Source: Azolla caroliniana | Lineage: Eukaryota; Plantae; Polypodiophyta | Reading direction: 5' to 3' | Assembly: GCA_043228905.1 (NCBI GenBank) | Contig: JBHGNT010000013.1 | Location: forward strand, 12,400,001-12,464,000 | DNA: 64,000 nt | In this document: one piece after another, positions 1 to 64,000 of the stretch | How the letters are laid out: the number at the start of each line of letters is the position of its first letter | Position numbering within the stretch: position 1 is the stretch's first letter | The notes under the pieces: generated by a model | Told to the model about the DNA's origin: nothing | The model's database searches: none | What the model saw: the letters and a program-made list of their open reading frames with translations, nothing else | Program-made: the position numbers and the translations under genes

Positions 1-1236
1 AGGGTACAGAGAGCGGAGCGGAGTGTGAGACGTGCGATGTGGCCGCGTAAGGGCCGAGCGACGAGCACGAGGATGAACGACAACGAAGTTCGGCGACAGT
101 GCCGAGTCGAAGAAGCGGCCGAGGCGAGACAAGCATGGACAAAGAGCACACGGTGCAATATCCGGCAAACAGTCGGGAAGAACGAGGATTCGGCCCAAGG
201 TCGCAGGCGGAAAACGAAGGAAACCGAAGAGAGGAGTGCGAAGATCGGGTCTGGCAGATCGGGCAGAGACAGTGGTTCGGCAAAATCCGTCGTGTATGGT
301 GGATCGGATGGAGCCGACGGTTCGAGAGCATACAACGGGTATGGCAGACCGGGAGGCTACGGTGGTCCATGTGGAAGGGACGAGCTTGCTCGAAGTGAAA
401 GACGAAGTCGGGCAAAGTTGACAAGGACGCTAAGGACCCGGTTGATCCCCATGGCCGAAAATCTCACCTCTTTCCCCTTCTTGGCACATACCGATGGATG
501 TGCGGTTTGGTGGGGGCGGATGTCGTGAAGATTTTCGTCCATAGGGGGAAAACCAAGCGGAGTGAGCAAAACCGGGGGTGCAACATTGCACACGCACATG
601 ATGTTTTTGTAAATAAGAACAAATGTAAATTGTAAGAAATGCACCACAAGATTCCTAAAGTATAAATGTGATGTGCACATCCACATGAGAGAGAGAGAGG
701 TACATAGGAGTACGAGGTGAGTAAGGGGCATAGTAGTATGTGTGAGGAGTGGGAGTTAGGGCCCCATCAATCCCTCCTCCAAGAATGCAAGAAAATATCC
801 CCATTGAATGAAGGAGATATTTAGTCTCTCCCTTTGTAATGGCGTCCTCTCCTTATGCTATAAAAGGAGAGGAAGGGGCACCATTGAAGGGGTTGCCTAT
901 TTTGTGTATGGGAGGTATACCGCTTAGTCTAGAGTTCTTACCATTTTAGGGTTAGGGCTTCGTTTAGGGTTTCTTTATTCATCTTCGGTTAGGGTTTTCT
1001 CATAGTCATTTGGTGCGGCCCATGCGGCCACCATGGTTGTAATCATTTGTTCGTTTTAATATAACTTGTTTAGTATCTTGCCGCCGCGATCTCTCCTTCT
1101 ATGTCATGGTCTTATTCTTTCCTCTTCTCCTCTTGAGCTAAGCCTCCACATCATGTCTTATTCTTTCTCCTCTACTCCTTAGTCCGAGACCCCTGTGGTC
1201 CCGCCCTTCTCCACGCACGCGTGTAACAACGCAACA
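1..1236 (+). mobile_element. 3' end of a non-autonomous Trp-PBS gypsy-family element (Arg/Trp-rich ORF tail, PPT, 3' LTR 521-1236)
   Basis: PPT GGTGGGGGCGGA at 509-520, then TGTCGTGAAG...AACGCAACA. Homologous to LTRs 51073-51765 and 58553-59229. Right flank ACGG. Confidence 0.85.
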
Positions 1237-1240
1237 ACGG

Positions 1241-4147
1241 CCCTTATCATAGCACCGTTTTTGTCATGACTGAGCCAATTGTAGATTTTTGTGTATGCTC
1301 ATCCGTAAGATAGGTTGAACTTGTTGCAAGTGCAACCACCAATCCATTGCATCAGTTCGAGTATCTTTTTTGGGCAGATCCACCTTGAAGTTAGGGGGTA
1401 AACGAGGGTCTCTTCCATATAGTGCTCTGAAAGGACTGATTCGAGTCGAGGCCTGCACCGAAGTGTTATACGCATGCGTGATGAAGTGTAGGATCAAGTC
1501 CCACGTTGTGTGTAGTGGATCGATGAATGTGGTAAGTTGTTGTTTAATCGTCTTGTTCGTCCGTTCTGTCAATCCGTTCGTTTGGGGATGATATGAGGAG
1601 GTGAATATTTGTTGAATGCCTAATTGTGTGGCTAATGCTTGCAATACCTCTCCGCTAAATTGTGGTCCTTGATCTGACAAGATTCAAGCTGGACAGCCAT
1701 GTGGGAAAATGATCCACTCCATCAGCTTCGTTGCTATGGTGATAGCTCGTGCATCCGGAATTGCGGTGGTTTTGGTCCATCACGTCAAGTATTTAGATAT
1801 GACTAAGATATACCTGTTTCCTGCTTAGGATTCGGGAAACGGGCTGATGATATCCCATCCAATTAATTCAAAGGGTTCAGAAACAGTAATAGGCTGGAGT
1901 AGGTCATCATTGGAATGGGGTGGCTTAATTTGTTGACATGAGTGACATTGTTTGATGTAGGCTGCGATCGTTGTACGCATTTGCGGCCAATAATATCAGA
2001 GACGGATCTTGTCCAACACCTTGTGGAATCCAAGGTGGCCAGACATCGGGTGATCGTGAAAAAATTACATATATAAATTCCTCAAGCTTTGTGGTATGTA
2101 GATTCGTGGATCTTTCCTTGTTTGTATAAAGTATAAGACATTGTTTTGCAATTGGAAATGGCCGTGTACATTTTTGCTTGTTGTCGATTAGATGTCATGG
2201 GTGATTATTCATATTTGTTCGTCGGCTTGTTGTAGGGCTGCTATATGGGCCATCGTTGTGGGTAATTGGACTACTGTAGGGTTGAATTGAACACATTGTG
2301 TTTCTACTCTTGACAACCCATCGACAATCACATTTTGGACTCCTTTTTTATAAGTTAATGTGTACCAATACTCTTGTAAAGCCATTGCCCATCTTAATAG
2401 GAGACCTGGTCTGGTGGTTGTGGCTTGTTAATTAGATGGACTAGGGGTTGGTGGTCTCTTTCGACGTTGACGTGGGTGCCATGTAAATAGGGATGGAACT
2501 TTGTGAAAGCCCATACGATTGCTAACCGTTCCTTTTCTGTTGTGGAGTAATTCTTTTCTACAGGAGTAAGGGTTGACTTATATAGGCAATTGGGCTCTCC
2601 ACTCCTGTTGCATCCGTTTGTTGTAGGACGGCTCCCAATCCATGATTGGATGCGTCTGTCTGCAAAAGAAAGGGGTGTGAGAAATCTAGGTGAGCCAACT
2701 GACCTGCTTGGTGTAGTGTATTTTTTAATTGGATGAAGCTGTTCTCATATTCTATTGTCCACTCAAACTTGGAGCCTTTTCGCAATAGGTGTCGTAGGGG
2801 TGTTGTCATGGTGGTCATACTCGGAATGAATCGGAGTGAAAAAGTCGTCATGCCTAAGAAACGATGTAAGGATTTAACTGTGGTTGGTCGGGGAAAATTA
2901 GTCACGGCCTCGGTCTTCTTTGGGTCCATCTGTAGGCCTTATGCAGAAATTATGTAGCCCAAAAACTTTAGCTGTGTGCTACCCCATCTGCATTTTTTCC
3001 ACTGTAATTTCAAATTGTGTTGTTGTATTCGTTGTAGAACTGATTGTAATACTTGAATATGTTGTGGCCATGTGGAAGTATGAATTGGAATATCATCTAG
3101 GTATATGAGTAGTGTACCATCAGCGATTAGGTCTGCGAAGATTGAATTTGCCATCCGTTGAAATGTGTTGCCTGCATCGAACAAGCCAAATGGCATCCTG
3201 TTGAACTGGAATAGGCCTTTGTGTGTTCTGAAAGCTGTCTTATGTACATCTCTTGAGTCCATTGGAATCTGCCAATATCCGGCCGCAAGATTGATACAGG
3301 TGAAGTACTTGGAGCATCCCAACTGGTCCAAGACGTCAATTATTCGCGACAGAGGGTAAAGGTCATGGATGGTAACTAGATTGAGCTTGCGAAAGTCAAC
3401 ACAAAATTGGTATGTGCCATCATCCTTTTTGACCATGTGTCGCTCTGATACCCAATCACTATGCAAGGGTGAGATGATCCCCTTTTTAAGCATCTCATTC
3501 ACCACTTGGTCAATGCGTGCATGATCTAAAGGAGAACGTCGTCTTGCTGTTGTCCGGACAAGTGTTGCGCTTCCTATGTTGATGACATGTTGGACTGGGA
3601 ATGAGACTGTAGTGGGCTTGTCAGATGAGTTGATTAGCTCGGGGTATTGAGGTAAAATCTTGTGTACATCATTTAGGCAAACCTCCTTGCTTAATGCTAC
3701 CTGCGCATTGCTGATTTGTTGGTTGCATTTGCTGGTGAACAGGGGAACTGAACTTGCTTGTGGTAATGTGAGGCGACACGTATGGAAATCGAGTTGGGCC
3801 CTGCTCTTGATGAACCAATCACATCTGAGTGTGAGTGGGAACAATTGATGTGGAAGTACGTACAAGGTGTGCGTGATTGTGGTGGAGTCTAGCTTGAGTG
3901 TGCAGGCGGTTGTGGCATTGGACTTATATAGGCGTTGGTGATCGCCGAACAACACCTTGATTGGGGGGGCTTTGGAGGTTGAAAAATTGAGGTGATCAAC
4001 TAGATCTTGGCTGATGGAAGATATGCTACTACCGGAATCGAAGAGAACTTCCTGCGGTTTATTGAGAATTGTGGCCAGGGCCGTGCACACGGGAGAACTT
4101 GAGGATGTGGATGCTTGTATGTGCGGGGGTTGTGCTCCCTTCAACAC
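1241..4147 (-). pseudogene. pol: gypsy pol (protease, RT, RNase H, integrase) with stops and frameshifts
   Basis: VLFDSGSS protease; FCVDFRKLN...MPFGL...YLDD RT; LQTDASNHGLGAVL RNase H; SDQGPQF...YHPQTNGLTER integrase. Confidence 0.92.
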
Positions 4148-4176
4148 CCCGCGACTCAGTTTTCCGACAGGTCAGC

Positions 4177-5809
4177 CTAGTAACTGTTGTCAGCCAAATG
4201 TACTTGCACATTCTGCTTCTGTGTTTGGTTGTTCCATTTCAGATAGTGTTTCTTCACGTGCCCATAGTTGTTGCAAAAAAAACACTTAGGTCTTCCTTGT
4301 GCATCACATGTTGGCAGGTTCCTTCTGTTGGGAATATGTCCCTCCAGTGGGAGGAAGAACCGACTGATCGGAAAGCCGACAATCGATGACAGGGAAGATC
4401 CGACTGTCCGGAATGCCGACAATCGAAGAGTCGAAAATAGTGAGTCGACTATTTGAAGATTCGATTATTATTATTATAGTAATAATAATGATGATGATGT
4501 GTGGAAACAAGTCCCTCCAGATGGGAAAGACAGAGGAGCCGAGTTGATGAGTGACTCGGCCGAGGCCGAAACCAGAAACGTGTATATAGCCAACTCGGGA
4601 GACTATAATCGTGGAAGTCTAAGTGTGCGCCCCATGAGGGCTACGTATGTAAACAGCCGGAAAGTTGTGTAAGTATATATACAACTAGGGCAAACTTTAC
4701 GCGCAGTGCAGAGGTTGTTTTATATAGAGGTTGTAAAACACAATGGATCGTGAGAGAGAGAAGGGAGAGTCGTGCCATAGTTGTGTGTGTAAGAGTAGAA
4801 GCGAAGAGCCCTATGCAGCTGATACACTCAATAGAGTGTTGTAATCATCTCTGTATTGTATATCCACTATACTATAGTGAAGAATCTGTTCACCCATGGT
4901 TTTTCCCCGTTTTAGGGTTTCCACGTAAATCTCTGTGCACTGTTGTGTGTCTTGTTTTTTCCGACATTTCTGTGATTTGTATTTCAGCGCGTAGTTCGTT
5001 TATTGTGACCTATTCCGCATCAATTTCTCAACACCTTCTTGCTTGTAGTTGAGCATTCTGGATATTGATTTCCATCGGCGTGGTGTTGCTGTTGTACTGC
5101 TTCTCGGAATTGACATTGGATGACCAACTCATTTGGAGTTCTGTTTGCATTGCTGCTTCAATGTGTTGCGCAATGAGGATGGCTTCTTGAAATGTTTTAG
5201 GGCCTTGGTCGCGCACTCGACGATATATTTTTGGGCGTAGCTGTGGCCATAAGAAGAATAGCTTCATCGATTTTGGCATTGTTGGATTTGCGCGAGTAAG
5301 TAATTGCTGTAATCGGATTGCGAATTGTGTCACTAGCTCATGTTGTTGTTGTTTGATAGTCTCTAGTTGTTGTAGAGCTATCTGAGTTGAGTCATGGTGA
5401 GCGAAATTCCCGATCATGAGGGATTTAAGTATCGACCAATTGTTCTTGGACTCCTCTGTTTTTTGTATGAACCATGTGGCCGCAATGCCCTCCAATAAGG
5501 TTCACATCTCCAGTGCTTTCCGTGCTTTGGGCCATTGATGGTAGCTTGCCACCATCTCAAAATGATCGAGCCAAGAAAGGATTTAGGTCATACTCGTGGA
5601 TCTGGGCGATTAGCGTGCCTATCTGTTTGCGAAGAGAAAAAAGATAGCATGGCCTGATTAGTGAAATTTGATTGTATTGCGATGTTAGATACCGCTTGTA
5701 TTAGTTGATCCATCTGAAAAGTTTGACGATTTTCTTGGTGCTGTTGCAGAAATTCAGGATTCATGTCGGTGCATTCTGTTGCACCGTTGTTCTGCATTGG
5801 AGATGCCAT
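4177..5809 (-). pseudogene. gag: gypsy gag, split by the solo LTR 4326-5033
   Basis: Retrotrans_gag-like LEGIAATWF...QLETIKQ; PMEI motif; degenerate zinc knuckle CFFCNNYGHVKKHY rejoins after removing the insert. Confidence 0.85.
4326..5033 (+). mobile_element. Solo LTR (copia-type termini)
   Basis: TGTTGGGAA...TTCTCAACA flanked by 5-bp TSD CCTTC (4321-4325 and 5034-5038). Start resembles the copia LTRs at 22261 and 23898. Confidence 0.88.
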
Positions 5810-6533
5810 ATGTACGTTAGTTTCGACTTGTTGTTGTTGCGTCTTGTTGTGTTGGGGTAGCGTTGCGACTTCTTCTTCTTGATGTGGTGGTGTCTAATCT
5901 GTTGGAGTAGCGTCTTGTTTTTGCTTCAGTTTTTTCTTGATTTGGTGTGTTGATTGTTGCCCGTCTTCTCCACCAATGTGTGTAAAATGCCTTGACAAAA
6001 CTCTCCCCTTTTTCCATTCCATCTGAATGCCTTTATACACCTTTTGTAAAACATTCCAATATCCATTCAGTTATCTTGGCACACTTCTAGTTACTTTCCT
6101 CTAACTAACCTTTTACTTACTATAGCATAACTAACTAACCCAAGGTCTAACTCCCCTAACCTTGGTTATAGCCACTTGGGTTAGGTGAGGGGTTTTAGCC
6201 TGTGGTTCACGTGACCCCACAATATAATAGAGTTTATACTTCAAATGAAGCATTTTGCAAATCCATATATGTAAATGAATGTTCCTCTTTTTGTTTCCAA
6301 TCGTTTCTTTAAGTTTGAATTAGGGATTCCTGAAAGTATAAAATACGTAAAAGAATTAACTAATTAGTAATAAAGTTTTTATAAAGAATCGAATAAAAAA
6401 CAAAATAGTAAAAAGTATGTAGTAAAAAATTACAATGACTTTGAGGATCTCCAATTGCAACCACCATAGTCATTAACTTGTGAAGAATCAACATGATTCC
6501 TATATATATATAATACATAAAACAAGTAAGTAA

Positions 6534-7587
6534 TTAGTAATAAAAATAATAAGTAAAGTCTGAAATAAAAAACAACCAAGTAAAAAGTATGCACACCTTA
6601 ATTTTCCTTTGATTATCATTTAAGATGTAATCTATTATCTCATCTTCACCAACAAGATCATCCAAATTCATTATTAGTTCTTCATAAGTAGTGTGAAAAT
6701 TATCTATCAACTGAACATTAGATTCTTTTAAAACATCCATCCATGATCGAATACACATTTTAGCTTTGAATGTGCATAAATGAAGTTTGACCCTGTTATC
6801 AAAGCTCATTTTTTATGTTGAATTAGCCTCTTGAGCAAGTATTAATCACATGCCATCCTATATAGTTGTGGTATTGCAGATTTATTATCATTCCACCATT
6901 GTAAAGGATCCTTGTTTGTGCCAGCTGAAGGAAATCTTATAAAGTGCTCAATTTCTGATTGTGAATCAGAAACAAGACTTTTATTATTTACACCCATTAA
7001 ACTCCAAATTTTAGAGTTATTATCATTTGGAGGTATTGTGGTTGAAGCCAACGATGGTTCGACATCACTCGAGAGTGAGTGGTAATGGGATGCAATCATG
7101 CTTTCAACCAACTTAACATCTAACTCTCTTTCTGTATGATCATTTGGAAAAGGAAATCTATGTAACGAATAAAAATAATTAAAACTCAAATAAACAGTCA
7201 GCAAGCATGATGACAATTGTAAGACATAAAGGTAAGCATTACTTGGGATCAAGAAACATTCTTATGAGAGATGGAATAGACTTTTGCTTAATATTGTAAG
7301 CATTTTTGAGATGCGCTTTGAAATACCTCTTGTGCCAATCTAGATGATGTTGGAAGTGAAGAATCTAAAAATTGATTACAATGATTTAGTAAACAATTAT
7401 ACGCTAGAGATGCTAGTGATAATGTGGGATATCTTGAACCTCCTAGAAAAGTAGAAACCTCTACAAGTGTATCTAGCCATTCCTCCATGGCATGTATGTG
7501 ACTCCAATCTTCTCCGGTCAAGAAATAACCATTGAAATCACTTGATACTGTAAATTTGAAACTGTTAAAGTCAATGGGTGAAAGCAT
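6534..7587 (-). pseudogene. hAT transposase C-terminal remnant (hATC dimerisation region)
   Basis: EDW...LGGSRYPTLSLA, KDPLQWWNDNKSAIPQLYRMACD and RVKL...KMCIRSW are typical hAT/Ac C-terminal motifs. Broken into three ORFs. Confidence 0.8.
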
Positions 7588-7911
7588 GCGAGTGGAAACA
7601 ATTAGCTATGTCCTTGACATAGCTAATTAGCTAAGCAAAAAGCTACAATTCATAAATAGTCATTTTTGAAAAAAACCTACCATTGATAAATTAGCTATGC
7701 AAAAAGCTACCATTGAAAAATAGTAGAGAGTTTTAATTATATAAATGAGCACCATAAATGTGCAACATAAACGTGCAACATAAATTGATATGTGCACCAT
7801 AAATTATATACCGAATTCTTAGGTCAATTATGTATGATCATTTGCCACATCACATGGGCCATCTCTAGTTAAGTATTCTAGCTTAGATTACTACCACTCT
7901 TGCTAAACCCT

Positions 7912-8595
7912 ATTGAGTCCACTCCTCCATTGCTGCCATTCTACACTCAGTTACCGCCACTGTGCGGTCCAAGTATCATCTGCCACTGTTCGATCTGACG
8001 GAGTTCACTCCTCCATTGTCGCCATTCTACATGCATTTGCCACCACTGTTCAGTCCAAACATCATCTGCCAAGTTTACTCCTCCATTGCCGCCACTCTAC
8101 ACTCAGTTGCCGCTACTGTGAAGGTCGTATATTGCTGCCACTTTTCGATCCGATGGAGTTAACTCCTTCTCCACTGGCGCCATTCTACTCTCAATTGTCG
8201 TCACTGTGTGTTCGAAGCCTCATCTGTCATTGTTCGATTTGACGGAGTTCACTCCTCAATTGCCATCATTCTACACTCAGTTCCCGCTACTATTCGTTCC
8301 TGGATTGCTGCCACTTTTTGATTTGACGGAGTTCACTCCTCCATTGCTATCATTCTACACTCAGTTGCCGCCACTGTTTGGCAATGGATGAGTGTTTCGA
8401 GCATCATCTCCCACAGTTCGATCCGACGAAATTCACTCCATTGCCATCATTCTACATTCAGTTGCCTCCATTGTTCGGTCCTGGATTGGCAAAATTGTTC
8501 GATCAAACGGAGTTCACTCCTCCACTACCGCCATTCTGCACTTAGTTGTCGCCACTATTTGGCCTTGGATTACCGCCACTGTTCGGTCCTGGATT
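7912..8595. repeat. Degenerate tandem repeat, about 8 units of about 70-100 bp
   Basis: Recurring GAGTTCACTCCTCCATTGC..CCATTCTACACTCAGTTGCCGCCACTGTTCG. Confidence 0.85.
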
Positions 8596-9563
8596 TAAAT
8601 AATTATTTTGTCTATTAATTATCTTGTGTATTGTTCTGTATAATCTTGTGTATTGCGGAATATTTTTGTGTATTGTTGTTGCCTATAGACATCTTAAATA
8701 CGTGTCTTTTTTTTCGGAAATATTAGGGTTTAAATATGTCAAGCCAAATGGAAGGGGAAGGAGGGTGTTTAGAATTACCCCTTAATGATCATCAAGATAG
8801 GGATGATGCTATTAGGACACAACAAGCGATACAAAAGTATTGGGCAGAAAAAAAAAAACATCATCAATTGTTGAAGGATACGAAAGCCACACTTACTAAA
8901 GGTAAAGATAGTATTGGTTGGGATATAGGTCTAAATATCATTGAGAATGGAAGTAATGAGACTACTATCATAGAGAGAAAGGTTGTAGACTATTTGAATG
9001 TTCAAACCAAGCACATCAGCAATGAAGACAAGAAGGTAGTACTTTATGAAATATTAAATGATCCATCGATAAAGGAGTTAGTTGATTGTGATGGTCTTAA
9101 TGCAAACATAACATATGTACTAGTAAATAATCTCCGTAATAGTTTCGTATCCATGAGCAGGTCAGAAAATGATCTTGTCTTAAAAAGGTCTAGTCTAATG
9201 ATGCTACTTAATAGTAATGACGATATTAACATCAATGTGTTATCTAAGGTAATTGGTGTTAGTAGAAAAAGTGTGTACAATAGATTGAACCGGATAGTTT
9301 CCTCAGGTGAAGGAACTAGTCTACTAAAGTTAACAACAGATGTAAGACAATGACAACCATAACATCAGAAATCAAGGATATAATCACAATATTTTGGACT
9401 AATATGAGTAGGGTTTCACCAATAAGAAGGATTTATGCATGAAACGTGTTGAAAGGATTTATGCAAGAAACGTGTTGGAAGGAGTCAATATGAGGAGAAT
9501 CCCATTCATCTTCTTGATGTTCCTTAGGTATTTACATTTACCTCAACATTTGTTTTGACTTTT

Positions 9564-12557
9564 TGTTACCCGTAAGAATATATTGGGAGGCATAAGGGTA
9601 TGTGTAATGATGTGGTTGATGTGTATGTATAATATGAATGAGTGTGTGAGGATGAGTATGTGTATGTGTATGAACACATGCACATTTGTGTGCATGTGTA
9701 CAAAGGTGAGAAAGTGGGTAAGTAATGTAACTCCCTACTTGTCTCATTCTTTATTTGTAACAGTTACCTCTTGTACTATATAAACCCACCCATGGGGCAT
9801 AATGGAACATAGCTTTTTCCCTCTCATTTTATGTTTGTCTCATTGTTTCTCTTTCCTTCTCTTTCTCTCACATGTAACCCCCTTGGGAGGGGGGTGGAGC
9901 TATTCTAGGCTTCACCCCCCACCCATCAACACTTTTGGCACGCCCAAACGGACGACCCTCCTTTGAGAGGAAGTCTATCCCTCACTCTCCCTCTTTGTGT
10001 GTTTGTACGTCTGTCTATTGTGTATGTCTCGCCCCCGCCCCATCCTGTCACAACCTCTTAGAGTTTTTAGGGTTTGAAGATCGCCATCGCTCCACCTCCA
10101 CGGAGCCCCAACCTCTCATACCTCGCACGGATGTTGTCGCTGCTCCCGAATGCCCTCCCAATCGTGCCATCTCTTTCGACAACTTAGGCCTCATCAAGGT
10201 CGCGGAAAGCTTAGGAGAGAATGGACACCCTCAAGTCGTTGCAAGGTGGGGTGAGCCACAGCCTCAGAAGAGCATACAGAAACCCACTCTGTGCCGATCT
10301 CCTTGCCTCGTCTCGCAAGCTCCCCCATCGCCATGGCCTCTCTTGGCTCCCTCCTCGCTTCTAGGCTCCTGAAGCGCGTTTCTTCTTCGTCTTCCTCCTC
10401 TTCTCCTGCATCTCTGCTGCACCTAAACCTAATCTCTTCCAGAGGCTTTCATGGCGACCATCATGCAACGGCCCCCTCCAAGAGCCTCTTTGGCATTGCT
10501 TGTGCCTCCAGCTCTAAGTTTGCGGGAGGTGATATCATTGGTATCGATCTCGGAACTACTAACTCTTGTGTCTCTACCATGGAAGGAAAGATTGCTCGTG
10601 TTATTGAAAATTTCGGCACATCGGATGAGGACTGTCTGAGGAAGGGAAAAGCAGCACGACATCTCCAGAATCATAAGGAGAGTTTCTGAAGGTAGTGAGC
10701 CAGCTAGCTTTGCCAAATAGATGATCTATCAGAGAAAAGGCTAACAGAATATACGTGAAGCATCCATCACCTATGGCCTTTTGGAGAGGATGGAGTATTT
10801 TACCTCAATCCTCTAGTAGAGCTATGATTACTCTATAGATGTTGTGCTTGCGGAACAACACCTTCCATCTAACCACCCTGTGACTGTGTGCCTCTCATTA
10901 GAGGATGTTTCTATAGGGCATTATTCCTTCAGGGAAGAGCCTGTTGGACCTATGTTCTATGCAACCTTCAATCAGCAATAGACTAATATACCCTATGAAA
11001 TCTTCACGTATTGAGAAGGCATTTCCAGCAACCTCACTAGAGCTTTGCACTCTGCTTGTCACCGCACTAAGCTGATTTATAGTGCATACATAGGATCAAG
11101 GATTACTCTCGAGCAAAAAGGCTTTGTAATTATACCACAATGACAAACAGAAACTAGTGGTTTCACAAGTACTGCCATCACTTTTTAGTACCCATTGGGT
11201 GGTTCAAGATTCAGATATCTACATCTCATGTCCACTGGCGACATAGTCTCCATCTTCCTCATTGATAATGGCCTCTCTCCTATGAAGATTAAGGACAACC
11301 GACAATCGGTGAATTTCTTCTCTATGAAACTGAAAGAGGGTGATGTTTTAGCGGCCCATTGGAATCCGAGAGCCAAGAATGATGGACAGTATTCGCACCG
11401 GGGCCACTTCGGCGTAACCCCCGTTGGCCGCTATCACCGCCGTCATTCGCTAGAATCGAAATGGAAGCAAATGGTTCGTAGCCCTATATTGATATGTCCT
11501 TATGTGGTTCCTAGCAAAAAGAAGGTCAAGCAAGATATTGATGATGTCGAAGGAAGGGGAAAAGAAGGAAGGTTGATTCAAGTGGAAAGAGGGAAAATAA
11601 TCAACAAGGGCGATTTTCCAGAATGAAGTAGAGAAGATTCAGAAAAGTGACGAAGAGGAAACAAGAAGAAGATCGAGACTAGACAGACACATAAAGAAAA
11701 AGATAGAAGAAGAAGAAAAAAGAAAAAGAGGTGCAATTGATAGAATTTTAAAAAATGACAAGGCCAAAGAAGACGGAATTTCAAAACTTGTAGGGAAGAG
11801 AGGAGAATTTCGAAAACTCAAGGGTAAAAAAATAATTTGAGGGTAAAAAAAAAGAAAAAAAGAAATTTTTTAAAACCAAGGGGTACAAATCATGAAATTT
11901 CAAAAACACAACTCACATGATGAAAGAAAGAATACACAAACGCACAACACGATTTCACGACCCATGCCACATTGAACTAGTCGATTGGTATATGATCCAA
12001 TCGTGACTTGTGCTGACCGAACGAGAAGGTTCGAGTCAAGCAAAGCTCCGATCAAAGTTATTGATTGTAGAGCAGTGATCCGGTCAAGGGATTTCCGATC
12101 GTTGAGATGACCGATGGAGTTCCGCTCAAGAAGAGTTGCCATGGCGAGTGGGTTCACCGTGCAATGCACTATCCCACAGGCGTGCCATGTGTTACTTGTA
12201 AGAATATACGGGGATGCGTAAGGGTATGTGTAATGATGTGGTTGATGTGTATGTATAATATGAATGAGTGTGTGAGGATGAGTATGTGTATGTGTATAAA
12301 TACATGTACATTTGTGTGCATGTGTACAAAGGTGAGAAAGTGGGTAAGTAATGTAAATCCCTACTTGTCTTATTCTTTATTTGTAATGGTTACCTCTTGT
12401 ACTATATAAACCCACCCATGGGGCATAATGGAACATAGATTTTTCCCTCTCATTTTGTGTTTGTCTCATTGTTTCTCTTTACTTTTCTTTCCCTCACACG
12501 TAACCCCCTTGGGAGGGAGGTGGAGCTATTCTAGGCTTCACCCCCCACCCATCAACA
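9564..12557 (+). mobile_element. Non-autonomous LTR retroelement (LTRs 9564-9931 and 12190-12557) inside the transposase intron
   Basis: Two similar 368-bp direct repeats TGTTAC...TCAACA. Flanks CTTTT/CTATT (5-bp TSD, one mismatch). TATA box at about 9777. tRNA-Arg-type PBS TGGCACGCCCA at 9936. No recognisable gag or pol. Confidence 0.9.
10333..10612 (+). pseudogene. HSP70: Captured 5' fragment of mitochondrial HSP70 (transit peptide plus start of ATPase domain)
   Basis: Ser/Arg-rich presequence MASLGSLLASRLLKRVSSSS..., then DIIGIDLGTTNSCVSTMEGKIARVIEN (Hsp70 signature 1, DnaK/mitochondrial type). Similarity stops abruptly. Confidence 0.88.
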
Positions 12558-13795
12558 CTATTGAGCTTAGTTAGTTAGCTTATTAGCTACCTCTGAATAT
12601 GACCATACCAGAGTAGCTAATTACCTACCACAAAATATGACCATAGTTATAGCTTAATAGCGATTCCCAATAGCTAATTTAGCTATTACTAGCTAATTCG
12701 CTACTAGAATAGTTAATTAACTACCTAAGAATATAGAACATAGCTATTTAGCTACCAATCATAGTTATTTAGCTACCACAATAGCTAATAAGTTGCCTAT
12801 AACAATAGCTAATTAGCTACCAGACTAGTTAATTAGTTGCTTATGACTATAGTTAATTAGCTACCAGAATAGCTAATCCCCTACCAGAAAAGCTAATTAG
12901 CTACCTAAGAATATGAGCATAGCTATTTAGGTACCAGAATAGCTAATTAACTTTGTATGACTATAGCTAATTAGCTACCAAAATAGCTACTTTAGTTATT
13001 ACCAGCTAATTAGCTACTAGGATAGCTAATTAGCTACCAAAATAGCTAAATAGCTACCAATCATAGCAAATTAGCTAGCACTCACAACTAATTAGCTACA
13101 AGAATAGCTAATTAGTTGCCTATGACTATAACTATTTCGCTACCATAATAGCTAATTAGTTACCTAAGAATATGAGCCTAGCTATTTAGCTACCTGAATA
13201 ACTAATTAGCTAGCACTCACAACTAATTAGCTATTCTGCTAATTAGCTGCCTCTGACTATAACTATTTCGCTACCATAATAGCTAATTAGTTACCTAAGA
13301 ATATGAGCATAGCTATTTAGTTACCAGAATAACTAATTAGCTAACTCGTTAATTAGTTGCATATGACTATAGCTAATTAGTTGTCATGATAACTAATTAG
13401 CTATTCACAATAGCGAATTTAGCTATTACCAACTAGGATAGCTAATTAGCTACCAATCATAGCTATTTAGCTACCAGAATAGCTAATTAGCTGCGTATGA
13501 CTATAGCTAATTAGCTACCAGATTAGCTAACTAACTATTCTCAATAGTTAATTTAGGTATTACCAGCTAATGAGCTACTAGGATAGCTAATTAGCTACCG
13601 GAATCGCGAATTAGTTGCCTACGACAATTAGCTACCACTTAGCTAACTAGCTATTCCCAATAGCTAATTTAGCTATTACCAGCTAATTAGCTACCAAAAT
13701 AGCTAATTAGCTATCAATCCTAGCTATTTAGCTACTAGAATAGCTTATTAGCTGCTATAACAGGTTTGGAGCATAACTAATAAGCTAATTAGTAT
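12558..13795. repeat. Satellite built on the palindrome TAGCTAATTAGCTA
   Basis: Dozens of degenerate copies of TAGCTAATTAGCTA with variable short spacers. Confidence 0.95.
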
Positions 13796-14161
13796 GTCCA
13801 TTTTATTAAGTAGGTTGATTTATTTATTAGGTTCATGCGAATGCATCCAAATATCAAAGTTCAACTACGAACATTCGAGCCTCTTAAGCCACACTTTGTG
13901 AGATGCTTGAAGGATTGATACACATGTTGCATTTACCATGTACAAATGGGTTTTCTCAAGGACTCTATTAATCTATTACGTCACCATAGCGCCTCCCTAA
14001 CTAATGCAGTTTGCACTTGTGAGTGCCCAATTTGTCAATCGAGCCCGCAAGAGCATTGTAAATCATCTGAGCATGTTACCTCTTCCATGAGTTGTCTTTT
14101 GGATTCAATATTGTGACTGAGAGAAACTCAGGCTATCTTCCACAATCATAAATTTGTCTAG

Positions 14162-14609
14162 CAATGGGGCGGTTCGGTTTCGGTTTGGTTCGATTTGCTG
14201 GCCTTGAAACCAAACCAAACCATTTATTTATATTAAAAACCAAACCAAATTGTTTAAATTTTATGAAGCCATTTAAACCAAACCGTTTATGAAAAATTTA
14301 GAACCAAACCAAATCGGTTTATCATAAATAAAAACCAAACCCAATTTATAAACCTTTAAACCTTCAAAATTTTTAAACCTTTAAACCTTTAAACCAAACC
14401 ACATAAGTTGAAACCGCTAAACTGGGAAATCGTGAAATTCAAAACCAAACCGAACCAAAACCGATAAACTACTAAACCATGAAATTCAAAACCAAACCGG
14501 ATCATAATATTTGAAACCAAACCAAACGGTTTATTTATCTTTGAGCCAATAAACCGTTAAGCCATGGCTTAACGATTCGGTTCGGTTTGAGCCGAAACCG
14601 TGCCCATTG
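14162..14609. mobile_element. MITE-like (hAT-type) non-autonomous insertion
   Basis: Termini CAATGGG...CCCATTG with many AAACCGAACC/AAACCAAACC motifs. Interrupts the transposase frame. No clear TSD. Confidence 0.6.
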
Positions 14610-15473
14610 GTTTATGTCAAGATTGTGGCCCTAGTAGATTTAGGTGGTGTCCAAATGAATTGCGTAGTGAAATATTAATCTTTGTCAAGTTATTTGAGTC
14701 AGTTGACACCAATTTCAAAGGAAAGGTGTGTAAAAGAAAGGATCTAGTTAGAAAGTCACTTAAACCAAGGGATTTGGCGTCTCTATTTGTAGTATCTCTA
14801 GGAAATTTCATTCACCGCAACTACATTTATTCATGGCAAGCTCATCAGTTTAAAACTTGCATATCTGATTTTCCAAATGATGTAGTAGTTTCAGTAGTAG
14901 ATTTCGCAAAGAATTATACTTTCAAGCAACAGAATGAAATTCAATCATGCATTGGTGTTCAGTGCAGGTAACCATTTTTGTGCACATAACATATTTTGAA
15001 GTTTTAGGTGATGTTAAAAAAGTAATTCATTTTTTTATTTCTGATGATAAGAAGCATGATACCTTGTTCGTTCAACACAGTTTTAACTTACATTGGCAAT
15101 GGTTATTAGCTAAATGTTTGGAGCTTACCCAACATTGGGTTTGGTTTGACGGAGCTACGTCACAATTCAAGGCTAGACGTCCATTTTATTTTGTGGGGAG
15201 GTATCCTACTATAATAGGTTTGGAGATGAGATGGATTTTTTTTGGGTCTGGCCATGGTAAAGGTGAACATGATGGTGCAGGTGTTATTATACAGCGGGCA
15301 TTTACCCATGAACAACTAAAGGCAGATGGTGTGTAGATGAATTGTGCAGCAAATGTAATTGAATTTTTAAGAGCTAATATGCAACGAGTGCAACTGGTGT
15401 TTATTCCTCGCAGGTCCGAGATATCAAACGTGAACTTTGGGAAATGAAGATAGATGAAGTAAATTGGGAGAAG

Positions 15474-15753
15474 TGTCGAGTAATACGCGGAATAATCTCC
15501 GGCAACAACCGAAGGGAAATCACTTGATACAATCGAACACAGAAGAAATGGGAATGGAGGTAAGTGCATGAACAAACAAAAGAGAATACACAGGATATTA
15601 ACGTGGAAAACCCTGAGAGGGAAATATCACGGGAGTCCACAGACTCCAAACTATCACTATGTAAAGTAATACAATAGGGCGCATAGAGGCAACGACCTCT
15701 TGCTCACAATCTTCGCCTCACAGCGGTTACAACAAAGACACAATCTCTGTATG

Positions 15754-15788
<35 letters not shown>

Positions 15789-16085
15789 CACTGTACAGAG
15801 GTTACACCAACAACACTATCATCATCGTTATTAAGTTTGCCCTAGGTCATATTTATACTAATATGACTTTCGGGCTATTTACAAATATAGCCCCAGTGGG
15901 CTCTCTGGAACATATTTACATATATGTCCCTTCCATCCGATGGGAGGTTCTCACTAGGCCTGCAACATCCGGTTCTCACCGGGTCTTTCGTTGCCGGGTA
16001 CGCCACATCCGGATTCGGCCTTGGTCGAGTTGCTCATCAACACGGTTCTTCTCACTTCCCATCCGGAGGGACCTGTTTCCTAACA
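15474..16085 (-). mobile_element. Copia solo LTR in the transposase
   Basis: TGTCGAG...CCTAACA with TSD AGAAG (15469-15473 and 16086-16090). Homologous to LTRs 29190-30037 and 34104-34804. Confidence 0.92.
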
Positions 16086-16799
16086 AGAAGACCTGGGAGT
16101 GCCAAGGAATTCCCGAATTGCGATCTCTCCATGTTGTTCGCGGTTATTCTAGGTTGGATGGTCAATGTATTGCAGTTAGAGAATTAACTTGGTCTTGCTT
16201 CCATTGTGTGCAGGGAAATTGGAGGTATTGTTTAAACAAAACATATATTCAAAATTGGGAGTATCATACATTGAATGATAAGGAAGCAGTTGATGGAGAA
16301 ACAGAAAAGAATGTTGACTTCACATATCAAGGACGTGGATATACTCTGAGTGATGTCTTAAGTGTTGATTTCTATATATTGAAGTGCCCGATTAGTAAAC
16401 AGTGTGCAACGCAGAATATTGTAGATGCTTGGGGAAATTTTGTATCTACTAGGACATTCTACATCAAAGGTATTTTTTATGCAAGACTAGATGATTACGA
16501 TTATGTGTATACGCTACTTTGTTGTTAAAAACACGTATTTTACACATAGAGTACGTTTTAGAATACCCACACGTATTCTAAACGTATTCTACCTTTTGGA
16601 ACTGTCAATTTTTTATAAGCCTAAATTTGTAAATAATTAAAAAAATACTTTTCTAGGGCTTTTTTTAGTAGTGAAATAAGAAAAAGTAAACAATTGGGGT
16701 TTTTTGTTATGACTCACAAGTGTCTTCATTTTGTAGGTTAAAGGTTTTTACGTAGGTCTTTAGAAGCAACCTGTAGGAAGCAAGCATTATTTTAGTTCA

Positions 16800-18310
16800 T
16801 TTTCAAAGGTAATTTTGTCATAATATATGTGCATGTATGAATTATTTTGGTCTGTTTATGCCCAAATGAAATCTGGATTAAATTTTGTTTAGAGGGTCTC
16901 AAAATTGAAAATATTTCAGAAAATTCAGAAAACTCTAAAATAGATTTGAAATTTTCTATGAAATCTAGATTAAGTAACATGCATTATTGAGAAAGAGGGC
17001 TGAAATTCAAAATTCCATTATGTGATGACTTCCTCGTATATTAATTAACTTATTAAGTAACATATAGGGAGATGATATTAAAGTAATTACCATAGAATAA
17101 CATGCATATTACATATGCATGTTTGAAATCCGAATGATTTATTTGTGGTTATGCCCAAATGCAAGTGGATTAAATATATGTCTTGAGAGTATCTAAGTAT
17201 TTATGCTCAAGATTTTAGAAAATACTCTGAAATAAATTTGAAATTTTTTAATTTTCTATAGAATCTAGATTAAGAAAAATACATTATTGAGAAAGAGGGT
17301 TGAAATTCAAATATCTATTTTGTGATGACTTGCCCATATAGTTAATTAACTTATTAACTAACATATAGGGAGATGATATTAAAGTAATTACTATAGAATA
17401 GCATGCATATTACATAAGCATGTTTGAAATTTGAATGATTTATCATTTATGTGTGCTTATACCCAAATGCAAGTGGATTTAATATATATCTTGAGAGTAT
17501 CTAAGTATTTATGCTCAAGATTTTAAAAAATACTCTGAAATAGATTTGAAATTTACTATAGAATTGATTAAGTAGAATATATAATTGAGAAAGAGGGTTG
17601 GAATTTCCATTATGTGATGACTTTCCCGTATAGTTAATTAACTTATTAAGTAACGTATATGGAGATGATATTAAAGTAATTACCATAAAATAGTAACATA
17701 CAAATGCATGTTTGAAATTTGAATGATTTCTGTGTTTATGTCCAAATTCAAGTGGATTAAAATCTAATTGAGAAAGAGGGTTGAAATTTTCGTTATGTGA
17801 TGACTTTCCTGTATAGTTAATTAACTCATTAAGTAACATATAGGGAGACGATATTAGTAATTATTATAGAGTTGTAACATACATACGTATGTTTGAATTA
17901 TTTCTCTGTGTTTATGCCCAATGCAAGTGGATTAAAATTTGGTTTGAGGGTCTCGAGGTTGTTTATGCCCAATATTTTAGAAAAAACTCTGAAATAGAGG
18001 TGAAATTTTCGTATTTTCTTCAAAAATACCACTAATGAAACCCCGAAGGATAGAAAATGGCACCTTGTGAGGGGGATCACTTGCGCTTTTAGTCAAAGTA
18101 GTTTATCTAATTGAGAAAGAGGGTTGAAATTTCGATATAATTCAATGTGACATTGTGGATTCATGAATAATTTATGGCTAAAATCATATGTTTTAATCAT
18201 ATACACCATGACATTGTGGATTCATGAATAATTTATGGTTTAAATCATATACATTATGACATTGTGGATTCAATGTTCATGAATAATTTATAGTTAAAAT
18301 CATACGTTTA
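16800..18310. repeat. AT-rich tandem repeats (about 180-300-bp units, then about 3 short GACATTGTGGATTCATGAATAATTTATG units)
   Basis: ATTGAGAAAGAGGGTTGAAATT...GTGATGACTT...GTTAATTAACTTATTAAG recurs at about 16986, 17286, 17583, 17767 and 18110. Confidence 0.85.
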
Positions 18311-19139
18311 AATGATATACAAGTGGAGAGATTAGTATATGTTAGAGAAAACTTAATGCTTGTTCAGAGCTTTCAAACTCATGTTGGTCTTCCAATGCAG
18401 GTCTTCATCTTTCTTATTCATACTTGACATTTGACGTTTAGAGTCTAGACAAGTCATTTATAGGTTAATTAACGAGCCTCGTTAATTGGTTATGGTTTTA
18501 AAATTATGAATCATGATCATGGTACTAGAATATTATTTGATTTAGGTGAATCCAGATGAGATAGACATTGACAAGACTCCTAAAATGCCTCCATCAACAA
18601 CTGATATTGACACTCAAGTCGCACAAACATATTTTGAGGAAGCAAAGGCTATGCATATTGGTCGGGTTACTCGGAGTAGATTTAAGTTTGCCACTATGAT
18701 AGTGGATGAAGGACTAGTAGGTTCAAGTTTTAGCACTATTAGAGGAGGTCATGTTCGTAGTCATGCTTGTGTGAGAGTTTCAAGTACAAGAAGGGTACTT
18801 ACTCGACAAGCTATAAATATTCCTTGCAATGCTGAATATGGTAATGATGATGGAGAACAAGAGGATGAAGACATTGACAATGCCACAATTGATTCATCTT
18901 CTGAGAGTGATTATGTGGAAAACTATGATGATACAACAATTGAATCCTTGAATGATGATGTAGAAGAGGAAATATCATCGAAAATAGAATGGAGATAATT
19001 TATTACTTGTTTTTACATATTTATTTGAATTAGAGAACCAATAACTATGAGTACGAAGAAATTCTAACTTCTAAATTAGTAAATTCTAATACTGTTTTGA
19101 TCACTCATTCATTTTCCACGATTGCTGCTTGTGACCATA

Positions 19140-19877
19140 GTGTAGCTAATTAGTTACATTTTTGCTAATTAGGTAAGCCGTATAAAGTGTGCAAACTATT
19201 TAGCTATTATGGTTGTAGTGTAGTAGCTAATTAGCTAACATGTAGTCAATTAGCTACGTGGTAGCTAATTAGCTAAATATGGTGCTAGCTAATTAGCTAC
19301 TATAGCTAAAGTATGGTAGTAGCTAATTAGCTACCACTTAGCAAATTAGCTACTGTACTAAACTATGATAGTAGCTAATTAGCTACTGTACTAAACTATG
19401 GTATTAGCTAATTAGCTACTATACTAAACTATGGTATTAGCTAATTAGCTATTGTACTAAACTATGGTAGTTGCTAATTAGCTATTGTACTAAACTATGG
19501 TAGTTGCTAATTAGCTATTGTACTAAAGTATGGTAGTAGCTAATTAGCTACTGTACTAAACTATGGTATTAGCTAATTAGCTACTGTACTAAACTATGAT
19601 AGTAGCTAATTAGCTACCACTTAGCTAATTAGCTAGTGTACTAAACTATGGTATTAGCTAATTAGCTATTGTACTAAACTATGGTAGTTGCTAATTAGCT
19701 ATTGTACTAAACTATGGTAGTTGCTAATTAGCTATTGTACTAAAGTATGGTAGTAGCTAATTAGCCACTGTACTAAACTATTGTAGTAGCTAATTAACTA
19801 CCACTTACCTAATTAGCTACTCAGCTAAAGTACTAAAGTATGGTAGTTGCTAATTAGCTATTGCACTAAAGTATGGT
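19140..19877. repeat. 33-bp tandem satellite containing TAGCTAATTAGCTA
   Basis: Unit GTACTAAACTATGGTA(T/G)TAGCTAATTAGCTA(C/T)T with period 33. Confidence 0.95.
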
Positions 19878-22781
19878 GGAGGAGAATACCGGGGTCAGTT
19901 CGAGGAGTATTGTCGGTCGAAGGGAATCCGGCTCGAATTTAACGTGCCGAAGACGCTGGAACTAAACGGGTTGGCCGAAAGTATGAACCGGACAATAATG
20001 GAGAGAGTCCGGAGCATGCTCGCACATGCCAAGTTACCCAAGACGTTTTGGGCTGAGGCATTGATGACGACGACCTATGTGATAAACAAATCACCCTCAG
20101 TACCCTTGGGAGGAGACTCACCTTAAAAAGTATGGACCGATAAAGACGTGTCTTATCGGCATCTGAATGTGTTCGGGTGTCTCGCATATGTTCATGTAGC
20201 AAAGAACAAGAGAGCAAAGCTGAATCCAAAGTCCAGGCCATGCATATTCCTTGGATACGACAATGATGAGTTCAGTTACCGGGTGTGGAATTTGGTCAAC
20301 AAGAAGGTGTTCTAGAGTCGAGACATAGTCTTCATGGAAGAAAGGACCATTGCTGAGTAGGAGTCGGAGACGAAGGTGATAAACTTTGGATCATCCAATG
20401 AAAACCAGTTTGAGGACACAAGGACATACCCGGTTGAAAACCGGATGTTAGTTGGTAACCGGATGACACTCGACGAACCGGCCGGATACGGACAAGAAAC
20501 CGAACCGACCGAAGAAGAAGAAGAAGAAGACATCGGAACCGGACAAGATCCTGAATCGGATTCAGATGAGCAACAAATGGAGGAACCGGTAGTCAGAAAC
20601 CAAGGATAGAGATATCCTCTCCAAGAGAAAAGAGCCCCCCGAAGATTTTCGGATACAAAGCATGTGTTGCTAACCAATGAGGGGGAGCCGGAAAGCTTCG
20701 AAGAAGCAAAGAGAGAAACCCACAACCGCAAGTGGTTAAGTGCCATGTAGGATGAGACGGATTCCCTGCATGAGAACCACACGTATGAACTAACAGAGTT
20801 GCCAAAAGGGAAGAGATCACTCCGGAACAAGTGGGTGTACAAGCTGAAACCGGGAGACTCCGGAAATCCACCAAGGTACAAAGCCTGGATCGTGGTGAAG
20901 GGCTTCCAACAGAAGAAAGGAGTGGATTTCGATGAGATCTTTGCCCCAGTAGTAAAGATGACATCCATCCAAACGGTACTGGGCATAGCGGCAAGCATGG
21001 ACCTCGAGGTAGAGCAACTGGATGTCAAGACGGCATTCCTACATGGCGACCTTGAAGATGAGATCTACATGCATCAACCGGAAGTATTTGAGAAGAAAGG
21101 GAAGGAGCACCTAGTGTGCCGACTGAAGAAGAGCTTATATGGGTTGAAGCAAGCTCCCCGACAATGGTACCAGAAGTTAGACTCCTTCATGACCGACCAA
21201 GGGTACCACAAAACGTAGGCCCACCACTACGTGTTTGTGAAAAAATTTGACGGAAGAGGTTTCTTGATACTCCTATATGTGGATGATGTGCTGATCGTCG
21301 AACGAGACCAAGTCAAGATACGAATGCTGAAGAAGGCTCTGAGTTGGACCTTCTCAATGAAAGACTTGGGGCCGGCAAGATAGATATTGGGAATGCACAT
21401 CATCCGGGACCGGCCGAAGAAGTTGTTGTGGTTGTCATAGGAGAAGTACGTGACAAAGGTGCTTCAATGGTTCAACATGTCGAAGGCAAAGCCGGTCGGA
21501 TCTACACTTTCAGCAAACTGCAAGTTATCCGGAAAACAAAGTCCGAGGATAAAGGCGGAGAAGAAGGATATGATAAAGATACCATATGCCTCTACCGTCG
21601 GAAGCCTAATGTACACGATGGTATGTACTAGGCCGAATATCGGATATGCATTCGGAGTTGTGTGGTTCATGAGCAATCCTAGAAGAGAGCACTTGAACGC
21701 GGTCAAGTGGATATTCCGGTATCTGAAAGGCACCTCGAGTATGTGCCTCTAGTTTAGCTTCTGTAAACCCCAACTTCATGGATTCACGGATTTGGATATG
21801 TGGGCTGATGCGGATACCGGCCAGTCTACATCCGGATATGTCATGACTTATGAAGGGGGAGCTGTTTCGTGGTAGTCGAGGCTGCAAAAGACAGTTGCGT
21901 TGTCAACCACGGCGGTGGAGTACATGGCAGCTATAGAAGCCGACAAGGAGATAATCTGGATGAAGGACTTCATCGGAGTGCTAGGGATCCAACAGGAGGA
22001 ATACCGGCTCTACTACGATAGTCAAAGTGTCATCCACCTTGCAAAGAACATGGCCTACCATTCCCGGACGAAACATATCCAGTGGAGGTACCACTAGATC
22101 CGGGAGAGAGTAGAAGATCAAGAGTTCGTGCTAACGAAGATCCACACGGAGGAGAACAGGTCAGATATGTTGACCAAGGTGCTAACAACCAACAAGTTGA
22201 ATGCGTGCTGAAAGCGGATTAGGCTGACGAGACATCCCATGATGGAGTGAACGGGGAGATTGTCGGGAAATCAGTCCCTCCGGATGGGATCCGGTGTTGA
22301 ATGAAGAGGACCTGGTGAGAACCGGATGAGAAGACATATTTGTAAATATGTTTTTGAGTAAGCCTATTGAGGCTATATTTTTAAATAGCCCTAAGTTCAT
22401 ATAATTATAAATATGGCTTAGGGCAATCACTTTATGTGTTAGTCAGATTGTTGGATGTGCATAACTGTTGTAAAGAGAGTGTGAGAAAGAGAGATACAAA
22501 GGGATACTTTGTTATAACCGCCAGCTGGCGAAGATACAGAGCTCGAGAACATTGCCTCTGAGTTTCTAAGTGTACCCTCTCTCTTCATAGTGTTAGTTTG
22601 GAGTCTGTGGGCTCTCGTGGTTTTTCCCTATTAGGGTTTTCCATGTAAACATCATGTGTACTCTCCATTCCTTGTGTGGGTACGTGCGTTCTCTCCCCAT
22701 TTCCCATTTCTGTGTTTCATCCTTAAACGAAGTGTTTCATTACTCAGTTGTGGCCAACAATATTCCGCGTTATTCCCTACA
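19878..22781 (+). mobile_element. pol: 5'-truncated Ty1/copia (Tnt1/Tto1-like): INT-RT-RH pseudogene, PPT, 3' LTR 22261-22781
   Basis: GGEY...AESMNRT, QLDVKTAFLHGDLE, LKKSLYGLKQAPRQWY, YVDD, HSRTKHI. PPT GGGGAGAT precedes TGTCGGGAAA...CCCTACA. Confidence 0.92.
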
Positions 22782-25627
22782 GAAATATGTCAAGGAAATC
22801 CTCGTGTGTTCGTGAAATGAAGCAGAACCACCGGGGTTTTGGACCAGAAGGATTCAATGTTTTCAGCAGCGTAAACGAGAAAGTATTGAAGATAGATATA
22901 GATAGATAGATGGAGGGAGAAGGAGATTAAACCCTTGACTTTAATTTTACGAGACAAGATACATCACCATTACGATAACTCAGATCTTTGATTAAAAGTT
23001 TTTCCTTATATCACTTACCTCCCCTTACACAAGCCTTACGAGGGTTTTTATAGTTCTATCCATGCTTCAAACATGCACAAAACCATGGGCTTGGACCCAT
23101 GGTTTTTGGGCACACGGTTTTTCTTGTGGCATGCACAAAACCATGGTTTTGTGCACACGGTTTTGTATATTTGTTTCCTATGGAATATTGAATATGACAA
23201 GGAAATATACAAAATCTAGAGCACTTGGTGGTAGCTTTAGTGGTAAGTTAATTTCCTCCTATCTTGGAGGTGCAAGGTTTAAGCCTTGCTTGCACCCCTC
23301 TATATGCACTCAAATGTTACTAGGCTTTAGTCTTATTTTTATATTTACAAATGTTTGAGTGCACATCACACGTGCACATGTTTAACTTTACATCTAGCTT
23401 TTCTTTTACGGTTCTCAATTCAGTCCTATTTACAACATGCTAGCATATGCGTGTGGCCTTCACCCCATTCACATGTGCACATTGGACCTTCTCGATTTCA
23501 TTCATTGCACACAATTTTCACACCGTTGGCGGAAATCTTCACGACATCCACCCCCACCTAACCGCACGTCTTCTGGTACGTGCTAAGAAGAGAGAGTGAG
23601 ATTTCGGCTACGGTGATTATTAGGATTCCTCCATTTCGAGCATGTCCATTCCCTTCACTCGAACCATTGTCACCACCCAATCCACCATATCATTTGCTCA
23701 TTCTTTGCTTTACCATGTCTAGTTGTCATGGCCCCTTGTTCTCCTTCCGAGCATAACCGTTTAGGCTTGATGCATGTTCCACCTTTGTCCTAATCGTCTC
23801 CTTGTTCAAGGTACTTTGACCCGTCACCATTTTTGTTTTGTGTCTTTCTCCCCAAGCCTTTATCTGAATAATGACATTGACTACCCCATGTAGTACCTGT
23901 TGGGAAATCGGTCCCTCCGGATGGGATCCAATGATGAATGAAGAGGACCCGGTGAGAATCGGAAGAGAAGACATATTTGTAAATATGTTTTGAGTAAGCC
24001 TATTGAGGCTATATTTGTAAATAGCCCTAACTTGATATAAGTATAAATATGACTTAGGGGAATCACTTTAGTAGTGTGTTCTTGTCATATCGTGGTATGT
24101 GTATAATTGTTGTATAGTGACAAAGAGAGAGAGAGAGAGTGTGTGTGTGTGTGAGTAGCTACCAACACTTTCTGTTGTAACCGCAGTCTAGCGAAGATCG
24201 CGAGCATGAGGTCGTTGCCTCTGTGTTTCCACGTTGTATTTCCTCTCATATAATGATAGTTCGGAGTCTGTGGGCTCCCGTGGTTTTTTTCCCGATTAGG
24301 GTTTTCCACGCAAACATCTTGTGTACTCTCTACTGTGTACGTGTGCTCTCTCCCCATTTCCCATTTTTGTGTTTGATTCTCATTGAAGTAATTGAAGACT
24401 CGATTGTGGCTGAGCAATATTCCACATTATTTCCTACAAACTGGTATCAGAGCGAACAACACAGGAAATGGAAGAATCATTCGACAGTATGTTCAAGCTC
24501 ACCGGCTCCAAGTACTTAGTGTGGAAGTCGAAGATGAGGGATATCCTGGTGGTTAAAGATCTTTGGTTGCCTGTTGAGTTCGGGGACAAGAGACTGGATA
24601 AGATCAACGCCATAGTGTGGGAGGTGATGCACATGAAGAAGACGGCATGCATCTTGTGCTTCATCGACATGAGTCTGTACAACAACTTCAATGCAGAAAG
24701 TAAGGCTCATGAACTCTGGGAGAAGATCGACATCATGTTCCAGAACAAGAATGTCGTTAATTGGGTTTCGGTATTTCGAAAGCTAGTGAGGCTCCGGTAC
24801 CAGCATGGCTCCAGTATGGCGGAGCACAAGAATGCCTTCCAGGGACTAATCCACTAGGCAACCTCGTTGGAAGTACCTCTCGCCGATGAGGTACTCGCAT
24901 TACTCTGGCTCGGCTCCCTCTCGGATAGTTGGGAGACGCTAGTTGTCACGTTCGGCAACGCCGGGTCGGAAGGAAAGCAATTGTCCCTAGCAAGAGTAAA
25001 ATCAAGTTTGTTAAATGAAGAAGCTCGCCGGAAGGACCGGGAGTCTGGAACCAATCTGAAGGCCTTGGTCATGGAAGATGACCACAACTGGGGAAGAGGT
25101 TGGTATCAGAGTCCCCAAAACTGGAACAAGTCGGGGACGAGGTCGAAGTCAAGGGGGAGGCCTACTTGCTTCTACTGTGGGAAGCCAAGGCACTTCTAGA
25201 AGAACTGTCGGCATTTCCCAAAAGAGAAAGAAACTGGCACCACCGATTCGAAGAAGACTTCGGAACGAAACGGTTCAGACCGGAGAGGCCTAGATCGGAA
25301 AGGAACGTTGACGATCGCGACAAGTGAAGAAGAACTGATGCTCATTACCGAGGAGAATGAGTTAAACCTTGTCGGTGACGAGACAACATGGGTTGTCGAT
25401 TCCGGAGCGTTGTTCCACTTGACACCGGACCGGAGGTGCTTCTCATCCTACGCAGTCGGAGATCACGGGTGTGCCTGGATGGGGAATGAAGGTACATGCC
25501 GAATTGTCAGCATAGGAGATGTGTTGTTGACGACATCAACCGGATGCAAGTTGCTGCTGAAGGATGTCCAACACGTTCGGGAGGTTTGATTGAACCTGAT
25601 ATCAGTCGATCAGCTAGATGATGAAGG

Positions 25628-25856
25628 TGACGCGAACTCAACGCTCCTTATGCACAACGCTCGGCCACAACCAAGCTCTCCGTAGCCGGGTACTCCTCAT
25701 CCGGTTCTCACCGGGTCTGCACCATACGGCTCTCCGTAGCCGGGTACTCCTCATCCGGTTCTCACCGGGTTTGCACCATCTGGCTCTCCATAGCCAGGTA
25801 CTCCTCATCCGGTTCTCACCGGGTCTGCACCATCCGGAGGGACCTGTCTCCCAATA
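25628..25856 (-). mobile_element. Internally deleted copia solo LTR (229 bp)
   Basis: TGACGCG...CCCAATA with TSD GAAGG. Same subfamily as 37909-38655. Confidence 0.88.
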
Positions 25857-27691
25857 GAAGGCTACACGGGTAGCATCCGGAATGGAGTCATGAAGTTCAG
25901 AAAGGGAAGCTTGATTTTGGCTCGAGCCCGGAAGGTCAACACGCTATATCTTATGCATGCCTGGATATGCTGAGAAGATGTGAATGTAGCATCTGACATT
26001 GCTGGTGAGTTGTGGCACAAGAGGTTGTGTCATATGAGTTAGAAGGGGATGAGAAGGCTTGCTGAAGACAACCTCATTCCGGAGGTGAAAGATGTGCAAC
26101 TTGAGAAGTGCACCGATTGCTTGGCCGACAAGCAAAACCGAACCTCCTTCCGGTCAAGACTACTAATGAGACGGAATGCACCATTGAACTTGGTGAATAC
26201 CGATGTGTGTCAAGTGGACACGAAGTCACATGCCAGATCGTAGTACTTCATGACGTTCATAGATCACCATAGCCGGAAGTTGTGGGTCTCACCGTTGAAG
26301 ACAAAAGATCAGGTCCTATCTGTCTTCAAGGAGCTCCACGCGAGAGTGGAAAGAGGAACCGGCCGGAAGCTGAAAGCGGTTCGAGTAGATAACGGAGGAG
26401 AATACCAGGGGTAGTTTGAGGAGTACTGTCAATCAAAGGGAATCCGACTCAAATTCACCATGCCGAAGACGCCAAAATTGAACGTGCTGGCCGGACAGTG
26501 ATGAAGAGAGTCTAGAGCATGCTGGCAAATGTAAAATTACCCAAGATGTTTTGGGCTCAAGCACTGATGACGGCGACCTATTTGATAAACAAATCACCCT
26601 CAGCACCCTTGAAAGGAGACTCGCCGCAGAAAGTATGGACCGATAAAAATGTATATTATCGGCATCTGATGGTGTTCGGGTGTCTTGCCTATGTGCATGT
26701 TGCAAAGGACAAGAGAGGAAAGCTAGATCCGAAGTCTAGACCATGCATATTCCTTGGATACGGCGATGATGAGTTTGGTTACTGAATGTGGGATATGGTC
26801 AACAAGAAGGTGTTCCGGAGTCGGGAAATAGTCTTCATGGAAGACAAAACCATTGCCAATTGGGAGTCGGAGAAGAAGGTGATGAACTCCGGATCATCCA
26901 ATGAAAACCGGCTTGAGGACACAAGGATTTACCTAGTTGAAAACTGGATGTTAGCAGATAACCGGATGACACTCGACGAACCGGCCGAATACGGACAAGA
27001 AACCAAACTGACCGACAGAGAAGAAGAAGAAGAAAACACTAGAACCACACAAGATCACGAATCAGATTCGGATGAGTAACAAACAGAGGAACCGATAGTC
27101 CGAAACCAAGGACGAACATATCCTCTCCGAGAGAGAAGAGCCCCCCGAAGATTTCCAGATGCAGAGCACATATTGCTAACCGATGAGGGGGAGTCGGAAA
27201 GCTTCGAAGAAGCAAAGAGAGACACCGACGGCCGCAAGTGGTTGAGTGCCATGCAGGACGAGATGGATTCCCTGCATGAGAACCACACGTATGAATTGAC
27301 GGAGTTTTGGAAAGGGAAGAGAGGACTCCGACCAAGGGTAACACAAGACGCAGGCCAACCATTACGTGTTTGTGAAGAAATTTGACGGAGGAGATTTCCT
27401 GATACTTCTCCTATCTATGGATGATATGTTGATCGTCAAACGAGACCAAGGCAAAATTCGGATGCTAAAGAAGGCTCTGAACCGAACTTTCTCAATGAAA
27501 GATTGGGGTCTGGCAAGACAGATATTGGGAATGCACATCATCTAGGACCGGTTGAAGAAGCTGTTGTGGTTGTCACATGAGAAGTATGTGACAAAGGTGC
27601 TTCAACGGTTCAACATGTCAGAGGCGAAACTGGGCGGATCAACACTTTCGGCAAACTATAAACTATCTGGAAAACAAAGGCCGAGGACAAA

Positions 27692-28079
27692 GGCGGAGAA
27701 AACGGATATGATGAAGATACCATATGCTTCTGCTGTTGGGATCTTGATGTACGCAATGGTATGTACCCAGTCGGATATTAGATATGCAGTCGGAGTGGTG
27801 AGGCGGTTCATGAGAAATCCTGTAAAAGAGCACTGGAACGCAGTCAAGTGGATACTTTGGTACTTGAAAGGCACCTGGAGTATGTGGCGAAGAAAACGGA
27901 TATGATGAAGATACCATATGCTTCTGCTGTTGGGATCTTGATGTACGCAATGGTATGTACCCAGTCGGATATTAGATATGCAGTCGGAGTGGTGAGCGGT
28001 TCATGAGAAATCCTGTAAAAGAGCACTGGAACGCAGTCAAGTGGATACTTTGGTACTTGAAAGGCACCTGGAGTATGTG
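27692..28079 (+). repeat. Tandem duplication (about 194 bp) within copia RT/RH
   Basis: 27692-27885 repeated near-identically at 27886-28079. Confidence 0.9.
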
Positions 28080-29189
28080 CCTCCGGTTTGGCTCTGGTAA
28101 ACCCCATTTGCTGGATTCACAGATTCGGAGATGTCGGCTGATGCGGATACCAGTCGGTCGACATCCAGATATGTCATGACTTATGAAGGGGGAGTTGTAT
28201 CATGGCAGTCGTGGCTGCAGAAGACGGTTACGTTGTCAACCACGGAGGCGGAGTACATGGCAGTTGTAGAAGCCGGCAAGGAGATGATCTGGATGAAGGA
28301 CTTCATCGGAGAGCTAGGGACCCACCAGGAGGAATATCGGCTTTACTACGACAGTCAAAGTTCCATCCACGTTGCAGAGAACGCGGCCTATCATTCTCGG
28401 ACGAAACATATCCAGCGGAGGTACCACTTGATCCGGGAGAGAGTAGAAGATCAAGAGTTCGTGCTGACGAAGATCCACAAGGAGGAGAATGGGTCAGATA
28501 TGCTGACCAAGGTTTTGACAACCGACAAGTTGGACGCGGGCCGAAAGCGGATCGGGCTGGCGAGACATCCCATGCTGGAGTGAAGGGGGATATTGTTGGG
28601 AAATTAGTCCCTCCGAATGGGATCCGGTGATGAATGAAGAGGACCCGGTGAGAACCGAAAGAGACCCGAAAACCGGATCGGATGGACCCGGTGAGAACTG
28701 GAAGAGAAGACATATTTGTAAATATGTTTTGAGTAAGCCTATTAAGGCTATATTTGTAAATAGCCCTAGGTTCATATAAGTATAAATATGACTTAGGGCA
28801 ATGCATTTAGTAGTGTGTTGTTGTCATATTGTGGTATGGGTATAACTGTTGTAAAGTAACAGAGAGAGAGAGAGAGAGAGCGTGAGAGTAGTTACGAGCA
28901 GTTCTGTTGTAACCGCAGTCTGGCGAAGATCGCAAGCACGAGGTCATTGCCTCTATGTTTCCATGTTGTATTTCATCTCATATAGTGATAGTTCAAAGTC
29001 CGTGGACTCCCATGGTTTTTTTCCCAATTAGGGTTTTCCACGCAAACATCCCGTGTACTCTCTACCTTTTGCGTGTGTACATGTGCTCTCCCCCCATTTC
29101 CCATTTCTGTGTTTGATTCTCATTGAAGTGATTGAAGACTCGGTTGTGGCCGAGCAATATTCCGCACTATTTCCTACAATGCCTTCAAG

Positions 29190-32100
29190 TGACAGGAATA
29201 CGCTCACCTAAGCTATGCTCGGCCACAGCCGAGACGTCGGATCAAGCACGAAAACAGGGATGTGGTGAGATGTATGTACACACGAAACAGTAAAGAAGAG
29301 AGTGCACTGGATGTTAACGTGGAAAACCCAAATCTGGGAAAAAACCACGACAGCCCTCAGACTGCAAAATTACAACAATGGGGCACAGAGGCAACAACCT
29401 CTTTCTCCCTCGCTTCGCCACCAGGCTGTTACAACAGAGGCAACAACCTCTTCCTCTCTCTCTCTTTCTTCTCTATACGCAGTTGAGCTCTGAATTATCG
29501 CAACAACAATAATCACACAACCAACTCTATCATCATCACTATTAAGTTTACCCTAGGTCATATTTATACTAATATGACTTTCAGGTTATTTACAAATATA
29601 GCCCTAGTGGGATGTCTAGAACATATTTACATATATGTCCCTTCATCCGGGGAGAGGTTCTCACCGGGCCTGCAACATTCGGTTCTCACCAGGTCTTCCG
29701 TTGTCGGGTGCTCCACATCCGGTTCTCACTAGGTCTTCCATTGCTGGGTGCTCCACATCCGGTTCTCACCGGGTTTTCCGTTACCAAGTGCTCCACATCC
29801 GGTTCTCACTGGGTCTTCCATTGCCGGGTACTCCACATCTGGTTCTCACCAGGTCTTCCGTTGCCGGATCCTCCACATCCGGTTCTCACCGGGTCTTCCG
29901 TTGCCGGGTACTCCACATCCTGGTTCTCACCGGGTCTTCCGTTGCCGGGAACTCCACATCCGGTTCTCACCGGGTCTTCCGTTGCTCATCAACGCTGTTC
30001 TTCTCACTTCCCATCCGGAGGGACCTGTTTCCTAACAAACTCCCCCTTCACTCCGGCATGGGATGTCTTACTAGTCCGATCCGCTTCCGACATGCATCCA
30101 ACTTGTCAAGTATTAGTACTTTGGTCAGCATATCTGACCCGTTCTCGGCCGTGTCGATCTTCGTCAATGCGAACTCTCGATCTTCTACTCGATCCCGGAT
30201 CCAGTGATACCTGCGCTGGATGTGATTCGTCCTGGAATGGGACGCTGCGTTCTTAGCAAGGTGGATGGCACTTTGACTGTCGCAATAGAACCGGTATTCA
30301 TCTTGCCGGATACCGAGCTCTCCGATGAAGTCCTTCATCCATAATATTTCCTTGCTGTCTTCAACTACCGCCATGTACTCCGCCTCTGTGGTTGACAACG
30401 CAACCGTCTTCTGCAGCCTTGACTGCCACGAAACAACTCCCCTTGCATATGTCATTACATACCCGGATGTAGACCGGCTGGTATCCACATCAGCCGACAT
30501 GTCCGAATCGGTAAAACCGTCAAGTTGAGGTTTTCCAGAGCCGAATCGGAGACACATAAACCGGAGTATCCATTTGACCGCGTTCCACTGCTCCTTGCCG
30601 GGGTTGCTTATAAACCGGCTCACCACTCCGACTGCATATGCAATGTCCGGTCGAGTACACACCATTACATACATTAAGCTCCAAACGACAGAGGCATATG
30701 GGACCTTTGTCATATCCGCCTTCTCTGCTTTCATCTTCAGGCTTTGCTTACCGGATAATTTGCAGTTTGCCGGGAGTGTCGATCCGACTGGTTTCGCTCC
30801 TAACATGTTGAACCGCTGAAGCACCTTTGTCACGTATTTCTCCTGTGACAACCACAATTGCTTCTTTGACCGGTCCCGGATGATGTGAATCCCCAATATC
30901 TGTCTTGCTGGGCCCAAGTCTTTCATTGAGAAAGTTCGGTTGAGAGCCTTCTTTAGCATCCGTATTTTGGCTTGGTCCCGTCCGACGATCAACATGTTGT
31001 CCACGTACAGAAGGAGTATCAGGAAATCTCCACCTTCGAACTTCTTCACAAATACGCAGTGATCAACCTGCGTCTAGTGGTACCCTTGATCAATCATGAA
31101 GGAGTCGAACTTCCGGTACCATTGCCGGGGGACCTGCTTCAACCCGTAGAGGATCTTTTTTAACCGGCAAACCAGGTGCTCCTTCCCTTTCTTCACAAAT
31201 CCCTCTAGTTGCTATATGTAGATCTCCTCTTCGAGGTCGCCGTGAAGGAACGTCATCTTCACGTCTAACTGCTCTACCTCGAGGTCCATTCTTGCCGCTA
31301 TGCTCAGCACCGTCCGGATGGAAGTCATCTTTACTACCGGGGAAAATATCTCGTCGAAGTCCACGCCCTTCTTCTGCTGGAACCCCTTCACCACGATCCT
31401 GGCTTTGTATCTCGGGGGGTTGCCGGCATCTCCCGGTTTCAGCTTGTACACCCACTTATTCCGGAGTGCCCGCTTTCCTTTCGGCAACTCCACCAGTTCA
31501 TATGTGTGGTTCTCATGCAAGGAATCCATCTCGTCCTGCATGGCACTCAACCACTTTCGGCTATTGGTGTCATCCTTCGCTTCTTCGAAGCTTTCCGGCT
31601 CCGCCTCATCGGTCAGCAGCACATGCTCTACATCTGGAAATCTCTGGGGGGCCCTTATCTCTCTGAGAGGATATCTCCTTCTTTGGCTTTCGGCAACCGA
31701 CTCCTCTATTTGTTCTTCATCTGAATCCGATTCGGGGTCTTGCCCGGTTCCGGTTTCACCTATTCTTTATTCTTCGGCCTATCTTGTCTCCTTACCGTCA
31801 CCGGCCGGTTCGTCGAGTGCTAACCGGTCTCTTGCCGGTTCGGTCTACTCATCGTAGAATCGATCCTTACCGGTGGACTCGTAGTTCAATATCTTCTTCT
31901 CCGACTCCCAGTCGGTGAGCGTCTTGTCCTCCATGAAGATAATATCTCGACTCCGGAATACCTTCTTGTCGGCCAGGTCCCACACTCGGTAGCCGAACTC
32001 ATCATTGCCATAACCGAGGAATATGCATGGCCGGGTCTTTGGATCCAACTTTCCTCTCTGGTCCTTAGCTACATGCACGTACGCGAGACACCCGAACACC

Positions 32101-34804
32101 TTCAGATGCCGGTAGGACACTTCCTTACCGGTCCATACTCTCTGCGGCGTGTCTCCATCCAAGGGTACTGAGGGTGATCTGTTTATCACAAATGTCGTCG
32201 TCGATAGTGCCTCAGCCCAAAACTTCTTGGGTAATTTTGCATATTCCGGACCCTCTCCATTATGGTCCGGTTCATCCTCTCAGCCAAGCCGTTTAGTTTC
32301 GGCGTCTTCGGCACGGTAAATTCAAGCCGGATTCCCTTCGAGCAGTAGTACTCCATGAATTGCCCCTAGTATTCACCTCCATTATCTGCTCGAACTGCCT
32401 TCAGCTTCCGACCGGTTTCTCTTTCCACTCTTGCGTGGAGCTCCTTGAGGACGGATAACACTTGATCATTCGTCTTTAATGGTGTGGCCCAAAACCTCCT
32501 GCTATGGTCATCTATGAACGTCACGAAGTACTCCAATCCTGCATGTGACTTCGTGTCCACTTGACACACATCCGTATGCACCAACTCTAGTGGTGCATTA
32601 CGTCTCATCTGTGTCCTCGATCGGAAGGAGGTCCGATTTTGTTTACTGGCCAGACAATCAGTGCACTTCTCCAAGTGCACGTTCTTCATTGGAATGAGGT
32701 TGTCATCTGCAAGCCTCTTCATCCCCTTCTCGCTCATGTGACACAGCCTCTTGTGCCATAGCTCATCAGCAGTGTCGGAAGCCATGTTCACTTCTTCCGG
32801 GCATAACCGGGCATTCATCAAGTACAAAGTGTTGACCTTTCGGGCTCGAGCCACTATCAGGCTCCCTTTGCTGAATTTCATGACTCCGTTCTGGATGCTA
32901 CCTGTGTAGCCTTCATCATCCAGCCGATCGGCTAATATCAGGTTAAGTCGAACGTTTGGAACGTGTCGGACATTCTTCAGCACCAGCTTGCATCCAGTTG
33001 GTGTTGTCAACCACACGTCTCCTATGCCGACAATTTGGCATGTACCTTCATTCCCCATCCGGACACAACCGTGATCACCGGTTGTGTAGGATGAGAAGTA
33101 TTTACGGTCCGGGGTAAGGTGGAATGAGCTCCGGAATCAACAACCCACGTTGTCTCATCGCCGGCAAGGTTCAACTCACTCTCCTCAGTGATGAGCATCA
33201 ACTCTTCTTCACTTGCCGCGATTGTCGTCATTCCCTTCCGGTCCGTTCCCCTCCGTTCCCCTCCGGTCTTTACCGTTCCGATCTGGTGTCCGCTTCGAAT
33301 CGGTACCACCAGTTTCCTTGTCTTTTTGGAAGTGCCGACAGTTCTTCTGGAAGTGTCCTGGCTTGCCGCAATAGAAGCAGGTAGGCCTCCCCCTTGACTT
33401 TGACCGTGTCACCGACTTCTCCCGGTTCTGGGGATTACGGTTCCTTTATCTTCCGCGTTCCGATTCGGTAAGGAGCACTTTGGAGTCGGAGCTCGTATCC
33501 TTGTCTTTCCGACGCGCCTCCTCATCTAGCAAGCTCGACTTCACTCTTGCTAGGGATAACCATTTCCCTTCCGGCCTGGCGTTGCCCAAAGTGACTACCA
33601 ACGTCTCCCAGCTATCTGGGAGGGAATCGAGCAGGAGTAGTGCTAGTACGTCATCGGCGAGAGGTACTTCCAATGATGTTACCTGGTGGATCAGCCCCTG
33701 GAAGGCATTCATGTGATCCGCCATGCTGGAGCCATCTTGGTACCGGAGTCTTACTAGCTTCCGAAATACCGAAACCTGATTAACAACATTTTTGTTCTGA
33801 AACATAATGTCGATCTTCTCCCAGAGCTCATGAGCCTTGCTCTCTTCATTGAAGTTGTTGTATAGGCTCATGTCGATGAAGCACCGTATGTACGCCGTTG
33901 TCTTCATGTGCATCACCTCCCATATCGTGGCATCGATTTTGTCCGGTCTCTTGTCCCCGAACTGAACCGGCAACCAAAGATCTTTAACCATGAGCATGTC
34001 CCTCATCTTCGACTTCCACACTAAATAGTTGGAGCCGGTGAGCTTGAACATGCCTCCCAACGAATCATCCATTTTTCTGTGTCGTTTTGCTCTGGTACCA
34101 GTTTGACAGGAATACGCTCACCTAAACTATGCTTGGCCACAGCTGAGACGTCGGATCAAGCACAGAAAACAGGGATGTGGTGAGATGTATCTACACACGA
34201 AACAGTAAAGAAGAGAGTGCACTGGATGTTAACGTGGAAAACCTAAATCTGGGAAAAAAGCACGACAGCCCTCAGATTGCAAAATTACAACAATGGGGCA
34301 CAGAGGCAACGACCTCTTTCTCCCTCACTTCGCCACCAGGTGGTTACAATAGAGGCAACAACCTCTTCCTCTCTCTCTCTTTCTTCTCTATACGCAGTTG
34401 CGCTCTGAATTATCGCAACAACGATAATCACACAACCAACTCTATCATCATCACTATTAAGTTTGCCCTAGGTCATATTTATACTAATATGACTTTCAGG
34501 TTATTTACAAGTATAGCCTCGGTGGGCTCTCTAGAACATATTTACATATATGTCCCTTCATCTGGTGAGAGGTTCTCACCGGGCTTGCAACATCCGATTC
34601 TCACCAGGTCTTCCATTGCCGGGTGCTCCACATCCGGTTCTCACCGGGTCTTCCATTGCCAGGTACTCCACATCCGGTTCTCACCGGGTCTTCCGTAGCC
34701 GGGTACTGCACATCCGGATTCGGCCGACGCCTATCGGCCTCGGTCGAGTTGCTCATCAACACTGTTCTTCTCACTTCCCATCCGGAGGGACCTATTTCCT
34801 AACA
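29190..34804 (-). mobile_element. Full-length degenerate Ty1/copia (5' LTR 34104-34804, 3' LTR 29190-30037)
   Basis: TSD TCAAG (29185-29189 and 34805-34809); PBS TGGTACCAGAGC at 34089-34100; gag 33446-34072; CFYCGKPGHFQKNC; PR, INT, RT, RH; PPT at 30038-30049. Confidence 0.95.
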
Positions 34805-35204
34805 TCAAGTGCATGCCTACTTCGAGATCCTTATGTGACCGTGCTCTATGTTTCTCAGTTTGTCCACTTTCATGATACAATCTCATGTTAGACTTGACAA
34901 TCTTTACGTGAGAGTCTTTCTTCTTTGTTGAGATCTCATCGTTAGTAATACCCTTCAAATCCGCTTGGCCTGCTTGGCCTGCTTGGCCCTTGTCATCCAT
35001 GGTAGTGCGTCTACTTGGCCTCTTCCTTGTCTTCATCAACCTTGACTTCTTTCAGGATCAGTCTCGTTTGATCGGCTTCCGTTCGGATTTGTATTCAACC
35101 GAATCAGACTCAGTTGATCAGTTTCGACCGAGTCGGCCCCCTTCTAGGTCAGGTTCGACCGATCGGCTTTGGGTCGGGTAGGCTTCCTTTTCCTCGTGTT
35201 CACC

Positions 35205-36735
35205 TGTGTCGTGAAAATCCATCACTATGAGTGGATCGTGAGGTGGAACTGCCGGGGTTATGGATGGGAAGGAAATAGGGCTCACATGCACAACACAAGG
35301 AAGGCTTACACAAAGAAGGCACGAGTATTCCAAAATGTTTGTGAAAAGGAGATGTGCATGGGCAAGCCCGAATTAACCCCTAGTCACAAGGCGAACAAAT
35401 GCATGCGAGGAAGGTTTACACACGGACACACAAGGAAGGCTTACACAAACAAGGCACGAGTATTCGAATGTGTTTGTGAAAAGGAGAGGTGCATGGGCAA
35501 GCCTGAATCAACCTTGTTGAGAGACAAGCTCAACATTGGGTGCGTAACCTAGTGCGTAGACTAGGTGCATAAAACCATACGCACAACATGGCCGTAGCGG
35601 TGCGTAAACCGAGAGGCCATTAGAATGATGTTCCTCATAAGGAATAATTTTGGGAGTAAGTGTAGGATGCTCATTTATGAGCAGTCAAGTACTGTAAGTA
35701 CTTGTGTCAGCCCAATAGTCAGGGCTTGTATAAAAGGTGCTCACTAAGCACGAAGTATGTATAGAGTGTTATTCTTTCTTGAATAGAGTTGTTCTCTGCT
35801 CTCTCTCTGTCTCTCTCTCACACTCATTCTCTCTGTGTTCTCTATTTCTACCGAACTATCGTATTCCCGAACTGCATACTCAGTGTCTTACCCATAAGCT
35901 TCCACATACACACACACACGTATTCTTTTACATGGTATCAAAGCGCGAGGGTTGAGGTCCTCTGTAGCCGACAGAAAAGCTTGTGATAAAGACAGAGTTC
36001 AGTTTTCCTTCTTGCTTTCGGAAAGGATAAGAAAACATTATGGATGGAGGAATGGGAAGCTCACTACCGATTGAGAAGCTCGACAGGAGCAACTATGCAT
36101 CTTCGTCGTACAAGATGCACCAGTACCTGCTTGGTCATGGCTACTGGAGTTATGTCGAAGGAGCTAATGATATAGCACCCGAATCGACACACAGAGATTT
36201 TTCGGCTTGGGAACAAGCGACAAGCAGAGTTCTTTACTACTTCACGTCTTGTGTGAGCAACCATCACTTGAGCTACATTCGGGATGCCAAGATGCCAAAG
36301 GATGCGTGGGCGAATCTCAAGAAGATATTCACAGCTAGTACAACGGCCAAGAAGCTGCAGCTCAGGTAGGAGCTTAGCAATGTCCGACAGAAAGATTTGT
36401 CTGTGTCTTATTACACGGCTCGAAACAAGGAAATCTGCGACTTTCTCACCTCCATCAACGTGAACGTCGAGGAAGAAGAAATGGTGCAGGTTTATCTTGG
36501 TGGGCTAGCGTCAAAGTTCGAAGCGTTCCGAACGGCAGTCTACACAAGGGAGAATATACCTTCGTTCTTCGAGCTTCAGTCGATGTTGCTCGTGGAGGAC
36601 AATCACGTGGGTGCGTCGACGAGTACGCACACCAACAACAAGATGTTGTACATGGAGGAAGATAGGCCCCGTAGTCATGGCGAACGAGGCGTATCGGCGC
36701 GCAATGGAGGTGGCCGAAAAGAGTAGAACGTGCGG
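35205..36735 (+). mobile_element. gag: 5' part of a different Ty1/copia: LTR (to 35932), iMet PBS, gag pseudogene 36040-36726
   Basis: ...TTTACA|TGGTATCAAAGC at 35933; IEKLDRSNY...YLLGHGYWSYVEG...DAWANLKKIF UBN2-type gag. LTR start approximate. Confidence 0.85.
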
Positions 36736-37281
36736 TGTCGTGTTGTTTCGCTTGCGCTTAGGAAACTAAGGCGGGACCGCGGGGGCCCTGGACCGAGGTG
36801 TGCATAGAAATAGAGAGAGGAGAGAGCGGAAGCGATGGTCCGGAAAGTAATTTTACGAGGACGGGGAGTGCCTGTCACAGGCAAGTAGTGCTCACCAGGT
36901 AAAACGAATAACACAACTGCGTACAAAAATGAGCAGAGACACACGCTCGACCGGCTCCGTGACGACAATGGATTAGAGTACACACGAATACATCCAGAGG
37001 CCGCAACCCAAAGAATCGATTAAGACAACTAAACAAATACGATACTCCCGAGATTACAACCGGCACGCCGGTGAGTGACCAAGCACGCACCCACACACAC
37101 ACACACGCAAAACACACAGTGGGGCCTCTGCCAGGAACGCACGGGCTTCTCTCGTGAGCAGAGGTCACCTAGCGAAAACCTGCAAAGAACAATGGAAATG
37201 AGGAGAAGAATGCTCGGTTCCCAGTCCGACAACACTTTGTCCTCGCCCCAAAACGCAATACCATTTCAGCCTTCTCCCTGT
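36736..37281 (-). mobile_element. Partial Trp-family LTR, interrupted by the next element
   Basis: TGTCGTGTTG terminus; homologous to 37282-37850; left flank GCGG. Confidence 0.75.
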
Positions 37282-37908
37282 TGTCGCGTTGTTACACTCT
37301 CACGTAGGAACTAAGGCGGGGACTACAGGGGCCTTGGACCGAGGAATACCCAAAACAGAGGGAGGAGCAAGGTGAAACAATGGGTTGGCAAGTACCGGCT
37401 ACCGGCAAGTAGGTACGCAGTGCTCATCGTGTGAACGATCCTCGACTCGTGCTTGCCGGCTCAACGACTACCACGGTAGTGTACAAAGAATGAACAGTAA
37501 CACACACTCGTCTAGTTTCGTGCCAACAATCGGCCAAGACACACACACAAATACGTAGAGGACTCACAAACAAGGAATCGATTAAGACAACTAGGCGAAT
37601 ACAAAGCTTTTCGAGATTACAACCGGCAAGCCGGTGAGCGACCACGCGCAAACACCCACACACACACAGAGCACACAGTGGAGCCTCAACCGAAGCGCAC
37701 GGGCTTCTCCCTTGAGCAAAGGCAACCGACCAAAAACTGTAGAGCTCAACGAAGAAAAATGAGAAGAGTGCTCAGTTCCCGGTCCGACAGCACTTCGTCC
37801 TCCCAAAACGCGATAGATGTTCAACCATTTTCCCTTTTCTTTTATAGGCCGCCGGGGAGGGCCATCACATCCTGAATACATCATCTTTATTCTTTGTCCC
37901 TTTGGACA

Positions 37909-38655
37909 TGACGGGAGCTCAAGGCTCCTTATGCGCAACGCTCGGCCACAACCGAGCTTAGAATGATACACAGAAAACGGGAGATAAAGCACGACAAGAA
38001 GAAGAGGAAAATACACAGGAGGTTTAACGTGGAAAACCCCAAACTAGGGGAAAAACCACGGCAGCCCACAGGCTGCAAACTGTCACTATGTAAGAATATA
38101 CAACAGTGAGTTTATTGAGGCACTGACCTCGTGCTCACAGATCTTCGCCACAGGCGGCGGTTACAACAGAGGCAACGACCTCTCTCTCTCTCTCTCTCTG
38201 TACAGTTACGCACACTCTCTATTCTTGCACCAACCAGAATGACAACAACAACACCTAAAGGTTTGCCCTAAGTCATATTTATACTAATATGACTTTTTGG
38301 CTATTTACAAATGTAGCCTCGATGGGCTCTCAGAAACATATTAACGAATATGTCTCTTCCTCCGGTTCTCACCGGGTCTGCGTCATCCGGCTCTCCGTAG
38401 CCGGGTGCTCCTCATCCAGCTCTCACCGGTTCTGCACCATCCGGCTCTCCGTAGCCGGGTACTCCTCATCCGGTTCACACCGGGCCTGCACCATCCGGCT
38501 CTCCGTAGCTGGGTACTCCTCATCCGGTTCACACCGGGCCTGCACCATCCGGCTCTCCGTAGCCGGGTACTCCTCATCCGGTTTCGGCCTTGGCCGAGAT
38601 TGTTCGTCGACACTGTTCTTCTCCCTTCCCATCCGGAGGGACCTGTCTCCCAACA
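37909..38655 (-). mobile_element. Copia solo LTR inside the gypsy LTR
   Basis: TGACGGGAG...CCCAACA with internal tandem repeats. Flanked by a 139-bp duplication rather than a 5-bp TSD. Confidence 0.88.
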
Positions 38656-40885
38656 GCTCGGTTCCCGGTCCGACAACACTTCGTCCTCCCAAAACGTGAT
38701 AGATGTTCAACCATTTTCCCTTTTCTTTTATAGGCCGTCGGGGAGGGCCATCACATCCTGAATACATCATCTTTATTCTTTGTCCCTTCAGATAGAGATA
38801 CACATCAATTTCCTAGCTAATAAATGTGTACTACCTAGTATATTTACATCAGCTGACCTATTCCTAATTATGTACATCTTATCAATACTTGTGCCCGCGC
38901 GTAAGGGCCAGTTCAGGCTCTTATTCATCGATTCCTCCTAAGGCCGGTTTTCTTCACGACATCCACCCCCACAAAACCGTGCATCCACCGGTATGTGCCG
39001 GAGAGGGACAAATATCGGAGAAAACCGGCTCGCGGTCACCCGTCGCTCTCCGAACTGTTGTCCGCTCTGGTCTAGTCGTTGCCGTTGTCCGCGCTTACTA
39101 GGTCCGGTTCGCCTTCATGCCGCTTCTTGAAGTCCTTGATCCTCTTCCTGGCTACCGGCATCCCTATCCATGTCCCGTCGAGCTCTTCAAGATGGTAGGT
39201 GCCGTTGTCATTCGCGCTCGTTACGGCGTAGGGCCTGAACCAGCTCCTTGCGAACTTACACACCACCTTGTGCTGTTTGTCAAGACTGTTGTCGTACACT
39301 AGCACCCAGTCCCCTTCCTTAATCTTCTTTGGTCGTAGCCGGTGTGCTCGGTTGAACCAACCTTTGTTCCTTTCCCTTACCGCATGTAGCTTCACCTTTG
39401 CCCATTCCACGTCCTCCGGTCTTCACTCGAGTTGTCGAATCCACACCGCCAGTAGCTCTTCCCGATTCATCTCGTCTCTCCAGTCCACCACCGCCCACGA
39501 GGAGATCGTTCGCTCTATCGGCATGATCGGCTTTTGTCCATACATCAGCTCTGCCAGTAGGAACCTGGTTATCGAACTATGCGTAGTTCGGTCCGCCCAC
39601 AATGCATAAGGTAGGAACCACGGCCAATTCCCGACATGTCCTTCGCAAGCCCATACTAACGCCTTCCCAATCGGCATGTACCCGCACTCTACCTTCCCGT
39701 TCGCCACCGGATTGTATGCCGTAGTGAGGGAAAGCTTAACCCTTAGCCGGCTGAACAACTCCTCGGCTTCCTGCGTATCCAGCTCCCCCCGGTCAGCCAC
39801 GATCTTCCAATGCACCCGTACCGGCACACCACTTCCTCAATTAGGAACTGGCACACGGCTGCAGACATCTTGTTTGGCAATGCCCGGCCCTCCACTTGGT
39901 TTGTCAAATCTTCTCTTGCTAGCACCAGGTACTGCATCTGCCCTACCCCCATCGGCATCGTCACCAAGTCCACCATCCACTTGAAGTGGACGGTCGGCGG
40001 GTAAGTCAGGTGCAGCTCGTCCCGATGCTGGACTACAGAATGCATCTGGTAGCTCTCACAAGTCGTCACGAACTGATGAATGTCCTAGTACAATCCTGGC
40101 CACCAATACTTCTCCTTCAACTTTTCGAACGTGGCCCACGTCCCGCGATCTCCGGCCCAAGGACTATCGTGATACGTTGTTAGCAACACCCCCTGCTCTT
40201 CCTTCTTCGCCACTACTTGGAGTGGGAGGCCGCCTCGCTTCTTCGGCTGTTTCCATATGCTTCCTTCCTGAAGGATGAACCGGTACGCTTTTTTCCGAAT
40301 CCGGTTAGCCTCTTCTCTCGTCCACGCAGCGTATGGCGTCATCGTCTTTAGGAACCCGCCGATCTGGAGCCACTCCCCATCGTACTTGCCCTCGTCAAAC
40401 TCATTAAGCGCCAGAGTGCTCCCTTCCCTCGTCATCACGTAAGCCGACTTGAAGAAGTCCACGCCGACTTCCTCGTCCTCTGAATCCATGGCGTCTTCAT
40501 CGTCAAACCACACTCTCAAAAGCATGTCGACCATGGCGTTGTCCTTCCTGGAGATGTGCCGTATCTCCGAATTCAGGGACTTAATGTACGCGATCCACCT
40601 GAGCATCGCCAGGTCCGGCGTCGCGCATCCAGAAACCATACCGAGGATCGGTAGGCAGTCCGTCACGATTATCACCTCCGTCCCGATCAAGTAGTCTTTG
40701 TCGGCCTTGACCGCCGAAATGATACCCCAGAGTTCGCGTTTAACCTGGGCGTTGTCAGGAACTCTATTAAGGCAGAGAAGGAATTAGTACTAAAAGAAGG
40801 ATTAGTACTATTGTCGGGGAATAGTACTAAGACAGAGAAGGATTAGTACTATGAGAGGTGTCGAACTTTGAGAGAAGGAATGGGT

Positions 40886-40937
<52 letters not shown>

Positions 40938-41223
40938 ATGATGATGCGAAAGGTATATGTATTATATGAAGGAAGATATACAACAGTAGTTAGAAGGCTT
41001 AAGACTGGCGTTGAACCGATTTGGTTCGAACTAATGCCTTGCGCCTCCTTTTATAGTGTCTTCAGGAATACTCCTGAAGTTTCTAGAATGTTCCAGAGAA
41101 ATCTGGAATATACATCAATTTCCCAATAAAACCTAAGTGAAAATAATATCCTTCAAATTACAATTCATAACCTAATGGTAAAGTCTCGACCCGTGTAACA
41201 AAAGGTTATGGGTTCGAGTCTAG

Positions 41224-44200
41224 TTATGACACTATCCCCCCTTTAAAACGACGAGTTCCACGAGTCGTTTTGGATTGAGGACCCGGTTTCTCGGGATATC
41301 GTCGATGGAAGTCTTCTAGAAGAGCACGAGCATTGGTCACATTCTCGATCGGTTCCCAAGTACGCTCGCTGGGACTATATCCTAGCCAATCGACTAGATA
41401 GTAGAGCTTGTTGCGAACAATCTTGGAATCGAGGATGGCAGCGACCTCATACTCAGGTCCATCTTCGAGCTCGATAGGAGGTGGTGGTTGTATAGTACGT
41501 CCTGGGATAGTGCTCTCGTGATAGGGTTCGAGGAGAGAACTATGAAACACCGGATGTATCCGAAGTTGCGGAGGTAGCTCGAGACGAAAAGCGACATCAT
41601 TAATCTTCCCGATAATACGGAAAGGACCTAATCGCCGATAATCCAACTTCTCACATGGGCGAGTAGTCTTGATGTGTCGTCGTAGCAGCCACACCCGATC
41701 TCCAATGTTAAAACTGGATGGAAGTCGATGACGATCTGCGTAGTCCTTGTGTGATTGTTGAGCTTGCTGGAGTTGAGTAGATAAATCCGCTTGTATCTTG
41801 CGTAACCGCTCCAAACGATCCTCCGCGCAAGGATTTGTGGACACTTCTGGGGTTTCAAGGACACACCACCGGGGATGATATCCTGTATAAGCGTAGAATG
41901 GCGTGACTTTAGTCGATGCGTGGATAGCGTTATTATAGGCAAATTCGGCGAACTGAAGAATATCTGCCCAGTCATTCTGATGATAGTTGAGAAAGCACCG
42001 CAGATACTGCTCCAGTGTTTGATTTGTTCGTTCAGCTTGACCGTCGGTTTGTGGGTGGTAGCCGGAGGAGAGGTGACAAGTGACCTTCAGCATTTTAAAA
42101 AGGTGCTTCCAGAATTTTGACACAAACTGGGGTCCACGATCGCTGATGATATTATCAGGGAGTCCATGATGCCGACATACTTCCCGCATGACAATTTCGG
42201 CGGTGTCTTCACTAGATATTTCTTTAGTACATGGTAAGAAATGAGCCATCTTTGTATATCGATCCACCACTGTGAGAATCGCACTGAATCCCTTAGAGAC
42301 TGGAAGATCTGTAATGAAGTCAAGAGCAATGGATTGCCATGGCTTGCTTGGAATTGGTAATGGTTCTAATAAACCATATGGATGATGTCTTGGCATTTTC
42401 GCTCTGCAGCATGTATCGCAAGTCCGAACAAAATCTTCGACAAATTGTCGCATACGGGGCCACCAGAATGATCGTTGTACTAAATCTAATGTTTTAGTAC
42501 TACCAAAATGTCCTGCTGTATATGTGTCATGGCAGTTTTGTACTACTCGAAGGCGGCAAGAACCATTAGGAACATACAAAAGTTCTTTAAAGAAGAGTAA
42601 TCCATCACAGTATTTGAATTGCCGATAATCCGTACCTGGTGATTGTGATTGTGAACATGACGCTCGAGAGGGGTCAATTTGTGCTAGTATAGCTTGGGCG
42701 AAAGCGTCAGTCTTCAAGTCCTCACGTATAGTATTGGTAATGTCGGAATCCACGGGCATGTCAAAGACCTGTGCTGCTTGCAGTCGTGCTGGACCCAAGA
42801 TTACTTGCTTCTGGTTATCGAAAGCTGGCTCACCGGGACGTGGTGTTAGATACGAACGCCGTGATAATGCATCTGCCTTCCCTTGGTGCTTCCCCGGACG
42901 ATATGTAATTTTGAAGTCGAAGCGTGTGAGGAAGTGGGCCCACCGAGCTTGACGTCGATTCAGTACACGAGCATCTTGAAAGTAGGCAAGGTTCTTGTGG
43001 TCACTGAATACAGTGACCTGATGAGGAGATCCCTCCAGGAAATGCCTCCATTGCATAAAAGAATCAACTATTGCTAATAGCTCTTTATCATGAATTTCGT
43101 AATTGATTTCGGCGGCGTTAAACTTACGGGAGTGGAAAGCCACAGGATGTAGCTTCTCGTCGTTACCCTGTTGTGACAGAATGCTCCCCAATGCGAAATC
43201 CGATGCGTCAGCTTCGATAATGAATGGTTTTTCCGGATCCACATGACCTAAAATTGGAGCTGATGTAAACGCCTTCTTAAGACTCTCGAAAGCCATGTCC
43301 GTCTCTTTAGACCAAATGAATGATTGTCCCTTCCTGGTGAGCTGTGTGAGAGGCAGCACAATTTTTGAGTAATTTTGTATGAACTTCCGGTAAAAATTTG
43401 CAAAGCCTAGGAAGCATTGCACATCCCGCACCGAACGCGGAGTATGCCATTCTATCACCGTTTTGACCTTGGCTGGGTCGATAGATATGCCTTCTGAGGA
43501 GATGACATAGCCGAGAAACTCCACTTGGTTGCACCCGAAACTACATTTCTCTAACTTTGCATACAGACCATGTTCTCGAAGTCGTTTTAGTACTAATAGT
43601 ACATGAGAATCATGTTCTTCTTGGGTCTTTGAATAAACCAGTAGATCATCCAAATAGATGATCAAAAAATCATCCAAGAGATCTCGAAATATATCATTCG
43701 CCATGTGCTGGAAGACTGCTGGCGCATTAGTGAGTCCGAACGGCATGACCGTATACTCGAAGTGCCCATATCTGGTGCGAAACGCGGTCTTCCATTCATC
43801 TCCTGGTCGGATCCGTACGAGGTTATAGGCTCCTCGTAAGTCGATCTTCGTGAAGAACCTGGCACCGTTGATCCGTTCTAAAAGACTTGAGATAAGGGGA
43901 AGAGCATACCTATTTCTTACTGTGACCTTATTCAAGCCACGGTAATCTACAACGAGTCGAAGCGAGCCATCTTTTTTCTTGACGAAGAAAATGGGTGCGC
44001 CGGCTGGAGATTTCGAATGCCGAATGAAACCGTTCTCCAAATTCTCCTCTATATAGGCTCGAAGGACTTCTAGCTCGGTTGGTGACAAATTGTAGATCGG
44101 CCCCCATGGCGGCTCTTTTCCTGGTTGTAAGTCGATGGCGCAATCGTACGGCCGATGATGAGGAAGTGTGTTGGCTTGTACTTTATCGAACACATCAGCA

Positions 44201-44820
44201 TACTGACGATACTTCTCGGGAAGTTGAACGGTGGACTCCTCTTTGGTGGTACTGGAGGGTTGTACTGATATTGCGAAGAGAAACATTTCCTCCTTGCGCC
44301 CTTCCTCACGCAACTGACGTAGCGAAATGGTTGCAACCTTCTGGGTAGATCCTTGGGTTTGTCGCAACCGGATTTCCCTTGTCCTCCAATCTATGTCTGG
44401 GTTATGTAACTCGAACCATGGTAATCCTAAAACTATGGGATGTTCTGGAATACTAATAATATTAAATGATACTACACATGTTAAGTTATCTAGGACAATA
44501 TTAACGGGTTCCGACTCTTCTATGATATTACCAGAAGCAATGGGACGACCATCAATGACTACTACTGAGGCTGGACATGGGAGCTTTCTGAGAGATATCT
44601 GATGAGCTCGGGCAAAATTCCTATCCATGAAGCAAGAATTAGCTCCGGAATCTAGAAGGGCTACGGTATGTACTGGAGGGGTACTTTTAGTACTAACTGC
44701 TACTTGGGCTACGAACACATCACTAACTTGCTTAGAGGGAATGGAACCACTAATGGGCTGCACAGATCTAGGGCTGTCCAACCAAACGGCTCCTATTTTG
44801 GCTGGACTTAGTCGTTTAAC
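41224..44820 (-). CDS. pol: Pol (PR-RT-RH-INT-chromodomain), in the -1 frame relative to gag
   Basis: LLDSGAN; YLDD; IEADASDFALG; HDTYTAGH...CDTC; SDRGPQF; GPF module; chromodomain YEVAAILDSK...YLVDWLGYSPSERTWEP. Confidence 0.97.
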   Translation of the reverse strand, partial: VKRLSPAKIGAVWLDSPRSVQPISGSIPSKQVSDVFVAQVAVSTKSTPPVHTVALLDSGANSCFMDRNFARAHQISLRKLPCPASVVVIDGRPIASGNIIEESEPVNIVLDNLTCVVSFNIISIPEHPIVLGLPWFELHNPDIDWRTREIRLRQTQGSTQKVATISLRQLREEGRKEEMFLFAISVQPSSTTKEESTVQLPEKYRQYADVFDKVQANTLPHHRPYDCAIDLQPGKEPPWGPIYNLSPTELEVLRAYIEENLENGFIRHSKSPAGAPIFFVKKKDGSLRLVVDYRGLNKVTVRNRYALPLISSLLERINGARFFTKIDLRGAYNLVRIRPGDEWKTAFRTRYGHFEYTVMPFGLTNAPAVFQHMANDIFRDLLDDFLIIYLDDLLVYSKTQEEHDSHVLLVLKRLREHGLYAKLEKCSFGCNQVEFLGYVISSEGISIDPAKVKTVIEWHTPRSVRDVQCFLGFANFYRKFIQNYSKIVLPLTQLTRKGQSFIWSKETDMAFESLKKAFTSAPILGHVDPEKPFIIEADASDFALGSILSQQGNDEKLHPVAFHSRKFNAAEINYEIHDKELLAIVDSFMQWRHFLEGSPHQVTVFSDHKNLAYFQDARVLNRRQARWAHFLTRFDFKITYRPGKHQGKADALSRRSYLTPRPGEPAFDNQKQVILGPARLQAAQVFDMPVDSDITNTIREDLKTDAFAQAILAQIDPSRASCSQSQSPGTDYRQFKYCDGLLFFKELLYVPNGSCRLRVVQNCHDTYTAGHFGSTKTLDLVQRSFWWPRMRQFVEDFVRTCDTCCRAKMPRHHPYGLLEPLPIPSKPWQSIALDFITDLPVSKGFSAILTVVDRYTKMAHFLPCTKEISSEDTAEIVMREVCRHHGLPDNIISDRGPQFVSKFWKHLFKMLKVTCHLSSGYHPQTDGQAERTNQTLEQYLRCFLNYHQNDWADILQFAEFAYNNAIHASTKVTPFYAYTGYHPRWCVLETPEVSTNPCAEDRLERLRKIQADLSTQLQQAQQSHKDYADRHRLPSSFNIGDRVWLLRRHIKTTRPCEKLDYRRLGPFRIIGKINDVAFRLELPPQLRIHPVFHSSLLEPYHESTIPGRTIQPPPPIELEDGPEYEVAAILDSKIVRNKLYYLVDWLGYSPSERTWEPIENVTNARALLEDFHRRYPEKPGPQSKTTRGTRRFKGGIVS

Positions 44821-45977
44821 TCTTCTTCTAATTGGCTAAGGACATCAAATTTGTTTGCGAGATTCGGACTATTAGTACTATTAGGACTATTATGACTATG
44901 AGGACTATCAGAGATTCCTACTGAAATAGACTCGGGTTTAGTATAGTCAGAACTAACAACGACTTGGTTTACCTGCCTTCTTGGTCTATGGGGACAGTTT
45001 ATCGCGATATGCCCTGGTCCACCGCAATAAAGGCATAATCGGTTTGTTCGGCGTCGTTGCTTTTCCTCCTCCGATAGCGGCCCACGACGACGTGTAGTGT
45101 CAATTTCCATTGGAGTTGGAGTACTTACTGGAGGCGCATTATGTGACTCCCTTTGAAAAGGTTTTGCTACCACTGAGGCATAGGTAGGCTCGGATTTTGC
45201 CCTCGGCATCTGAAATTGCCGTTCCGAACGTCGCTCGAAGAGGCAGTTGTCACATCTGACCGCTCGACTGATTGCTTCTGTTAATGATTTTGGCTCTTCA
45301 GGGAAAGTCAAGAGTAAATCCTTGACATCGTTGCGTAGACCATAGCGGAACTGCTCCATCAATGCTTGATCATCCCAGGGGATATCGGCGGCGAGTAGGC
45401 GGAAATCTGCAGCATATGCGGAGGCTGGACGGTCACCTTGGCGTAATCGCCGGATTTTGTTGATTGCAGTCCTTATGCTGTCAGTATCTCCAAAACATGC
45501 TTTAAACTCACTTATGAATTCTTCAAAATTATTTAGTACTGGAGATTCCTTTTCTAGTAGCGGAGCGAACCATGCTAATGCTGAGCCATTTAACAACGTG
45601 CCTACTAAACCCACTCGTGATGCATCGGTGGGATATCGGGACGGATGCATTTGAATAACTAACCGTACCTGGTTAAGAAACCCTCTAAACTGCGATCGCG
45701 TTCCATCGAACTTCGTGGGAAGGCCAATCTTGGGTTCTTTATGAATCCCTTGTGCTCCGTGCCCTTGTTGTTGCATTGCTACGATGGTTGCTTCGAGTTG
45801 TTGCACGCGTAACGCAAGTTCCCCATGCTGTTGTTGCGTTTGCTGCTTTTCTAAGGAAATTTGCTGAAGATCCCCCAACAAGCGTTGATTTTCTTGTTCC
45901 AAAGCATGAAACTTCTCTTTCAAGCATTGAAATTCCGAGAAAACGGATTGATACTCTTCAGCGCTAACGGTGGCCAT
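44808..45977 (-). CDS. gag: Gag (coiled coil, PEG10/sushi-like capsid, CCHC knuckle)
   Basis: 389-aa ORF: LPTKFDGTRSQFRGFLNQ...LNGSALAWF, LRQGDRPASAYAADF, PMEID, CLYCGGPGHIAINC. Confidence 0.96.
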   Translation of the reverse strand: MATVSAEEYQSVFSEFQCLKEKFHALEQENQRLLGDLQQISLEKQQTQQQHGELALRVQQLEATIVAMQQQGHGAQGIHKEPKIGLPTKFDGTRSQFRGFLNQVRLVIQMHPSRYPTDASRVGLVGTLLNGSALAWFAPLLEKESPVLNNFEEFISEFKACFGDTDSIRTAINKIRRLRQGDRPASAYAADFRLLAADIPWDDQALMEQFRYGLRNDVKDLLLTFPEEPKSLTEAISRAVRCDNCLFERRSERQFQMPRAKSEPTYASVVAKPFQRESHNAPPVSTPTPMEIDTTRRRGPLSEEEKQRRRTNRLCLYCGGPGHIAINCPHRPRRQVNQVVVSSDYTKPESISVGISDSPHSHNSPNSTNSPNLANKFDVLSQLEEELND

Positions 45978-46211
45978 GGGATGAAGGAAAAGGGAAATAA
46001 GAGACTAATAGGAAAGGAGGGAGACAGAAGGAAGAGGGAGAGAAAAGACCAGACAGGCACCGGGAAATCGGTTCAAACTGTCAGGAACTCTATTAAGGCA
46101 GAGAAGGAATTAGTACTAAAAGAAGGATTAGTACTATTGTCGGGGAATAGTACTAAGACAGAGAAGGATTAGTACTATGAGAGGTGTCGAACTTTGAGAG
46201 AAGGAATGGGT

Positions 46212-46257
<46 letters not shown>

Positions 46258-48137
46258 ATGATGATGCGAAAGGTATATGTATTATATGAAGGAAGATATA
46301 CAACAGTAGTTAGAAGGCTTAAGACTGGCGTTGAACCGATTTGGTTCGAACTAATGCCTTGCGCCTCCTTTTATAGTGTCTTCAGGAATACTCCTGAAGT
46401 TTCTAGAATGTTCCAGAGAAATCTGGAATATACATCAATTTCCCAATAAAACCTAAGTGAAAATAATATCCTTCAAATTACAATTCATAACCTAATGGTA
46501 AAGTCTCGACCCGTGTAACAAAAGGTTATGGGTTCGAGTCTAGTTATGACAGGCGTATCCTTGCTATCACTCGCTAAGTACTTTCACCCCGAACCGGATG
46601 GCGAACCTCGTGTTGTTCTCGTCCTCCTGGTTGATCACCCATCCTATCCCAATCAGACTTGTGTCTACGGTCACGTAAATCGGGACCTCCTTACCGTAAA
46701 GTGCTTTGAAGAGTGTCGGTGATGCGGTAAGCTCTTCTTTCAGTCTCCGGACCACCTCCATATGTTTCCCGCTCCACTCGAACTTGCACCCTGTCTTTAG
46801 CAACCCATACAGTGGCTCCGCGACGTGTGTGTAGTGCGGAATCCAGATGTGGTAGAACGCGCACGCGCCCAAGAACCTCCGGACTTCCATAACCAACTTG
46901 CAGTCTTCCTTCATTGTGGAGATGGCTTCTACCTTTGCCCGGGATGGTTTTTGGCCATAAGGTCCGCACAGGTGACCGACGACCATGATCTCTAACTGCC
47001 CGAAAGCCGATTTCTCTCCGGAGAAGGTGAGTCGTGCGCTCTCGAGTCTCTGTAGCACCCTCTCGCAGTCGTCGATGTGGTCCGCCACGAATCTCTGACA
47101 ACCGTCTGACCCAACCGATTCGTCCTCATCTTCCACCAGGCATCCTTTTATCAGGATGTCGTCCAAGAATGGCATGGTGATTTTTGGAATGCACTCCTTC
47201 AGCACTTTGTTCATCGCATTCACCGTGTGCGCCACCGAGTTGGTCCCTCCTTGTGGTAGGGTACACATCCACACTAGGCCGAGAGGAGTCCGCATCCTCC
47301 ACGGCTAGTTGGAACTGATTGTACCCCGAGTACAGGTCACTGACTGAATAGATCGACCTTCTGACGAAGGCCTTCACGAACTCGTCAATGGTCGGTCCGA
47401 TTCCTGTGTTCTGAATGGTCACTTTAATGACTGGTTCCAGGTCTTGAATGAAGTGCAGCGTGTTGTTCTTCTTCGACACGGTAAACCACCGATTTGAATA
47501 TGGGGCACTCGACGGCTCTAGGATGCCCATCTCCACCTTCTACTTCAATAGCTCCATCAACTTCGGGATGTGAGCTCTTGGTGCCGGAATTGGCTTGAGA
47601 TTCCACGACACATGCGGTACTATGAAAATCACCATTGGTTCCACGATCGTTGAGTCTACGCACCCGATCTCCTCTGGTGAGAATGTGAAGGCCTTCCCGT
47701 GCCTTCTGAGCATTCTCCAAAACCGCTCCTCCTCCGCTGATAGTAGGAAGCCACCCCCACCAACCTTGAGCTCCCGTAGCGTTGTGTTGATGAACCGGTG
47801 TTCTATGTCGGCCGGATTCTGCAAACTTGGGTCCGACGCGACCCCTTTCATTCGTTCCTCATTGCCCTCTGGTAAGGGTGCCGCAATTGGCCTCACCTTC
47901 TAGTCGACAGTCTTGTACCTCGTATCCATGCGGGCCGTTCGATCCAACTTGACCCTTTCCCCGAAGTCGGCAATGACTTCGTACATCTCCACCGAGTTAA
48001 CTGAAATCACTCGGTCTTCACTGATGCCTTCTTCGATCACCTTTCCCATTTCCCCCAGGGTGTCATCGAAAGAGACCACCTCCACGGCGCTGCTAATTTC
48101 TTCGTCGGGACTGAGGGCTCCGCACTCTCTAAACCGT

Positions 48138-48928
48138 TGTGGTGAAGATTTTCGGCAATAGTGTGAAACTTGTGAGGAATATACGAAATCGAGTGTGGTT
48201 CTTCTCATGAAATATAAAACAATAATAGTGAAGATACTATTTAAATAAGTTTAATATCTTGGTACAAACAGATAGAGGTCTTGAAGAGCTTTTGAATGCA
48301 CTTTACTAGGTAGGAAACTGACATCTAAGTGTCAAGTTATGTGGTTATGAAGTTTGCAAAGAAGAAGAGAAAAATAAAACAATGTGATATCCCACATAGA
48401 CAGGACAAATAAGGATCCCACCATATATAAGGGAGAGCAAAAGCTATTATCTTTTTGTCTATGTGTGGAGCATAGAAAGGTTAAGTTGTATGACTTAACA
48501 AATAGATGTGGGATACTATTTAAATAAGTTTAATATCTTGGTACAAACAGATAGAGGTCTTGAAGAGCTTTTGAATGCACTTTACTAGGTAGGAAACTGA
48601 CATCTAAGTGTCAAGTTATGTGGGTATGAAGTTTGCAAAGAAGAAGAGAAAAAAAACGATGTTGTATCCCACATAGACAGGACAAATAAGGATCCCACAT
48701 ATATAAGGGAAAGCAAAAGCTATTATCTTTGTGTCTATGTGTGGAGCATAGAAAGGTTAAGTTGTATGACTTAACAAATGGATGTAGCCAAATGCACATA
48801 ACTATGTGTTTTGGACGGATCCGGCGACTGACGGTAACCAACAGTAACTGACGACGGCGACCGACGGAGCAGGCGAGACAATGACCGGATAGAGAAACAC
48901 CTTGTAATATATACATATACATATACAT

Positions 48929-48961
<33 letters not shown>

Positions 48962-49359
48962 AAAGGAGTGCAAGTGAAGATTTGATCCCTGCACCTCCAA
49001 GTTGAGAGTCTATAGGCTTACCATTAAGCCAAAATCAATTCTTTAAGAGTTATATTTTTATCAGCAATTTTACATGTAAATTCTCATGTGTGAGAGCTTA
49101 GATGATGACATGGCAAGCATACATTGTGTGCATTGCATGCATTTCATGTATTCCATGCATGTCTTGCACCCTCACATGCACCATATGCATGGGGGCATCT
49201 ATAAAAAAGTGAAGGAATCAAGCAAAGTCAAGCGTTCTATCTTATCTCAAGCTCTCTCTCTCTTTCAATATATCTTAAATACTTTCTCGCTAAAGCTTGT
49301 GCAAACTTTGAATCCTTCCGTTCTAGAACCCCGGCGGTTCCGCCTCACGATCCGCACGT
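48138..49359 (+). mobile_element. Trp-family LTR (5' part) with an internal 279-bp tandem duplication and a (TA)/(CATA) microsatellite
   Basis: TGTGGTGAAGATTTTCGG start; 48233-48511 repeated from 48512; TATAAAA at about 49200; interrupted at 49360. Confidence 0.75.
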
Positions 49360-52300
49360 TGTCGCGGTATTCCGTGGGTACGTGTAGGATCTTAGGTAGG
49401 ACCGCGGGGGTCTTGGACTAGGGAGACGGATGGTGGAGTCCTTAAGCTTTGTAGGCTTCGGTTCGGAATCGGCTTCCGGCTCCAACAAATGTAGGGTTTC
49501 ACAAAAGCCGGTTCACCGCGAATATGGACCCGACTCAAATATGTTACAAGGGAGATAGATATACACTAACATGAATATATATTACAAGAGTCTTACAACA
49601 AGACGGTTACATGCACCGAATCCGGTGGCTATTACAAACAACCGGCTAATACATCAAGATAAGAATAGGGGACCGGTAAAGGCGAGTCAAGTGGGCCGCC
49701 GGGACCACGACGTCCATCGTTGGTCACGCCCCGAAGATGATGGAGTGTTCCTGTGCCACTTTGCCCTCGCTTCTCGAACCGGCCGCCATGCGAAACGCTC
49801 TCCATTGAGGTGAGAAAAATCAAACCTCCAATTGCCGCCACCGGAATGTCGAAGAGCCGCTGTCGTAGAAACCCCTAACCAAAACCGTAACTCGACCAAG
49901 AAGAAGGTAAACCCAAAACCCCAAGCTTATGAAACCTAGATCACATAAAGAAACCTAAAACCCTAAATCCCCCATAATCTCTCACAAGATGAAGAATGAG
50001 ACGAAGTACTAACCCTCCACTCAAGAAGAAGGAATCAAACCCATAAGACAAAGAAGAAGAAGACCCTAAATGAAACCCTAAACGAAATAGGCTGAAAAGA
50101 CCAAAGTAGAAACCCTAAGGGAACAAGAATAAGATGAAGAGGAAGCACACTACCAAACCCTAGACCTGAGTGGTATACCCTCCTAATTCAAAATAGGCAA
50201 CCCTTCACAAGGGACCCCTCCCTTCCTTTTATAGCCCAAGGAGGGAGGAATGTTACAATGTGGGATCAATACTCCCGTTTATTCTATACATTGTTTTCCT
50301 ACTATACATGTGTAGATGCTGCACACCACCGACTTGCCCTATTCCACCTCGGTTTCACACTGTAGCCGAAAATCTTCACGACATCCACCCCCACCAAACC
50401 GCACGTCCACCGGTATGGGCCAAAAAAGGAAAAGGGTGAGAGATTTCGGCGACGGTGATCAACCGGGTTTTGCGCCTTCCTGGCACCCGACCGTCTTGTT
50501 GGCTCCTTACCGTCCCCGACTCGTCGGCTCCATCCGATCCACCATATCTGACGTTCGCGCCTCCTTCCCGATCGGTCCTCCCGAACACCTCCACACACTG
50601 ACTCTCTCCGCTCCACGCTCGCCTTCCGTAGGCTCTTCCCATGTGCCATTGTCGTCCTCTGAATGCGTGCTCGTTCTTCGGTCCTTAGGTGACCCCATTA
50701 CGCGCTCCTTCTTTCTACCTCACTCACTCCCCTCTCTCTCGATAGAGCGTGCCGTCAGCCCGACCTCCGTGTCGGTGCCCTTCGCGTCATCCTGGTTGCC
50801 ATCCTGTGTTATTGCCCATCGCCTTCGTCCCCTCGTCGCCACCTTCCTTCTCCTTGGTCTTACGTTGCCTCAGCGGCTTGAACTGCCAAAGTCTCCAGAA
50901 CCGGTGTGGAGGATCCCTCTCCGGCCTTCCGTTCGAGACCACCTAGACTGGAAACCATCCTTCGCGCCTATACTCCTTTTCGGCACCTCCGTGTGCCGAC
51001 ATTCCCTCGTAGTTCAGCACCACCGTGGCGAATTCCGATTACCCTTCCACACGCTATCATGAAGAAAACCGGTGTCGTGAAGATTTTCGTCCACAAGCGG
51101 AAACCCGAGCAACGAGAGCCAAAGAGCGATGTGCAACGTTGCACACGTACATAATGTATTTGTAATAGTAATAAAGGTATAAAGGTGATGTGGTTGTACG
51201 CGCATCCACGCCAGAGAGAGAGAGAGAGAGGTACTATGCGGTACATAGGTACCTAGTTGTTTGTGAGGAGGTGGGAGTTAAGGGGCCATCAATCTCACCT
51301 TCCCCCAAATCAAGGCAAATATCCCCTTTGAATGAAAGGGGATATTTTAGTCTCACTTTTGTAAGCGGTCTTCCCTCCTTGTGCTATAAAAGGAGAGAGA
51401 AGGCACCATTGTGGGGGTTGCCTATTTTGTGTGAGTAAGGTATACCACTTAGTCGAGGGTTCTACTTCTTCCCATTTTGTTTTAGGGTTAGGGTTTCGGT
51501 TAGGGTTTCAGTTAGGGTTTTCTTCTTGGGTTTTCCTTTAGGGTTTTTCATATAGTCGTTCGGTGCGGCCATGGCGGCCACCATTTGTTGTAATCATTCA
51601 TTTCTTAATAGAACTTCTTCTTGAGTATCTTGATTGCATCTTCTTCTTCTATCATAATGTCATATTCGTTCTCTTATCCTCTTGAGCTAATCTTTCTCCT
51701 CCACTCCCTAGTCCAAGACCCCCGTGGTCCCGCCCTTCTACACGCACGCGCGTAACAACGCGACATATTTGGTGAACCCGACGTGAAGGGCGGCAAGGGA
51801 GCATGGAGATTGAAGAAGACTTTGACTTCGAGGAGATGATGGCAAAGATTGTGATGGAAGCCGGACGGAAGATGGTGAAGCGAGATGCAGCTCAACAAGC
51901 CGTCGAAAGGGTGGTCAATCGAGTCGGCCGGTTCAATGGGAATGAGGTCCTAAAAATTTTGGGAGCCTACAAGGCCGAGATGGCGAAAGGGGGCGTGGAC
52001 GAGGCGATGCAACTGGAGTATTTTCCGCGAGTGGCGCCCGTATCGGTGCACAAGGACGTCAAGGAGCTATGAGAAGCTCACGAGTCATGGGAGTCCTTCA
52101 AGGGAGCTCTATTGGAAGCGTACGGATACGCGAAACCGGAGTGGGTATACGGGCAACCCGATGGGGAGCGGTCGGCTACAACATGGCCCGCGAACGGTGG
52201 AGAAGAGAGAGCGGCGAGTGAGTACGCACTACCGCTGGAAGAGAGCTCAACGCAAAACGGTTCGGAGGAGCTCGACCTAGAAGCGCTAGTACGGGAGGCA

Positions 52301-53360
52301 TGCGAGCTTGTGAAGGGGAAAATCGAAGCCGAAGAAGGGCTTATTATGGAGTCGAGCCGGAGGCGATCGAAGGATGAGGAGGCCGAAAGAGAATGATACA
52401 TCGGTACCACGGGAGAGGGTGCGGAGCGAGCCACCCTCTCGACATGCGGAGAAAGATCGATCGAGGACGAGGTCGGGGACGGTGAGGCGGCGATCGCAGA
52501 TTCGAGCGGACATGAGGGAGTTCGGGCATGGAGGCCCGAAACATCGAGCGGGGAGAAGACGGGCGGTGTTGCCGTGACCTTACGCACACCGGGCCAAGAG
52601 ACTCCGGCAACCGGCCCGAGAGCCGGTGTGAGACCTAGAGTGACGGGCGGTGGCGGCGGCAAGGCGGGCGACCACGACGACGACGATGTGGGAGAGGGTG
52701 TGGGAAGAGCGACTCTCTCATCTTGTGGCGAATGGACGGCCATGGAGGCCGGTAACTACGGATTCGGGACATGGCAGCCCGAAACATCGAGGGAGGAGGA
52801 GACAAGCGGCGGTGCCGCGACCTTATGCACACCGGGCCTAGAGACTCCGGCAACCGGCCCGAGAGCCGGTGTGGGACGTAGAGTGACGGACGGTGGCGGC
52901 GACAAGGCGGGCAACCGAGACAACGGTAAGGAGACCGTCGAAGAGGAGGCGGCAAGAATAATTGATGCTTGCATATACGGAGGCGGGGTAGCCACGGACG
53001 ACTATGTCCGAATGGAGGTGGCTACGGGCATAGCATCGATGGGCGGCGGCGTTGCTTCCTTACACGCACCGGTTCAAGAGACCCCGGCAACCGGCCCGAG
53101 TGCCTGCGTGAGACCTAGGGTAATGAACGGTGGCGGTGGCAAGGCGGACGACCACGGCGACGATGTGGGAGAGGGTGCGGAGCGAGCGACCCTCTCGACT
53201 TGTGGAAAGAGGACGGCCATGGATGAGGCCGATATCTACGGAGCAATGGACGCCACTTCGAGAGTGGGCGAAAGTTTCGGGACGCGGTTGCCCGAAACGT
53301 TCTACGAGGATTTGGTGAGCATACTTGAGGGTTGCGAAATCGAGGATGAAGAGGAGACGA

Positions 53361-56300
53361 TGTCGTAGTGTATTTTGTACACTACGTGAAAAACGTATAT
53401 AGTATTAGATTCAATAAAAAAATGAAGAAATAGAAGAAAATAGCAAAATAAATGAAACATGCATAGGGCAAGATTCGAACCTTGCACCTCCATGTTAATA
53501 ATGTAATGTCTTACCATTACACTAGCATTTCATTAGTGTTAAAGCATAGATGTCCCACATAGAAAGGTAAATTCACGCTAGGATAAACATTAGAAAAACG
53601 CATAACAAAAGAAAAAGCTACACATACACATCTAACGTGCATGATAAAAAACGCACAAGTTAGAAAAAAAAGCATGATCACTTTAGATCAAGCATATAGT
53701 CTATCTATAGGAAAAGCATGGGGTCTATAGTTAGAGAAAAAGCATGGATTACTAAGACTTCCTCATCACTACATAAGGATGGGGAGCACAATGTAATTGT
53801 GTGTGAAATATTTGGAAATTGGATATATTTCCGAAAACACCAACCGATTAATATAATCGTGGGATTCACGAAAATAATATAATCTATACTTGTGGGATTC
53901 ACAAGTTTCTTATATCTTTCTTTCAATCTAAATACATATTCTTATCTAAATATTGATTAATCGAATACAATACACTCGTGGGATTCACGAAATTTCTATC
54001 TCTCTTTCTAATAATCTATTCATTACTAGCCTCATCTCATATTCTTCTTTCTCCTAGTCCAAAACCTCGGCGGTTCCCACCCGACTCACGCAAACGATCC
54101 GGAGCCGAAAGGCACGACACAGTTGGTGAACCCGACGTGAAGGCGGGTGGCAAGGAGATGGAGAATCAACAAGAGGCAATGAGCATAACGATGATGATGA
54201 TGTTCGAGCGGATGCTACAAGAACAATGGGTGATGTCGGAGATCACGGGGGCAGTAAAGCGGCTCGTACAACGAAACGGACAATTCAACGGAAATGATGT
54301 GTCACGCTATCTACATGACTACAAGGCGGAGATGATACGATGTGGGATACCAGAAGGATTGCAAGTGACATCCTTCAATCGGGTAGCCACGGATGAGTTA
54401 CAAGAAAGAATCTACAAGATACGGCAACAAAATTCGACATGGGGGTCATTCGAAGAAGCTTTACGAGAGGCATATGATTACAAGAGATCGAAGGGAAAAG
54501 ATCGGCGAGAATTCGACGAATGGGTGGCATCGGAGAAGACCCACCGAAGTGCAACACAAGCATTCCTAGAGTTCGAGAATCGTTTTGCTCGACTCTCGGA
54601 GCGGGAACAACGATTGGTGGGAGAGGATAAAGTCCTAATGTTCGTAAAATCGATCGATCGAAAAGAAAGGATGGACATCGGGATCGAACTCGAAGATGAT
54701 GACGGTGCGAACGGTCTTACTGAGGATTGGGCCAAAGTCGAAAGGGTATGCCGGAGACATGATGAGAGGAAGATGAGAATCTTGTCAACGACATGGCCGA
54801 TGAAGGATGGTCGATTGAAGACAAACGATGGAGCCGATATGAAGGCCGAAATACAACATGATGGTGCGACGGAAGAGGGTGTAAAACAAGCTACCCTCTT
54901 GTCTTGCGAAAGAACAACGATGAAGGATAAGGCCGATAACCCAAGTGTAGAAGAAGATTTCAGAATACAAGTGTCCGAAACATCGGGTGAAAAAGGGGTA
55001 AGCATAATTGATGCAGTGAAAGAGAGCAAAGAGGACTTGATTGAGGAGGTCGCCACGAAAGATGACATCGAATCGAAGGTGGCTATGGACGAATCAACGA
55101 CGGATGGCCATATCGAGACTTCCCCACCACTGATTCTAGAGACTCCGGCGGTTGCATTCGAAAGGCAACGTGAGACCGAAGAGACGGAAGGTGGTGGAGA
55201 GAAAACAAAGGTCGAAGTCGATGCATACGACAGAGAGATAGCCGAGAATATGGCTATGGGTGAAACAATGGAGGATGATAATACCGAGGATTCCTACCCA
55301 CTAATTCTAGAGACTTCGGCGGTTGTGTCTGAGAAGCAACATGAGACCGGAGAGACGGGAGGTGGCGGCAAGAAAGGTAAAGTCGGAAGCCAGTTAGGAT
55401 GGAAGGTGATCCGGACGGGATTCCGATCTGAAAGAAAGCCGAACCGGGTAAAAGAGGATTCGACCGAAAGTCGACCCGAAAGAAAGCCGAACCGAAAGGA
55501 AGAGAATTCGACCGAAAGACGACACAAACGAAAGCCGAACCGGGCAAATGAGGATTCGGCCGAAAGACGACCCGAAAGAAAGCCGACCCGAAAAGGGGTC
55601 GACTCGGTCAAAACCGATCGACCGAGTCTGACTTGGCCGAACGCGAATATGGATGGAAGCCGACCTAGCCGAAAGCCGATCGGACGAGACCGATCCGGAA
55701 AGAAGCTAATCCGACTCAATCGGAGGTTGGACCAGTCGAGGCTGGTGAAAACGAGGAAAAGAAAGCCAACCGAAACCGAAACCGATAGATCGAAACCGGG
55801 CCGGAAGGAGACCGACTCAATCGAAACCAAACAACCGATTCCGATTCGGCCGAATATGAATCCGATCGGACGCCGATCAAACCAAAAGTCGATCGGACGA
55901 GAGCGATCCGGAAAAAAGTCAAGGTTGATGAAGACAAGAAAGAGGCCAGTAAAAGACACTACCACGAATGACAAGGGCCAAGAATATGACGAGAGAGAAC
56001 AAAGAATATGGTGGATCGGATGGCGACAATGGTTCGGGTGGAAAGAATGGGTCTACTCAAAATGGAGAGACAAAGTTGACATAGCGGGACAAACGGAGGA
56101 TGAAGGGGAGACAACGAGCATCGGCAACTTCGGCACATACCGGAGGATGTGCGGGTTCGGAGGGGGCGAGTGTCGTAGTGTATTTTGTACACTACGTGAA
56201 AAAGTAAAAATAATATAACCGATTTAATTACATATAAATAAATAAAATAAGAATATCAAGATATTTATCACGTGCATAGGGCAAGATTCAAACCTTGTAC

Positions 56301-56894
56301 CTCCACGTAGCCAAACCTCAACTTTACCATTATGCTACCTTATCTTTAGTGTTCTATAAATAGATTTAATAACTATAAGTGCTTTATTTGCGCCTACCTT
56401 TATTAAAAGGTAAATCATGTATATTTAGAGTGCGTGAATATTTTATAGAAAACCGCAAGCAACTAAAAAGTGACTCATGCACATCTAGCGTGCATGAGCA
56501 CTATATTTAGCAAATAAAAGCAAGGATTAGAAAAGCATCACATGCACATTTAGTGTGCATGAACATATTAGAAAAAAAGCATGTAGCTATGCTTAGTCTC
56601 TCCCATCACTATATAAGGATGGGGAGCACATTGTAGTTTTTGTTGATTATTTTTCTATAATGATCAATCAATCTAAAATATTCGTGGGATTCACGAATTT
56701 GCTAAAATAATTCTCTCTTACTACCTAAATATTGACTAAATATACTAAACTCGTGGGATTCACGAGATTCTTATCTTATAACTCTTTATACCTATTCTTT
56801 ACTAGCCTTATTTGTATTCTTCTTTCTCCTAGTCCAAAACCTCGGCGGTTCCCACCCGACTCACGCAAACGATCCGGAGCCGAAAGGCACGACA
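53361..56894 (+). mobile_element. Non-autonomous Trp-family element (LTRs 53361-54119 and 56171-56894)
   Basis: TSD ACGA/ACGA; Trp PBS at 54124; PPT GGAGGGGGCGAG; single long ORF. Confidence 0.9.
54158..56218 (+). CDS. Gag-derived protein with acidic and basic repeats and a Trp-rich C-terminus
   Basis: Uninterrupted ORF from the ATG just after the PBS. N-terminus (GQFNGNDVSRYL...TWGSFEEAL...FLEFENRFARL) is homologous to the gag remnants at 51803 and 60087. Confidence 0.7.
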   Translation: MENQQEAMSITMMMMFERMLQEQWVMSEITGAVKRLVQRNGQFNGNDVSRYLHDYKAEMIRCGIPEGLQVTSFNRVATDELQERIYKIRQQNSTWGSFEEALREAYDYKRSKGKDRREFDEWVASEKTHRSATQAFLEFENRFARLSEREQRLVGEDKVLMFVKSIDRKERMDIGIELEDDDGANGLTEDWAKVERVCRRHDERKMRILSTTWPMKDGRLKTNDGADMKAEIQHDGATEEGVKQATLLSCERTTMKDKADNPSVEEDFRIQVSETSGEKGVSIIDAVKESKEDLIEEVATKDDIESKVAMDESTTDGHIETSPPLILETPAVAFERQRETEETEGGGEKTKVEVDAYDREIAENMAMGETMEDDNTEDSYPLILETSAVVSEKQHETGETGGGGKKGKVGSQLGWKVIRTGFRSERKPNRVKEDSTESRPERKPNRKEENSTERRHKRKPNRANEDSAERRPERKPTRKGVDSVKTDRPSLTWPNANMDGSRPSRKPIGRDRSGKKLIRLNRRLDQSRLVKTRKRKPTETETDRSKPGRKETDSIETKQPIPIRPNMNPIGRRSNQKSIGRERSGKKSRLMKTRKRPVKDTTTNDKGQEYDEREQRIWWIGWRQWFGWKEWVYSKWRDKVDIAGQTEDEGETTSIGNFGTYRRMCGFGGGECRSVFCTLREKVKII

Positions 56895-59800
56895 ACGAGC
56901 GGCGGTGCCGCGACCTTCCACACACCGGTCCTAGAGACTCCGGCAACCGGCCCGAGAACCGGTGTGAGACCTAGAGAGACGGATGGTGGCGGCGGCAAGG
57001 CGGGCAACCGAAATGACGAAGAGGAGGTTTGTAGCGGACAGAGGCGAGATCCCTCGACACCGGGGCCGGAGACTTCGGCGGTTGTGTCCGAGCACGGACA
57101 TAAGACCGAGGAGATGGGCGGTGGCCGTGAGGATGAGAGGCCCATAGTGGGCACGTGCGAAAAGACCGAAGGAGAGGTCCGGAGCGGCATCGAGGAGCGA
57201 GTCGGGAACCAACCCGACCGAAAGATGAGCCGGTCAGTAATCCGACCTGACCGGGAGTCGGAGCGGAAGAAGAGTGAAGCGGGGGCCGGTCAACCGGGCA
57301 CGAACCGAAGGAAGCCGGCAAGACCGGGATTGTTTGATCAATTCGTAGCCGGCCGGGTACGGTTACGGTGGGAGCCGGTGAGAGCGATAAGGAGGCCTAG
57401 TGGGCATGGTGATCACGGCTTGCTAGAAGACCGAGAGCGAGAGGGACCTTCCACACCCATTCTAGAGACTTCGGCGGTTGCGGATCAACGTGAGACCGGA
57501 GAGACGGCGGGTGGCAACGAGGAGTTGGAGACTGACGCGGAGGTCGGGTCTACGGCGGAAGCACGACACGAGATGCGTGCAATACGGCCGGTGGAGGGCC
57601 AAGACACAAGCATGCATACGGCGGACGGGCAACAACGATTGACCGACGATGACGGTCGGATCAAGCCTTCGAGAGGCAAACGCGGGACGAAGGACGGCGT
57701 GGCGAAACACCAAGATCGACGACATGGGCTGAGCGCGATCGGCATGAGTGGAGAGTCGTATCTAGGAAAACGGAGGAGATGCGCGGAGAACAACGGGACA
57801 CACACCGGGAAGAGAAAGTGTGGCGGTTTCCCGGAGGGCATACAAGGCCAAGCAAGCCAAGAGGGCGCAAGTCAAGGCGAGGCGATAACGAGAGCCTCGA
57901 GGGAGACTGACACGGAGGTCGGGATGACGATACGCTCTACTACAAGAGAGCACGGCGAAAAAGGGGAAAGCGAAAAACGCGTGATGGGGTCATCGAAGGA
58001 CCGAAGCACGAGCACGCATTCGGAGGGCAACATCGACATACGGGGAAATCCTACGGAAGGCAAGCGCGGAGCGGAGAGAGTCGGCACGCCGAGGTGTGCA
58101 ACACGCAAAGGGCGGAATCCGGCATGTGACCGGGAGCGCATCTGGGGGATATACGAGGCGGACAAAGGAAGAGCAACCGGGTCGGCGACGACGTACGGGA
58201 GGACCGAACGGGGAGGAAAGCACGGGCATCGGATACGGCGGGTCAGATGTAGTCGGTGGTTCAAGGACCCACGGTGGACGTGGCGGATCGGGTGGAGGCA
58301 ACGACTCGCCGAACATCGTCGAGTGTGGCGGATCGGATGGCGCCGACGGTTCGAGACCATTCGGCGAGGATGGTGGGCCGGAAGGCGGCGGTGGTTCGTG
58401 TGGACAGGGTGGTCTTGCTCGAAGTGGAAGACAAAGCCGGGCGGGCCCACGAGGACGCTAAGGACTCGGTCGGTCGTCGTGGCCGAAAATCTCGTGTTCT
58501 CTCCCCTATGTTTTGGCACATACCGGAGGATGTGCGGTTAGGTGGGGGCGGATGTCGTGAAGATTTTCGTCCACAAGCGGAAACCCGAGCAACGAGACCC
58601 AAAGAGCGATGTGCACTGTTGCACACGTACATAATGTATTTGTAATAGTAATAAAGGTATAAAGGTGATGTGGTTGTACGCGCATCCACACGAGAGAGAG
58701 AGAGAGGTACTATGCGATACATAGGTACCTAGTTGTTTGTGAGGAGGTGGGAGTTAAGGGGCCATCAATCTCACCTTCCCCCAAATCAAGGCAAATATCC
58801 CCTTTGAATGAAAGGGGATATTTTAGTCTCACTTTTGTAAGCGGTCTTCCCTCCTTGTGCTATAAAAGGAGAGAGAAGGCACCATTGTGGGGGTTGCCTA
58901 TTTTGTGTGAGTAAGGTATACCACTTAGTCGAGGGTTCTACTTCTTCCCATTTCGTTTTAGGGTTAGGGTTTCGGTTAGGGTTTTCTTCTTGGGTTTTCC
59001 TTTAGGGATTTTCATATAGTCGTTTGATGCGGCCATGGCGGCCACCATTTGTTGTAATCGTTCATTTCTTAATAGAACTTCTTGTTGAGTATCTTGATTG
59101 CATCTTCTTCTTCTATCATAATGTCATATTCGTTCTCTTATCCTCTTGAGCTAATCTTTCTCCTCCACTCCCTAGTCCAAGACCCCCGTGGTCCTGCCCT
59201 TCTACACGCACGCGCGTAACAACGCGACACCGGCCATAGGTGGAATCGGAGAAAAAGGCGCATGAACCGGCGCTCATATAGGTGGATGCGAGAATTGATA
59301 TTGTGGCCATAATTCATAATTAGGTTGGCTGATGTAAATACTAGGTAGTACATATTTATTAGAAGATTGGTGCATATCTCTGTAAAAAGGGACAGGGAAT
59401 AAAGCAATTTGACTAGGGGAAGAACAGTCCCCTTTTTGTGAACTATTTAAGGAGGGAGAGAGGGAAGAAAGGGGATCATGCGTTGACGAGGACGAAGTGC
59501 GGCTACCGAACTGAGTGTCGAGCTCTCTCTTCTCCTCCGATCGTCGGTCTATGTGGGTGTCGGGAGTTCGCTGCCTCTGCTTCGTTGACAACCCGTGTGC
59601 TTCCAGCAGAGGCTCTCCCCTTTTTGTTTCTTTGAGAGCAGTGTGTTCTGTTTGTGTGCGTGAGTAGGATCCCCGTGTCGGGTCCATCGCGGCCTTGCCG
59701 GTTGTAATCGTTAGAGTTTGTAATCTTTTGATATTGTAATCGATGGTTACTGTAATTAAGTGTTCCTTTTCTTTCTCTTTCCTTCTCCCTTCTGCGTATC

Positions 59801-61249
59801 TGCAAATCTTTTCCCCTCTCCTCTTCTCTCTCTCTCTCTCTCCCGCTCCTCGGTTCAAGGCCCCTGTGGTCCCGCCTCTTTCTACACGCACGCGCGTAAC
59901 AACACGACATCATTGGTGAACCCGACGGGAAAAGGCGGCAAAGGAGTCGAAAGATGAGGGGATCAGAGCTAGCAGATGCAATGGCGGTAGTCGTCGACCG
60001 GTTGGTAAGCGCTCGTGAGGGAACGGGTACCCTCGACAGAGAAGTACCGGTTTGACGACTCACTTTAGCTGTCGACGCGGGACTTCATGGCGTGGGTGGA
60101 AAGCCCCAGAAAGGGGAGGAACATGTCGGCGTTGCTCCAGGAGTTCGAAAAACGGTTCGCACGGCTGTCGACGCTCAAAACGAGTCGAGTACTATTGTTT
60201 GTTAAGTCGGTGGACGTGCTCGACAGGGAAAAGGTGGGTCCCCTATTGGAAATGGATGAAGGGGTCACGGTAGATTGGGCGGTGGTAAAACGGGTCTGCA
60301 GCCGTTTCGACAAGCGGCGCGATTGGAGCAACGAAAGCTCGTCGGGGTCAGGGCCAGTCCCGACGAGGAGGCTCGAGGAGCCGGTGTCGGTGCCAGCCGG
60401 TAGGAAGGAAGAGACCCGAATTTGGCTGGAGTTGGGGTCGGCATCGAACGACGTGGTTAGAGGCCCATTCGGAGGAGCTGACACAGATGGTGCGCGACCT
60501 GCAGATCGCACAGGCACGGAGAGACAGCGGCGAACAACCTCGCGAACGGAAGCCGCCTACTGGGCAGCGGTGCATGTGGTGTGACGCGATCGGTCACATT
60601 CAGAAGGATTGCGCGGATTTCGCCGACGCGCTCAGGACCAACATGGTGTACCTCTGGAACGGGCGGGTGCACGCGAGTGGGACCTGGAGAGCCCTAGAAC
60701 TAAATGAAGAGGTTGATGGAAGAGGCCGCGGCACGACACGTAGAAGCCGTTAACTACTCAGTGTCGGCGGGAATTCGGGTCGGGGGTGATGAGACCCGGA
60801 AGGTGAAGGACTCCGGATTCTGGCCGCTAGTGCTAGAAGGCCTCTCCGAAGTTCGGCTGAAGAAGGAAGAGGCGGACCACGCGGAACAACGGGTCCAGGA
60901 GGTCACCGGATGGGACGATTCGGTCGAATAGAAAACGGGCTTCGTAGAAGCCGCTTGCCAAAACTATGAGGTTTTGGTGGAAGACAAACGGGCAGGAAAG
61001 GCCGGGGGGGTCCGTCCCCCGAAGAGGTACGAGACCCGGTTCAGACCGAAACCGACCGGTGCCGGCAACCCAGGCGCACCGGACGGAAAGAAGCAGGCGG
61101 GATTTCGGTTGAGCACCGAAATCGAGAGAGCAACGGACCTACAGAAGGTCCTTGAAGAGTGGATCCTCGATGAGGAACGATTGCAGGTCGGTCTCAGAGG
61201 TCCGCAGATTCTTGGGAGCATGCTCGTTCTACCACATTTGGATCCCGCA

Positions 61250-63039
61250 CATCGGGTGGGTGATCAACTAGGAGGACGAGGACGGCGCACGGTTCCCGAT
61301 CCGGTTCGGGGCAAAGGTATTGAGCGAGCGACAGCGGGGATACGCCCAAGTCAAGCGCGAACTTTGGGGTATCATTTCGGTAGTCAAGGCCGATAGGGAC
61401 TACCTGATCGGGACGGAGGTAACAATCGAGACGAACTGCCTGCCGATACTCGGCATGGTTTCCAGATGCGCGACGCCGGACCTAGCAATGCTCCGGTGGA
61501 TAGCGTACATTAAGTCCCTGAACCCGGAGATATGGCACATCTCCAGAAAGGATAACGCCATGGCCGACATGCTTTCGTGAGCAAGGTTCAACGACGAAGA
61601 CGACATGGTTTCGGATGGCGAAGAAGTCGGCGAGGACTTCTTCGGGTCGGCTAATGTGATGACGAGGAAAGGGGACAATGCGGCGCTTAACGAATTTGAT
61701 GAAAGCAGGTACAACAGGGAGTGGCTCCAAATCGGGAGGTTCCTACGGGCGATGACGCCAGACGCAGTGTGGATGAGAGAAGAGGCGAGCCGGGTACGGA
61801 AGAAGGCGTACCGATTCTTCCTACGGGACGGGTGCATATGGAGGCACCCAAAGAAAAGAAACGGCATCCCGCTCCGAGTAGTGGCAAAGAAAGAAGAACA
61901 GGAGGAACTACTGGCGGCATTTCACGAGAGTCCCTGGGCCGGGCACCGCGGAACGTGGGCCACGTTCGAGAAGCTGAAGGAGAAGTACTGGTGGCTAGGG
62001 CTGTACCAGGACGTGCATCAGTTGGTAACGACTTGCGAAAGCTGTCAGATGCACTCCGTTACACCCGACTTACCCGCTTGCGGTCCATTTCAAGTGGATG
62101 GTGGACTTGGTGACGATGCCGATGGGAGTAGGACAGATGCGATACCTGGTGCTTGCGCGGGAAGACTTAATGAACCAGGTGGAAGGTCGTGCACTGCAGA
62201 ACAAGACAACCACAGCGGTATGCCGATTCCTGATCGAAGAGGTGGTGTGTCGGTACGGGTGCGTCAGGAGGATCGTGGCGGACCGGGGAGAGCTGGATGC
62301 GCGGGAAGCCAAGGAGCTGTTGGACCAGCTAGGGGTCAAACTCTCCCTCACTACGGCGTACAATCCAGAGGGGAACGGGAAGGTAGAACGTGGGCACGGG
62401 CCGATCGTAAAGGCGTTCGTGTGTACATGCAGAGGGCAGGTCGGCAATTGGTCGTGGCTCCTTCCATACGCACTATGGGCGGACCGAACTACGCATAGTT
62501 AAGTGACAGGGTTTATGCCGGCTGAGCTGATGTACCGACAGAAACTGATCATGCCGGTGGAACGGACGGTTTCTTCATGGGCGGCGGTAGATTGGAAGGA
62601 CGAGATGAGCCAGGAGGGGTTGCTAGCGGCGTGGATTCAGCAACTTGAGCGGAGGCCGGAGGATGTGAAACGAGCGAAGGAAAAGCTGCAAGCAGCAAGG
62701 GAGCGGAACAAGACCCGGTTCAACCGGACGCACCGGTTGCGACCAAAGAAGATCGAGGAAGGCGACTGGGTCTTGGTATACGACAACAGCCTCGACAATC
62801 AGCACAAGGCGGTGCGAAAGTTCGCTAAGAGATGGTTCGGGTCCTACACGGTGACGAGCGCGAATGACAACGGCACGTACTACCTCGCGGAACTCGATGG
62901 GACACGATTAGCAGTACCAATGGTCGGGAAGCAGATCAAAGCGTTCAAGAAGCGGTTCGAAGACGAGCCGGCGCCGGCGAGCGAGAGCGACGACGACGAT
63001 CGGTTCGGGCCCGACGGAGAATCGGAGAGTGACGAGTGA
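61250..63039 (+). pseudogene. pol: RNase H plus integrase remnant
   Basis: GYAQVKRELWG; HESPWAGH...CESC; IVADRGELD...YNPEGNGKVERGH. Frameshifted. Confidence 0.9.
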
Positions 63040-64000
63040 GGCCGGTTTTCTTCGGTATCTACCCGTCTCTGGCGCATGCCGGTGGATGCGCGGTTTGGTG
63101 GGGGTGGATGTCATGAAGAAAACCGGCCATAGGCGGAATCGGAGAGAAAGGCGCATGAACCGGCGCTCACATAGGTGGACGCGAGTATTGATATTGTGGT
63201 CATAATTCATAATTAGGTCGGTTGATGTAAATACAAGGTAGTACATATTTATTAGAAGATTGGTGCGTATCTCTGTAAAAAGGGACAGGGAATAAAGCAA
63301 TTTGACTAGGGGAAGAACGATCCCCTTTTTGTGAACTATTTAAGGAGGAAGAGAGGGAAGAAAGGGGATCGCGCGTTGGCGAGGACGAAGTGCTAGTGCA
63401 GAACTGAGTGCCGAGCTCTCTCTTCTCCTCCGATCGTCAGTCTCTATGGGTGTCGGGAGTTCGCTGCCTCTGCTTCGTTGACAGCCCGTGTGCTTCCAGC
63501 AGAGGCTCTCCCCTTTTTGTTTCTTTGAGAGCAGTGTGTTCTGTTTGTGTGCGTGAGTAGGATCCCCGTGTTGGGTCCATCGCCGCCTTGCCAGTTGTAA
63601 TCGTCAGAGTTTGTAATCTCCTGATATTGTAATCGACGGTTACTGTAATTAAGTGTTTCGTTTCTTTTTCTTTCCTTCTCCCTTCTGCGTATCTGCAAAT
63701 CTCTTCCCCTCTCCTCTTCTCTCTCTCTCTCTCTCTCTCGCTCCTTGGTTCAAGGCCCCTGTGGTCCGCCTCTTTCTACACACACGAGCGTAACAACGCG
63801 ACAACGCATTGTCGGCCTTTGCCCGGCCAGATCGTGCATCGTCTTCCTCTCTGCTTACCGGTGTCCTCTGTGTCCGAGGAACACCCTGTAGTAGCCCGCT
63901 TGGCCCCCTTTCGTTTCGCGCCACTGCGACCGGTCTGAAGCCTTCTGCTTGCCATCGTCCTCTCGCCCCCACCGGCTTGTCATCTCAATCTTGGCTTGCC

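Follow-up and report, generated by a model that had tools for sequence, protein, structure and literature searches.

The element and its two tRNA-related sites

An LTR retrotransposon of about 3 kb, recognised by its direct LTRs and target duplication, occupies positions 9564-12557 of the 64-kb window (the whole stretch of DNA that was analysed). Its features, in order along the window, are as follows.

9559..9563, unstranded: left target-site duplication, 5 bp, 4/5 match to 12558-12562
9564..9931, + strand: 5' LTR, 368 bp, TG...CA, with a TATA-like box at 9777-9784
9932..12189, + strand: internal region, non-autonomous, without remnants of gag, pol or the extra ORF
9936..9945, + strand: 5' primer-binding site (PBS), 10-nt exact complement of the tRNA-Arg(UCU) 3' end, after a 4-nt spacer
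9959..9974, + strand: likely second segment of the PBS, with 14/16 positions able to pair with the anticodon arm of tRNA-Arg(UCU)
10333..10611, + strand: captured 5' part of an Hsp70 gene (Pfam HSP70 match at E 7e-6 over profile positions 1-26)
12148..12157, + strand: sense copy of tRNA positions 49-58 (5' strand of the T-stem, and T-loop), 8/10 match
12158..12170, + strand: 13-nt insert with a 4-bp hairpin, between tRNA positions 58 and 59, with compensatory changes at 4/4 pairs
12171..12187, + strand: tRNA positions 59-76 in sense orientation, one base short and with CCA at the end, in the place of the purine tract (PPT)
12188..12189, + strand: 2-nt spacer between CCA and the 3' LTR, read from the sequence; indels are absent from the variants listed for four runs
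12190..12557, + strand: 3' LTR, 368 bp, direct repeat of the 5' LTR
12558..12562, unstranded: right target-site duplication, 5 bp, 4/5 match to the left copy

The LTRs differ at 20 positions over 368 bp (K2P 0.057, 94.6% identity). A tblastn search with eight query proteins of the clade of coding relatives described below found no match in the interior (9932-12189), and a Pfam scan of 16 interior ORFs found no retroelement domain. Given an interior without coding remnants and an LTR divergence of 5.7%, this copy is non-autonomous and not recent. The Hsp70 piece comprises a transit-peptide-like stretch followed by the first Hsp70 motif and is likely of the organellar, mitochondrial type. The window copy is tied to coding Ty3/gypsy relatives by the sites it shares with them, with no link at the protein level.

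As proposed in an earlier note on this DNA, a PBS-like site, TGGCACGCCC, follows the 5' LTR at 9936; it matches tRNA-Arg(UCU) exactly over 10 nt. The same note placed a copy of a tRNA 3' end where a purine tract would be expected, and this reading also holds: 12171-12187 reads ATCCCACAGGCGTGCCA and ends 2 nt before the 3' LTR, and purines make up 47% of the 30 nt preceding that LTR. Elsewhere in the window, two LTR elements terminate in G-rich 3' tracts in which 11-12 of the last 15 nt are purines. The element with the two tRNA-related sites is, then, a variant LTR retrotransposon and not a standard member, having a PBS and lacking a PPT at its 3' LTR. The window contains exactly two copies of the 9-mer TGGCACGCC, at 9936 (+) and 12187 (-), and the chance of finding it within five offsets of an LTR is about 1e-5.

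The 3' site is larger than first described. In addition to 12171-12187, it includes a T-arm-like segment and the hairpin insert, so that the whole block is 40 nt long, starts at 12148 and represents positions 49-76 of tRNA-Arg(UCU) in the sense orientation. Read on the minus strand, it is arranged like a tRNA-binding site; the term "canonical" does not apply, as one base, at the T-stem/acceptor junction, is absent relative to the tRNA and the site is thus not a canonical 18-nt PBS. The reference for these comparisons, and for the pairing of both sites with the UCU isoacceptor, is one low-coverage contig (L002), which contains a complete tRNA-Arg (anticodon TCT) together with its CCA. ARAGORN found no tRNA gene over the window, and Rfam returned weak matches, all under the gathering score. 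The putative second PBS segment at 9959-9974 is weak alone (12 of 16 positions exact; 14/16 pairable reached by 3/100 shuffles), and it is common to related short families.

Distribution of the 3' block

The survey drew on public sequencing runs and metagenome contigs. Its search pattern fixed tRNA positions 60-76 and the 2-nt spacer, so elements bearing a PPT or using another tRNA were invisible to it. The metagenome scan with this pattern yielded at least 123 stretches, from at least 120 loci, with the block 2 nt before an LTR. Among the matches listed, 106 usable sites fell into 25-37 clusters by LTR start, and the longest purine run was at most 4 in the last 30 nt of 117/120 sites, 18 of those 30 nt being fixed by the search pattern. 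One contig without the upstream part of the block (L100) was left out of later tallies. In nine coding loci, no purine run adjoins the LTR within the 50-265 nt that separate it from the last ORF.

Read depth gave a pattern-free view of the same distribution. Over 11900-12300 it peaks at 12152-12193 in 4/4 runs, from three organisms, and in run X13 it goes from 34,410 down to 705 shortly after the LTR begins; loose contig ends cluster at 12148-12158 and 12193-12195. The depth peak and the clustered ends indicate that other families share only the block and the first LTR bases with the window. At least five contig pieces (among 32 listed, with 3,959 more) span the block and the LTR with at least 31 nt on each side, and these five differ from the window by 29-40 letters. 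Among the matches listed, two frequent variants change the block towards the tRNA: 12171 A>G in 59% of X1, and 12178 A>G in 50% of X1 and 80% of X13. The junction of the 5' LTR and PBS is also bridged, and in run X1 the change 9946 A>G accounts for 6,489 of the depth of 7,650 (85%); sister contigs mostly have an 11-nt PBS match (10 nt in the window). Many of the metagenome contigs that join block, LTR and PBS may be assembly-collapsed. In viral_contigs there were no matches to the 30-nt block and no integrase relative, and two matches there to a shorter pattern, devoid of hairpin and LTR context, were discarded as chance.

The CCA-ending motif is thus conserved before the LTR in sister copies and in many families without a PPT, and it corresponds to the 3' end of a tRNA, the tRNA-Arg(UCU) of L002. 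Two objections foreseen in the earlier note, that the site is a one-off or that no tRNA matches it, both fail on these grounds. The presence of a second tRNA-shaped site in the place of the PPT is confirmed as real.

Sequence constraints within the block

The insert between tRNA positions 58 and 59 is 13 nt long in 81/105 sites and 14 nt in 20 among the matches listed. Its hairpin is perfect in 54/90 distinct blocks among the matches listed, whereas 1000 shuffles gave 18.3 on average and 29 at most. In a 33-row alignment, two-sided changes occur at 4/4 pairs, in 20 cells versus 5.6 +/- 1.7; the shuffle behind this comparison ignores kinship, and slid controls were lower too. No signal of strand polarity was found in the wobble pairs of the insert hairpin, G-T being about as frequent as A-C.

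The T-loop is well kept over the 105 sites among the matches listed (T54 in 102, a pyrimidine at 55 in 103, C56 in 93, a purine at 57 in 98), with A58, present in only 72/105, as its loosest position. A58 is required for the T-loop fold, and in tRNA position 58 is methylated and unable to pair. The common block changes, G to A and T to C, still let the tRNA pair with the minus strand by wobble, and the two read variants that are frequent, at 12171 and 12178, do likewise. This argument is weak because both changes are transitions, and G to A is a common methylation change. Among the matches listed, pairing with the tRNA is broken by C56T in 12/105 sites and by G59T in 14/124. The fixed deletion and the insert also reduce the complementarity of the block to the tRNA. 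Part of the block conservation is explained in cis, since GTGGG and CCCAC pair mutually; G53A, in a 13-member family, breaks this T-stem on the sense strand.

Position 67 of the block covaries with the 5' PBS: a G in the block is matched by a C in the PBS, or an A by a T, in 23/27 site pairs, the four exceptions being the window copy, one pair whose sites belong to different elements and two sites in contig L062, which is rearranged. This covariation fits two tRNA isodecoders, of which the A67 form is putative. With RNA parameters used as a proxy for an RNA-DNA hybrid, the 3' half of the tRNA is predicted to form a duplex of -44.0 kcal/mol with the minus strand of the window site versus -19.7 kcal/mol with the plus strand, and shuffling the upstream part of the site makes the minus-strand duplex less stable in 91/95 sites.

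Coding relatives and lineage

The block also occurs in elements with coding capacity. Contig L008 carries, in order, an integrase, a 1170-aa ORF, the block, the LTR and a forward PBS, and gag lies downstream of the forward PBS in L038, L054, L056 and L063. The block follows the last ORF by 50-265 nt in nine loci. Among the matches listed, TATAAA is found on the block strand of 57/73 LTRs and on the opposite strand of 6/73. The ORF order and the TATAAA strand together show that coding elements carry the block at their 3' end as a copy of the tRNA in sense orientation. The extra ORF matches no Pfam family, and five relatives of it were found.

Two full proteins, P0001 and P0003, have the Gag-PR-RT-RH-IN order of Ty3/gypsy elements and are tied to the block-bearing contigs L054 (80% in gag) and L008 (74-75% in integrase, and 74-76% among the nearest full Gag-Pol proteins). 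The four RNase H acidic motifs of P0001 are intact by eye. No Pfam match to aRH was found in P0001, P0003 or P0004, and the domain is present in 13 other matches of the same search. No chromodomain, the mark of chromoviruses, was found in these three proteins or in the L008 integrase. The clade is one of non-chromovirus Ty3/gypsy retrotransposons. In a quick IQ-TREE RT-RH tree of 38 rows, from which 19 short and 8 no-hit rows were left out, it groups with liverwort (Riccia) proteins (SH-aLRT 84), outside the aRH-bearing Tat branch and separate from a Tagetes/Tanacetum/Pinus branch, whose Tagetes/Tanacetum members we take to be Athila-like. Judging by its relatives, the clade probably resides in a seed-free land plant, and the Phygy-like target duplication of a neighbouring element, described below, may point to a moss.

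A link to Tat/Ogre elements had been drawn earlier from the primer type. It must be given up, as Tat is defined by aRH, found in 92-100% according to the part of the REXdb article available to us (PMC6317226), and the closest full Gag-Pol proteins of the clade are without aRH and branch apart from the elements that have it.

Design of the 5' primer-binding sites

In 9/11 coding-type sites, the 5' PBS consists of three parts: an acceptor match, a hairpin, and the anti-T-loop CGAAC at offset 31-33. CGAAC occurs in 4.4% of 36-nt background windows; the nine sites derive from about three related LTR families, so their number overstates independence. Outside the 11-site tally, L023 and L049 carry CGAAC at offset 29. 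All three parts recur on the minus strand of the 3' block, where the anti-T-loop lies at offset 31, and the PBS-like strand is therefore minus DNA, the template of the plus strand. The acceptor match of coding PBSs extends over 13-14 nt with the tRNA and over only 11 nt with the 3' block.

The short-type sites are built differently. CGAAC is found in 0/17 of their 5' PBSs, that of the window copy included (three of the 17 were assigned by eye), and the further tRNA segment that fits best is the anticodon arm in 17/17. This match reaches 14/16 pairable positions in 11 short-type sites, a value attained by 1-9/100 shuffles; being mutually related, the 17 sites count about once.

A second type of 5' PBS, whose complementarity to the block is limited to 4 nt, is found in L023, L049 and L054, which carry the same Arg(UCU) block; in L054 the second-type PBS, gag and the block follow in order on one contig. 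One site in L031 has the second PBS type with an anticodon-arm segment altered to fit anticodon CCG, which suggests tRNA-Arg(CCG) as the candidate primer. A human look-alike of this PBS type is labelled Arg or Trp.

Proposed plus-strand priming and alternative explanations

We consider it likely that in this clade, which is without a PPT, the conserved tRNA-Arg(UCU)-shaped block lets a second host tRNA prime the plus strand. Four observations help to decide between a host tRNA and element-derived RNA as this primer: the PBS-like design of the minus strand, the retention of the block beside a second PBS type, the looseness of position 58 next to a well-kept T-loop, and the joint variation at position 67. 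On the element's + strand, the 5' PBS precedes gag and the block follows the last ORF. A tRNA would prime minus-strand DNA at the 5' PBS, as known biology suggests, and after strand transfer RNase H would clear the RNA. The exposed minus DNA would then be complementary to tRNA positions 76-59, with one base bulged, and 57-49, the 13-nt hairpin being looped out opposite tRNA position 58. tRNA-Arg(UCU) could anneal to this minus DNA and its CCA end could be extended by the reverse transcriptase; the two spacer bases would form the overhang trimmed by integrase. The window copy encodes no enzymes and would depend for them on coding relatives that share its block. We also lean towards a broader reading, in which a whole LTR-retrotransposon lineage would have dropped the PPT and started both strands with host tRNAs at the same three-part site, present in RNA and then in minus DNA, with some families using two tRNAs, one per strand. 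If so, reverse transcription in this lineage would be near-symmetric and the selection of a primer by RNase H would no longer be needed.

A self-encoded primer is the strongest competitor, although we regard it as rather unlikely. Here the RNA of the block, a T-arm mimic that would escape RNase H through hairpins that come out of the hybrid, would be cut after CCA and would prime as a PPT does. The CCA end lies where a PPT usually ends, the sense RNA is predicted to fold into a long hairpin (-17.9 kcal/mol) whose inner hairpin covaries, and the deletion and the insert require no pairing with a tRNA. However, RNA copied from an element pairs with that element's DNA for any block sequence, which leaves the identity with one tRNA over 25-37 families (among the matches listed) unexplained. 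The low conservation of A58 and the G53A change also argue against a primer that has to fold as a T-arm on the sense strand, and so does the mirroring of the true PBS layout on the minus strand.

Alternatively, the block may serve to base-pair with the 5' PBS of the same element, so that the RNA is circularised or masked, with plus-strand synthesis relying on some other, unrecognised primer. The two sites are complementary over 10-11 nt, the predicted duplex of their regions reaches -34.7 kcal/mol, and the covariation at position 67 is as expected from such pairing. Nevertheless, the three coding loci and the L031 site with the second PBS type have kept the block with 4-nt complementarity, which indicates that own-PBS pairing is not what maintains it. 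Together with the better fit of coding PBSs to the tRNA than to the block, and with no alternative purine tract adjoining the LTR, this makes the explanation improbable.

The earlier note had also envisaged copying from transcripts of either strand, each site serving as PBS in turn. The symmetric ends, and an LTR inverted relative to the 5'-type PBS in L062, might speak for it. Against this, gag, integrase and extra-ORF matches all lie on the tRNA-sense strand except in L005, where the exception is a neighbouring element downstream of the LTR; TATAAA mostly follows the same strand among the matches listed, L062 is one low-coverage contig, and a second strand would still need a tRNA-type primer, so that we give this reading very little credence. 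A one-off inversion, chimera or assembly artefact, as the age of the window copy (5.7% LTR divergence) and its patching with a captured gene piece could suggest, is refuted for practical purposes by the at least 123 stretches in independent assemblies, the 25-37 LTR clusters, the coding elements and the four runs.

Two roles of the block other than in priming were considered and rejected. A Pol III B-box function was set aside, as the insert interrupts the B-box consensus. Targeting of tRNA genes was set aside, as tRNA-like genes occur in only 2/120 loci among the matches listed.

Relation to known retroelements

The portions available of PMC5371799, PMC6317226 and PMC10886601 treat PPT-primed plus-strand synthesis as a general rule of LTR retrotransposons and retroviruses. 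Yeast Ty3 resembles the clade in its tRNA-primed minus strand, its Gag-PR-RT-RH-IN order and its split PBS, in which the acceptor stem and T-arm pair with separate segments (PMC5371799, in part); Ty1 likewise has a split PBS, and both start the plus strand from a PPT, as far as that text goes. Unlike in Ty3, the 3' block of the clade is tRNA-identical in RNA, with CCA 2 nt before U3 and no PPT. Helenus TRIMs are, like the window element, non-autonomous LTR elements with tRNA-derived sequence; however, their tRNA-like piece lies in the LTR as a Pol III promoter, the PPT is kept, and its author found no priming role for the piece in the sections available (PMC10886601). Tf1/Sushi, Tcn1 and TAR share a non-standard primer with the clade, although their self-priming starts the minus strand, using a fragment cleaved off the transcript's 5' end as primer, and the clade's site concerns the plus strand (PMC6317226, in part).

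In the available text of PMC6317226, the usual 3' feature is the PPT and a tRNA copy in its place is not mentioned. What could be consulted of PMC10986323, PMC6786969, PMC3286476 and 10.64898/2026.03.20.713144 has no bearing on a tRNA site for the PPT. No description of such a site was found in the open-access literature, which was the scope of the search (subscription journals, Repbase and the large REXdb supplements lay outside it). The priming step of this Ty3/gypsy variant is probably new. A thriving multi-family lineage without a PPT means that the start of the plus strand can be rewired, and it offers a natural system for studying the requirements of a reverse transcriptase for initiation on DNA templates and the way in which the U3 end is defined. 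Element RNA, with its missing base and its hairpin insert, can be told apart from the host tRNA as primer. In addition, annotation tools that expect a PPT, or that orient elements by the best PBS, would miss these elements or read them backwards.

Among plant Ty3/gypsy lineages, as described in the part of REXdb available to us (PMC6317226), Tat/Ogre/Retand elements share with the clade a tRNA-Arg PBS (Ogre 89%, TatIII 64%), a 5-bp target-site duplication and an extra ORF between pol and the 3' LTR, but P0001, P0003 and P0004 differ from them in being without aRH and in branching apart. Athila, Phygy and Selgy, the last two from a moss and a club-moss, respectively, have, like the clade, neither aRH nor a chromodomain, and Athila also shares the 5-bp duplication and extra ORFs at the 3' side. 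Their primers are unlike the clade's Arg: Asp, Asn or Ala in Athila, Trp in Phygy and Ala in Selgy. Phygy and Selgy have a 4-bp duplication and no extra ORF, whereas the clade has a 5-bp duplication, an Arg PBS and an ORF of up to 1170 aa; the separation from these two lineages follows from their descriptions, neither being in the RT-RH tree. A neighbouring element of the window, at 51073-59229, has a 4-bp NCGN target duplication, like moss Phygy.

Primer sites and LTR ends

Four loci on metagenome contigs (L023, L049, L054 and L031) retain the tRNA-Arg(UCU) 3' site, the sense copy of the 3' part of that tRNA lying 2 nt before the 3' LTR in place of a PPT, while their 5' primer-binding site (PBS) is of a second type. 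This second type likely matches another tRNA-Arg, and elements carrying it are likely to use two tRNAs apiece, as predicted from their sites. At the LTR end (window 9875-9931), each of the four public sequencing runs compared gave a contig depth about ten times that found elsewhere across the junction; this stretch is a conserved hairpin-like U5 motif common to many families.

Features of the block-bearing loci and of the short LTR group

L008 1381-4890: long sense ORF between integrase and 3' LTR (also in L013, L023 and L026)
L002 1190-1265: complete mature-type tRNA-Arg(UCU) copy including CCA, in PBS orientation
L066 1062-1137 and 2756-2828: two tRNA-Lys-like copies sharing a 3' tail
L062 346-880 and 2240-2570 (oriented), L024 546-870: inverted LTR arrangement
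Window 10333-10611: Hsp70 5' piece, putatively of organellar type
L062 1395-1640 (oriented): Hsp70 5' piece, cytosolic type, frameshifted

The extra ORF of the coding relatives encodes 650-1170 aa, is coiled-coil-like and is common to several families; it matched no Pfam family, and the relatives found were all unnamed. In L002, the tRNA-Arg(UCU) copy adjoins the broken end of this ORF. The copy may be a fossil of reverse transcriptase readthrough across the entire primer, or the contig, with a coverage of 2.2, may be chimeric. The copies in L066 probably represent a tRNA-derived SINE family.

In the L062 and L024 arrangement, an inverted LTR directly abuts a 5'-type PBS and is followed by a second inverted LTR with its own 3' tRNA block. 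The arrangement may have arisen when a segment flipped between the two inverted sites of 10 nt, or it may reflect an assembly error.

Hsp70 5' pieces occur in two members of the short LTR group, the window element (9564-12557) and L062, and their source genes differ. Capture of host mRNA may be frequent in the family of the window element. Other loci carry WD40, tyrosinase, BACK or decarboxylase pieces, not assigned to the inside or outside of elements.

Other elements and repeats in the window

51073-59909 and 63122-63803: sister element whose LTR is interrupted by the insertion of a Phygy-like element, the latter with a 4-bp CCGG duplication
40753-46551, minus strand: chromovirus that has gag and a pol frame open over 1203 aa, chromodomain included
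12570-13760 and 19140-19880: tandem arrays, AGCTAATTAGCT-rich and self-complementary

No Pfam family was found in the long ORFs of the Phygy-like element region (53957-56215 and 56736-58538). The chromovirus, whose LTRs are 98.7% identical, is young. The 19140-19880 array has a 33-bp unit. The insertion point of the LTR element at 9564-12557 is the left edge of the 12570-13760 array.

What the first reader, a model, noticed from the sequence alone, without database searches (positions are those of the whole stretch)
48134..63807. Trp-primed gypsy family inserts at CpG-centred 4-bp targets (nCGn)
Seen, paired TSDs: ACGC (51051/63804), CCGG (51069/59230), ACGA (53357/56895). Single flanks: ACGG (1237), GCGG (36732), CCGT (48134), ACGT (49356), and CTGT (37278, explicable by CpG decay). 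One exception is AATA (22784, boundary uncertain). So 7 of 9 junctions are literal nCGn, including one in an AT-rich host. Copia and chromovirus insertions here show unrelated 5-bp TSDs. Inference: an integrase with CpG (possibly methylation-state) specificity, which would also explain self-nesting into CpG-rich relatives.
Basis: partly seen in the sequence, partly recalled or inferred. Interest (0 to 1): 0.78.

Follow-up and report, generated by a model that had tools for sequence, protein, structure and literature searches.

The report
Phygy-type retrotransposons inserting at CpG
These nested jumping genes really do land on CG pairs, at about four insertions in five, but that habit is already published for the Phygy group of moss retrotransposons, to which they likely belong, and whether they sense DNA methylation is untested.

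Summary
Three paired 4-bp target duplications (ACGC, CCGG, ACGA) are exactly where stated. Outside the window, 53 of 69 independent 5' flanks from public contigs are CG-centred, against a 4% background. Another 14 are TG, CA or TA, consistent with CpG decay; 0 of 13 unrelated chance matches are CG-centred.

The feature is published. Neumann et al. 2019 list Phygy elements with 4-bp NCGN duplications (100%) and a tRNA-Trp primer site (81%). This family shares those traits, lacks a chromodomain and an archaeal RNase H, and matches Physcomitrium proteins in gene order. A tree with true REXdb Phygy references could not be built.

One refinement was not found in my searches: T first or A last is avoided (1 of 132 positions, about 50 expected). 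This gives VCGB, a narrowed form of the foamy-virus VYRB consensus, and points to target reading by the integrase itself. No methyl-CpG reader domain was found. Methylation dependence is untested, and self-nesting is rare outside this window (6 of 65).

The parts
51055..63803 (+). Element A: Trp-primed Ty3/gypsy, internally deleted (gag, zinc knuckle, RNase H, integrase; most of protease and RT missing; frames broken). 5' LTR 51055-59909 split by B; 3' LTR 63109-63803; PBS 59914; PPT 63097. TSD ACGC at 51051 and 63804. Inserted in D.
   Evidence: LTRs 93.8% identical
51073..59229 (+). Element B: non-autonomous member, LTRs 51073-51765 and 58553-59229, PBS 51770, PPT 58541. TSD CCGG at 51069 and 59230. 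Inserted 18 bases inside the 5' LTR of A.
   Evidence: LTRs 98.2% identical; empty site seen in the 3' LTR of A
53361..56894 (+). Element C: non-autonomous member, LTRs 53361-54119 and 56171-56894, PBS 54124. TSD ACGA at 53357 and 56895. Inserted in B. Its two LTRs are only 80.5% identical.
49360..51050 (-). Element D: 3' LTR 50383-49360, PPT 50395-50384 and internal sequence; continues beyond A at 63808. Single flank ACGT at 49356. Inserted in the LTR tip of E.
48138..49355 (+). Element E: LTR start, interrupted by D. Single flank CCGT at 48134. Inserted in the protease region of F5.
37282..48133 (-). Element F5: 3' LTR 38961-37282 and pol (protease, RT, RNase H, integrase; frames broken), split by a chromovirus at 40753-46551. 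Single flank CTGT at 37278 (possible decayed CCGT). Inserted in the LTR of F4.
36736..37277 (-). Element F4: LTR end. Single flank GCGG at 36732. Inserted in a copia gag.
35207..35520 (-). Single flank CCTG at 35203-35206, not nCGn. Inserted in family internal sequence. Right-hand limit approximate.
22788..23546 (-). Element F2: 3' LTR with PPT 23558-23547. Flank AATA at 22784, not nCGn; a copia LTR ends 5 bases away and the LTR tip is degenerate.
521..1236 (+). Element F1: 3' LTR with PPT 509-520. Single flank ACGG at 1237. Inserted in a chromovirus-like element.
62029..63039 (+). Integrase core and C-terminal part of A, read with X at one stop: DDE core and SH3-like end, no chromodomain, then a short acidic tail.

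Best explanation
This is a tRNA-Trp-primed, non-chromovirus Ty3/gypsy family, likely of the Phygy lineage, whose insertions duplicate four bases centred on CG, most likely because its integrase itself reads a VCGB target. Shown: the 4-bp duplication, the central CG, the avoidance of T first and A last, the Trp primer site, and the absence of chromodomain, archaeal RNase H or any Pfam methyl-CpG reader. Inferred by analogy with foamy-virus intasomes: two active sites cut 4 bases apart, the target is kinked at the central pyrimidine-purine step, and the edge bases are read from the C-terminal domain. Inferred and untested: extra base contacts, possibly from the long conserved C-terminal loop, narrow YR to CG. 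Inferred: most TG, CA and TA flanks are later deamination of methylated CG. CpG preference adds a modest bias toward the family's own CpG-rich interior, but the deep nest here is probably mostly a local heterochromatic pile-up.
For: Flanks: 53 of 69 de-duplicated 5' flanks CG-centred against 0.040 background, p 5e-60; 48 of 63 in the stricter BLAST-confirmed set; 0 of 13 unrelated matches. 9 of 11 3' flanks (one shared with the 5' set). Majority flank in three sequencing runs of different studies ends GCGT, CCGG, ACGT (11, 7 and 3 contigs). CG is 53 of 67 YR-centred flanks against 16.5% of background YR steps. T first or A last: 1 of 132 positions, 49.9 expected, and 0 of 20 positions in the 3' set. 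PFV's duplication consensus is VYRB with T and A disfavoured at the edges (PMC4422553 passages). Phygy: 4 bp NCGN 100%, tRNA-Trp 81%, no extra domain (PMC6317226 supplement). Physcomitrium patens proteins match gag, zinc knuckle, linker and protease/RT start of this family in order and do not hit the window's chromoviruses. Per-copy CpG decay between LTR pairs of A, B, C and one copia is 10-16%, near the 14 of 67 decayed-looking flanks. Integrase folds like PFV and Ty3 integrases.
Against: No REXdb Phygy RT or integrase sequence was available, so clade membership rests on features and on gag/protease similarity of only 23-43% to the window (up to 55% to relative P0003). Flanks with TG, CA or TA do not sit on more diverged LTRs than CG flanks (median 0.93 vs 0.92, p 0.83), so decay is not shown by age. 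Four solo-LTR-like contigs have unequal 5' and 3' flanks, which I attribute to collapsed assembly but did not test. In the window 2 of 10 junctions do not fit, and element C's duplication ACGA has the otherwise avoided last A. The conserved C-terminal loop is predicted with low confidence (pLDDT under 50 at 310-319) and no residue-level alignment to PFV Arg329 was obtained. All outside family flanks come from one series of related assemblies.
Confidence: 0.72

Rival explanations
1. The integrase or a host partner distinguishes methylated from unmethylated CG, so insertion is steered by methylation state.
For: Targets are CG steps in transposon-rich DNA; 14 of 67 YR flanks look deaminated, so these CGs were probably methylated at some time; 7 of 10 window insertions lie in family DNA.
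Against: No chromodomain, MBD, SRA or CXXC hit in integrase or pol of the family and relatives. Decay after insertion says nothing about the state at insertion. CG-rich 4-bp targets occur in Ginger1 (CCGG, CCGT) and in Drosophila errantiviruses (CGCG); that flies have little CpG methylation is recalled, not checked. Host flanks range from 0 to 0.11 CpG per base.
Confidence: 0.14
2. The integrase prefers any flexible YR step with CG on top, and the TG and CA flanks are true second-choice targets, not decay.
For: All 4-bp retroviruses favour central YR. No age difference between CG and TG/CA flanks.
Against: TA is rare: 1 of 14 non-CG YR flanks where 31% is expected, p 0.04. The amount fits measured CpG decay. 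Neumann's young intact Phygy copies are listed as NCGN.
Confidence: 0.15
3. The family is TatI or a separate, unnamed non-chromovirus lineage that shares the Trp primer and 4-bp duplication with Phygy.
For: TatI also has 4-bp duplications and a Trp primer. Phygy was defined from one moss only. No direct tree against REXdb.
Against: TatI carries an archaeal RNase H in 100% of its 4 elements; here protease, RT, RNase H and integrase follow without one, and close relatives show no such Pfam domain. Phygy is the only non-chromovirus clade named from P. patens in the section read, and P. patens proteins match this family.
Confidence: 0.08
4. The CG belongs to the element's own ends or is a boundary artefact.
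For: Only three window elements have both ends.
Against: The empty site in A's 3' LTR holds one CCGG. The inner LTR ends are followed by a different spacer and the primer site, or preceded by the PPT. Outer bases vary among 69 loci.
Confidence: 0.01

Closest known systems
Phygy lineage of non-chromovirus Ty3/gypsy (Neumann et al. 2019, PMC6317226; passages, section 9 and supplementary table 5 read)
   Same: 4-bp NCGN duplication, tRNA-Trp primer site, no chromodomain, no archaeal RNase H; P. patens proteins match in gene order.
   Different: Described there as specific to Physcomitrella patens; this host appears to be another non-seed plant, with relatives in Riccia, Adiantum and Ceratopteris. 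Outer bases here are not free (VCGB). A, B and C are short deleted copies (about 4.6, 4.6 and 3.5 kb without nested inserts) against 7.7-10 kb.
Prototype foamy virus and other 4-bp retroviral integrases (Serrao et al. 2015, PMC4422553; passages read)
   Same: 4-bp stagger, central YR, T and A disfavoured at the edges (VYRB); same integrase fold.
   Different: Retroviral preference is weak; here about 77% of flanks are CG. The position of PFV Ala188 is Glu in 38 of 43 relatives. The base just outside the duplication favours C (28 of 69) rather than PFV's G/T.
Ginger1 DNA transposons (Bao et al. 2010, PMC2836005; passages read)
   Same: Gypsy-like integrase with GPY/F motif; 4-bp CG-centred duplications (CCGG 75%, CCGT/ACGG 24%).
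   Different: DNA transposons with terminal inverted repeats, no RT; narrower target, with CCGG on top rather than ACGT.
Drosophila errantiviruses with sequence-specific targets (PMC5408687; passages read)
   Same: Ty3/gypsy elements with palindromic 4-bp targets, one of them CGCG.
   Different: CGCG is centred on GC, not CG; different ends (AGT) and an env gene.
TatI and Selgy lineages (PMC6317226 supplementary table 5)
   Same: 4-bp duplications; TatI is Trp-primed.
   Different: TatI has an archaeal RNase H, Selgy is Ala-primed, and no NCGN motif is listed for either.

Membership tests
Phygy | Clade by RT-RH-INT phylogeny with REXdb Phygy elements | not testable with these tools
   The REXdb sequence file was too large to read. 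My tree had no Phygy or Tat references; it shows only that F5 nests among relatives that include Riccia and Adiantum proteins, far from the window's chromovirus.
Phygy | Homology to Physcomitrium patens non-chromovirus elements | tested here: met
   39 P. patens proteins found through a Riccia relative; 38 hit the family's gag, knuckle, linker or protease/RT start, none hits the chromoviruses. That these proteins are Phygy is inferred.
Phygy | 4-bp target duplication | tested here: met
   3 of 3 paired elements; no 5- or 6-bp match
Phygy | NCGN motif | tested here: met
   7 of 10 window junctions, 53 of 69 and 9 of 11 outside flanks
Phygy | tRNA-Trp primer binding site | tested here: met
Same PBS motif in A, B, C and six outside loci.
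Phygy | No chromodomain and no archaeal RNase H | tested here: met
   No Chromo hit, and no separate RNase H beyond the RT-linked one, in window pieces or five relatives; one sub-threshold RVT_3 hit overlaps the normal RNase H of P0024
Phygy | Length 7.7-10 kb with coding sequence filling the interior | tested here: inconclusive
   No complete autonomous copy lies in the window; A, B and C are deleted derivatives
TatI | Archaeal RNase H in the polyprotein | tested here: not met
Selgy | tRNA-Ala primer site | tested here: not met
   The PBS is the Trp type (assignment recalled)
Chromovirus (Tcn1 and others) | Chromodomain after integrase; mostly 5-bp duplication | tested here: not met
   No chromodomain; RT-RH piece only 25% identical to the window's chromovirus
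Fungal Ylt1-like elements | Clade membership by RT phylogeny | not tested
   No named fungal protein among the 120 listed hits of each of the three searches; the passages read on Ylt1 gave no target motif

The most novel reading that the evidence does not exclude
Phygy-type integrases read the methylation state of the CG they cut, so a lineage spread through mosses, liverworts and ferns aims itself at silenced (or at open) DNA through the integrase's target face alone, without a chromodomain or host tether.
Probability: 0.14. Interest if true: 0.72.

Novelty: new member of a known kind. Interest (0 to 1): 0.24.

Why it matters
The core claim is published, so the finding mostly extends it. It shows the NCGN habit in a host other than the moss where it was described, and sharpens it to VCGB, which ties it to the retroviral VYRB rule and suggests how it works. 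A strongly CG-specific integrase in heavily methylated plant genomes is a simple system for asking whether 5-methylcytosine guides integration. Each insertion also copies a CG site, so the family keeps making new targets, including at its own junctions (L088).

Tried and rejected
No whole genome is held for this window, so a true genome-wide logo and background were not possible. Viral contigs gave one chance match and no integrase relative. Cluster look-up of ten close relatives gave no organism names. The first read-laying could not separate genomic flanks from the primer-site spacer and is not counted. An age test of CG versus TG/CA flanks found no difference. Four solo-LTR-like contigs did not give matching pairs and were not used as paired duplications. 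Pfam DUF4100 hits the Riccia relative P0024 but not the window's own degenerate piece. The structure model (mean pLDDT 69.6, pTM 0.52) confirmed the fold but could not place the C-terminal loop on DNA. Papers whose passages gave nothing on this motif: PMC12581995, PMC4522978, PMC5014426, PMC6839031. A 1992 paper on CpG methylation and retroviral integration was seen only as a reference title and is not held.
Full report
What the window is. The window is a pile of nested LTR retrotransposons. No whole genome is held. A motif scan and self-comparison and direct reading find ten insertions of one Ty3/gypsy family with LTRs starting TGTC, a shared polypurine tract and a shared primer site. The nesting order is F4 < F5 < E < D < A < B < C. 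LTR identities are 93.8% for A and 98.2% for B, as expected for B inside A.

Checking the observation. The three paired duplications match at 4 bases and not at 5 or 6. The intact 3' LTR of A carries B's empty site with one CCGG, so the duplication is not a boundary artefact. The count is 7 literal nCGn, 1 possible decay product and 2 misfits out of 10. Against the CpG frequency of each host (0.02-0.11) the chance of 7 or more is 1.6e-7. Four copia and chromovirus elements have 5-bp duplications: GGCGT, TCAAG, CCTTC, AGAAG.

Test outside the window. They hold 125 matches: 23 preceded by the polypurine tract (inner ends, dropped), 67 with a BLAST hit to the family, 6 more rescued by similarity of the next bases, and 29 unrelated matches. 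After removing duplicates, 69 family flanks remain: centre CG 53, CA 7, TG 6, TA 1, AG 2. Background CG in the same hosts is 0.040 (p 5e-60). The stricter set gives 48 of 63. The 13 distinct unrelated matches give 0 CG. LTR ends in the same loci give 9 of 11 CG, 1 TG, 1 GG. Contigs from three sequencing runs of different studies give majority flanks ending GCGT, CCGG and ACGT (the fourth run showed no such row among those listed). Limits: all family loci come from one series of related assemblies, the host species may differ slightly from the window's, and four solo-LTR-like contigs had unequal flanks, probably through collapsed assembly.

A refinement. Among the 66 CG, TG or CA flanks, the first base is A 39, C 13, G 13, T 1 and the last is T 38, G 18, C 10, A 0. 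T first or A last occurs at 1 of 132 positions where host CG contexts predict 49.9. The 3' set agrees (0 of 20). The target is therefore VCGB with ACGT on top. Element C in the window (ACGA) is an exception.

What it is. Neumann et al. 2019 (PMC6317226; passages, section 9 and supplementary table 5 read) state that Phygy elements have an insertion preference for NCGN, and list 186 elements with 4-bp duplications (100%), tRNA-Trp priming (81%) and no extra domain. Jedlicka et al. 2019 (PMC6911290, passages) also saw GC-rich centres in 4-bp duplications. The family here has protease, RT, RNase H and integrase in a row with no chromodomain and no archaeal RNase H, which excludes chromoviruses and TatI. 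Named relatives at about 47-64% identity come from Riccia, Adiantum and Ceratopteris. Searching with a Riccia relative found 39 Physcomitrium patens proteins; 38 hit this family's gag, knuckle, linker or protease/RT start and none hits the window's chromoviruses. I could not read the REXdb sequence file or the per-element table, so the defining tree was not built; my tree (40 rows, one short chromovirus piece left out) has no Phygy or Tat references. Phygy has also been annotated in a liverwort genome (PMC12885004, passages).

How it most likely works. Serrao et al. 2015 (PMC4422553, passages) give the foamy-virus duplication consensus as VYRB: the target is kinked at a central pyrimidine-purine step, T and A are disfavoured at the edges, Arg329 of the C-terminal domain contacts the edge bases and Ala188 contacts bases further out. 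VCGB is that rule with YR narrowed to CG, and the integrase has the same fold. Plain YR preference is not enough: CG is 53 of 67 YR flanks against 16.5% of background YR steps. Across 43 relatives the Ala188 position is Glu in 38, and a long C-terminal loop is strongly conserved. That loop is my candidate for reading the CG; this is inference, the loop is poorly predicted, and its match to the Arg329 loop rests on recall. CG-centred 4-bp targets are also known for the gypsy-like integrase of Ginger1 (PMC2836005, passages), and CGCG for some fly errantiviruses (PMC5408687, passages).

Decay or second choice. CpG decay between paired LTRs of A, B, C and one copia is 10-16% per copy, close to the 14 of 67 flanks that look decayed, and TA is rarer than a general YR preference predicts (p 0.04). 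Against this, those flanks do not sit on more diverged LTRs (p 0.83). I favour decay, without proof.

Methylation and self-nesting. Nothing here tests methylation at the time of insertion, and no reader domain was found. CpG density is 0.067 per base in family DNA (0.090 in its interior), 0.043 in other elements and 0.016 elsewhere, so CG preference gives a modest bias toward self. Seven of ten window insertions are in family DNA, but only 6 of 65 classifiable outside hosts are (4 more too short). That outside count is biased low, because assemblies lose repeat-in-repeat junctions and my references came from the window only.

Novelty. The trait is in print for Phygy. I did not find the VCGB refinement, a mechanism, or a methylation test for Phygy in searches; Neumann's Additional file 1, which I could not see, may already show the refinement. 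Verdict: a real feature, a likely new member of a known lineage, low to moderate interest.

Noticed in passing
window 53361-54119 and 56171-56894: Element C's two LTRs are only 80.5% identical although C sits inside B (98.2%) with a matching duplication; the first 33 and last about 80 bases are identical. This breaks nest dating and suggests a hybrid made by template switching between two subfamilies, gene conversion of one LTR, or mis-assembly.
   Followed up: partly
window 9564-12558: Short LTR element (LTRs about 94% identical) whose primer-site motif recurs in reverse two bases before the 3' LTR, in place of a polypurine tract. This matches the tRNA-Arg 'anti-PBS' family in earlier notes on this genome.
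   Followed up: partly
window about 10380-10640: Inside that element lies a captured gene piece that reads like the transit peptide and start of an organellar Hsp70 (identity recalled, not scanned).
   Followed up: no
L088 (minus strand, about 296-300): An LTR end, ACGT and an LTR start abut, as if one element inserted into the target duplication of another.
   Followed up: no
window 51766-51769, 54120-54123, 59910-59913; L005, L031, L043, L053, L065, L077: The gap between the LTR end and the primer site is 4 bases or more (4 to 8) and variable, longer than the 1-3 bases I recall as usual.
   Followed up: no
window 40753-46551: Chromovirus with identical LTRs over 473 aligned bases and long open gag and pol frames including a chromodomain; a very recent insertion. 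Its 5-bp duplication GGCGT contains an off-centre CG.
   Followed up: no
window 37770-37902 and 38656-38788: A copia solo LTR inside the LTR of F5 is flanked by a 133-base direct duplication (97%) instead of a 5-bp one.
   Followed up: no
window 12570-13760 and 19140-19880: Two related arrays of a near-palindromic TAGCTAATTAGCTA repeat in opposite orientation, possibly the subterminal repeats of a CACTA-like DNA transposon around 12.6-19.9 kb.
   Followed up: no
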